DNA from: Rhizaria sp. SCN 62-66
Taxonomy: Eukaryota
Length of the DNA stretch: 43,433 nucleotides
Direction of reading: 5' to 3'
Assembly (NCBI GenBank): GCA_001724265.1
Contig: MEDY01000430.1
Location: forward strand, 1 to 43,433
Shown: positions 1 to 43,433 of the stretch, piece after piece
How positions within the stretch are numbered: the first letter of the stretch is position 1
How the letters are laid out: each line of letters opens with the position of its first letter
Translations under genes and position numbers: made by a program
The notes under the pieces: model-generated
What the model was told of the DNA's origin: nothing
The model's database searches: none
What the model saw: the letters and a program-made list of their open reading frames with translations, nothing else

Positions 1-77
<77 letters not shown>
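1..77 (+). repeat. (CAG)n microsatellite encoding poly-Gln
   Basis: Perfect AGC/CAG repeat from base 1 to 77, in frame with the first CDS. Confidence 0.95.
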
Positions 78-79
<2 letters not shown>

Positions 80-3000
80 TGCAGCCGCCCCTGTCGCCGC
101 CCCGACCCAGCCGCAGCCGCTGTCCGACGGCGGAGCCGCGACGCCCGCCCCCGTCTCGGTTCCCATATCAAGCTCCGCCTCTATCTCCAACTCCAACTCC
201 AGCTCTAGCTCTGCGTCGGCTGCCGCGGTGGGGACCGGGTCGCCCTCCCGCGGCCGCAACAAGCGCGTCCAGCTGCCCACAGTCACCGCTGCCGCCGCCG
301 CCGCCGCCGCTGCCGCGAGCCCCGCCCCCGCCGCGGCCCTCGTACTCGACGCCGCCGCGCGCCGCCGCGCCGCTGCAGCAGGCTCTAGCTCTAGCTCTAG
401 CACTGGTGCGGGATCTAGCAACCGCTTGACGTCGCCGTCGCGCCGGCCGCAGCCCTCCGCCACAGCCAGCGCTGCCAACGCGAGTTCTTCTACAGCATCA
501 TCATCGTCATCATCATCGTCGTCGTCGTCGTTTGCGCGCGCTACCAGCCCCGGCGCTCCCACGGCCTCGGAGTCGCGCGTCCGGGCCGTGCAGCCGCGCC
601 CGCGCACCGCGGCCAACGCCACCGCCACCGCCAACGGCGCCAGCGCGGGCTCCGCCACAGGCGCCACCACGGGTGTCGCTACAGGTACTGGTGCAACCGC
701 TGCTGCAACGGGCCCCAAAGTGGCCTTCGCCGCGACCCCCGTCTCGACAACCCCTGCGGGCGCTGCTGCTGCTGGCGCCGCGGGCGCTGGGGGTAGCAGC
801 GCCAGCGGGTCGTCGGGAATGCGTCCGCGGCAGCTGCGCGCGCCGCACTCGAGCTCCACGCTCCCCGCCGCCGGAAACCACAGCGGCAGTAGCGCTCACC
901 GCAGCGGCGGCGGCAGCGGCCCCGCGGCGGAGTCGGAGCCGCTCTCGCCGCCGCTCGCACTGCGCGGCGCCCGCATCAGTGCGCACCCCTCGTCCTCGTC
1001 ATCGTCATCGTCGTCTATTTCTCACGGCGCGAGTGCGAATGCGAGTAACACCAGTCCCAGCCACGCCAGCTCGACTGCTGGTGCAGCTGGCACTGGCTCT
1101 GCAGCGGCCTCTGGCGCGGCCGCGGGCTCGGCCGCAGGCTCGTTGTCGGGCCTCGCGCGCGCGCTGTCGCAGGGCGCGGGCCGCCGCAAGCTCGGCGCCG
1201 CCGCGCCGGCCGCCGCCGCCACCGCGACCACGGGCTCGGCTGCAGTAACTGCGGGGACCGCGGGCGCTGGCGTCAAGACGACGTCGCCGACCCACCACGG
1301 CGCTCCGTCTCCGAGCAGTGCGGCCTCTGGCGCGAGCTCTAGCTCCAGTGCCAGCGGCAGCGTAAGCGCGACTGCGGCTGCGCAGGCGGCGGCGCGCGCG
1401 CGCATCGCGGCCGTGCGCGCCGCCGCCGCCACCACGCCCGTCGCCGGGGCCGGCGCTGCCGCTGCGGCCAAGGACGGCGGCGGCGCGGCCGCGGGCAGCA
1501 AGGAGGCGCGCGAGGCCAAGGACGCCCGCGACTCGCGCTCAGTCGCTGCCGCCGCCGCGACCAGTGCTGCTGGTACTGGTGCTGCTGCTGGAGCTGGCGC
1601 TGCGACCGGGACCGCTGCGCGCGCGCGGCCCGCGCTCGCGACAGGGGCGAGCTCCGGCACTGGCACTGGCACTAGCGCTGGCGCTGGCGCTGGCGCTAGA
1701 AGCACGTCGCCCTCTGCGGCCGCGGCGGCGGCGCGCGCGCGCAAGGCTGCCGGCAGCAGCACCGTCTCCCCGACGCACCACGCGGGCGCTGGCGCTGGTA
1801 CTGGCGCTGGCGCTGCTGCTGCTGCTGCCGGCGGCGGTGCTGCTCGTGCCGGCCGCACCGTTGCTGCCCCATCTGCCTCCAGCAGCAACAGCATCGGCAA
1901 CGTCAGCTCTATTGCCACTGCCAGTGACGGCGGCAATGCTGTGCGGCGCGACTCGGCGGGCAACGCCGTGGTGGACGTGGTGGGCGACCGCGGCGAGTCG
2001 GTCGAGATCACCGTCGTCGCCGCCACGCCCCGCGTACCCCCCCAGAGCCAGAGCCAGAGCCAAGGCTTGGGTGCGAGTACGGGGGCGGGTGCGAGCGCTG
2101 CGTCTGCGACTGCTTCTGCCACTGCGCCTGTGCCGGTGGCGGCGGCGGCGACCACGGTCACGCGGCTGCGGCCGCCCGGCGCGGCGGGCCGGCTGCCCGC
2201 GCCCTCCGTGTCAGGCGTCGGCTTCGCAGGCCACAGCGCTGCCGCTAGCAGCCACTCTGCCGGTCATTCTGCCGGCGCCGGCGCCGGCGTGAGCCGCATC
2301 CCCGCCAGGCGTGTGCCGGGCGCCGCGGGCACCGCCAGTAGAGCTGGCGCCGGCGCCGGTGCCGGTGCCACCACTGCCACTGGCACTGCCGCTGCTGGCG
2401 CTGGCTCAGGTGTTGCCGGCTCTGGCCCCGGCGCGCTCGGCCTCAGCGGCCCGGGCCTCAGCCTCGGCCTCGGCTTCGGGGACCCCGCGGCGGCCTCCGC
2501 CGGCGACCGCCACAGCGGCGGCGGCGGCGGCGGCTCCGACGACGAGTCCTTCCTGACCGACTCGTTCCTGGCCGGCGGCGGCGACCTGGGCGACTCAAGC
2601 CTCGCGCTCGCGCTCGACGGCGACGACGACGGGGCCGGCGACGCCGCTGGGAGCAAGTTCGGCGCCGGCTCCGGCAAGGGCGACGACCTGGACCTTATGT
2701 TCGGCGACAGCGAGACTTTCGCGTCCCTCGACGCCGACGCGGGCGGCCACACCAATGGCAACACCACTGTAGCGTCCAGCGGCAGCGGCTCCAGCACCAC
2801 GGGCGCGGGCGCGGGCGCCGCCGCGTCGGTCGGTCATCACGGCGGGCTCGACTCGTCGCTCGATGCTTCGGCGGGCGGGCTGCTGGGCATGTCGCTCGAC
2901 CTGCTGGCCGCGGATGACGCCATCTACGACCCCCTCGGCGGCGGCGGGCTGCGCGGGGCGGGCGGCGCGGGCGGGCCCGGTGGTGTCAGTGGGACGGGGC

Positions 3001-4649
3001 AGATAGGCAAGCGGTCGTCGGGCCCGCTTTTTCCCGAGATGGCCATGGCGCCCGCCGTCGCCGACGCCAACAACAATACCAACAACGGCAATAAGAGCAA
3101 CGGCAACAAGAGCACGGCCGGCAGCGCTCTCGGCGGCGATGACGACGACGCGGAGGCCGCGGCGGCCCCGTCGACGCTGCCGCTGCCGACGCCGGGCCAC
3201 AGCAGACTGAGCCCGGCCACAGCCGCCGCGGCCGCCGCGGGCAGCCCGCGCGCGCGCACGGGCGGCGTCTCGCGCGGGCTTCCGCTGCCCACGCAGTCAG
3301 TGCTCACCTCCCCGCTCAGCCCCGCTAGCCCCGCCCACAGCAGCTCGACAACTGCAACAGCGACGGCGAGTGGCGCTACTGGCGGCGGCGCCACGGGAGG
3401 CATGGACGCGATCGCGGCCGCGGTGGCCGCCGCGTTCGGCTCAGCGGCCTCACCCGTGTCCTCGGTCTCCACTGTCACGGGCGTCGGATCCTCGGCCGCG
3501 TCAGCCGCCGGCCGGTCGTCATCCTCGTCCTCCGTGTCGTCGTCGGCCGCGGCGTCTGCGCCGGCCGTTAAGATCCCCTTCCAGCACAGCCAACAACGCG
3601 CACTCGCGGCCTCGGCCTTCTCCGCGGCGCTCTCCAACAGCAACAACAGCGGCGGCAGCAGCAACAGCAACGCCGACCCGCGCCGCATGGGTGCCGCTGC
3701 GGCCGCGGCCGCCGCGGCCGCGGCCGCGTCCGGGGGCGTTGCGTCGCTGCGGCGCGCGAAGCAGAACGCCGCGATGCAGGCGTCGGCGCGACAGCAGCTG
3801 CGGCAGCAGTCTCAATCGCAGGTTCTGCTCCAGCAGCAGCAGCGGCGCCGCCACCGCGCCTACGGCACCGGCTCCAGCTCCTCCGCCTCGGCGGCGTCGA
3901 TGGCCTCGCCTGTAGGCGGCAACGGCGGGGTGCTTGACGTGCTGGGCGGCAAGTGGCTCGAGGTGACGCTGCTGCTGCGCACGCCGATCGAGTCGCAGAC
4001 CGACTTTGACAGCGTCGACAACTTGGCCCGCGCGTCGCTGGCCTTCGTGGACCTGCTCTACGACATCGCCGACACCAGCGACCTCTCGCGCGGCCGCCTC
4101 ACGCGTCTGCTCATGCCTCTTAACTCAGCCTCGGCCGTCTCGGATCCGTCGCACAACTCCGAGGCGCTGTCCGCGGCGGAGCAGGCCAAGGACGAGGAGG
4201 CCGTCGGCAAGGTCGACGCGTACCTCGTCTCGCGCCGCCACCTCGAGTCGTCGTCGCCGCTGCGCACGCGCGAAGACCTCGTGCTGGCGGCCGCGGAGCT
4301 GCGCAAGCTCGTCCGCGTCAAGATCTCGGACGAGAACGACCTGGCGCTCGGCCGCGCCGCCGTCGAGGAGATCGCGTCCTTCTGCGACCGTGTCAACGGC
4401 ATCGTGCGCGCCAATCGTGAGGGGCGCTTCCAACGGTCCGTGCGCCGCGTGCCTCGCGCCACGGCCGAGGAGACCGGCGGCGCCGCGGACGACGCTGCTG
4501 CCAACGCCGACGATGGCGAGGAAGGCGCGGTGGACCCCAGCGAGCTGGAGGGGCTGGACGAGGCCGAGCGAGAAGTGGTCGAGCTGTCGGCGTGTAAGAT
4601 TCCTATTAGCACATGCGAGTTCGATTTCATTCAGCGCTACTTGCAATGA
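3..4649 (+). CDS. Large Ala/Ser/Gly low-complexity protein, 5'-truncated at the window edge, with poly-Gln and an unidentified ~230-aa C-terminal globular region
   Basis: The frame of ORF 228..4649 is open back to base 3 (25 CAG codons, then DAAAPVAAPTQPQP...). Ends at TGA 4647-4649 where the sequence turns AT-rich. No family recognised. Confidence 0.8.
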
Positions 4650-5045
4650 TCAACAAGCAACTTCTGCCAATGTTCGCAGGCGTCGTATAATCAAGATTTC
4701 TTTGCCCTTGATTCGAATGTGATTATTTTGAGTCATTTCATTCTTTGTACATTTTATTGCTACCTAGATTTTTCGACTTTAGTTACTTATCAAATAGACA
4801 AACACAATATAACAACCAGATTCTTGTGTCACGGGCCTAATATCAAGACATGTATTCAGAACGTTTGGAGCAAATTTAAAACGATGTATTGGAAGTGTAA
4901 ATTCGAGTTGTAATAGCACTTAATAATAATCAGTTGCATCAACATATTCTGGAAACTAACGTAAACAATAACCATCGGTACGATGATTCGAAAGTAATAT
5001 TCTGAAACTTGACTGTTTCACTGGTAGATTTGTGAGAAGCCGCAC

Positions 5046-8000
5046 TTACTTGCGCTTCCAGGCCACAGCGGACGCGGGCGCAGAGCGCTTCGGCACGAGC
5101 TCAGGCAACACGGCGGGAGCAGCGCCGTTGCCGCCGACGCCGGTGTAACTGTTACGCGCGCCGTCGGTCCGCTTGGGACCAGCGCCCGCGGTCGCCGTGC
5201 TGTACTGGCCCTGCGCCGACGAAGACACGCCCCTACCGGCGGAGCCCACGATGCCGAGATCGGAGAACCGCGAGGCGCCGCTCTCGGGCCGCATCCCGGC
5301 GCCGTAGCTGTAGACCGATGCGGACGCCTGCGATGAGGGCGCGCGGGCCTGCGCGACGGGGACGCCGCTGAGAGCTGGGCCCAAGCCAGCGCCGCCGAGG
5401 GCCGACTGCTGCTGATGCTGCTGCGGCGCACGGAAGGCGGGCACGGGGATGGAGCTGGCGCTGCGCGAGCGAGCCTTCTCCTTGCGCAGGTCCTCTGCGA
5501 GCCGCGCGACCATGGCCTCGGCCGTCTCGGCGCGCTTGGTCAGGTCGCGCACGCTACGCTCCAGCGCGGGCACGTCCGCGGCGCGCTGCGCCGACAGCGA
5601 GTCGGCCGACTGCGCCGTCGCAAGCTTGTCCTCGAGCAGCGCCACACGCGCGCGCAGGGCACGTAGCGCGGCCTGGTCCTCGGCGCGCGCCGCGGCGACG
5701 GCGGCGGCGATCGCGGCCTCGTTGCGGCGCGGGGACCCATGAACTGCGGTAGTCTGCGCGGCAGCCGGCGTGGGAACAGGCACAGTAACGTGGGCAGGCG
5801 CAGGCGCCGCCTGCTCGGCCGCAGGCTTCGGCTTCTCGTGAAGCTTATGCAGCGCATCACGGGCGGAGACGTCGGCTGCGGCCACTGGCGCCGGCGTGGC
5901 CTCGAGTCCAGCGGCAGCAGGCTTAGCTGCGTTGGCATTGACTCGGGCGCTCGGTCGCGCCGACTCGGGCGCAGCGCGCGCTGACGCAGGCTGTGACTCG
6001 GGCTCGGCGCTGACCGCTGCGGCAGCAGGAGCAGCAGCGCGCTGGGGCGACTCCTCCCGCTGCTGCGGCTGCTGCTTCTGAGGCTGGGCCGGACGCGCAC
6101 CGACCAGTTTGCGGCCGCCCCTGGCAACGAGGTTGTTCATGAGAGCGTTGCTCAGCGCGTTCGCAGGCTCAGCGACTGCGGGCTCGTCCTCGGCCTTGGT
6201 TGCAGCCATTTCATGCTGACCGTGACTGTGCGCGTGCGCTGCGGCCACCTTCTCCCTCGCCGCGCGCGCAGAAGCTACCTTCTCGGCGGCTTCCTTCATG
6301 TTCTCCTTGCGGCGCCGCGCCTCCTCATCTTCCTTGGCACGATCCGCCGCGCGCGCCGCGATGACCGCGTTGGCGGCCTCGTCCGCCGCCGCGCGCCGCT
6401 CAGCCGCGCGCGCCTCGCGCTCGGCCTCCCATTCGGCCAGCGCCTCCGCGGGCGTCTTGGCGGGGGCCTTGGCTGGGGAGCCGTCCTTGCCGCCCGCAGC
6501 GGCGCCGTCCTTGGCTCCGGACTTGGGGCGGTGGCCGCGCGCGCCCGCGCCCGCGCCGGGGCCGCGGATGAGCGCCAATGGGCGCGGCCCGGCAGGCGCC
6601 GCAGGCTGCCGGCGGGACGAGACGGGCGGCGACACCGTCACCGTGTTGCGCGCGCTGTCGGGGTTCGCGCTGGCGCTCGCAGCGGGCGCGGGCGCGGGGG
6701 GCAGCGCGGAGCCCTGTTGCGAGGCCGAGAGCGCAGCGGCGGTGACGGCGGCCGCGGTAGCGAGGGCGGCGGCCGTAGCGAGCTCGGCGCGGCTGTCGCG
6801 GCGACTCGCGCGACGGCCGGCAGCGCTGCTGCGGGCGCCACCGTCAGCCGCGGGAGTCTTGGGCTTAGACTTGGAGTTGGACTTCGACTTAGATGCGTGA
6901 GTGTCTTTGTCCTCATCATCTTCATCTTCGTCTTCATCCTCGTCTTCGTCCTCGTCCTCGTCGTCAACGTCGGCGTCCTCTTCTTCACTGTCGTCCTCGT
7001 CCTCATCGTCGTCATCTTCGTCCTCGTCCTCGTCGTCTTCGCCCTCGTCGTCCTCGCCCTCGTCGACCGAGTCCTCCTCGAGCTTGACCTGGTTCATGGC
7101 CGCCTTGGTCGCCTTGACGTCGGCCGCGGGGTCAACGCGGGCAGAGTCGGGACCGGCCTTGGCAGCGGCCGCGGGCTTGACGCTGGGGTTGGACTTCTTG
7201 ATGTCATCATCCTCATCATCCTCATCATCCTCGTCTTCGTCCTCATCTTCATCTTCGTCCTCGCCATCTTCGTCTTCATCCTCGTCCTCATCTTCATCGT
7301 CGTCGGATTCAGCCTTGGTCTTGGCGGGAGCAGTGGCGGCAACAACGGGCTTGGCCTGCACCGCGGGCTTCGCAGGAGCAGCATTCGCCACAGGCTTGAC
7401 AGGCCCAGCAGAGGCAGCAGCAGCCGGCTTCGCGGGATTCAACGCAGCGACCGCAGCGACAGACTGTGCGGCAGCAGCAGGGGCAGCCGCGGGTTTGTTG
7501 TTGGCGGCCACGGGCTTGTTGTTAGCGGCCGCGGGTTTGATATTGTTACCAGGCGCGGCCTTGGCGAGATTCAACGCGGGCACGGCCACAGGAGCAAGCT
7601 CGGGCTTCGCCTCTGACTCAGATCCAGACTCATCTTCATCCTCAGACTCAGGCTCAGGCTTCATTGCGGGAGCGAGCGATGACTTGGCAGCGTGAGCGCG
7701 CTCCTTCTCAGCCTTAACAGCGGGCTCAGTATCAGAGGCATCGCCCTCATCGCCGTCCTTGTCGTCGCCATCGTCGTCGTCGTCACCCTCACCATCATTG
7801 GCATTCTCGTCCTCGTTCTCGTCCTGGCCATCGCCATCACCGCCTTCGCCGTCGTCGTCGTTAGCCTCAGCATCATCAACAGCTTTGTGACTCTCAGCAA
7901 CAAGAGCATCAGCAGCGTCAGCGTCATTGCTGGGCTCATTGTCCTCATCGTCCTCAACAGCCCCAGCAGCTTCAGCCTTGCTTTCGTCTTCGTCTTTGTC

Positions 8001-9329
8001 GCTGTCATGAGTGTCGCCCTCGTCAGCGTCATGGGCGTCACCGCCGTCGCCTTCATCGGCGGCAGCACCGTCGTGCTCCGTCTCATGCTCATGCTCGGCT
8101 TTGTGGTTGTGTTCGTCGTCGCCGTGCTCGACACCATCTTGTTCAGCGCCGTGTTCGGTGTCGTGCTCCTGCTCCTGCTCGTCGTTTGCAGGCTCAGCTT
8201 CCTCGTTCTCGGACTCGGCCTCATCTTGCTCGTGCTCAGGCTTGTGCTCGTCAACATTCTCAGGATTTCGCTCTCGGTCACTGCGCTTGTGTTGGTGGTC
8301 TTCGGCGTCGGCGTCGTCGTGGTGCTCATTGTGCTCCTGCTCGTGCTCCTGCTCGCGGGCATCAAGCTCCGCAAGCTCGGCCTCGAGCTTAGCCTCCTTC
8401 TCGTCGGCATCGCCCTCGCCCTCGCCCTCGCCAGCCTCCGCATCAGCAGCAGCACCGTCGCCCTTGCAGTCGTGCTCGTCCGCCTCAGCGTCAGCGTCAG
8501 CGTCAGCCTCGGCGCCAGCAGCGTCGCCTTCGCGGCTGTCTTCGTGCTCATCAGCAGCGGCATCGCCCACGTGCGCAGCATCACCCTCAGCAGCCCCAGC
8601 TTCAGCGGCGTCGCCTTCATCGCGTGCTTCGGCGTCGTCAAGCTCATGCTCGTGAGCAGCATCGTCGCCCTCCGCAGCTTCAGCATCGCCCTCATGAGCC
8701 TCAGCGTCGCCGTCTCCAGCACCAGCCTCGTCATCCTCTGCGCCGGCCTCATGAACGTGCTCCTCCTCGGCGGCATCGCCCTCAGTGCCTTCAGCCTCAG
8801 CGTCACCAGCTACATGGTCGACGGCGTCGCCCTCAGCAGCAGCCTCGGCGCCGTCGCCCTCCGCATGGTCGCCGTGCTCGTCGCCTTCACCCGCGGGCTC
8901 CTCCTCGTCGTGCGCGCCGGCATTGTCACCCTCAGCAGCGGCCACATCAGCATCAGCAGCATCAGCGTCAGCGTGGTCGCCGCCGTGGTCGCCGTTATGG
9001 TGAGCCTCGTCGCCGGGGTCGCCTTCGCCGGAATCGCCCTCGCCGGCATCACCTTCGCCAGCGGTAGCATCGCCCTCATCATCAGCAGCCTCACCGTGTT
9101 CAGCCTCAGCCTCAGCATCAGCCACAGCCTCGGCCTCGCCGTGTTCAGCGTCTGCGTCGCCAGGCTCTGCGTCATCAGCCGCATCGCCCTCACCTTCGCC
9201 GTTCTCAGGTTCCGGCTCGACGTCGTCTGTGTCAGTGTCCTCTGTAGCGTGGATATGGGGAGGGTGTACCTTGTCCACGATGACCACACGCGCGGAGCGC
9301 GCAGCGGGGACGTGGATAGCGAGAGTCAT
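5046..9329 (-). CDS. 1427-aa highly acidic, His-rich disordered protein with C-terminal coiled coil
   Basis: Single ATG-TAA ORF bounded by AT-rich flanks. Long D/E/A/G/H tracts, KPAAA repeats and a heptad-like segment ALRALRARVALLEDKL...LAEDLRKEK. Confidence 0.8.
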   Translation of the reverse strand: MTLAIHVPAARSARVVIVDKVHPPHIHATEDTDTDDVEPEPENGEGEGDAADDAEPGDADAEHGEAEAVADAEAEAEHGEAADDEGDATAGEGDAGEGDSGEGDPGDEAHHNGDHGGDHADADAADADVAAAEGDNAGAHDEEEPAGEGDEHGDHAEGDGAEAAAEGDAVDHVAGDAEAEGTEGDAAEEEHVHEAGAEDDEAGAGDGDAEAHEGDAEAAEGDDAAHEHELDDAEARDEGDAAEAGAAEGDAAHVGDAAADEHEDSREGDAAGAEADADADAEADEHDCKGDGAAADAEAGEGEGEGDADEKEAKLEAELAELDAREQEHEQEHNEHHDDADAEDHQHKRSDRERNPENVDEHKPEHEQDEAESENEEAEPANDEQEQEHDTEHGAEQDGVEHGDDEHNHKAEHEHETEHDGAAADEGDGGDAHDADEGDTHDSDKDEDESKAEAAGAVEDDEDNEPSNDADAADALVAESHKAVDDAEANDDDGEGGDGDGQDENEDENANDGEGDDDDDGDDKDGDEGDASDTEPAVKAEKERAHAAKSSLAPAMKPEPESEDEDESGSESEAKPELAPVAVPALNLAKAAPGNNIKPAAANNKPVAANNKPAAAPAAAAQSVAAVAALNPAKPAAAASAGPVKPVANAAPAKPAVQAKPVVAATAPAKTKAESDDDEDEDEDEDEDGEDEDEDEDEDEDDEDDEDDDIKKSNPSVKPAAAAKAGPDSARVDPAADVKATKAAMNQVKLEEDSVDEGEDDEGEDDEDEDEDDDDEDEDDSEEEDADVDDEDEDEDEDEDEDEDDEDKDTHASKSKSNSKSKPKTPAADGGARSSAAGRRASRRDSRAELATAAALATAAAVTAAALSASQQGSALPPAPAPAASASANPDSARNTVTVSPPVSSRRQPAAPAGPRPLALIRGPGAGAGARGHRPKSGAKDGAAAGGKDGSPAKAPAKTPAEALAEWEAEREARAAERRAAADEAANAVIAARAADRAKEDEEARRRKENMKEAAEKVASARAAREKVAAAHAHSHGQHEMAATKAEDEPAVAEPANALSNALMNNLVARGGRKLVGARPAQPQKQQPQQREESPQRAAAPAAAAVSAEPESQPASARAAPESARPSARVNANAAKPAAAGLEATPAPVAAADVSARDALHKLHEKPKPAAEQAAPAPAHVTVPVPTPAAAQTTAVHGSPRRNEAAIAAAVAAARAEDQAALRALRARVALLEDKLATAQSADSLSAQRAADVPALERSVRDLTKRAETAEAMVARLAEDLRKEKARSRSASSIPVPAFRAPQQHQQQSALGGAGLGPALSGVPVAQARAPSSQASASVYSYGAGMRPESGASRFSDLGIVGSAGRGVSSSAQGQYSTATAGAGPKRTDGARNSYTGVGGNGAAPAVLPELVPKRSAPASAVAWKRK

Positions 9330-9890
9330 TTGAAGAGAGGAGATGTAGCGCCCAGAGAGTCGTTACTTGGTCTTATCGGAGTCCGAGTGTCTGTTTTAGA
9401 GTGAAGATAAGCTATGGAGCAATAAAATTCAAATTTTTGAATACAATACGTTAGGTTAATTAATATTTCTGACATAGTATAGTCGTGATAATACAACACA
9501 TGCGATAGTCAACGAAATTGTTTAGCTAAGACGAACGTTAACGGGTGGCTGGTCTAGACATGCATATTAAGGCTTTAACATAGTAATTGAGAGCAATGTG
9601 TAAATAGAGATAGTGTGACGCTTGCGTTTAAATATCAATATATTAATGAAAGTTCAAACGACGGCCCGCCTCACGCATACCACTGTCGTTTTTCCATCGG
9701 TCTGCGACCCGAACACGCGCAACCTCAAACACCCAATAGAGCAGTTCGGTATATATTTTAGACAGCAGCGCAATCGAAAAACCACCTGTAATAACTTAAA
9801 AATGATAAATATTGCGGGGAGCATGTCGTTGTGAATCATATTTGATTTCTTCAATTCGACACAAACATATACCCATATGTTAGCACGATA

Positions 9891-11571
9891 TCAACGTTTA
9901 CGCTGTCCGCCGCGGTTCTTGCCAGCGCGCCAGCGCGCCATCCCCACTGCGTAGATAAGTGCCAGTCCCGCCAGCATTACGGGTCCACGCAGCGCAGCCA
10001 CCCAGCTCTCAGCATCCGCCCCGACAGCCACAGCGGCCCACGGCACAGTCCGGCAAAACGCATCAATATCATATGCGCTAATCGCATCTGTTCCACTGAC
10101 GCTGTTGGTGGTGGTAGTGGTGGTGCTGCTGCTGCTACTGTTGTTCACAGACGCAGCACTAGGCCGTGCGCGAGTGACTGTGAGCCCTGACTGTGGGGTC
10201 ACGCGCACAGAGGCCGGCGCCAGCTCGCGCGCAGCCTCCTGACTCGCACCGCACAGTGCCGCGAAATCAAGCCGCGTGCCGAAGTTAAGCCGCTGAACAT
10301 CGTCAGCGGCCGAGTAAGCGGCATAGACAGCAGCATTAGCGGCCGCAATCGCAGTGGCGTCCTTCAACGCGTGCTTGCTGCATAACAACACGATATTCGT
10401 GCTCTGAGCATTGACAGCAGCCTCATTGTTGACATCGGTTGCACTTTCGGGAGAAGACACAGGATCAGAGACTGCTGCAGCAGTACTTCTCACTGAAACA
10501 TGAACCATCGATGGGATAATAAGACATTTAAGCGGCATAGACAGCGCCACACCGTCAATAACATTATTGTGACTGTCGCCGTGCCTGTTGTGGCTAGGGG
10601 CCCATGCCCCGGCGCCGGCGCCGGACAGCAGGGCGCCGAACCCGCCCACGCGGGCTCCAGAAGGAAAGGGAAGAGCTTGCGGCCGCAGCGCGAGCATGGG
10701 CGTCGTGGTAGCGTCGAGAGAAAGCGGGTACAAGAGGACTGCGGGGGGCAGCTCTGGTGCCAGGGGCAGAGTCAACAGCAACTAGAGACAACAAAACGAG
10801 TCAATATTGAAGTGAGTAAGGACACATGAGCAGATAGATAAGCAAATGTGCAGTGAAAATCATTATATATTGAGTTAAGCCAGATTGTGCAAACTATGCT
10901 CGAGAAATGTGGAGATGTAGTCGTACCATGAGGCGCGACTTGTCCGCAAGGATGGACACAGCCGCAGGCGCGCGGCACGGGGAGGCGTCCCCAGCGCTAG
11001 CAGAGGAGCGCACGCCGGGCGCAGGACCAAGACACCGCAGCAGCGCCTTGCGGAGCGCGGTGGCCTCCGTAGCGGCGCGCGCGGCGGCAGCAGCGGCGGC
11101 GAGGGGCGCAGCGGCGGCGAGGGGCGCAGCGGGGGCAACAGGGCCGGAGCTAATGTCCACAGTTGTGAACGCGGCTGACCGCGCTAGCGCTAGCGTAGAA
11201 ACGTAAAGTAAAGGCACACCAGTGAGCACGTCAAAAACGGCAACTGAGGCCGCAGCAAGAGGGGACTCGCCCTCTGCAGACGAGGACCGCTGCAGCAGAA
11301 CCGAGAGCAGGCCTATGCGGCGCGCTTGCTGGGAGGCCGCTGTGGGAAATGGGAGACGCGTGTGGGCGTGCGAGGCGTGCGCAATCAACCATGTTGCGTT
11401 GGGTGCCACGCCGTCGCAGTTGTTAAATGCGGTACATGCCTTGGTGTAGAGCGCGGTCGGCGACTCGGGACCCCAAATCAAGGAGTCTGTCATTCCTACA
11501 GTCGCGGAGACAGATGCCAAACTACAGCATAGAACGATGATACAACACTGCCAAAAACAGAGTTGTGTCAT
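9891..11571 (-). CDS. Two-exon predicted type-I membrane protein (exons 11571-10927, 10781-9891); weak resemblance to the EMC1 C-terminal region
   Basis: Phase-0 intron 10926-10782 (GTACGA...CTCTAG) joins ORFs 10894..11571 and 9891..10781 in frame. N-terminal hydrophobic signal, C-terminal TM (VMLAGLALIYAVGM) with basic tail, TGA stop. Confidence 0.7.
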
Positions 11572-12359
11572 TCTGCCCCCAATAAACTTGGTGACTGAGC
11601 AGCAGTTGTATCAACGGAGATTCTGTGACGTTCACTAACGGTTCCTGACCTCCGCCAGCAGCCACCCCCCCAAAGGCAACCACTCGCAGCTAGCAAGCGA
11701 TTCGTGGTTGAGTTAATAAATCTGGTTCAAATGGAACTTTATTCGTAGTTTGAGGAGTTTAAGAAGTTAAAAAAACAATACGAAGCATACATAGACGCAC
11801 ACATCGTATTCTATGTGGGTTAACAACAAGTTGAGGAAGCGTAACATGGCTGCTAAAAAAAAAGGTTAACATTAGTTCAAGTTGCAACAAAGTGTTTCAG
11901 AAGAGTTTTCCCGCCAACAACCACGGGAGGAGTAAAAAACACAAGCAACTAAGTTTTAAAAAGGGTAAAAGCCAGCATGTGCGGCGTCACAGCTGTCATT
12001 GTCCCAGTTTCTTCAGCAAAAAACGGGGCGAGACAAGACTGTCACAATCCAACACAAAGCAACAGCAGAGACTAGAATGACGACAATAGCACACAAACAC
12101 ACAAACGCGCAGATGCACAGGTGATCAAACGAGGAAGAAGATAAGAGAACGTCAAATCAAGGTTACGAATCAAAGAGAGATAAGCTTAAAAGACAGTCGT
12201 TGAAACGGCAAATGTCACGAACTCTGACTGACTGATGTGTTATTCATGTACACACAGTCACACAGACAGATACAAACACACACTTATGCGCACACGGAGC
12301 CGACAGCTGACGGCTGACACTGCCGCAACAACTGCTATGGACACGGGGCCCCGCGTGGC

Positions 12360-15300
12360 TCACATGACGACGCAGCAGCATTCGCGATCCTCGGCGTTGG
12401 GCTCCACCTTGTCCTTGTCCAGCGTCTCGCCGTCAGTCTCGCCGTCGTCGTCGCCGACGGACTTCTCGCCGCTGGCAGCGGCCGTGTCGCCAGTGTCGCC
12501 GTCGAGCGCCGTCGTGTTGTCGTCGTCGCTGTCGGCAGCGCCGGCGGCGGCGGGGGCGGCGGCCGCGACAGCGCTGTCGGACTCGGCCGCGGCGGCAACT
12601 GGAGCAGCCTTGTCACCAGCGGCGTCGGCAGCGGGAGCGGGAGCGGAGGAAGACTCGGCGCCGGCGTCGGCGGCCGCAGCGGGGGCCACGACGGGCTCGT
12701 CCTCGCCCAGATCCATCACAGGTGCAGCGACAGCATCAGCAGCGGCGTCGGCGTCGGGCGAAGGAGCAGAGGAGGCGACGGCGGGGACGGATGAGACAGC
12801 GACAGGAGCGTCTTCGTCATCGCCGAGGTCCATGATGGGCGCCTCAGAAGCCTTAGCAGCGGCAGCAGCGGCGGCGGGGGCAGCGGCAGCGGCAGGAGCG
12901 TCTTCGTCATCGCCGAGGTCCATGATGGGTGCCTCAGAAGCCTTAGCAGCGGCAGCAGCGGCGGCGGGGGCAGCGGCAGCGACAGGAGCGTCTTCGTCAT
13001 CGCCCAGGTCCATCACGGGGGCCTCGACAGCCTCGGCAGCGGCGGGGGCAGCGGACACGGACTCGGCGGCAGACGGGGCAATAGCGTCCACATCGTCGCT
13101 GCCGAGGTCCATGACCGGTTCCTCAACCTTAGCCTCAGCCTTCTTCTCCTTCTTCTCCTTCTTACTCTCCTTCTTAGTCTCCGTCTTGCTCTCCGTCTTG
13201 CTCTCCGTCTTGCTCTCCGTCTTGCTCCCCGTCTTGCTCTCAGTCTTGCTCTCGGCCTTGGCGGGGGCAGGGGCAACGGACTCGGTCGCGGCAACGTCGT
13301 CGTCGCCGAGGTCCATCATGATGGGAGCAGCCTGCTCGGCGGCCGCGGCCATGACGGGGGCAGCCTCGGCGTGAGAGGCATCAACAGCGGGCTTGTCGTC
13401 GGCGGGCTCCTCCTCGAAGGCGAAGCCGGGCGGCAGCGCGCTGGCGGACGCGGCGGCGACGGCGGGCTCCGCCTCGGCCATGTCCTCGGCAGCGGGCTCG
13501 GCGGGGCCAGCGCTCACGTCCTTGGCGTCCTCCTCGAGCGGCGGGGCGGGGGCGAGAATCTCGGCCTCGGCGGCCTGGGCAGCCTCGGCGACGGCGGTGG
13601 CGACCGATGCCACGACCGAGAGCGCGGCGACGGCGGCAGATGCGATCACAGCCACCGCAGGGTCGGCGTCGGCCTTGGCCTTGGCGTCCTCGGCCTCGGC
13701 GGCGTCGGCCTCGGCGTCGGGCGCCATCAGCTTGGGCTCGGGCGCGTCGACATGGTTGAAGCTGCTCGTGTCGACCGCCACGGCTTGGCGCGCGACAGCG
13801 TCGGGCGTGAGGTCGACGGGCGCGGCCGCCTTCTGGGCCGCAAGCTCCTCCTCAGACACGTGCTTGAGGGAGTGAGAGACGGCCACGGCAGCGGCGGCCT
13901 TGGCGACGGTGTCGGGTGCAATGACAACGGGCTTCTCGACAGGCTCAGCCGCGGCGAGACCGGACTTGTCGAAGGACGCGATGGCAGACGACAGCTCCGC
14001 GGGCACAGCCTTGGGCTCGCCGTTGTCTTCCTCCACCTCGGGCTCCGGCACGGGCTCAGGCAAGATAATCTTCTGCTCGGGCGCGTCGACGTGCTTGAAC
14101 ACGCTCTTGTCGAAGGACGCGGCCTGGTGCGCGACCACGCAGCAGCCTTCGCGACGGTGTCGGGGGTCGGCTCGGCGGCGCGATCGACGGGCTCGGCGGC
14201 AGTCAGGCCGGACTTGTCGAAGGACGCAATGGCGGACGAGAGCGCGGCAGGGACGGCCTTGGCCTCGGTGTCAGCGTCGTCGGTCTCGGCGGGGGCATCG
14301 AGCACCGGGCTGGCCTTGGCCACAGCGGCCTCGCTGGCCGTAGCAGCGACCTCGACGGTCTCCGCAGACTCGGCCTCGGCGGTGTCGGCCTCGGCGTCGG
14401 GCGCGACAAGCTTGGGCTCTGGAGCGTCGACATGGTTGAAGCGGCTCGTGTCCACGGCGGCGGCCTGGCGGGCGACGACGTCGGGCGTCAGCGTCACGGG
14501 CGCGGCCGCCTTCTGCTTGGCAAGCTCCTCCTCCGAGACGTGCTTGAGCGCGTTGGACGCAGCCAGTGCCGCAGCAGCCTTCGCGACGGTGTCGGGCGTG
14601 GGCTCTACAGCGCGCTCGACGGGCTCAGCGGCAGCAAGGCCAGACTTATCGAACGAAGCGATCGCAGATGAAAGCTCAACAGGCACAACCTTAGGCTCGC
14701 CGTTGTCCTCCTCAACCACGGGCTCCGGCACGGGCTCAGGCAAGATAATCTTCTGCTCGGGCGCGTCGACGTGCTTGAACACGCTCTTGTCGAAGGACGC
14801 GGCCTGGTGCGCGACCAGGACGCGGCCAGCGCGGCGGCGGCCTTGGCGACCGTGTCAGGCGCGATCTCGACGGGCTTGACCACGGGCGCTGAGTGCTGCA
14901 GCGCGCCGCGGTCAAAGTCGGAGATGGCCGCGGCAAGTTGGCCGGAGACGCCGGCCTTGGACTCGGAGCCAGCAGCGTCCGCGATGGGACTGGAGACAGG
15001 CGTGCTGCCGTCCTCAGCGTCGACGACGGGACTCGCCTCGGTCACGCTAATGTCGTCGGCCGTAGTCACAGCGGCTTCGGCGGCGTCGGCCTCGGCGTCG
15101 GGCGCAATGAGCTTGGGTTCGGGCGCAACCACGTGGTTGAAGGCGCTGGTATCGACGGCAGCGGCTTGGCGAGCGACGGAGTCGGGCGTGGGCTTAGCCG
15201 CAGCGGCCGCGGCGGCCTTCTGGACCGCGAGCTCCTCCTCGCTGACGTGCTTGAGGGCGTTCGACACGGCCACGGCGGCAGCGGCCTTGGCGACGGTGTC

Positions 15301-16734
15301 GGGTGCAATCACAGCGGGCTTCTCGATGGGCTCAGTAGCGGCAAGGCCACTCTTGTCGAAGGACGCGATCGCAGTGGAGAGCGCGGCTGGCACAGCCTTG
15401 GTCGCGGCCTCAGCGGGAACGGCAGCGACAACGGGCTTCTCTTCGTCCTCGTCCTCGTCCTCGTAAACGTCCTCGTACTCGTCCTCGTACTCGTCCTCAT
15501 CAGCTGCGGCATCGACAGCGTCAGCCGCGGCGTCGGGCACCATCAACTTCGGCTGAGGTGCTTCGACATGGTTGAAGCTGCTCGTATCAACAGTGGCGGC
15601 CTGGCGGGCAACAACATCAGGAGTCAACGTGACGGGCGCGGCCGCCTTCTGCTTCGCAAGCTCCTCTTCGGACACGTGCTTGAGCTTGTTCGAAGTCGCG
15701 ACGGCAGCGGCGGCCTTAGCGACAGTGTCGGGCGCAACGACGACGGGCCTCTCGACGGGCTCGGCTGAGGTAAGACCGGATTTGTCGAATGACGCGATGG
15801 CGGAGTTAAGTCCAGTGGGGACCGCGGCCTTCGCATCAGGACCAGTGGCGTCAGCGGCAGCGACAACGGGCTTCTCTTCGTCCTCGTCCTCGTCCTCGTA
15901 AACGTCCTCGTACTCGTCCTCGTACTCGTCCTCCTCAGCTGCGGCATCGACAGCGTCGGCCTTGGCGGCAGTGTCGAGCGCAACAACGACGGGCTTCTTG
16001 ACGGGCTCGGCGGCGGCGAGGCCGCTCTTGTCGAATGACGCGAGGGCGGAGGTGAGCGCGGCGGGCACAGCCTTCGGCTCGCCAGCAGCGGCACCAGTGG
16101 CGGCGGCTTGCTCCGCCTTCTTCTGAGCTTCTTCAAGGGCGGCAAGCTCGGCCTTGAGAGACTCCTCGGTGTCCTCGTCCTCGTCCTCGTAGACGTCCTC
16201 ATACTCGTCCTCGTACTCATCCTCCTCGGTCGCAGCGCCAGCGCCGGTGCTGTCAGCGGCGGGGTCGGCCGTGAGCACCAGCTTGGGCTGCGGGGCGTCG
16301 ACGTGCTTGAGCTTGTCGCGCTTGAAGCTCTCAATCTCACCAGGGAGCTTGGTGCGTGCCTCGTCCTCGAGAGTGGTGTCATAGTCGTTGTCGCTGTTCT
16401 TGTTGAGTCCGGCGATTTGATCCTTCACGCTGGCCAGGATGTTACGCGGAGAAAGTTCATCGTCACCGCTTTCAATGTCCTCAATTTCGGGGTCATGGGC
16501 GTCCTACACAAAAAAGCAAGCGGGAATTATTGAGCAAACAAAAATACAACATAATGTGATGTGAAAAGTGGCGAAACGGCTGGAAAAGAAAATGCAGCAC
16601 GAAAGCGCGTAATCTCTAAGGAGTGAGAAATGCATGGATTGCGCCGGGTCGTTAGCACCAGAAGAGTCGAAACGTACGCGAGGGCTAGCGCCAGCACCTG
16701 TCGGCGCAGAACCTAATCCAGGCTTTGCTGACAT
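12360..16734 (-). CDS. Multi-repeat WH2/beta-thymosin-like (actin-binding) protein with C-terminal CaaX (CCCVVM); two apparent frameshifts near 14817 and 14137
   Basis: Exon 1 16734-16678 (MSAKPGLG...SPR), intron 16677-16504 (GTACGT...TGTAG), then ORFs 14605..16428, 13727..14782 and 12360..14138. Modules such as EIESFKRDKLKHV, SAIASFDKSGL and FDKSVFKHVDAPEQKIILP resemble thymosin-beta EIEKFDKSKLKK. Confidence 0.75.
12807..13255 (-). repeat. Coding tandem repeats: ~75-bp units (APIMDLGDDEDAP...) and 12-bp units (KTES)
   Basis: Near-identical 75-bp units at about 12807-13015 and (CTCCGTCTTGCT)n at about 13179-13255. Confidence 0.85.
14039..14817. repeat. Identical 99-bp direct repeat (14039-14137 = 14719-14817) in the thymosin-repeat gene
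   Basis: Base-for-base match at 680-bp offset. Both frameshifts fall at the same end of this repeat. Confidence 0.9.
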
Positions 16735-17240
16735 GAACTTTCTGAAGGACACAAATGGGAAAGAATTGAAGGAGGCAAGGAGGTATGGTTCGCACTGTGA
16801 GCGGTTGGAAATTGTCACGATTTGTTGACATGTCAGTCTGCCACAAAAGCGCAAGAAAACTTATTAAGGAACAAAAATCACAACATCATAACAGTTTTTT
16901 ACAATGAAATGCTGTTTTACGACTCGTACGAAGCGTTGTTTAGCATGTTGCCTCACTGTCCTGCTTGGACTCAAACGAAACCGGGCTGTGACTGTGAGCG
17001 ATCCGAAGGAGCAACGAAAAGGATTACTTCAGCTCATCGACCCAGAGCAGAGCTACGTCGCAAGGCTTAAGCACTCGAAGTGCCACCATTTGTCCGTTGT
17101 TAAGTCTAACAGGCAAATTTTCAGGTCATAACCTTTATTTAAATCACAATCTCTATCAATAGCACCCAACAACGTCACTCATGACGATTTCTTCAACGCC
17201 CCTATTCCTCTTCTGCAACCTCGCTTGTAGCTAGCGATCG

Positions 17241-18532
17241 ATGCGTCTCCACAACCTCTTGCTCGCTGTCCTGTGCCTTGCTATCTCATCCACGGCTCTT
17301 GCTGACGGCTCCACATGCCGCGTTCTTGCCCTCTCCGGCGGTGGCGACAAGATCTCGTACGAGGTTGGCTTCCTGGACGTGATCATCAAGGAGCTCCCCG
17401 GAAAGGATGTGCGCTGGGACGTGGTCACCGGCATCTCCGCCGGTTCCATCGGCGCCGCGCTCATGTCGACCTACGACCTGGGCGACGAGAAGGCCCTTGC
17501 TGCGGACATGGTCAACTTTGTTGAGACTGTGAACGCGTCGAGCGTGTACTCGAACTGGCCCGCGGGCCCCGTCGACGCCCTCATCAACAAGCCCGCCCTG
17601 GTGGACGCGTCCCCCATGCGCACGCTGCTCGACAAGCGCATCTTCTCCCGCCCGCGCGTCACCTCGCGTTCCGTCGTTGTCGGTGCCGTTGACATGGGCA
17701 CTGGCGAGATGGAGCTCTTCTCCGAAAAGGCCCCCGACCTGGCCGCGGCCGTGCACGCCTCGGCGTCGTACCCCGGCGCGATGGCGCCCGTGCCGGTCGC
17801 TCTCGAGCGCGCCACGGGCAACGCCACGGCGCTGCTCAACGATGGCGGCGTGTGGCAGGCATTCCTGCTTGACGAGGGCATCCAACGGTGTCTCACCAAG
17901 GGCTACCCGCCGTCGAGCATCATCGTTGACCTCATCATGTGCGACCGGCTCGACTACCCCGCCGTGGACATCGGCTCCATGAAGACGCTGGGGCTCTTCA
18001 TGCGCTCCACGCTTATCGCGCGCACGCAGAGGAACTTGCGCGTGATTGCGCGCGCGAAGCGTGAGTACCCGCAGACGCTGTTCCGGTTCATGGCGCAGCC
18101 CTCCACGCCGCTGCCCAGCATGGGGCTCGAGTTCAATCACAAGTACGTCACATCACCCGAAATCATGATAGTCTTTCTCATTTTTCTTGAATGTATGCAT
18201 TATATAACTATGTTTCTTTTAAAGTCTACTGTATGTTTCACTTACGTTTTGTTTCTTGTTCTTGTTCTTGTTCTTGTTCTTGTTCTTGTTCTTGTTCTTG
18301 TTCTTGTTCTTGTTCTTGTTCTTGTTCTTGTTCTTGTTCTTGTTCTTCTTGTTCTTGTTCTTGTTCTTGTTCTATGACTGCTTGCTCTAGGGTGATGATG
18401 GAGATGATGGAGCTGGGCCGCCAGGACGCGTACAAGACCCTCGGCAGGTTTGGCGCCGATGGCAACATGGCCGCTGAGACTGAAGAGCTGCTCGAGGCCT
18501 ATTTGCGTGATGAGGACAAGCTTGAGCTTTAA
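17241..18532 (+). CDS. Secreted patatin-like phospholipase (exons 17241-18142, 18391-18532)
   Basis: Signal peptide; VLALSGGGDK glycine-rich loop, GISAG nucleophile elbow, DGG catalytic Asp. Intron 18143-18390 (GTACGT...CTCTAG) gives the C-terminus KVMMEMMELGRQDA...LEL-TAA. Confidence 0.9.
18250..18373 (+). repeat. Intronic (TTCTTG)n microsatellite
   Basis: About 20 hexamer copies inside the patatin intron. Source of the spurious VLVLVL, SCSCSC and EQEQEQ ORF tails. Confidence 0.95.
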
Positions 18533-19264
18533 GCGAAGCAGAACTTGACCAAACTAATGAAGTTAACTTTTGTATTTCTCTTCCTGGTCGGAGTGAATGC
18601 TAGGCTCTAGCCTCTTGCTGAAAACTGGTGTGATCACATTTCAGTATGTGATCCTTTCTAAGTTGTGGTTCAAACTTTGTTTGATTTGATTCTTCTCTCT
18701 CCCGGTCCCTCGTGCTATTACACTTTTCAGCAATTCTATGCAAATCTTCGCGGTGGTTGACTTTCGTTTACATATTCTGCTATTACCATTGATATTCTCA
18801 GTGATTAACTACTTATACGGTTCAGTTTACATCGCGCTAAATTGTGAACTTTTCTTTATTTAGTCTTTTTTATTCCACACGCCGCCTACCCCACCCATTT
18901 ACTCACGCCCGCTAACGTGACAATGTACAATCTGTGTGTCATTCAAAATAATACACTCCTTTGTGAGATTGCACCACTGAGCAAAATAAAATTAGAGTGT
19001 TGATGTCTCATTGTCGCGGTATGCCTCTTAGCATAGACGCGGACTTTTCTCATCGGTCTAATCGGTCTGGGCAGTAACCAAGGTAACTTGTGACTGTGAG
19101 CATCCTGGCAAAACGAAGAATGATTGCGACGAGATGCACATTTTAAACGTAAGGGTAGTTTTTATTATCAGTTAAAGAACGCAGTGCTATTTTCCGACCA
19201 TTCCTTGACAAAGTATGACTTAATTAGGTCCCGTCTGTCGATAACAATCTAAATCATGCGTGTC

Positions 19265-22200
19265 TTACTGGAGCAGTGAGGTATTCACACGATCATCAGT
19301 CGCGTCAGTAACCGTCGCTGCTGGCAACACAGGCCCCCCAGCCGCAGGCGCACTCGTGCTCGCACTGTTTGCGCGTTCGCGTTCAATCACCGCGCGCTCC
19401 GCAGCTACCATGTCAGCCTTTAGGGCTTCGAACGCGGTCGCAGACAACTTAGCCAGATTGAGCGTCGCATAACGACCACCGACTCCGGCGCCCGCGGCCG
19501 AAGCACTGACTGCGCCAGAGCCAGCGCCAGCAGCTGGGCCGGGGCCGAGAGCAGAGGGGCGACGCAGACCAGCGCGCGCGGTTAAAGTCGGTGTCCCAGT
19601 CCCTGCAACAGTCACATGCGTCGTTGTTCCAGCCGGTGCTCCTGTGCTGGTGGTTGCGGGCGCTGCTGCGGCGGCGCGAGCGAGTGCGAGGTAGTCGTTG
19701 ACTAACACCTCGTTGCTGGCGCCGGCGATCGTGCTCCCATTCGCAGCGTCAGCTGTCGCAGCGAGGGGTTGGCTGAGAGTCGTCATGCGCGTGTGCGCTT
19801 GCTGCTGCGCGTGCGCGCGCGCCACGGTCGCGGGCAACGGCGCGTACACACTGCTCACCGCGTCGCCGACACCGACGTCGACGCCCACATTTGAGGGGAT
19901 GACGGGGACGGCGCGCGACGGGCCAGTCAGACTATTTGCAGCCGAGCGCGAGTTCGCACTTGTGCTCGCGTGTGCGCTTGCGTCGGGGCCGGGACTCGGC
20001 GTGCGTGGCGGCAACAGCGGCGCCGGCAGCGCTTGCAGCCCACAGTCGCTGCCCCGACCCGGGCCCTTGCCCGCGTCCATAGCGCCCGCCCGCGCTCTGG
20101 CCGTGACGCCGTCCACGGCCGCCGGGGCGGCAGAGGAACCGAGGCCCGCGGCCGAGGCGGCTGCGCGCGCGCTGCCCATGGTGCCCATGAGCCGGTGCCG
20201 CGCCAGCAGCCGCGCGCGCATGCCCGCAACTAGCGCGTGCGCTGCTGGGTCCAGGCCTTGCTCCGCTGCTGTTGCAAGGTCGTTCGCGTTCGCGCCAGAG
20301 GCAGCTGCCTGAGCGGCGTACGCGTTCCTGATTGTGTGCTTGTTGACGGTGGCATTGGCGGCGAGTTGCATCGTGGCGGCGCGCTCCTTGGCGCGCAGCA
20401 CACGCTCGCGCACGGCCGCAAACGCGCTCGCAACGGACTCGGCACTGGAGCCCGCGCCCGCCTGCTGCTGGTGCTGGTCTCCTGCTTGAGCCGCAGTCCT
20501 CGGCAGCAGCGCGTCGAACGACGTGCGCAGCGGCGTGCCGGGCAAGGACTGTTGTCCAGCGGCACCAGCACTGACACTCAAACTCGCGCTTGCGCTCGGT
20601 CGCGTCGGCGTATCGCCCCCGGGCGCGGCGCCCGACGCCGAGGCAAGCGCGACGGGCGAGAACGCGCCGCGCCCGCGCACAGGTGAGCCGGGCTGCGCCT
20701 GCGCCGGAAGGGGCTGGAACGGGCTGGCCGTTGCGGCCGCCGCAGCGTTGGTGTGGCTGTTCGCCGCCACAGTGAGCGGCGAGCGCGGCGACATCCCCGC
20801 AGCCGCAGCCGCGGCAGCGGCGGCGTGAAATGGCGAGCGCGCGTGCATGAGGTCGATGCCCCGCGCGCGCGGCGAACCGAACACGCGCCGCGAGCTCAGC
20901 AGCGGGGACACCACGGCGCCGCCGCCCAGGAGCGCGGCGGAGGCCAGCGGCGGGCTAGCGGGCGGCAGCGCGGGCAGCGGCAGCCCGAGCGCTTCGCCCC
21001 ACGAGACGGGCTGCGCGGCTGGCAGCGGGGGTGGCGGCGGCGGCGAGGCCGCATCGTCGTCGCCGAAGCTGGCGGGTAGCGGGGGCGGCGGAGGCACGGC
21101 GTCGTCCTGCGTGCCCGCGTCGTAGACCAGGCTCACCGTGCCGTACTCGCCGTACCCGGCTGCGGCCTCCGCGTCCTTCACCGCACCATCGGCGCTCTGC
21201 TTACCACCCTGCGGCGGCGAGCCCCAGTCGAGGGCGCGCACGGGCCCGCCTGACAGCGATAGCGAGAGAGACCGCGGACTGGCCAGCGCGGTGGGCGAGC
21301 CCGCGAGGGCGGCGGCCCAGCCGGCCGAGTCGACCAGCCCCATCAGCGCAGACGGGCGGCGCATCACCGCGCCGCGGCGCGCCGTCGACGGCGGCGCGCT
21401 AGGCTGCTGCTGCTGCTGCTGCTGCGGCTGTTTCTGTGCGTGCGTGCCGGCAAAGCCAGTGCCGTCGGACTCGGGATACGGCAGCGGCGGCGGGGGCGGC
21501 GGAGGCACGTCTGAGCCGTCGCCCGACTCCCCGCCCACAGCGACAGCGCCCGCGTCCGCGTCCGCCTCGGCCTCGGGCAGGGGCAGCGCGGAGCACTCAA
21601 GCCGCGGCAGCGCGTCGCGGCCGTCAGTGTCTGCGCCGGCGGCCGCGGCCGAGGCGAGGCGCACGGGGTGGCTGTGCGCGTGGGCGAGCGTGCGCGGCAG
21701 CGGCGACTGCAGCAGCGCCGCCGACCCGCTGTAGCGCGGCGACAGCGGCAGCGGCAGCAGCGGCAGCGTCGCCGTCGCGGGCAGGCCGGCCGCGATGGCG
21801 GTGCCCGCGACTGAGGCCCGCGCGGCGGGGCTGCTGAAGGCGCTGTTGTTGTCAAACTCCCTCGCGTGCGCGTCGACGTCGGCCTCTCCAGCTGCGTCTG
21901 CGGCGTCTGCGGCGGCGGCGTCGCTGGCCGCGTTGGCGGCAACTGCGGCGGCGACGATGGCCGCGCACCGCGCTAACGGGCTGCCCACCGCGCCCGCGGG
22001 GGCCAGAGGCGTCGCGTCCGCCGCGCTCGCGCTCGTGCCGGCCCGCGCGCGCGCAGAGGCGACCGCACTCGCACTCACAGTCGCGGGCGAGGCCGGGGAA
22101 GTCGGCACCTGCAGCGGCGGCGGGGGCGGGGGCGGCGGCGACAGCGACCAGCGCCCGTCGCTGCGGCGGCGGCGGCGCGCCGACTGGAGAAGCGACTCGA

Positions 22201-24736
22201 CCTGCGGCGACGGCGGCTGGCTCCCGCCGGGCAGCGCAACCGACAGCGCCGCGGCGGCCGCGGCGGCGGCGGCGGCCGCGGAAGATGACGGGAGAAACGG
22301 AGAGGCAGACAGCGACGGCTGGGGCTGCAGCTGCTGTGGGGACAGCGGCGGCGCCTGCGGGTGCTGCGGGGGCGGGGGCCCGGGCGGCGGCGGTGGGGGC
22401 GGCGACTGCGCCCTGTCCACCCCACCAGCGCCTGCGCCAGCGGTAAGAGCCGCGCTGGAAGCCGTACTGAGAGGAGAGCTGATGCCTGGACTGGAGACGC
22501 TGGCGCTGCTCGTCCTGCCGTGTCCCCCAGCGCCCGAGTCCCCGTTACCGTAGGCGAGCGCCTGAGTGCGCGCAGCGTGCGCGCCCGCATCGTTGCGCCG
22601 CGGGTGCGTGACAGTGGTCGTGGCGCGCGCGCGCTGGAAGTAGCCCGCGCCGCCTTCGAGCCCGCGTGGCGAACCCAGCACGCTATACACGTCGCCCCCC
22701 GCGGCGCCCCCGCCCCCGCTGGCGGCGGCCCCGCTGGCGGCGGCGGGCGCGGGCTTGCGCATGACAATCGCGGTTGCGCCCTGCGCGAACGAGTCGACGA
22801 CAAGGTCAACCCAGAACGGGTGGCTCTTAAAGCGCTGGAACGAGTCGTTCTTCATCAGCCGCTCAACCTCCTTGCCCGCGCGCAGGAGCGCGTCCATGGC
22901 GTTCTCCACCGGCCCGCCCAGCTCGTAGTCGAAGTCGAAGTCGTCCAGCAGCGCCGCGTCGTCGAACTCGTCCCCCCAGTCGTCGTCGGTCATAGCGTGT
23001 CCATGGTCGTGCGCACGGTCGCTGGGGAAGAAGTCGCCGCCGTCGGTGGCGGCGTCGTCATCGCCCTCGGGCAGCGGCGGCGGCGGCGGCGGTGGACTCA
23101 GCTCGCCGTCGAACTCAGGAGACAGCGCGGCGTCGCTCGAGAGGCCGTTGCTGTTGCCCTTGCCAGTGTTACTGGCGGCGTTGCCGGCGTCCGCGCTTCT
23201 CTGGGGGTAGAAGTACGTCACTCCGTCGTCTTCGTCGTCGTCCTGGGCCACATCGGGGCCCGTGGTCGCGGCCGGCAGCGCGTCCAGCGTGTCGGCATCG
23301 CCCTCCGGCAGCACGCCCTCCGGCAACGCGCCCATCGCCGCCGCGGCGGCCGCCTCCATGTAGGACGCGCCCGTGCGCATCTCCCAGTGCGCGATGCGGG
23401 CCTCGATGCGCTCGATGCGCGCGTCGGCGGCGGCGAGCGCGGCCGACAGCTCGGCCACGGCCGCCGCGGTCGCCGCAGAGGCGCGCGAGTCGACGTTAAC
23501 CTCGCGTGCGGCCTTGGCGCCGATGTATGTGTGCGCTACCATGGTGGCGAGCGCGGCAAAGTCGGTGACGAGCGCGGCGACCTCGTCCGTGAGCCCGAAG
23601 TGCAACCCCGCGGCCCGCTCGCGCGCGCGCACGACGCAGATGTCGCTGTACAGCGCATACAGCACCTGCACCTCGTGCCAGAAGTCGACGTTCTCCTCCG
23701 AGTGCTCGAGCCGCAGGAGCCGCGCGAAGTGGAAGAGCCCCACAGGATGCGACAGCACGGCGAAGAAGTCGGCCCCGTCGGCGAGCGCGAAAGCCACGGC
23801 GCGCGTTTTGGGGGAATACTTGGCCGCCGCGTTCAGCGTCGGCGCGCCCACAGGGACAGGGGCGTGCGTCGCGGCGCGCGCGCGGGGCGTCGCCGCCACC
23901 GACGACGGCAACACGCCAGTCGCAGTTGCCGTCGCAGTTGCTGCTCCGTGACCGTGACCGTGGCCATGACCGTGGCCGTGGCGGGCTGGGGTCCGGGCCG
24001 GCGTGGCCGCGGCGGCGGCTGCGGCAGCGCCGTTGTTGGCGTTGAAGCCGGCGGCAGAGCGCACGGGGGTCTGCGCCGGCGCGAAGCCGGGACGCGTGTA
24101 ACCTGGCGAGTGTCCTGATGACGACGCTGAGGCTGATGCAGCCGAGGCGGCTGCTGCTGCTGAGGTGATAGGCCCGGGGACGCGGGGCAGCGACGAAGTA
24201 ACCGTGGGCGGCGAGAAGAACCGTCCGCTGCCCGTGCGCCCCGTGCCAGCACCAGTGCCCGGCCCTGCTGCTGCTGCTGCTGCTGCTGCTGTTGTTGTTG
24301 CGCCTGCCCCGGCGCGGGCGGTGAGAGGTGCGGCCGAGCCCGCGTGCGCAGTGTACCCGCGCGCGAACGGAGACTGCAGCGGGCCGTGGCCGTGCGCATG
24401 CGACGCGGCGGGGCCGCCGCTGCTGCTGGCCGCGGCGGCCGCGACGGAGAAGGCTGATGAGGAGGAGGCCGACGTGGCCGTCATCAGAGGCGGGCGCTCG
24501 GGGCCTGCTGCGCGCGGGGACGCGAGGAACAGTGCAGAGGGAGCAGTCGCACGGAGGTGCGGAACAATGAGCTCGGGTCCAGCATTGCGGCGGGACGCGG
24601 CAGTGGGCGAGGAGAAGGACGGCGGCGGACTCAAGTTAGAAGCTTGCGAGCTGCCAGCGGATCCCGTCGTCGTGTCACGACTCGCCGTGTTGAAGGTCTG
24701 CAGCAGCGTCGGGCGGGACTAGAACCGCTGTGACAT
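19265..24736 (-). CDS. RGS-domain protein with polyproline tracts (~1823 aa if the in-frame TAG at 24721-24719 is read as sense)
   Basis: RGS motifs FFAVLSHPVGLFHFARLLRLEHSEENVDFW, YIGAKAAREVNVDS and EVERLMKNDSFQRFKSHPFW (22811-23767). ATG at 24736 is in frame via one TAG; TAA stop. The start is less certain than the domain. Confidence 0.8.
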
Positions 24737-25483
24737 ACTGCCCACACTAAAATGCGATTGAAACACAAGGATAGCGTGACAAGAAGACTGAGTGTCAGGT
24801 GTGGCACGCGATAATTGCCTCAAATCAGTTCGAAAGGGGCGCGTGTTGCCGTTTGGCTTTGTGATCAGAATATCTCTTTCAAAAATCCGTCAATGTAAAT
24901 GTGAAATTTAAAAACAAGACAAACCAGAGATATAGTCTAACATAATTCAATTATATCGTCGTTACAGAGAGTAGACATGCTGATTTCAGCAAGATTGGCA
25001 GCGGACTGGGAGCCGTTGAGACTGCGACTGGTCGAGCATACGAGGACACATGGGAGAGAGATTTGAGACTGTATTACAGGCGTCTATGAAAGCTTAATAC
25101 CCACAGAACGAGAGATAGATACAAGATTTGCCCCTCTTTCACATCCGGGCACCGCGCAATTCAGCGCGCGAGCCCCCGGGCAGGCGCTGTCGGAGTTATG
25201 AGACGAGCGGAGGGAAGAGGGACGAGGGGCAGCAGACTAATGTAGCCAGGGCGACCGGTCTCGGTCGTCGCGCCACGCGAGCAGGCAGCGCGCTCAACAG
25301 TGCTGAGTAGGGAGCTGGCGTGCGGCGGACGACGCGGCCGATCTAGAGAGCCCTCCAACCCAGGGCGCGGCGCGGGCGCGTCGCAAGCAAGGGCGGGACA
25401 GGGTCTCATCAGGAATAGAGAATGATTGAGGGGACAAGGAGTGGAGGAGGACGGAGTCAGCATGCGCGCGTTGCACGTCGCGC

Positions 25484-25922
25484 TTACTCGCTGGCCTGGG
25501 CAAAGGGGTTGGGGATCTCCTTGAGCCCCTCGGTGGGCGTGATGGTCACCACGGCCGTGCTGCGGCAGACGACGAAGCCCAGCGCGCGAGTCTTGTCGCT
25601 CGTCACCAGCGGGTCGCTGGGGTCGCGAAGGCGCTCCACGGCGTTGTCGAGAACGATGTTGATGCGCTTGTCCCAGCCCTTGAGGATGCCGGTGACTTCG
25701 CGGCCGCCGATGAACTTGACCATGACCTCCTGGTCGATGTAGCGGTTGAAGTCCACCGCGGGGGGCGCGCGGGCCTTCTGCTCGTGGGGCAAGAGCGGAC
25801 AAAGCAGATGGAATATAGCGCCACAAAGAAAAGTTAGCGGGAATAACTGGGCAGAGATAGAAAGAAACTCACGTAGTGATTGTTATGAAACATACCTTAG
25901 TGGAGTCAGCGTCCTCAGACAT
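25484..25922 (-). CDS. LSM7: U6 snRNA-associated Sm-like protein LSm7 (exons 25922-25896, 25777-25484)
   Basis: DFNRYIDQEVMVKFIGGREVTGILKGWD..INIVLD...LRDP...TRALGFVVCRST...EIPNPF is the Lsm7 signature. Intron 25895-25778 (GTATGT...GCAG). Confidence 0.92.
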
Positions 25923-26585
25923 GCGAACGAGCTGGGGAAACGAGAAGTGGTGGAAGGGTCGTTGTTGAGTGAGAATCGTGAGTATTCGAAGTACGATTTC
26001 AAAGAGAATCTCGACTCCGGGTGCACAAATATAGAAAAAGTCAGATATCTAAGCTCAACGGCATATACCATATTTCAACAGCAGACAGTTGCAGCGGATT
26101 CTGATATCACTGCTCAGCTTTGAAAATGGCTGATCTGAGTGCGATGCTGGACGGGGCCCGTTGGCCGCTCGTGGTGGCTGACCAAGGCTCGCCAATGCAC
26201 CGTGCAAAAATACATTTCGTACTCAGGCAGTCTGAGAACAAAGACGATAAGTATAAAAACAATATGTATGTGATAAAATATAGATGTATTCAAGTGGCAG
26301 TAAACCTTTCCCTCTTAAAAAAAGAAAGCAATAACCAGGATTGCTTCAATAATTCCGCAATGCGCCGTCCCATCGCTCGTCTCACAAGCACGCACCATTA
26401 CATGCCGTCATAGGCAGGCGTGACGCTGCTGCAGTCAGCGGGCTAACCGTGCGGCACAGTTGAACCTACCGACTGCTACAAAGCGCATGCGCATGGCGTA
26501 TGAGGGAACGAACGAGGGCTGTGGACACACAGAAAATGATTATGAAAAAATATGATTTAACATGAATGCTAATGTAACCTTACGA

Positions 26586-26879
26586 CGCGTGGCGGCACTG
26601 CGCTCTAGTTTCCTCGCTCCACAGCAACAATAACAACGTACAAATAGCAACGACGAGCCGCGATGACAATATCACGAGGATTTGTTTGTTCGAATCTGCC
26701 GTGCCGGTAGCGTAGCCTTGACAGCCAGGACAAACATCGTCGTGATATGCGGACAGAAAGGACGTAGCTTGATCCTTAAAGATATCGAAGTGTGACCATA
26801 TCGCGTTTTCGTTGCAGAGTTGTACACGTTGTTATTGTTGCTGTAGAAGGAGTAAACAAGATGCGTTGCCGCCGCCGCG
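26586..26879. other. Intergenic imperfect inverted repeat / long hairpin with nested inner stem
   Basis: Perfect 19-bp core 26621-26639 with 26826-26844, imperfect extension to arms of ~75 nt, inner stem 26669-26690 with 26729-26748. Confidence 0.8.
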
Positions 26880-27279
26880 CTCCCATAATAGTTAAGACAC
26901 TTCGCTGCTTGCTACTGGTCTCGATGTAAATAGAATGAAACAAATGTAGTAGTGGTAATATTCGTAGTAAAAAAGATCGTGAAAAAAATGATATGACACC
27001 GTGAAAAGCCATATCATAAAAAAAGGCAGTCAAGAGCCGGAGCTATTTCATGTTCTTGTCCGTGCTCTTCCACTCGCGCGCTGGCTGCTGTACAAGCGCA
27101 AAGTGCGCCAACAAATCTCTGTCTGACTACCGTGGTCGATGCTTATAAATGCTGTTATGAAGTTCATTGAGACAGCAAATCATACAACAACGCAATATCA
27201 AACAGAATTAAGAAAGAACAACCACAATCGTGAATGTTCAACACGCGCACCAAGCCGACCCCAAGTCACATTTGTACAT

Positions 27280-30200
27280 TTAATTGTGGTTACCGTTGTT
27301 GCCGCTGTTGACATTCTGCCCATTGTGGCCGTGGTGCCTGTTGTCAACGAGCTGGAGACTGCCGTAGCCGCCGTAGCCGTGCCCGACGGTGGCCGCGGCG
27401 AGCCCGGCCTCGTGGCGCAGCGCCTCCAGGTCGTAAGCGCTCCAGTCGGTGACGGTGCCGCTGGGCGTTACGTTGACGGACTGGTTGCCGAGCATGGCGA
27501 GCAGCGCCTCGTGCTCGCGCGTCTCCTCGGCCTCGCGCTCCGCAACCACGCGCGCCTGCTTCACCCAGTCCAGCGTGGCGAGGTAGTAAGACAGCGCGCT
27601 GCACACGAACATGATCGCCACGACCATCGCAATCCACTGCCCGAACAGCCCCCAGCCGCGCGCCGTAACCTCGCACAGCTCCGCAGTGTGCAGGAACACG
27701 ACCGTGGCGCCTGCGTGCTGGGCCTCGGCCGCCGCCGCGTGGGAGACCACGGCCGACGCGGCCAGCCCGGCCTCGAGACCCACGGTCGCGTTGCCCGTGA
27801 AGACGTAGCCGGCCACCTCCGTCACCGGCGCGGCGAGGGTCGTGCTATGGGCGAGGGTGGCGTTGGCGGCCGCGTGCACCGCCGTCGTAGCGGTTTCGGG
27901 CGTCGTCGCCGAAGTGATGATGTCCTGTTGAGACGGTAAACAACAACAAAAGAAGAACATTATACACGTGAGCTAGGAATCAAGAAAATACCTGAAAATT
28001 GATTGATAAAATACAATAAAACAAACAATGGAAACCACACAATTATCATACATCCAAGAATGATGCACACAATACAACCCTCTTGCAAAAGTGGCGCGAG
28101 AGATGTGACGGACCTTGACGTCGCTGAGGGGGATGCTGCGGAGGTGCGAGCCGGTCTTCATGGCGAGCACGTACGCCAGGGGCAGCCCGACGCCCCAGTA
28201 GGCAAACGAGTAGACGTAGAAGCCGACGTCCTGAAGTCCGCAGCCGCGCAGCACGCCCGCGAGCATGCCTTGGAGCCCGTCAAAGAAGCAGTAGACGCAG
28301 ACGAGGGGCAGCGCCGTGGCCATGGCATGGAGCACGGCGGGCGAGTCGGTGAAGATGCGCCCCACGCCTTCGGAGAAGGCCCACACGCCCAGGCAGATGA
28401 TTAGTTCGAGCGCAATCGTGAGCCCGAACGAGACCTTGGCCGTGAAGCGCGCGTCCGCCGGCTTGTCCGAGCCCAGGAGCGCGCCGACGCGTGCCGAGGT
28501 GACGATGGCGAGCGCCATGGGCGCCATGAAGAGCAGGATCATGATGTTGAAGATGATGCTCTGCGCGCCCAGCACGGCCGAGCCTTGGAGGCCGGAGATC
28601 GCGGACTGCAGCTCCAGCCCCCACCACTCGGCGCACAGCATCGCCGTCGAGGGCAGCGCGTACGAGAGGAATTCCCCCCAGTCGCGCAGCGCGGCGCGCG
28701 ACCAGCGGCTCCAGGTTTTCTTGTAGAAGCCCGAGACGTAGAGGTAGCCCAGCGCGGCGGCGAGCATGCCCCAGGCCGTGCACACCGTGGTGTATGCGAT
28801 ACCGATGTAGCCCATCTGCAACCAGACGACAAAGATGACGTTGCAGACGAGCGTAATAGCCACGCCCGTGCACGTAATATACATGACCGGGATGGTGTTG
28901 TTCTGCGCCTGCAGGTACCGCTTGATCGCGTCAAGATATGACATGGCCGGGATCGCCGCTGCCGTGGCCTTGAGGAAGCGTCCCGCGTGCGCGCACGTCT
29001 TCTTGGGAAAGCCCAGCATGCGCAGGATCGGCTTGCCGTTGAGGCGCAGCGCGATCATGGGCCCCATGAGCAGCGTCACGATGAGCAGCGCGCGCTGGAA
29101 GATGTGGCCCACGCGGCGGTAGTTTTTGGCGCCGAAGGCCTGCGCGATTAGAGTGTCCATGGCGCCCATCATACCCATCACCAGCGACAGCGTCGTCACG
29201 TTGATGAACAGGATGCCCAGCGCGCCCGCGGCCAGCTCTTCCTCGGTCAGGTGGCCCAGGAAGATGAGGTCCACGATGTCCACCAGGTGGTCCGCGAAGA
29301 AGCCCAGGATGAGGGGGAGCGCGACGGTGAGCTGCTCGCGGACCTCGGTGACCACGGATGGCGCGAAGAGCTCGGCCAAGTACGACAGCGCGGCGTCGCG
29401 CGAATTGGAGAGCTTGTCCATGAGCGAGGGGCGGCGCACATAGCGCATCACGCCGTCCGGCCGCGCCAGCAGCGCCGCCGCCTCCTGAGTTCTAGGCCCC
29501 CCATGAGTACCCAGCTCGGGGTCACCGGTTCCAGCCGCGGCGGCAGCGGCGAGGACGGCGTCGGCGTCGGTGGCGGCAAGCGCGGCCGACATCGCGGCGT
29601 GCACCAGCGCCATCTCCGCCGCGTCTTTGCCGCCGCTGTCCTTGCCAGCTGCGCTGTTGCTGTTGCTGTTGCTGTCCGAGTGCAGCCGCAGCGTCTGGCC
29701 CTTGCCGCCGCCGCCCGCGCCGGCGGCCGCCGCGTTGGCCGTGGCCGTAGCGACGGCGTCGAGCGCCTCGGGTCGCGCGATGAGGTGGTCGGCCAGCACC
29801 TGGAGTTGCTGCTCGCGGCGCTCCGCCGCGGCCACGGCGGCGGCGTTCGCGGCCGCCAGCGCAGGCCGCGCCAGCGGCAGCAGGCGCGAGATGGGTGCCG
29901 CCGCGGCGCGCGGGTACAGCGCAGGCTCGTGCGGCACCGCCGGCGCGGCAGTCACAGTCGTGGTCGCCGTCGTGTTGATGTTGGCGGTGATGTTGTTAAT
30001 GTTCGTGTTTGAAGAGGCGGCCGAGACGGGGGGCGCGCGGTAGACGGCGGTGATGCCGTAGGCGTAGTCGTCGGCGGGGATCAGGCCGGCACGCGCGGCG
30101 CGGGCCTCGGAGAGCACGCGGCCGACGGGGAGTGTCCCGCTGCCGTCGTCCTCGTCCTCGTCCTCATCGTCGTCATCGTCATCATCGTCGTCGTCATCGA

Positions 30201-30507
30201 GGGAGGACGAGCTCACCGACGGCTGCGACGCCTCCGCGGGCAGCTATGCGGGCGCTGCGTTCGAGTTGGAGAGAGAAGGCTGGGTCCCCTATGTGCTCAG
30301 TGCCGCTACAGGCGCCGCGGGGGCGGCCGGGGCGACAGGGGCGGAGGGGGCGGCAGCGAGGGCGGGGGAGGAGGTCAGACCCTCTACGGCCGGCGAAGAG
30401 GGCGCGACGGGGGCCGTGGGGGCGGACAAGCCAGGCGGCTCGGAGTCCTTGGGGGACTCCATGCAGACAACGTCTTGGGGGCGCACGGTGCGCTTTTTGC
30501 GGGGCAT
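27280..30507 (-). CDS. MATE family multidrug/toxin efflux transporter (exons 30507-28114, 27924-27280; two in-frame TAGs in the N-terminal extension)
   Basis: MATE motifs FLGHLTEEELAAGALG, MDTLIAQAFGAKNY, RYLQAQN, EWWGLE, ARVGALLG, GVLRGCGLQ, YWGVGLP and GLFGQW...LDW. Phase-0 intron 28113-27925 (GTCCGT...AACAG). ATG 30507 is in frame through TAGs at 30291-30289 and 30246-30244. Confidence 0.88.
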
Positions 30508-30933
30508 AGCTGGAGAGGAGCAGGAGGAAATTCAAAGCGAGCACGAAGGGGTTGTGACGAAGGCATGAGGAGCGCACGGAGAGGGTCAAAAAGGGCTAGT
30601 GTATCATTTGTGGCGAAATCATTAAATAGAATTCAACACTTGTCATATCAGTGAGTGCGTTTTTACTTCCGAACACCGTATTGATGGCCACCCTGAGGTA
30701 GGAGTCGGACTCCAATTTGAAGCGCGGGTCGATTGACGGGCGAAGCAAAAAAAGCAAAGCCGCGTGCTCACGCCACTTGACTGTACTCAACATTCAGCAG
30801 GTGCGATCGCAGCAGAACAAATACAAATTGCGTTAAAATGCGATTTTTTAAATAAAGTAGTAAGTGGGCTATACATAAAAAGCGGGTTTTCCGAGTTAAG
30901 CGCCGGTTACACATACGAAAACTGTGAATTAGT

Positions 30934-33371
30934 TCAAAACTCGGACTCGAAATCAAAAGCATTCTCGCCCCCTTCGGCCGCGTCCCCCTCGCCATCCTCC
31001 TCCTCGGCGTCGTCCTCGGACTCGTACAGCACGTCGGTGTGGTCGAACGCGTCGGGGACGGCGCTGGCGAAGGCGTTGTGGGCCGTGATGTGCTCGACTA
31101 ACAGCTCGGCGACGCTCGCCATGACGTGGCTCTGCAGCCGCGCCGACGCCGCCAGCACCGCCTCACCGCCCGCTGCCGCGCCAGCGCCCGCCGCCGTGCT
31201 AGTGGCAGTGCCCGCACCGCCCACAGTCGCATCGGGGCCATCGGCTGCTGCAGCCTGGCGGGGGAAGAGCTGTGCGACGTGCGCGGTGACCTCGAGGTGC
31301 AGCGAGGCCGGGATGGCTTCGTCGGAGGGCGGCAGCAGCCGGAGATCGGGACCCGACCGCCGCTCCTGCTGCGCCGTCACCGAGCGGACGGTCTCCTCAA
31401 CCGCGACGGCGCCGCCGCTGACGGGGTCCGCCTGCTGGGTGACTGTGCGCACGGGGACCGAGGACGGAACCGCGGGGTCACGGGTTACCTCGTTACCGCC
31501 GTCGGTCTAGTCACTGCCATCGGTGTTATCAGCGACGATGTTGTTGCTGTTGCTGTTGTTGCTAGCGTCGTGGTTGGGGCGGGAGACAGGGGAGCTGGAC
31601 GCGGTGGCGGGCTCAGTGGAAGGCTCAGGAGAGTGCTCAGCGGCATCAGACTGCCCGGCCACAGCTGCAGGCGAAGGCTCGGTCTCAGTTGCGAGGCCGC
31701 CAGTGACAGCCCGGTAGACGTTGTCGAGATCGTTTTCACATGTATCGCAGATGTTGTCTTCGGCAGTCGAGTTGCCAGCAGCAGCCTTAGCGTCGACATT
31801 AGCAGTATCAGCAGCGTTGTTGTTGTCATCGTTGTTGTTCTTGTTGTTATTGCTAAGGTTGCCGTTTGTGCTGTTGGTGCCGATTTCGTTGTCGGCGCAG
31901 GGTGTGTTGCCGCCGCTGAACGTGTAGACGTCGTCACCCACGCTCGCGTCAATGACGGCGGCGTTGTTGCTGCCAGCGCCGTCGTCCGCGCTGTCACTCG
32001 CAGAGCGAGCGACATCAGCGTCGGCACAGTCGGAGTCAGCGTCCGACTCGGACTCGGGCTGCGACACAAAGCCGTTGGCAGCCTCGTTCTCAGCCTCATT
32101 TTCAGTATCTTGCTCGACAGCAGTACGCTGCGCCTGAGTCTCAGCCCCAGCCTCCGCCTCTGCCTCTGCCTCGGCCCGCATCTCGGCCCTGAGCGCGCTG
32201 CGCTGCGCCTCGGCGGCCTCCTCGCCAGCCAGGACCAGTCCCTCGGCTGCGACCTCGGCGTCCGACGCCCACCAGAAGCGGAACGAATCCTCAGCCTCGG
32301 CCTCCGCAGCCGCAGCGGCGTCCGCAGCGGCGTCCGCAGCGGCCTCATCTGCGTCAGCGTCGGCGTCACCGCCGTCGGCGGCGGTGGCGGCGGCGGTGGC
32401 GGCGGCAGTGGACTGGGGGTCAAGGTAGAGGGACTGCGGGTCAGCGTCGCGGGAGCTGATGATAGTCGCAACCACGACAGGTACAGCCGCGGCCGCAGCA
32501 GCAGCCGCAGACTCCTCGCTCGGGGCCGCAACGCTCGTCGGACTCGAGCTCGAGCTTGATGTCGAGTTGCCGTTGACGCTCGAGCCCGCGCCATGAGCGC
32601 GGGCGGCCATGGCGTTGGCAGCCGCAATCGCGAGCGCCGTGGCAGAGGCCAGGGCTGCGTCAGTAAGCTCAGCGGCCGTCTCCTCTCCAGCCCCAGCCCC
32701 AGCCCCAGCCCCAGCCCCGGCCTCGGCCGCGGTCGCCGCAGCTGTCACACCAGCATTTATCGCAGCAGCCGAGCCCCCAGTGTTGCCCTGCAAGAGCGCG
32801 TCGCGACGCCGCTGCAGCCGCAGCAGCGCCTCCCGGACCCTGGCGGCGCTCGCGGCCCACTGGCCGTCCGCCCCGTTCGCCGCCGCTGCGGCCACCAGCG
32901 CCGCCGCCGCCGCCGCCGCCGTCGCACCAGCGCCCTGCTGTTGCGGTTGAGCCTGCGTGACTGCCGCTGCGAGTGCGGCCGCCGCCGCGGCGGTGGCGTC
33001 CCGCGCGGCCTCCGCGGCGGCGACCTCCGCGGGCGGCCCCGCGTGGCCGCGGGCGACGTTGCGGTCGTCCCACTGCGCCTCGCGCGAAAGCTGCACCTGC
33101 ACGCGTGTGCGGCGCGCGACCTCGACGCCCACGCGGCGGCAGCGCGGGCCGCAGCAGAGCCAGCCGGAGACGGAGAGTGAGAGGCGGAACAGCGGCCGCG
33201 AGCGCAGCAGCCGCGGCAGCGACAGCACGACGACCGTCGACACGATGTCCGCGCGCAGCTGCACGTGCTGCTGGTACGCGCCGGCGGGAGCGTCGCTGGA
33301 GCGGGTGCGGGAGTCGCCGTCGCCGTAGTCGTAGCCGTAGCCAGGAATGCTGGCGTTGCCGCTGCTGCCGC

Positions 33372-33404
<33 letters not shown>

Positions 33405-36400
33405 CGCTCTGGGCGTTGCGCCGCGCCTGCCACACGCGCGCCTCCTCGCGGGCCCGCGCCAGCGCCGCGGCCAGCAGCTCATGCGACTCCGGCCGAGAAC
33501 CAGCGCCCGACTGCAACTGCGACCGGTGAGACTGTAGGGGCGAGCGCGACTGCGCCTGCGGATGCGGCGTCTGCGTGCGCTGCACTGCGCCCGTGCCGTC
33601 CCCCACCAAGTCCTCATTCGCACTCGCAGATGCACTGGCGCTCGGCGCGCTGATGATGGTGCCCCGGGCGGGCACAGAGTCAGCGTCGGCATTGGCAGGG
33701 TAGGTACAGTTGGCATCCACAGCTACAGCGACGCCGCGCACGCGACGAGGGCGGGCGAGGGCTGCGCTGGTGGTCGGGGACAGGAGCAGCTCCTCGCCAC
33801 CGTGGCCGTAGCTGTGGCTCGCGTCGCTGCGATCGCTCTGCGCAGCGGGTGTGGCTCCGCCGGTCAGCAGCGACAGCGTCGACGACAGCGACGACGAGGT
33901 TCGAGAGTGACCGTGAGCAGAACCTGCCTGGCCGTGAGCAGAGTGACCGTGGGCCGAGTGACTGGGAGCGGGGTACAGCGTGGCAAGCGCAGGACCCCAG
34001 GGGAGGCGGCGCCAGTGAGCCGTGTCGGCCAGGGCCACGGCGTCGGCGTCGTCACTTGCAGGGACCGGAGGACGCGCGCCCCCACTGCCGCGACCCCGTG
34101 CGCCGGCACTCGTCGCCCTCAGAGTCAGAGTCGCAGTTGCACTGGTACTTGTTGGAGTATTCTCAGTCGCAGTCTCAGTCTCAGTCGTAGTGCTGCTTTT
34201 AGTGTCGTTGACAGCGCTTAATGCAGCAGCAGCAGCAGAGACATCTGCAGCAGAGCCGCTCGTCAGCGCAGCATCAGCCTCTGATGCTCCTGTTGCCACA
34301 GTTGCAGTTGCTGCGTCAGCCTCTGGCGTAGCTGCCGCGGCCACAACCTCTGCAGTGACAGGCTTGGTCTCTGTGCGCGTCGCCATCGCCCCAGCCGCAG
34401 GGCTCGCGTCAGCGTTGCCACCCGTCACACTGCTCCTCGTAGTTGCCCTCTCAGCCAGCGCGGGCTTTCTCTGAGCAGCGGGCCGATCCTGCTCCTTCTT
34501 CCGCGCAGCCCGCTCTCGCTGGTGCGCGGCCCAGGCCAGCGCCTCCGCGGCCCGGGTCTCTGCGGCATCGGCGTCAGCGCGCGCCGCAAACATGGTCCAC
34601 CGCTGCACGTCGTAGTCAACGTCGTCACCGGCAGTAGCCTCCCTCGTGTTAGCCCTCGCACTGCTACTTGAGTCAGCAGCAGCAGCAGGGGCGCTCGCGC
34701 TCGCGCTCGCGTCTGCGCTCAGACTCGAGCTCAACTGGGGGCTCGCGCCTCCCCTCTCGCCCTCGCTGCTGCCGTCCTCTCTGCTGCCGTCGGCGCCGCG
34801 ACCGGCGCCGTGACCGCTGCCGCGCGAGAAGTCGAGCGCGCGGCACAGCAGCATCGTGCGCCGCCGCTCGCGCCACTCTTGCGCGCGTGCCTCCTCGCGC
34901 CGCGCCACGTCCCCCTCGCCCCCCGCACTTGCACTCGCACGCGCACTCACACTGGCGCCGGCTCTGCTGGAGCTGGCGCCGCCCTGCGGGAGGAGCGGGC
35001 CGCGGCAGAGCGGGCACGTCGAGGCGTGGCGCGCCAGCTCCAGCAGGCACGCGGCGTGCAGCAGGTGGCCGCAATGCAGGCGACGCACGCCCGCGTCGAG
35101 CGCAGTGAGGCAGATGGCGCATTCGTCCGCCACCGGCGGCGGCGGCAGCGGCGGCGGGCCCGGCAGCGGGGGCGCGAACCCAGCCGAGCGCGCGCCATCT
35201 CTGTCGTTGCCATCGATATCATCATCGCTGTCACTGCCAATAACATCAGCATCCGCACTGTCGTCACCATCGCCATCGCCATCGTCGTCATTGAGGCCGA
35301 GCTGTTTCTTGCGATCGCGCCTCTCCTGCCGCCTCTTGACCACCCGTTGCTGCCTACGCCACGCCAGCCTCGCCGCGAGCCGCTCCCTGGCAAGGTGCAT
35401 CCGGACGGCGGCCAGGGCGTCCGCCTCGACCGCGGCCCGCTCGGCCTCGGAGACGAAGGAAGGCGCGAGCAGCTGGTCCGCAGGCAGCTCGGGCACCGCG
35501 GCGAGCGCCTCGGCGTGGCGCAGCGAGCTCAGCAGCACGCGCGCGCGCGGCGCCGTGAGCGCGGCGGCGGCGCGCAGGAAGAGCCACGGCGCGACGAGTA
35601 AGTCGACGCGGAACGGGTACGCGTACGCTAGTGACGGCAACAGCAGAACGGCCGGGTCCGTCAGCGGCGGCAGCACGAGGGCGCACTCGCGGCACAGGCG
35701 CGAGAGCGAGTCACCCAGCGCCGCGCCTTGAGACGGGTCCAGCAGCGCGCGGAGCAGCCCCGCGAGCGCCGCGGGCACCATAGGGGCGACGCGGGGGACC
35801 GCGGCGTGCGCCAGCTCGACCGCGAGGTCTGGCCACAGCTGCTCATCGTCGTCGGCGGCGGCACTCCGATCGGCGCCTCCCCGGTCGCCGCCGTTGCCGT
35901 TGCCGCTGCCGTTGCGGTCGTTGTCGGCGCTGGCGCTGGCCTGCGCGAGCGCGTCGCGGAGCGCCGCGTCGGCCGCGCCGGCAGCCGCGCGGTCAGCGGC
36001 GCGTGCAGGCACGAGGATGAAGGCGGCGGACAGGTGGGCCAGCGCCGAGAGCGCGGCAGCGGTGACTTGCACGCTGAGCTCCAGCCCCACGATGAGCGCC
36101 GGGAGCAGCCCTGTGGGCGCGAGCAGCGTGGCGGCAGCGGCGGCGAGCGCAAGGTTGACGCCGAACGAGACGAGGCTGACGGAGGTGCCTCGGTGCAGCA
36201 GCTGCCGCAGCCAGAGCCGGCCTCGAGCCTCGAGCGGCAGCAGAGCGCGCTGCGCCGGAGAGAGCCAGCGCTGCTCGCCCGGCCGCGCCAGCGAGTCGCC
36301 GGGGTAGATCAGGTGGCCGTGCGCGGCCGCACTCGCACTCACACCTGCAGTGGCGCTCGCACCCGCAGGAGCAGCGGCGGCAAGAGAGGGGCGCGGAGGG

Positions 36401-36945
36401 AGGTCTGGGTCGGCACGGGAGAGCAGCGCAGCCTCGTAGAAGGCCAGCGCAACGGCAGCGGGCAGGCGCGCAAGTGAGGCAAGCGACGCAACGCAGAGCC
36501 AGGCGGCGAGCTCGTAGGCGTCGCCCGTGGCGAGGTAGATGAAGAGGCAGAGCAGGAGCCGGCGTAGACCGTGTGCGCCCCCGGCCCCCGCGGCGGCCAC
36601 GGCGGCGCGCGGGCGGGCGTAGACGCGCGCAAGCCGGGCAATAAGCGCGTAGCGCAGCACGCGGTCGGCGGTGAGTACGACGAGCAGCAGGTGCAGCGGC
36701 ACGGCGAGGAAGTGGGTGACGACGCGGGACACAGGCCAGTGCAGCGCGGAGACCGAGTCCCAGGTGCGGAGGAAGAGTAGCGTCAACGCGCCCAGTAGCG
36801 CCGCGATCAGGCGCAGCGAGAACGGAAACGACGGCTAGTCTGCCGAGGCGTCTTGCCGCGCAGCAGCAAGAGCAGCGGCAGCAGCGGCGCTGGCAGCCGG
36901 CTACTGCTGCTGCGGCAGTGGCAGTGGCTGTGGCGCCGGTCTCAT
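30934..36945 (-). CDS. Multi-pass membrane RING-H2 E3 ubiquitin ligase (Hrd1/gp78-like layout), ~2003 aa with three in-frame TAGs
   Basis: Hydrophobic N-terminal segments; RING-H2 CAICLTALDAGVRRLHCGHLLHAACLLELARHASTCPLC (35121-35005). One frame runs from ATG 36945 to TGA 30934, broken only by TAG at 36903-36901, 36837-36835 and 31509-31507. Confidence 0.8.
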
Positions 36946-37602
36946 GTGACAGCGGCGGCCGCGCCGGGACCAGGCGAGAGAGTGTGGTTAAGTGTTGACT
37001 AAGTGTGGGGTCTGTTCTGGCAAGATTGAGTCAGCCCTGATGGGGCAAACGGCAAACAGACTGGGGAGAGAGACGGGCGCAAGGGTGAGTGAGCAGCGAG
37101 TGGGAGGGGAGCACAACGGGCGACGATGATTCCACAGACTAGAGTTGGGGATAAGTACGCAAGTGCGCAGATTTAACAAAGATATACTGAGGAAAATTCC
37201 GCGAAATGTCGATATACCACAGTTGATCTGATAGAAGACGATGCATGATTGACTTGTAGGAAGATATGTGGTACTGACTGGTCAGCCTGGTTCCGGAAGG
37301 CGAGAGGCTGGGGCGCTGCATCACCATTCGGAACACATTAGTATAACACAAGCGTCCGATGATAGATATCATGACACATATGACGATCCAGAATCATGAC
37401 GTTAATGTCTTATTTATCTTTTTATATTCCATAAATCTGCGCCTGTATTGCTCCTCAGAGGTCACGCGCTCTGACGAGGTCAGGTCACTTTAAGCCGTTG
37501 CAGCTCTGCTTTCGCAGGCATCTCCTCCCTTCCCCTGGCTCACCACTGACACTTTTTTCACTCTGCACTCTTAAAATCTACTTTTACCATGACAGATTCG
37601 AT

Positions 37603-40053
37603 ATGGCTGACCGCTCTAGTACGTTTACACCCACATGTCCAGCCAATCTTCCATTTTCACCACACCCCATTCGCTCACGTTTTCACCCGCCCTCTCCTCG
37701 CTACTGTACGCAGTCACCGTCAAGTGGAACAAGAACACTTACGACGTCACACTCACTGCCGACGAGTCCATCGACTCGTTCCGCGCCAAACTCACAGCTC
37801 TCACCCAGGTTCGTCGTAGGCACTGCTCTACTCGCCACAACCCAGCTCCACCACCAACGGTTTATTGCCCTCTCCTCTCTATCTCACCCCAATCTCACCA
37901 TATACCTCCATAACTTGCCAAACACACTTACCACTCTCTTTTTGCAGGTCCCCGCCGAGCGCCAGAAGCTGATGCTCAAGGGCAAGTTCGTCAAGGACAC
38001 GGCCGCCGTCGCCGCCGTGGCCGCGGGCGCGCAGATCGTCCTCATGGGCACCGCCGACGACGCGCTCCTCGCCGCCCCCGCGGCCGCCGTGGTCTTCGCC
38101 GAGGACCTTAGCGCGGAGCAGAAGGTGCGGCTTAACGTCGCCAAGGACCCGGCCGGCTTGGTGAACCTGGGCAACACGTGCTACATGAACGCCGTCGTCC
38201 AGCTGCTTCGCGCCGTCCCCGAGCTCCACGACGCGTCCCTCACGCACATGCGCCTCGCCAACGCCGCCGGCACCGCGGGCGCGGCCGCCGCGGCCCCCGG
38301 CGCGAGCGTGGCGGCGGCGGCGCTGGCGGGCGCGCTGGCGGGCGGCCCCCACGAGCGGCTGGCGCTGGCCTTCGGGCTGCTGATGGACCTCGCCGACAAG
38401 ACCGACGGCTCCGTCACGCCGCTCATCTTCCTCAGCGCGCTACGCAAGGCGTTCCCACAGTTCGCCGAGATGAGCCGCTCGGGACAGGTTGGCGCGCAGC
38501 AGGACGCCGACGAGTGTCTCACACAGGTACGCCATCAAAAACACGCCAACAGGCTAACTATGCTGTGATTTTTTGCTGTGTTAAAATATTTTGTCATTTT
38601 GCATTGGTTCTCGTTCTAAGGAAGTTTGTACGAATTGAATGTCAAATCATACTAAATAATATATGAATGTATATATTATTGCAACGTGTCGCTATATTCC
38701 ATGCTTATCTGCTCTGTGTATCTCTTTTTAATCTCCCCTGTTTTTTTTTTTTTTAACTCTGTGCCACTCATAACTCGTGCCCAGCTCTTCACGGCGCTGG
38801 CCGACAAGATGCGCCACGTGCCCTCCGACAAGTCCGTGAGCCGCGGCATGAGCAACTGGATCGACATGCTTTTTGGCGCCGAGATGCGCAGCTCCCTCTC
38901 GTACGTTACCATTTACTTGTCTGCTGTAATGAGATTTTCCGCTTAAGGAGAATGTTTGTTCATGACCACGCATGGTTCTTTTAAAACTTTGCACAACTAT
39001 ATTTTAACAGCAAGAGTACATGATTCATGTATGCTGAATAATGTCTGTAAATGCTTTAATATATCTTTGCTTCATTCCACGTAGGTCCCCCGACGCGCCG
39101 GCCGAGGCGCCCGTGGTGGAGTTCGAGACTGTGCGCCGCCTGAAGTGCTTCATCTCCGGCGAGGTCAACTTCATGGTCGAGGGCATCAAGCTCGCGCTCA
39201 AGGAGGAGATCACCAAGAGGTACGTATGAGTCCAGATATCACTGCTCAAAGAACAATTACAAGCGTTGCTTACTTCTGACTGCACGTTGTGGCGAATTTG
39301 CATATTGTTGACCTTATTTTCATTTTTCGCATTATTTTCATTGTTCTCTGTGCCTCTAGGTCGTCGTCTCTGGGCCGCGACATTGTCTACACGCGCACCA
39401 GCGGCTTAACTTCGCTGCCCCCGTACCTCACGGTGCAGTTCGAGCGCTTCTTCTGGAAGTCGGACAACGGCAAGAACATCAAGTCCAAGATCATCCGCAA
39501 GGTCGCATTCCCGGTGCGCTTCGACGTGTTCGACATCACCGAGGGTGACCTTAAGGCCTCGCTCAAGGCCCGTCGCGCGATCATGATCGCTGAGCAGGAC
39601 GTCAAGCTCGGCCTCCCCGCGCTCAAGTCCCCTCATAGCAACGCCGCTGCCGCCAACGGGGCCTCGTCCAGTCTGACTAGCGCCGGCGCCGCGATGACTG
39701 ACGACACTGCCGCCTCCGCGGTGGCGCCGCACCCGCTTACGTCGGGCCAGTACGAGCTGCAGTCTGTTGTTACTCATAAGGGCCGCGACGCCGACTCGGG
39801 CCACTACATCGGTTGGACCAAGCAGGCCGACGGGCGGTGGTTCAAGTTCGACGACGACGTGGTGACCGAGGTCAAGGAGGCCGACATCACGGCGCTGTGT
39901 GGCGGCGGCGACTGGCACACGGCGTATCTCGTCGTGTACCGCCGTGTCGACGACGTCAAGGAGGCCGAGGAGGCCAAGGCCAAGGAGCTCAAGGACAAGG
40001 AGGCCGCGGCCGCCACTGCGGGACAGGAGGGCAAGGTCGAGATTGTCGAGTAA
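37603..40053 (+). CDS. USP14: Proteasome-associated deubiquitinase UBP6/USP14 (exons 37603-37618, 37714-37808, 37948-38526, 38785-38900, 39085-39219, 39360-40053)
   Basis: N-terminal UBL (ITVKWNK...VPAERQKLMLKG...LMGT), Cys box GLVNLGNTCYMNA, QQDADEC, LPPYLTVQFERFFWK, His box THKGRDADSGHYIGW, GGGDWHTAY. Five GT-AG introns keep the frame. Confidence 0.93.
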
Positions 40054-40534
40054 GGCGACGGACGGACGGACGGACGGACAGACAAGTTAATAAGTTAAGT
40101 TGTGAGCGAACGAGCAAAAGCACAGATGCACACATCACACGAGCTTGGAGCTATGAGTGAAGCGATTTAACACACGATATGTAGTCATAACACACAACAC
40201 ACCAGATTGGAAAAATAAGTCATTTTGATTTTGATCCTTGCGAGAGATACGCATGCGCGTAAAAATAAACTCTATTTACTTTTCTTCAAGTGATACAGAC
40301 TGGCTGTTAACATTGACTGTAACCTGATGTGAAATAGTATTTTTGCGAGAGGTTATTAAAGATAACGTTGTTTATATAGAAGCTTCAGATTAAACTGTCT
40401 GAAGCAGATATAGAGTAGTACTAGCGTACACATTATGAAACAAAAAGAGACTTGAGAAACCTAGCATAACATTTCGAATGAAAAAAACAACAAAACATAG
40501 ATATAATACTACAATATCCCTGACTCCACCGTCT

Positions 40535-41287
40535 CATCGCAGCTGCACACGCACAGCAAAACCACACTTGACCACGCTCATGACAAGACATGACTGTTCG
40601 CGTTTGCCAAAAGCCGTGCTGCAACTGCAACGTCGTCAGATGGTCGTAATGTTGTTGTCGTGTCGTAGCGGCGCCGCTCAGGATCAGCGGTGCGCCCGAC
40701 GGCGCTCGCGATCGACTCAGCAGCAGCAGAGACGCGACGAACAACAGAGTAAACACACATCGACACGGCAAGAACCCCAGCAGTACTAGTGCTCAGCAGT
40801 TCTAAGTGCTCCGCAGTTCGCGTGCTATGCGTGATTGAGTGTGACTTTGCGTTGCGCGCTGCGGCGACGACGACACGGAAAGAGAATGAGGGAGGTTGTT
40901 AGAATGAGATTGGAAGGGAGAAAACGAAGACACAGGCGCTGAGACTGAGCGATTGCGTGGAGGGAGAGAGCGTGAGAGTGAGGGCTGACAGAGGGGCGGC
41001 GGCGGCGACAGCAGAGGCACGCAGCACATAGCTGCAGTCGCTGAGAACAAAGAACCACGCGCCCACCCCCTTGCAGCCGCACTCCACAGCAAGCGACATC
41101 AGGCAGCAGCAACGATAACAACACACAGAGCACGTGACTCACGAGAACGCTGTCGGACGCGGCGCTTTGCACGGCATTGCTTCGCAAGAGAGCAAATGTG
41201 AACAGATACGTGTCAAACAGCGGACTGGTGGATGAGCACACGCGAGCGATGTGTTGCACACATCAGCTGCGTTGTGATGCTGCGATG
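40535..41287. other. Putative ~750-nt long-range fold-back (structured RNA or decayed inverted repeat)
   Basis: Nested, colinear complementary blocks: 40535-43/41279-87, 40594-607/41192-205, 40613-19/41169-75, 40650-61/41112-23, 40707-20/40945-57. Confidence 0.5.
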
Positions 41288-41589
41288 TCATGAGAGAAAG
41301 AGCTGTCATGACGACGAAAAAGAAGAAAAAGAAAAATTACACACGAAATTGGACAACAAACCAAAGGCTCTTGACAAAGCTGTTGCTGAAAACTAGCGCT
41401 GTTGCAATACTTTGCATTGCTCTGCCTTCGATGGAGTCGAGTCACTAACTTGGTTAAGACTATTATAGAACTTGCACCCTCCGTGCCAACAAACATCTCA
41501 CTCGCTCCCGCGCAGCAGCGTGCCAGTTCGTTCGCGAGTTGATGACACAGCGAGTATGCTTGCTTGCTTCGCGATTGCCGACTGCGCGC

Positions 41590-42481
41590 TTACTCGGCGG
41601 CAGTGACCGCGGGCGCGGGGGTGGCGGCGGCGGCGCCGCCGACGGGGAGGTTCTTGCGGGCAGCGCGCAGCAGGGCTACGACGTCGTCCTTGAGTACGTA
41701 GTCAACAGGCGCAATGCCGTACAGGCACTTAAAGGTGATGTGCTTGGCGCAGCCGTTGTCGAGCAGCAGCTTGACGGTCTCTGCGTCGCCGGAGAGACAG
41801 GCCATGTGGAGGCACGTGAGCTGCATGTCGTTGACGGCGTCGACCTGCGCGCCCCACGTGATGAGCTCCTTGGCCATCGCCGCGTTGCCCGCCGCACAGG
41901 CGCGGTGCAGCGGCGTCGAGCCCAGCTTGTTGCGGCAGTTCATCTGGTGGTCCTTGAGGAAGAAGAGCTTGACAAGCTCGAGCAACTCGGGCGTGTTGTG
42001 CTTCGGGGAGCGGCCCACGAGCACGTGCATGGGGTAATCGCCTAGGAAGGTCTTCTTGGCAATGCGCTCGAGAATCTTCTTCACCAGGGGGTCCTCGGGG
42101 TTCGCTGTTAGGCGTCGCAGTGGGGGTTCGCAAGCAAAAGGAAAAGGCAATGACGAGAAGGGATGAGAGGGTTGTCGACAGAAACAGTTGAAGAGTTATG
42201 AGCCACAAAGCGAGACGAGAAAACGTACCATTGGGATCGATGGTGGGGGGCAGGTCGGCAGTGTTGAGCTCGACCTTGGCGTCGCCCTCCTGATTGAGCA
42301 GGGTCTTAACCTCGTGCTCGTCGACAACGGTCTTGCGCAGCAGGTAGAAGAGGTGCTGAACCGGGGACTGGAGCTCCTCGTCGTCCTCCTCCTCGACCTT
42401 CTTCGAGTTCTCATCAGACTTGGCGTCGTTGTCGACCTGAGGGTCCTGCTTCTTCTCCTCGGAACTGGACGAATTGCCCAT
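41590..42481 (-). CDS. Ankyrin-repeat protein with N-myristoylation motif (exons 42481-42229, 42104-41590)
   Basis: Starts MGNSSS. Ankyrin repeats GSTPLHRACAAGNAAMAKELITWGAQVD and LTCLHMACLSGDAETVKLLLDNG. Intron 42228-42105 (GTACGT...CTAACAG). TAA stop. Confidence 0.88.
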
Positions 42482-43274
42482 TGAACGCGATAAACTAGGA
42501 ACGGGCACGTAAAAACAGGAGGGAGAGCAATGTGCAGTGGGTGTCGTGAGCAACGCAGACAAGAGAAAGCAGCACTATTCAAGCTGTTGTTATGAAACGC
42601 AAATTGGAGTTATATAGGCCTGTCAGTAGACAATACAAAATGAGCACTCTAAACTCTATAGCTCGGATCCAACTTGACATAAATCATCGATTGCATTCGC
42701 AGCTGGGACTCTCTTATCAGCTCACTCGGTCGCTGCTGGCGGTCGGACAGGAATGCACTTGACCGAAAAAATGATGACTGTGGGCACTTAGACGGCCCTT
42801 AGACGCCCGCATCGAGGACCAGCGAAACCAAAAGATCCCACTGTTCTCACCAGATCGTGACAGTTATCGCACCGTATAATTCCCATAATATGTTACGTGT
42901 GTTTTTACATCTTCACTTCTTTCCGCACGTTCCACTGACGGCCATCTGTAGTGTATGAACCACCCGCAGTTCCACCCAGTGGGCCTTGACCGAAGCCATC
43001 TCGTGGTTCTCTTCCCAGCGTCTCCCTAGCCCGGCGCTCGTCGTTAGCGTCTCTGTGCATCTTTCCCCATGATCCGTTCTGGTCGTGTTCACGTTGTGCT
43101 GCTTTCCTGCTCTTTCAGGACCTGCGTTTTGGGACTCCGCTGCCCCCTTTCTGATCTTGCTTGTCGGCCCTCCCAAGTCTCTTCGCTTCGCTCACCGTTC
43201 TACTCTCCCCCTTTCGCTTTGCTTCTCCTTTCCGTTGTTCGTTTCCTTCTGTGCTTTGCCTGCCCTATTTGTAG

Positions 43275-43433
43275 ATGTCTGGTGCCACTGTTAAGGACAT
43301 TCCCGCGCAGAAGTTCGTCGCGACCCTCGCGGCTCACCTCAAGAAGTCTGGCAAGTACGAGCTCCCTGCCATGCACGACCTCATCAAGACCGGCTGCCAC
43401 AAGGAGCTCCCTCCCCAGGACGCTGACTGGTAC
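43275..43433 (+). CDS. RPS19: 40S ribosomal protein S19 (eS19), 3'-truncated at the window edge
   Basis: MSGATVKDIPAQKFVATLAAHLKKSGKYELPAMHDLIKTGCHKELPPQDADWY matches the eS19 N-terminus. The ATG directly follows a polypyrimidine tract and TAG, suggesting an upstream intron. Confidence 0.92.
   Translation, partial: MSGATVKDIPAQKFVATLAAHLKKSGKYELPAMHDLIKTGCHKELPPQDADWY

Follow-up and report, generated by a model that had tools for sequence, protein, structure and literature searches.

The window analysed here, the whole 43,433-nucleotide stretch of the contig, carries three minus-strand genes whose frames are broken only by TAG: an RGS-domain gene, a MATE transporter gene and a membrane RING-H2 ligase gene. 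The six in-frame TAG codons reported by the initial annotation were verified in the sequence, and the three frames contain no TAA, TGA or frame break when TAG is read through. If TAA and TGA alone are taken as stops, the frames are open over 19265-24889, 27280-30531 and 30934-36987 (minus strand). Read-through extends them to ATGs at 24736, 30507 and 36945 and to a TGA at 30934, all of them bordering GC-rich blocks. Although the six sites hold, the earlier list omitted a seventh in-frame TAG (27975-27973), which lies inside the MATE intron. Each of the six is the boundary of a standard-code ORF. In X3, a DNA run of another study and year, contigs (records 2, 5 and 8) span all six TAGs and show 0 differences, so a consensus error is unlikely.

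Coding signal was scored per codon with a model trained on 4,540 codons, all from this window. The RING-ligase gene model with read-through (30934..36945, minus strand; Pfam zf-RING_2, E = 2.7e-9; stop TGA) contains three of the TAGs. The strongest site is codon 1813 from ATG 36945 (31507..31509, minus strand), at the 3' end of the standard ORF 31507-36834, where X3 record 5 shows 0 differences. Beyond it the frame continues for 190 codons (30934..31506, minus strand) and terminates at TGA 30936-30934. This tail, which was kept out of the training set, scores 0.74 per codon with a GC3 of 0.84 (the coding-window mean is 0.56), a score that 980 windows taken from the remaining five frames reach in just 1.3% of cases. 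Immediately past the TGA, GC drops to 0.24-0.45. The tail includes a single ATG, at codon 128.

At the other end of the gene, the proposed start (36943..36945, minus strand) is the sole minus-strand ATG between 37246 and 36900 and the only one within 300 nt 5' of the RING ORF. The first TAG after it, codon 15 (36901..36903, minus strand; X3 record 8 identical to the contig), lies in weak coding signal and directly 3' of CAG CAG CAG, a weak hint for glutamine. The next, codon 37 (36835..36837, minus strand), is three codons 5' of the first hydrophobic helix. The 351 codons that follow it hold several hydrophobic 19-residue windows and no ATG, with a score of 0.51 and a GC3 of 0.85.

The MATE gene model (27280..30507, minus strand; Pfam MatE, E = 1.7e-54; stop TAA 27282-27280) has two exons and a proposed start (30505..30507, minus strand) at which the coding signal begins, with an in-frame stop eight codons upstream. 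From this ATG, 72 coding-like codons (0.40 per codon, GC3 0.82) lead to a first TAG at codon 73 (30289..30291, minus strand; 0 differences in X3 record 5), followed by 14 codons, a second TAG at codon 88 (30244..30246, minus strand) and 210 ATG-less codons that score 0.84 with a GC3 of 0.90. Both TAGs fall in an N-terminal extension, and the MATE and RING genes alike contain long coding stretches for which no other start codon is available. The exons are separated by a 189-nt, in-frame intron (27925..28113, minus strand; donor AAG/GTCCGT, acceptor AACAG/G, the slash marking the splice point), and this is the intron in which GC was measured (37%). A search with the MATE protein gave 6 matches, one of them a relative (P0006, 67% identity) that runs through the intron point without an insert; it was called from MDKLS and shows no N-terminal extension, which weighs against read-through of the MATE TAGs. 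The ORF bounded by TAG 30246 was recorded from four contigs, and the database entry for this protein begins directly after a TAG.

The RGS gene model (19265..24736, minus strand; Pfam RGS, E = 3.8e-7; stop TAA 19267-19265) has an uncertain start. Its TAG (24719..24721, minus strand) is codon 6, five codons after ATG 24736. Upstream, GC is 0.49 and there is no coding signal, and the 78-codon stretch leading to the next ATG scores just 0.14 per codon. A donor-like GTATGT at 24738 (score 8.4) overlaps the proposed ATG, and a 206-nt, 43% GC intron candidate ends exactly on the TAG. The sites therefore differ in standing: the TAGs at 31509, 30291 and 30246 are flanked on each side by frame-specific coding signal, those at 36903 and 36837 are probably in-frame codons within the coding sequence of an intact gene, and that at 24721 is ambiguous. 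In this one 43-kb window, several TAGs thus stand between stretches that look protein-coding, and TAG may specify an amino acid in this organism.

The ends of the genes bear on this. All 11 gene ends are TAA (seven) or TGA (four) and none is TAG, as first annotated, counted on gene models of which four are without homology support and in one 43-kb window, a small sample. Coding signal collapses past each of these 11 stops, and neither TAA nor TGA occurs within any coding frame. A TAG at 14607 was left out of the count because the coding frame has already shifted by then. As a control, we looked at the sequence beyond the TAA or TGA ends of the other genes. Not one of these 3' extensions resembles coding sequence: they are 5 to 108 codons long, score from -1.42 to 0.62 and have a GC3 of 0.28 to 0.69. 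The base after the true stops is a purine in 9 of 11, mostly G, and never C, whereas C follows 3 of the 6 TAGs (Fisher p = 0.029). In genes that start within a single exon (G2, G3a and patatin), the first ATG comes 2 to 13 codons into the ORF. Were TAG a sense codon, the patatin signal peptide would gain an upstream in-frame ATG, which we counted against that reading.

Translation of TAG as a sense codon, probably glutamine, is the best single explanation and one that we consider on balance probable. The sites at 31509, 30291, 30246, 36903 and 36837, together with the lack of TAG ends, fit a reassignment of UAG alone (as in NCBI table 15, where TAG is Gln) better than any single ordinary reading. 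UAG would then specify an amino acid, most likely glutamine, with UAA and UGA terminating. Decoding would require a tRNA with a CUA anticodon, probably a mutated copy of tRNA-Gln(CUG), and an eRF1 that recognises UAG less well, a change that PMC5304391 proposes for other UAG-only codes. The choice of glutamine is likewise one that we infer: all six sites are non-conserved, as originally stated, with Pfam matching nothing around any of them (E <= 1 also tried), and as no TAG occupies a conserved column the amino acid is not readable from conservation.

The proposal of a UAG-only code, advanced in the initial annotation, is thus partly supported by TAGs within coding signal and by the absence of TAG ends, but it sits poorly with where the TAGs lie. 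Five of the six are in the first 88 codons (positions 6 in RGS; 73 and 88 in MATE; 15, 37 and, as the exception, 1813 in RING), a clustering with a chance of ~3e-5 under an even spread. The bodies of G1, G2, RGS and RING comprise ~6,500 mostly low-complexity codons and contain no TAG except the one at 31509. A plain sense codon does not predict such 5' clustering, which therefore counts against it. Nor is the exclusive use of TAG rare in itself: given codon usage here, a new nonsense mutation would create TAG in 67-68% of cases, so six out of six has a probability of ~0.1.

A standard code combined with unrecognised RNA processing would account for both the 5' clustering and the TAG-only pattern, and we regard it as fairly unlikely. 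The 5' TAGs would be splice acceptors or would lie in leaders, introns or outrons, translation would start from an upstream exon, an AUG-ending spliced leader or a non-AUG codon, and TAG 31507 would either be a genuine stop or serve as acceptor for a downstream cistron. Spliced leaders that donate the AUG occur in flatworms. A short first exon with an intron behind it is a common arrangement here, seen in LSm7, USP14 and G4, and of the three stop codons TAG alone ends in AG, the acceptor dinucleotide. Four of the eight acceptors read are TAG, three of which also bound an ORF, so a TAG at the 5' edge of an ORF has an ordinary cause: the ORF-bounding TAGs at 16506 (G4 exon) and 10784 (G3 exon) are ordinary 3' splice sites, and patatin exon 2 likewise starts right after an in-frame acceptor TAG. 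In all three the ORF begins directly after an in-frame TAG, as at the candidate sites. Intron-like candidates are present at the RGS site (the 206-nt segment with its donor of 8.4) and at the two 5' RING sites (227 nt, donor 6.8).

These ordinary acceptor TAGs, however, close AT-rich introns with strong donors, whereas the sequence upstream of the MATE, 5' RING and 31509 TAGs is GC-rich and coding-like and contains no donor of that kind. Upstream of the MATE TAGs and of 31509, GC is 63-79%, unlike the introns located here, and candidate donors score at most 3.5, compared with 7.5 to 11.5 for the GTACGT-type donors of the ten located introns. The best in-frame intron candidates that would remove the TAGs score 3.4 (MATE) and 2.0 (31509) and are 63-76% GC; no pyrimidine tract precedes the TAG at 31509-31507. 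No in-frame candidate would remove both 36903 and 36837, and the 206-nt RGS candidate would put the single upstream ATG inspected out of frame with the gene. Contigs of four runs were aligned to 19000-38900 at 90% likeness, and no intron-type joint falls at a TAG site among the listed joints, in tables of joints and loose ends dominated by low-complexity cross-matches; this result weighs on neither side. The X5 polyA-RNA contigs among those listed cover 30614-31012 and 36327-36768, and none bridges a TAG. Depth in X5 is ~0 in bins taken as intergenic (26304-26967 and 36928-37591), no more than a hint of an RNA library.

Alternatively, UAG may be ambiguous or leaky, a nominal stop that is often read through, by position or context, with the help of a suppressor or near-cognate tRNA. 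The TAGs cluster far from the 3' ends of their genes and half are followed by C rather than by the G typical of the true stops, features in keeping with such leakiness, and position-dependent termination is described in ciliates (PMC4967479). We nonetheless think this reading unlikely: no gene of the 11 ends in TAG, the TAG at 31509 is just 190 codons from the true stop, and the N-terminal sites would need efficient read-through for any protein to be made. The 5' skew resembles the context-dependent codes of Condylostoma and Parduczia, in which a stop codon remote from the mRNA 3' end specifies an amino acid; there (PMC4967479) the same codon also ends genes, in contrast to the absence of TAG ends here. 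A related and quite improbable variant is that UAG has a position-dependent meaning in a non-ciliate eukaryote, being sense mainly in the first ~90 codons (five of the six sites) and kept from gene bodies. A scarce tRNA with a CUA anticodon would then turn UAG into a built-in attenuator or ramp near the beginning of certain long genes, with UAA and UGA terminating.

We consider it very improbable that the TAGs are recent nonsense mutations (from CAG, GAG, TCG and similar codons) that hit dispensable terminal regions in three genes and became fixed in a near-clonal population before the flanks could decay. The expected bias of new nonsense codons towards TAG would suit this explanation, every site is in a non-conserved terminal region, and the 0 differences over kilobases between contigs of runs from different years suggest low diversity. 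Against it, six hits in 3 of 11 genes, unaccompanied by any frameshift, TAA or TGA, would mean a genome-wide load too heavy to be plausible, and the RING membrane domain (the 351 ATG-less codons) and the 210 MATE codons would be untranslated yet retain full codon bias. RNA editing of UAG to a sense codon such as CAG in the transcript would fit the DNA observations but is extremely improbable: we know of no eukaryotic nuclear system that edits UAG to sense. No differing letter is listed at the six sites, among contigs of which no listed RNA contig is shown to cover them.

Reassignment of UAG alone, the reading that we prefer, has precedents, and those named in the initial annotation (Iotanema spirale with UAG as Gln, the rhizarian exLh with UAG as Leu, and some ciliates) agree with what the consulted sections of PMC11687900 and PMC5304391 describe. 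According to those sections, the fornicate Iotanema spirale reads UAG as Gln and retains UAA and UGA as stops, the same code is used by Protocruzia tuzeti and two phyllopharyngean ciliate lineages, and UAG is Leu in exLh and Ser in Scotinosphaera. As in the Iotanema-type code, UAG alone would be reassigned here, with UAA as the main stop and glutamine as its likeliest meaning. The evidence differs in kind: in the Iotanema-type cases, so far as those sections report, TAG is found at conserved positions across transcriptomes or genomes, whereas the present single window offers six sites, none of them conserved. As here, exLh and Scotinosphaera are described in the same sections as changing only UAG, outside the ciliates, with UAA still a stop; their assignments make Leu or Ser further possible meanings of UAG in this organism. 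UAA and UAG nearly always change meaning together, and the few lineages that split them are presented in these sections as tests of the limits that tRNA wobble and eRF1 set on code evolution (PMC5304391, PMC11687900).

If correct, the reading would add one more example to the known UAG-only reassignments, in a GC-rich organism that does not look like a ciliate. Coding sequence in this window is very GC-rich and the introns are long and AT-rich with GTACGT donors, a combination that we judge to be unlike that of ciliate genomes. A literature search found no report of UAG reassignment in a GC-rich wastewater eukaryote, which is not proof of absence. Neither ARAGORN nor Rfam found a tRNA gene in the 43-kb window, a point against the reading, and the window does not include eRF1.

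The searches for RING and MATE homologues gave no orthologue that spans a TAG site. The RING N-terminal 1,200 aa, compared with 1.84 billion representatives, had 264 matches, to the RING-finger region, the best stretches lying inside query residues ~510-810 among the best 150 of the 264. The top match, P0011, was rejected as an orthologue, being an unrelated multi-RING repeat protein. The RING C-terminus (388 aa) had no match among proteins of 213-679 aa, a range that excludes a full-length orthologue. The best relative of the USP14 exon shares 49% identity. An atlas search, a cluster look-up and a comparison of RPS19 with PDB chains did not yield a taxonomic position. Scans of genome contigs and viral contigs for further sequence of the organism gave no match, and a metagenome scan returned only three distant MATE loci and one contig (2.3 kb) from this organism. 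Wastewater runs between 2015 and 2025 contain the organism repeatedly, so that, if UAG is indeed sense, it would be an accessible case in which the tRNA, eRF1 and proteome could be studied. In practice, gene callers that apply the standard code would truncate its proteins, as with the MATE entry that starts after a TAG.

All six in-frame TAG codons described in the initial annotation are present and in frame on the minus strand, at 24721-24719 in the RGS gene, 30291-30289 and 30246-30244 in the MATE gene, and 36903-36901, 36837-36835 and 31509-31507 in the RING gene. Consensus error, which was to be checked in raw data, is unlikely, as independent DNA contigs from another study and year (X3) span 6 of 6 sites with no differences and the MATE open reading frame (ORF) beginning right after TAG 30246 was recorded from four contigs. 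Each TAG bounds a standard-code ORF, so the question is whether coding continues across them. The claim that only TAA or TGA closes genes was borne out at 11 of 11 ends in the gene models (TAA 7, TGA 4), as was the caveat that the TAGs lie in non-conserved regions (0 of 6 conserved). The base after a true stop is a purine in 9 of 11 cases and never C, versus C after 3 of 6 TAGs (Fisher p = 0.029). As a side observation, TAA is the commonest stop despite a GC3 of ~0.8-0.9, and G follows in 6 of 7 TAA stops (TAAG).

Coding signal was scored with a codon log-odds model trained on 4,540 in-frame gene-body codons, with the tested stretches kept out of training; coding windows averaged 0.56 per codon (sd 0.20). 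Past the 3′ RING TAG (31509-31507), the same frame continues for 190 codons, scoring 0.74 per codon with a GC3 of 0.84, and closes at TGA 30934, where GC falls to 0.24-0.45; of 980 windows taken from the five other frames, just 1.3% match that score. This tail is not a separate gene, because its single ATG sits at codon 128. As a control, the 3′ extensions of other genes beyond TAA or TGA ran for 5-108 codons, scored between -1.42 and 0.62 and had GC3 values between 0.28 and 0.69. At the MATE 5′ end, ATG 30507 is followed by 72 codons (0.40; GC3 0.82), TAG, 14 codons, TAG and then 210 codons with no ATG (0.84; GC3 0.90). The RING gene reads, from ATG 36945 (the sole minus-strand ATG from 37246 to 36900), 14 codons, TAG, 21 codons, TAG and 351 ATG-less codons (0.51; GC3 0.85) in which several 19-residue windows are hydrophobic; for comparison, in genes with single-exon starts the first ATG lies 2 to 13 codons inside the ORF. 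The RGS gene shows little signal (0.14 per codon over 78 codons, and none upstream), and its proposed ATG is overlapped by a donor-like GTATGT.

We judge it somewhat probable that UAG is translated as a sense codon in this organism, and rather more probable if leaky or ambiguous UAG is counted in. This one assumption would cover the RING tail, the two ATG-less N-terminal stretches, the missing TAG stops and the stop-context difference. Counted against plain REASSIGNMENT are the 5′ skew (5 of 6 TAGs within the first 88 codons; p ~3e-5 if evenly spread), the non-conserved sites, mutation bias, the start of P0006 (a MATE relative whose call begins at MDKLS, with no N-terminal extension), RNA (among the contigs listed, none bridges a TAG site) and tRNA (no gene found within the 43,433 nt). 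The gene-body codons of low complexity, ~6,500 in all, likewise contain no TAG.

Splicing in cis or trans that escaped recognition, or non-AUG starts, would better account for the 5′ skew than a sense codon, and we regard them as possible if unlikely. Ten introns were located (for example 28113-27925, 16700-16504 and 38527-38760), ~90-310 nt long by eye, with GTACGT-like donors (matrix scores 7.5 to 11.5), AT- or pyrimidine-rich sequence and a 3′ YAG; the acceptor is TAG in 4 of 8 read. The donors are unusually uniform, with G at +5 in 10 of 10, C at +4 in 9 and T at +6 in 8. An ordinary cause for a TAG at an ORF 5′ edge therefore exists in this genome, as two other TAGs that bound ORFs, at 16506 and 10784, serve as acceptors and a seventh in-frame MATE TAG (27975-27973) lies within a 189-nt intron of 37% GC, the one intron in which GC was measured; the sites were accordingly judged singly. 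The insert corresponding to that intron (27925-28113) is absent from P0006, which comes from another metagenome and is 67% identical. Splicing or non-AUG starts fit poorly to the 3′ RING site and the MATE leader, however: in-frame GT..AG candidates excising the MATE TAGs (39; best donor 3.4) and the 3′ RING TAG (45; best donor 2.0) are 63-76% GC. For the 5′ RING TAGs, no in-frame GT..AG candidate lies between ATG and ORF; with the in-frame condition dropped, one appears for these RING TAGs (donor 6.8) and two in RGS (8.4 and 6.8), one RGS candidate being 43% GC and ending exactly at the TAG. Recent nonsense mutations, 67-68% of which would be expected as TAG given the window's codon usage, are improbable, as they imply an implausible load. 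RNA editing has nothing in its support and is very improbable.

UAG-only codes described in PMC11687900 and PMC5304391 include those of Iotanema (Gln), the rhizarian exLh (Leu) and Scotinosphaera (Ser), together with Protocruzia and phyllopharyngean ciliates. If real, the code considered here would be a further case alongside these; our literature search returned no report matching this organism.

The contig is nuclear, eukaryotic and gene-dense, with coding blocks of ~70-78% GC versus ~35-50% in spacers. Pfam recognised a patatin-like lipase, an RGS-domain protein, a MATE transporter, a RING-H2 protein, an intron-divided USP14 and an ankyrin protein; an LSm7-like exon (recognised by eye in translation), the start of RPS19 and four coding blocks without a family (G1-G4) are also present. 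The sequence occurs in bioreactor and wastewater runs from 2015-2025, including a polyA metatranscriptome. Contigs from two further runs (X4 and the polyA-RNA run X5) differ at ~20 positions of the LSm7 exon (25462-25742; roughly 93% identity), other contigs from them being identical to the window elsewhere, which suggests a co-occurring sister species or strain.

G4 (12360-16503, minus strand) encodes a repeat protein with WH2/thymosin-like LKHV units and changes frame twice in the same direction, near 14856 and 14161, with strong coding signal in 3 of 3 frame segments. The right-hand junction is identical at both (TGGTCGCGCACCAGG), and the changes resemble 3n+1-base deletions relative to the full repeat unit; the cause could be an assembly error through repeat collapse, gene decay or frameshifting. 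The patatin protein carries a signal peptide at its N-terminus, its last residues are DKLEL, and the intron of its gene contains a long (GTTCTT)n microsatellite (18240-18370, plus strand). In its 5′ region (17160-17242, plus strand), ATG 17181 begins a 17-codon ORF that closes at an in-frame TAG two codons 5′ of the patatin start. Read with the standard code it is a uORF; with TAG as sense it would instead extend the signal peptide at its N-terminus.

Follow-up and report, generated by a model that had tools for sequence, protein, structure and literature searches.

In-frame TAG codons in a RING-H2 gene and a MATE gene of an uncultured GC-rich eukaryote, and a candidate sense reading of UAG

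To our knowledge, nuclear codes in which UAG alone has been reassigned are found in only a handful of lineages. Two described variants, in Rhizaria sp. exLh (UAG as leucine) and in Iotanema spirale (UAG as glutamine), terminate genes with 56 UAA and 15 UGA and with 104 UAA and 15 UGA codons, respectively (PMC5304391). As far as that account describes them, UAG is frequent in both, stands at conserved leucine or glutamine positions, and had its meaning inferred from alignments (PMC5304391). The DNA analyzed here (the window, a whole stretch of 43,433 nucleotides) is like both variants, within what the same account covers, in carrying in-frame UAG, in never using UAG as a terminator, and in ending genes more often with UAA than with UGA (7 TAA and 4 TGA). 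It differs from them, as they are described there, in that UAG takes up at most 6 of ~11,000 codons and is seen only in unconserved segments, within very GC-rich coding sequence.

Among ciliates, UAG has been reassigned on its own in phyllopharyngeans (PMC11687900) and is decoupled from UAA in Oligohymenophorea sp. PL0344 (PMC10553269). This decoupling is the feature that the window shares with the ciliate UAG codes, to the extent that these sources set them out. The window is unlike ciliates, whose genomes are typically AT-rich, in its GC3 of ~0.85 and its AT-rich introns of 95-258 nt, and no ciliate marker was seen in it. In PL0344, UAG reportedly specifies glutamate and UAA lysine. In Blastocrithidia nonstop, all three stops are reassigned, UAR being read as glutamate (PMC12153298). 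The presence of in-frame UAG in nuclear genes is common to that organism and the window, but here, set against what is described for Blastocrithidia nonstop, coding frames on the sense strand are never broken by TGA or TAA, and both of these codons terminate genes. Trypanosomatids also contrast with the window in that its genes lie on both strands and have cis-introns. Finally, premature UAG stops are restored by A-to-I editing in filamentous ascomycetes (PMC11156358, PMC10776026), a system that resembles this one, as characterized in those papers, in that an ORF is interrupted specifically by TAG in the genome while the gene is functional. A literature search for code changes in wastewater eukaryotes returned nothing relevant.

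The window, its gene content and its introns

Near-identical DNA of the window is present in metagenomic runs of bioreactors, wastewater and activated sludge from several studies, and the source is an uncultured, GC-rich, intron-bearing eukaryote of wastewater and bioreactor metagenomes. The prokaryote genome collections that were scanned gave no match. Pfam matches comprised eukaryote-type RING finger, patatin, RGS, UCH, LSM and MatE domains, one UCH domain being split over exons, and a search of the ESM Atlas with the USP exon matched generic eukaryotic UCH clusters only. These eukaryote-type domains, together with nine spliceosomal introns, show the window to be nuclear DNA from a eukaryote with introns. 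Coding sequence in it has a very high GC content, with GC3 of about 0.8-0.95, and its intergenic DNA and introns are AT-rich. An Rfam search of the window gave 0 matches, a tRNA scan found 0 tRNA genes in it, and an eRF1 gene was likewise not seen. We built the gene models of the window ourselves from codon scores.

The nine clear introns (between 10782 and 39359) are 95-258 nt long with GC of 0.33-0.54, and have an AT-rich body and a YAG acceptor after a pyrimidine tract. Their 5' splice sites are GT[ACT]CG in 9/9, with GTACGT in 5/9. Such uniformity of the splice sites is unusual, the introns are AT-rich and lie within very GC-rich exons, and these features could help to identify the lineage. 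One of these introns, in the MATE gene (27925-28113, minus strand, 189 nt), preserves the frame and holds a TAG (27975); under a code in which TAG is sense it mimics coding sequence, and is a trap for code inference on this organism.

Several other features of the window were observed. A (GTTCTT)n microsatellite lies within an intron of the patatin gene (18240-18370), and a (GGAC)n run directly follows the TAA of the USP gene (40056-40080). A repeat-rich gene at 12360-16860 (minus strand), with recurring FDK..KHV-type motifs and without a Pfam match, shows +2 frame changes near 14835 and 14150, at homologous places ~690 nt apart, where the old frame remains open while the new frame turns coding. 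There is no consensus intron donor at either change, and the 47- and 32-nt GT..AG spans that would mend the frame are unlike the introns of the same organism; the changes could come from a tandem repeat that was assembled wrongly, from a frameshift that was duplicated, or from a more unusual event. In addition, RNA contigs of one run (X5, a poly(A) metatranscriptome) and DNA contigs of another (X4) deviate from the window at 23717-23816 and 25462-25742. All 12 contig differences in the RGS gene are spaced at three-base steps, as are most of those in the LSm gene. This pattern hints that the same samples also contain sequence under purifying selection from a related strain, a paralogue or another species.

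The RING-H2 gene and the reading frame past TAG 31509

The RING gene lies on the minus strand. Its proposed full coding region (30934..36945), that of a multi-pass membrane RING-H2 protein, runs from ATG 36945 to TGA 30934 over 2003 codons, three of them in-frame TAGs, and scores as coding (768) in one frame throughout, with no frame change over 6 kb. Under translation table 11, the ORF of this gene is 31507..36786 and ends in TAG 31509-31507, which is codon 1813 of the proposed region and has coding-like sequence in the same frame on both sides. The two other TAGs are codon 15 (36901..36903), which follows CAG CAG CAG, and codon 37 (36835..36837), two codons ahead of the first hydrophobic helix. 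Residues 554-595 of the table-11 ORF (35002..35127) match the zf-RING_2 family (PF13639) over its full length (1-44 of 44; E 2.6e-9; 37.6 bits against a cutoff of 27.3), and the Cys/His zinc ligands of this finger mark the product as a probable RING-H2 E3 ubiquitin ligase. It may share the Hrd1-type architecture of membrane-anchored RING-H2 E3 ubiquitin ligases, in which a RING-H2 finger comes after a set of hydrophobic helices at the N-terminus. Unlike Hrd1-type ligases, the product has a very long low-complexity C-terminal region of ~1400 residues, and no sequence homologue of its N-terminal membrane and RING part was found among proteins of 1101-3506 residues.

The 5' end of the gene bears on the reading of its first two TAGs. 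ATG 36945, the last upstream ATG and the only usable one, is in frame and is followed by the TAGs at codons 15 and 37; the next in-frame ATG (35781) comes 335+ codons later, past all of the membrane helices. No consensus intron donor was found in the 500 nt upstream, a stretch bounded by the divergent USP gene, nor was a GTNCG donor found in 37300-36800.

Beyond TAG 31509-31507, the RING frame stays open for 190 codons (30937-31506) and then meets TGA (30934..30936), the proposed true terminator. The initial annotation had held that coding sequence carries on in frame past the TAG with an unchanged GC-rich codon style, and both parts of this claim held up. The extension has GC of 0.78, 0.53 and 0.84 at the first, second and third codon positions, a pattern shared with the sequence that precedes the TAG, and its codon log-odds are +108 in frame compared to -103 and -140 off frame, with +22 for the best antisense frame. 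The frame-specific codon score has a z of 9.5 against 5000 shuffles, and the GC3-GC2 periodicity a z of 6.8. Per codon, the extension scores 0.57, equal to exons kept out of training (0.53-0.77), and a GC-rich non-coding control, after the stop of the LSm gene, reaches at most 0.02 with no positive frame. Across TAG 31509 the frame score neither dips nor switches frame. Two further claims were borne out: that the extension closes at TGA 30934 with AT-rich DNA after it (GC is 0.71-0.78 after TAG 31507, and 0.36 in the 90 nt after the TGA), and that an alternative start cannot account for it, its first in-frame ATG being codon 129 (31122).

These values also bear on the idea that the extension does not encode protein and owes its open frame to chance in a GC-rich sequence. 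The window does contain many spurious long ORFs, and 3% of composition-matched shuffles stay open, so that an open frame is by itself only mildly unlikely. However, the coding signal, in both codon score and periodicity, goes far beyond chance, and most untranslated flanks in the window are AT-rich. A chance opening is accordingly refuted as far as sequence statistics reach, and we regard it as extremely improbable.

The extension is rich in alanine, glycine and threonine, of low complexity and predicted to be disordered, and belongs to no known family. A short part of it is predicted to be helical, and it ends at the C-terminus in acidic and aromatic residues. Its ESM Atlas model has a pLDDT of 0.50, with structural neighbours at low TM only and no usable feature match. 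Searched against 1.84 billion representatives, it retrieved only its own fragment and one low-complexity match (E 4e-7), and word-index searches at near and longer lengths returned nothing beyond itself. At most, the extension can be described as the disordered tail carried by a RING-H2 protein that is anchored in the membrane. Public protein collections (P0002 and P0004) hold it as a free-standing 172-residue "protein" that starts at GTG. Prokaryote-style gene finding produced this fragment on 7 + 1 contigs, the cluster members are identical, and the stand-alone entry is an annotation artefact caused by the in-frame TAG.

Contigs from other runs cover the region. A DNA contig of another study (X3) spans 30204-31909 with 0 differences, thereby confirming TAG 31509 as well as TAG 30291 and TAG 30246 of the neighboring gene and excluding assembly error; the X4 DNA contig over 30452-31281 likewise shows 0 differences. 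At the RNA level, poly(A)-library contigs cover several parts of the RING gene. One X5 contig (30614-31012, 0 differences) follows the genome colinearly from the final 79 nt of the extension through the TGA and into 320 nt of AT-rich 3' flank, and on this evidence the 3' untranslated region is placed at 30614..30933. In three bins of intergenic DNA (24499-25109 and 25721-26942), the depth of X5 was zero. RNA is thus present 500-900 nt downstream of the TAG, which partly answers the possibility, named in the initial annotation as counting against an extension, that polyadenylation occurs just after 31507. Among the RNA contigs listed, which are the longest pieces, none is shown bridging 31507, and none has a variant or joint at the TAG. 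Runs X6-X9, with a small share, were left out as evidence.

A further possibility is that the TAG sits within an intron. Three TAGs of the window were rejected as sense codons on this ground, TAG 27975 lying within the 189-nt MATE intron, TAG 10896 within a 145-nt intron, and TAG 16506 being itself an intron acceptor, and for this reason an intron reading of TAG 31509 was taken seriously. Such an intron would have to be short, GC-rich and in frame, and its ends would depart from the consensus; one example is the 72-nt GT..AG span 31515-31444. In-frame GT..AG pairs are indeed present, a similar 66-nt span would remove both TAGs of the MATE gene, and the true MATE intron, also in frame with its TAG, demonstrates that this kind of artefact occurs in the window. 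Such pairs are nevertheless expected by chance, and the candidate donors do not fit the nine real introns, all of which are GT[ACT]CG, AT-rich and at least 95 nt long. No GTNCG donor is present within ~400 nt upstream of TAG 31509, the sequence around it has GC of 0.62-0.72, and its coding score remains above zero. In addition, no in-frame pair was found that removes both N-terminal TAGs of the RING gene, and no such joint appears among the RNA and DNA contigs listed. Thus TAG 31509 does not look like part of a spliceosomal intron of this organism's type, and we consider a short non-consensus intron very unlikely.

In-frame TAGs and terminators across the window

The neighbor of the RING gene, a MATE transporter gene (27280..30507, minus strand), also carries in-frame TAGs. 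Its model starts at ATG 30507, exactly at an AT-to-GC boundary from which the frame scores as coding, passes through TAGs 30291-30289 and 30246-30244, contains the intron 28113-27925, and ends at TAA 27282-27280. The frame is coding on both flanks of the two TAGs and is kept over 3.2 kb without a frameshift. The next ATG (29613) lies 211 codons downstream, at the end of a stretch with GC3 of 0.88-0.93. Used as the query of a metagenome scan, the MATE exon matched a single 2.3-kb contig identically and four further sequences as distant homologues, with at most 36% identity.

All stops of the window were put through an unbiased, symmetric scan that retained any stop lying between two coding-like stretches of 40 codons in its own frame. 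Four sites were returned: TAG 31509, TAG 30291, TAG 30246 and TGA 2408. The TGA is antisense to gene A, and sense strands thus gave 3 TAG, 0 TGA and 0 TAA. When stops following 80 strongly coding codons were examined (n=12), only TAG 31509 was followed by coding-like sequence (+32, the others at most 6). In terminator use, the 11 gene models divide into 7 TAA, 4 TGA and 0 TAG, gene C/D stopping at TGA or TAA. In other eukaryotes, TAG typically ends a fifth to a quarter of genes; with that share, taken from other eukaryotes, 0/11 TAG ends would occur with a chance of ~0.04-0.09.

In-frame TAGs are nonetheless very rare, and five of the six candidates come no later than codon 90 of the gene concerned, unlike a uniformly used sense codon. 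All are in low-complexity or unconserved stretches and none is at a conserved residue; the MatE, UCH, patatin, LSM, RGS and RING domains of the window contain no in-frame TAG. Hints as to the amino acid conflict, since the adjacent copy of an 18-nt tandem repeat has GAG in the place of TAG 31509, and TAG 36903 follows a CAG run. The sixth candidate is in the RGS gene (minus strand), where TAG 24721 is codon 6 after ATG 24736 and the next ATG is 24484. The stretch down to ATG 24484 is weakly coding-like (0.13 per codon), which makes this TAG doubtful; it may be a sixth in-frame TAG or belong to a tiny upstream ORF. Four other stops were set aside: TAG 17160 and TAG 17232, which sit in the 5' leader of the patatin gene, and TAG 25835 and TGA 16531 (both plus strand), which are antisense to real exons.

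The restriction of interrupting stops to TAG has to be read against the local codon usage, in which 73% of random nonsense substitutions give TAG. This observation alone therefore cannot distinguish reassignment from mutation, and TAG 31509 might be a true stop that arose by recent nonsense mutation, leaving a protein 190 residues short and an extension that is an undecayed relic. The GAG in the adjacent tandem copy would fit a single G-to-T change, the disordered tail without homologues may be dispensable, and the samples are near-identical, so one clone could carry the TAG. However, such a mutation does not explain the two TAGs ahead of the first membrane helix of the RING protein or the two N-terminal TAGs of the MATE gene, it leaves the 5' coding parts of both genes without a usable AUG under the standard code, and it sits poorly with an undiminished coding signal in the extension and with the absence of TAG among the 11 terminators. 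Nonsense changes amount to 2.1% of random substitutions, and five of them by drift would bring many other lesions; the 6-kb and 3.2-kb frames without a frameshift, and the poly(A)-library RNA contigs over several parts of the RING gene, contradict the view that the two genes are decaying. We judge a recent nonsense mutation to be unlikely.

Alternatively, UAG may be a stop that is read through, in a programmed or leaky manner, giving short and long isoforms. The coding signal that persists downstream of TAG 31509 speaks for this, and read-through extensions are typically disordered tails. Against it, there are five sites in two genes, and four are near the N-terminus, where stopping would abolish the whole protein. 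When the 120 nt that follow the TAG and the remaining TAG regions were folded, the predicted RNA structures were no more stable than those of shuffles (z of -0.5 to -1.6, and +0.9), and TAG as a terminator is seen in 0/11 genes. Read-through of a UAG that otherwise terminates appears quite unlikely.

The restriction of interrupting stops to TAG would also be produced if the genomic TAGs were corrected in mRNA by A-to-I editing (UAG to UGG), as documented for premature UAG stops in fungi, within the coverage of the papers cited (PMC11156358, PMC10776026). Among the RNA-run variants listed, no T-to-C change (plus strand) is present at 31508, coverage there not being displayed, and the TAG lies outside any hairpin loop in the predicted fold. 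The density of sites, 2-3 in each of 2/11 genes, is also far higher than in the fungal cases as those papers present them, and nothing in the window points to editing or to a fungal source. Editing therefore seems highly improbable here.

UAG as a possible sense codon

We lean towards the reading that UAG is decoded as sense in this organism, with UAA and UGA as the remaining stops; the initial annotation had implied reassignment or read-through, and this broader proposal is partly supported and is the likeliest reading. It is strengthened by the TAGs of the MATE gene, by the N-terminal TAGs of the RING gene, by the 0/11 TAG ends, and by the exclusion of introns and assembly error. The standard code, moreover, provides no AUG for the clearly coding 5' parts of these two genes. 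Under a sense reading, UAG would be read as an amino acid, whether by reassignment or by very efficient suppression, and UAA and UGA would terminate; we infer that ribosomes insert an amino acid at UAG. The RING-H2 membrane protein would be translated from ATG 36945, through UAG codons 15, 37 and 1813, to TGA 30934, and the 190 codons would be its real C-terminal tail, disordered and acidic.

The scarcity of the codon raises the possibility, to which we give somewhat less than even credence, that UAG has been captured as sense at an early stage, at ~0.05% of codons and in weakly constrained segments, while UAA and UGA serve as stops; the organism would then be a naturally occurring halfway stage, in a high-GC genome, of the reassignment of a stop codon. 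If a sense reading is correct, standard-code gene callers truncate or split proteins of this organism, and the window would add a further independent UAG-only case, and thus a data point on stop-codon capture. It would be an unusual one, a strongly GC-biased genome in which the new sense codon is still scarce.

Follow-up and report, generated by a model that had tools for sequence, protein, structure and literature searches.

A long reading frame interrupted only by TAG raises the question of whether UAG is translated in the organism that carries it and, if so, as which amino acid. The frame (30934..36945, minus strand) lies in a contig of 43,433 nucleotides, which was analyzed at its full length (hereafter, the window) and is one of the 714 contigs of a 34.9-Mb genome (G000, in which it is C430). 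It corresponds to a single-exon gene for a membrane-type RING-H2 protein, with 2003 codons followed by TGA. The frame contains three in-frame TAGs and no TAA or TGA, and it stays open only when TAG is translated.

The RING-H2 gene and its TAG codons

The presumed start codon (36943..36945, minus) is the first in-frame ATG downstream of a TAA. TAG 1, which is codon 15 (36901..36903, minus) and most likely originated from CAG, is preceded by a CAG CAG CAG run (36904..36912, minus). TAG 2 is codon 37 (36835..36837, minus), and TAG 3, codon 1813 (31507..31509, minus), is followed by 190 coding codons and the TGA. An earlier note on this DNA gave the minus-strand letters exactly, from the ATG at 36945 to the first TAG at 36903-36901 (CCG CAG CAG CAG TAG CCG GCT) and for the second TAG 22 codons on (GCA GAC TAG CCG TCG, at 36837-36835), which is followed by the hydrophobic PSFPFSLRLIAALLGALTLLFL; the third, at 31509-31507, it overlooked. 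The 190 codons past TAG 3 have a coding score of +133 nats, and the DNA beyond the TGA scores as non-coding. At the rate of the genome sample described below, 0.31 TAGs rather than three would be expected (P=0.004) in this gene, which was chosen for having them.

The protein has four hydrophobic segments, at residues 41-59 (36769..36825, minus), 75-93, 258-276, and 294-312, all of them modest (mean hydropathy 2.0-2.2). The next in-frame ATG, codon 389 (35779..35781, minus), is 1164 bases on and 3' of all four, in agreement with the earlier statement that it is more than 1 kb away and that without read-through the membrane segments lose their start. Pfam detects a RING-H2 finger at residues 607-648 (35002..35127, minus; PF13639, E=3e-9), and residues 38-615 match no Pfam family except for the start of the RING. 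Compared with ligases of the HRD1/gp78 type, the RING-H2 is present, and the N-terminal side has the four modest hydrophobic stretches. The gene and one for a USP14/Ubp6-like deubiquitinase lie head to head, with about 770 bases between the two (window positions 36945-37714).

Removal of the first two TAGs by an intron, which the earlier note had named as evidence against its own reading, is not plausible according to tests of donor, acceptor, and GC content that used a codon model and a small gene-finder trained on stretches of the genome. None of the 127 predicted introns is shorter than 97 nucleotides, and their median GC is 0.37. Two candidate donors near TAG 1 and TAG 2 score -3.0 and -2.1, and the lowest score of a predicted intron is -1.6. 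TAG 2 is weak as a splice acceptor: the AG at 36835 has a T-poor, G-rich context that is equally poor in 2% of predicted introns. The stretch from the ATG to TAG 2 is 69-75% GC and scores as coding, and its AGs lack a T-rich tract. The 5' splice site in the genome sample is very strict, with GTACG at the start of 101 of the 127 predicted introns.

No RNA contig spans 36835-36903 among the 32 pieces listed of about 1760, and no piece spans TAG 1, 2, or 3 among those listed from four contig runs. RNA contigs of one run (X5) within the RING gene flank TAG 3 on both sides, and also cross the TGA.

TAG as a sense codon in the genome

TAG usage was assessed in about 0.87 Mb of unique sequence out of the 34.9 Mb, a sample that includes the window and is not random, being rich in dyneins and in neighborhoods of tRNA genes. 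With the same read-through cost set for all three stops, 30 TAGs were internal and 5 terminal, compared with 4 and 87 for TAA and 6 and 65 for TGA (30/5 versus 10/152 for TAA and TGA together; Fisher p=8e-22). The strongly supported internal cases comprise 16 TAGs, two TGAs, and no TAA. The read-through proposed for the RING gene is strongly supported both there and genome-wide. Across this sample, the gene-finder predicted 207,206 codons with 34 TAG sites, and exons ending 152 times in TAA or TGA and 4 times in TAG. Two sites were dropped (L022, in which the TAG overlaps a GTACG donor, and L153), and 32 were kept. At C-termini chosen by motif, the stop is TAA in 9 of 10 cases and TGA in the other. 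Of the five exon ends predicted at a TAG, one shares letters with a GTACG donor, another is 6 nucleotides before a donor, a third continues in frame, a fourth is seen only downstream of a read-through TGA in the equal-cost run, and the last (L153) is of uncertain status.

TAG is also found inside eRF1 domain 1, MORN, zf-PARP, USP, Ras-like, and ubiquitin-like domains, and kinases. Through family searches that count stops within matches, exonic TAGs came to light in eRF1, six kinases, two USP domains, one Ras-like domain, and one ubiquitin-like domain. The 23 flagged matches that were read include 10 with an exonic TAG, 11 with TAG only in a splice acceptor or intron, and two (L221 and L222) that spanned introns; L231 has both a splice-acceptor TAG and an exonic one. 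Matches at C208:101790, C505:11548, and C390:8280 and the mixed-stop matches in UCH and SNF2 were left out, and there is no exonic TAG among the flagged matches fetched for the kinesin, ABC, DEAD, SNF2, and HSP90 families. In a TKL kinase with a TAG, the VATK, HRD, DFG, and APE motifs are intact, and 680 codons continue past the TAG. Annotation by the standard code truncates such genes, as in a public protein (P0361) that corresponds to this kinase cut off exactly at its TAG.

Within the window, the neighboring MATE transporter gene has a TAG in its N-terminal region (30289..30291, minus) and a second in frame (30244..30246, minus). An RGS-domain gene has a TAG 5 codons past a candidate ATG (24719..24721, minus) that is either a sense codon or a splice acceptor, and was left out of the count of 32 sites. 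Its letters recur with 0 differences in a contig of another study (run X4, piece 1), and the letters of the eRF1 TAG are identical in a metagenome contig (L180) that is possibly from the same sample.

UAG is almost certainly translated as a rare sense codon, with UAA and UGA kept as stops. The opposite reading, that TAG is still a stop and that the internal cases are errors, nonsense alleles, pseudogenes, or missed introns, with the tRNA described below as a weak suppressor or pseudogene, is largely refuted and very improbable. It would explain why the codon is so rare, why 10 TAGs first flagged in family matches turned out to be splice acceptors, why one exon ends in TAG (L153), and why the window TAGs have no RNA contig among the pieces listed. 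However, errors and nonsense alleles would yield TAA and TGA as well, gene ends are almost without TAG, the sole eRF1 found carries a TAG, and the tRNA folds and scores normally.

A CUA tRNA resembling tRNA-Glu

A single-copy gene outside the window (G000:C84:76008-76080) encodes a tRNA to which ARAGORN assigns the anticodon CUA, and which has an Rfam score of 58 bits. The gene ends in a T run and is surrounded by intron-bearing genes. It was recovered with a genome-wide pattern for the CUA anticodon loop, which gave 17 matches: nine are Ile or Leu tRNAs, and one of the eight others is a tRNA. An earlier pattern, in which a fixed purine at position 9 excluded this gene, gave 18 matches, with no tRNA at the 13 non-Leu loci. 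Such patterns could miss a CUA tRNA that has an intron and an unusual D arm. For UUA, none of 20 scanned matches out of 31 is a tRNA with that anticodon (one is a tRNA-Pro), and 5 more of the 31 can be assigned to Thr, Lys, or Pro genes from their position or an identical sequence.

In comparison with the genome's own tRNAs, the CUA tRNA is identical at 47 of 73 positions to Glu(CTC) and at 40 to Glu(TTC), whereas Gln(CTG) and Gln(TTG), from which it would derive in a code with UAG as Gln, share 33 and 27. Identity to the Leu, Ser, Lys, and Tyr tRNAs is at most 36 of 73, and the variable loop is short, with no long arm. The pairs U1:A72, C2:G71, and C3:G70 are those of both Glu tRNAs, the T stem is identical to that of Glu(CTC), and the G1:C72 and U73 of both Gln tRNAs are absent. 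The best named matches in a phage collection are mostly tRNA-Glu, with weak E-values. The anticodon stem is unlike that of the Glu tRNAs, as is position 38 (A38, versus C38 in both).

The CUA tRNA has U11-A24, U13-G22, A46, and a variable loop of 4 bases, which, along with C36, are listed as Glu determinants in E. coli in the accessible text of PMC9976931; that they carry over to this eukaryote is an assumption. By the same list, the replacement of C36 by A would count against charging with Glu. A BLAST search with tRNA-Gln(CTG) gave five exact copies and nothing else. An Asp origin would need two anticodon changes, and the genome's tRNA-Asp was not found. The tRNA probably derives from tRNA-Glu, and its body suggests that it is charged with Glu.

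Altered eRF1

Only one eRF1 was found in the genome, and the other family match looks like Pelota. The protein carries T32S, G57S, and T58K; among 118 homologues, 117 have T at the first of these columns, all 118 have G at the second, and 117 have T at the third. It also has M34V, L124M, and K130Q, and keeps NIKS, E55, S70, YxCxxxF, and L69. In eRF1, Thr32 forms a bond with the G of UAG, and Iotanema has another residue there, according to PMC5304391. The substitutions in the GTS and TASNIKS motifs would have cost the protein much of its recognition of UAG.

The eRF1 gene, on G000:C63, itself has an in-frame TAG (L031:1594-1596, minus), which is located in the N domain even though the gene's codon bias is strong (GC3 0.89). 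The chance of a TAG in this gene at the average rate is about 6.5%. The codon aligns to human position 107, a column with E in 106, D in 11, and V in 1 of 118 homologues. The nearest relative, a JGI protein (P0003) that is 84% identical, shares M34V, T58K, and F114V, keeps T32 and G57, and may represent an earlier state of the same lineage. Because this closest relative has Val at position 107, the column appears relaxed in the lineage. A metagenome scan for eRF1 relatives found one identical contig, and the others are at most 69% identical.

Glutamate or glutamine

Conserved columns are divided over the residue. A TAG in a kinase hinge occupies a column with E in 145 of 146 aligned homologues, found with a search query that carried Gln. 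In contrast, a TAG at ubiquitin position 28 stands where all six of the organism's own copies have CAG, and where 162 public domains have E in 0, Q in 39, and A in 93. Overall, two informative columns favor Glu (6-11 bits each) and one favors Gln (6-10 bits). The TAG-bearing ubiquitin domain has 27 synonymously replaced codons versus 10 others, and this copy also carries Q2E and Q62R. A TAG in a NEK-like kinase aligns to Q of human NEK1, and the site in kinase L218 has D in two paralogues.

Pfam bits summed over 10 TAG sites are 602.0 for E, 600.6 for K, 598.9 for Q, 593.5 for S, 586.6 for Y, and 585.6 for L. The advantage of E over Q is 3.1 bits, of which 2.4 come from one site; the eight sites other than eRF1 and the kinase hinge sum to 0.1 bit, and at the MORN site Q is above E by 0.8 bit. 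L216 and L227 (insert, poor alignment) were outside this scoring, and L129 was judged by paralogues. PDB alignments at TAG sites are uninformative (Y at L212, mixed at L099, unaligned at L226, S or G at L077), and the top PDB matches at L229 are KSR, with S. A test based on IQ motifs is powerless, with 6 matches versus 12 in the control and 0 IQ cores in 207,206 sampled codons. Dynein heavy chains provide no conserved TAG sites.

The flanks of the 32 sites resemble those of CAG: the share of Gln is 0.153 for TAG, 0.152 for CAG, and 0.041 for GAG, and the neighbor likelihood is -528 for Q, -553 for the next best, and -561 for E. This comparison of contexts, of a kind that the earlier note had suggested for the whole genome, makes its proposal of a CAG-to-TAG origin at the poly-Gln run likely, and excludes contexts like those of TTG or CTG (P ≤ 1e-4). 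The further step, from a transition within poly-Gln to a probably synonymous change, is a non sequitur. Transitions outnumber G/T-type changes between paralogous copies by 109 to 18, or about 6:1 (18 alignments, partly coding), so most TAGs should come from CAG under either a Gln or a Glu meaning. With transitions this favored, CAG would be the source of 40-66% or more of TAGs even if TAG is Glu, which fits the same-exon control and is disfavored by the genome-wide one. Against the genome-wide control, a mixture that is 100% CAG-like fits best, and one of 50% loses 3.5 log units; against same-exon or local controls, the optimum is 50-70% CAG-like (70% for same-exon). A rough mutation-selection model with assumed parameters and acceptances yields likelihood ratios of E over Q that range from less than 0.1 up to 91, or from 0.4 to 91 at a bias of 4-6.

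Readings of UAG as Leu, as in the rhizarian exLh and the TARA phyllopharyngeans, or as Lys, Ser, or Tyr are scarcely credible. In the Pfam sum, Lys trails Glu by 1.4 bits, and as a weak hint toward Leu, the organism may be a rhizarian like exLh. However, Glu outscores Leu by 16 bits, Tyr by 15, and Ser by 8.5, and AAG-, TCG-, and TAC-like flanks are excluded at the same level as those of the Leu codons. The earlier remark that Leu also reads plausibly does not hold, with Leu 13 bits below Gln as well, and neither Leu columns nor a Leu-type tRNA with a long variable arm are seen.

UAG as Gln, the earlier proposal, is a more serious alternative, although unlikely. It would require that the Glu-bodied CUA tRNA has switched to GlnRS, that a Gln-type CUA tRNA is missing, or that tRNA-Gln(CUG) reads UAG by first-position wobble after eRF1 has ceased to act on the codon. 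The assembly is in 714 contigs, and many tRNA genes are close to contig ends. Gln-rich, CAG-like flanks, ubiquitin position 28, and the Q in NEK1 stand in its favor, and Gln is the commonest target of stop reassignment according to the available text of PMC11687900. However, the sole CUA tRNA from two genome-wide patterns has a Glu body, the search with tRNA-Gln(CTG) returned only its exact copies, and Glu-to-Gln replacements would be needed at the kinase hinge and at eRF1 107. Local controls reduce the flank signal, which transition bias would by itself be expected to produce.

The coding sequence alone is indecisive; the CUA tRNA tips the balance to Glu. The preferred reading is a variant nuclear code in which UAA and UGA are stops and UAG is a rare sense codon, probably for Glu. 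These gradings, from probable for Glu through unlikely for Gln and doubtful for a mixture of the two (below) to very slight for anything else, are judgments rather than computations. If UAG is read as sense, most likely as Glu, it follows that the RING protein would most likely be made at full length from the ATG at 36945, with QQQE at the first TAG.

Rarity of UAG and a possible route to reassignment

TAG is used at 1.5e-4 per codon, with 32 sites in the 207,206-codon sample and at least one in 23 of 285 long exons; the same sample has 7208 CAG, 1306 CAA, 8744 GAG, and 1277 GAA codons. TAG is about 0.3% of Glu codons, or about 0.4% relative to the Gln count. Dynein regions have 0 TAGs in 53,439 codons, and GC3 is lower in exons with TAG than in others (0.76 versus 0.84, p=0.018). 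In five phyllopharyngean ciliates, UAG makes up 6.5-32% of its codon family and is found in 78-91% of genes, as given in the accessible part of PMC11687900. The share here is 15-100 times lower, and the widespread use common to all five is not seen.

TAG is almost absent at gene ends, lies inside intact genes, and is avoided in strongly biased genes. Together with the CUA gene and the altered eRF1, these observations are consistent with the following route. As UAG fell out of use as a stop, eRF1 would have drifted from recognizing it, and a copy of tRNA-Glu would have captured the codon by a C36A change. The single-copy CUA tRNA would now decode UAG, charged with Glu. New TAGs would arise mostly from CAG by C-to-T changes in loosely constrained, Gln-rich regions that tolerate Gln-to-Glu replacement, with a smaller number derived from GAG where Glu is the true residue. 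UAG would be costly, through slow decoding or some remaining termination, and TAG would be kept rare; such a cost may be why it is so small a share of Glu codons and absent from dyneins.

Another reading of this rarity, which we consider doubtful, is that UAG is ambiguous, specifying Glu through the cognate CUA tRNA and Gln through the near-cognate tRNA-Gln(CUG) or mischarging, perhaps with some termination. TAGs would then be kept only where both residues are tolerated. This agrees with the split among informative columns, with the nearly equal acceptance of E and Q at most domain sites, with the lower GC3 of TAG exons, and with the empty dynein regions; moreover, TAG is 40 times rarer than CAA, although one cognate tRNA gene was found for each. 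On the other hand, a GC-rich genome in which the reassignment arose recently would show the same rarity. Against a near-cognate tRNA, the cognate one normally prevails, which likewise counts against ambiguity.

A more speculative and rather improbable variant is an early codon capture in which UAG is Glu (perhaps with some Gln or termination), one Glu-derived tRNA decodes it, UAA and UGA are still stops, and the in-frame UAG of eRF1 serves as a feedback sensor. More eRF1 would lead to more truncation of the product of its own mRNA. A hint in its favor is that this TAG stands in a strongly biased gene, where one would be expected by chance in 6.5% of cases at the average rate; the Val of the nearest relative counts against this. 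Bacterial RF2 has an internal stop and is controlled by frameshifting. Plant eRF1 is autoregulated by read-through and NMD that act at the 3' end, according to the available text of PMC5397192. The likeness to both is that output of a release-factor mRNA could hinge on termination efficiency. The plant stop is at the gene end, whereas the UAG here is inside the N domain and any feedback is hypothetical. No use of an in-frame stop within an eRF1 gene for control was found in the literature searched.

Comparison with known codes

UAA and UAG are nearly always reassigned as a pair, and a change of UAG alone is found in only a handful of eukaryotes. UAG specifies Gln, with UAA and UGA as stops, in Iotanema spirale (PMC5304391) and in Hartmannula sinica as well as Trochilia petrani (PMC11687900), as described in the accessible parts of these reports. 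As in the present organism, UAG alone is sense, and genes end in UAA or UGA. Iotanema has T32G in eRF1, compared with T32S here. In H. sinica and T. petrani, UAG accounts for 18.5% and 31.8% of Gln codons and occurs in 78-84% of genes, in contrast to its rarity here. No suppressor tRNA was found in those cases, whereas a Glu-bodied CUA gene is present here. If Gln is correct after all, this would be a further independent case, whose CUA tRNA had to switch identity.

UAG is read as Leu in the rhizarian exLh, a member of Sainouroidea (PMC5304391), and in three TARA phyllopharyngean ciliate MAGs (PMC11687900), and as Ser in Scotinosphaera, as cited in the latter, all from the portions of these papers at hand. 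In exLh and the MAGs, as here, UAG is uncoupled from UAA, and two of the MAGs have CUA tRNAs from a canonical tRNA. However, exLh has 384 UAGs in 71 genes and an L69A change in eRF1, in contrast to a rare UAG and a conserved L69 here.

The nearest parallel in meaning is Oligohymenophorea sp. PL0344 (PMC10553269, accessible text), in which UAG is Glu through CUA tRNAs closest to tRNA-Glu, at 69-93% identity versus 64% here. The same text describes UAA as Lys, UGA as the sole stop, and 10 CUA and 12 UUA tRNA genes. In the present genome, by contrast, there is one CUA gene, a UUA gene was not found among the matches examined, and TAA is the commonest gene end, which is inconsistent with UAA as sense, either as in PL0344 or in codes with UAR as Glu. 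Peritrich ciliates and Blastocrithidia read amber as Glu, as proposed here, yet UAA is also Glu in them, and in Blastocrithidia UGA is sense as well, with stops set by context. UAG as Glu has so far been reported only where UAA is also reassigned, in PL0344, peritrichs, and Blastocrithidia, and no such code with UAA and UGA as stops was found in the literature searched (mostly open-access, main texts). If Glu is correct, the code would thus be a variant absent from that literature. With the tRNA and the altered eRF1 both in hand, the middle stage of reassignment, whether by an unassigned or an ambiguous codon, becomes testable.

The organism and additional observations

The organism is probably a flagellate, because it has many dynein heavy chains. 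Runs that hold at least half of its words are bioreactor and wastewater metagenomes and one unlabelled run, from three studies, one of which is possibly the source. A poly(A) run from activated sludge holds 0.36 of the words, and the small shares in runs X6 and X8 are no evidence on habitat. The organism thus recurs across several studies, in samples from bioreactors, wastewater, and sludge. Its HSP90 is at most 71% identical to the matches listed, and neither the HSP90 nor the ubiquitin search pointed to a close relative.

The SSU rRNA gene (L092:1501-5945, plus) spans 4.4 kb and includes four Rfam group I introns. The ubiquitins (L234, L235, L236, and L238) are unusually divergent, with a best public match of 91% over most of their length. 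They start with MS-MQIF, and several copies end in GG-HPQ-stop or GG-HSQ-stop; two L234 copies look decayed. Rhizarian polyubiquitin has insertions of one or two residues, as described in the available texts of PMC12930898 and PMC13746701. The MS-MQIF start recalls these insertions, but no tandem polyubiquitin junction is assembled here. At another locus (L129:1555-2145, plus, on G000:C681), a ubiquitin domain is fused to a Peptidase_S74 chaperone domain. This locus, which includes the TAG at ubiquitin position 28, is in a low-GC stretch with duplicated upstream segments and is possibly a mobile element.

Elsewhere in the window, positions 12360-16860 (minus) encode a protein made of repeats that resemble thymosin, and its end is of the CaaX type. 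Its frame shifts near 14110 and 14810 without an intron, perhaps through assembly slips in the repeats. At 25462-25732 and 28143-28740, in Sm/Lsm-like and MATE genes, contigs of runs X4 and X5 differ from the window at many sites, which points to a relative of the organism in the sludge samples behind these runs.
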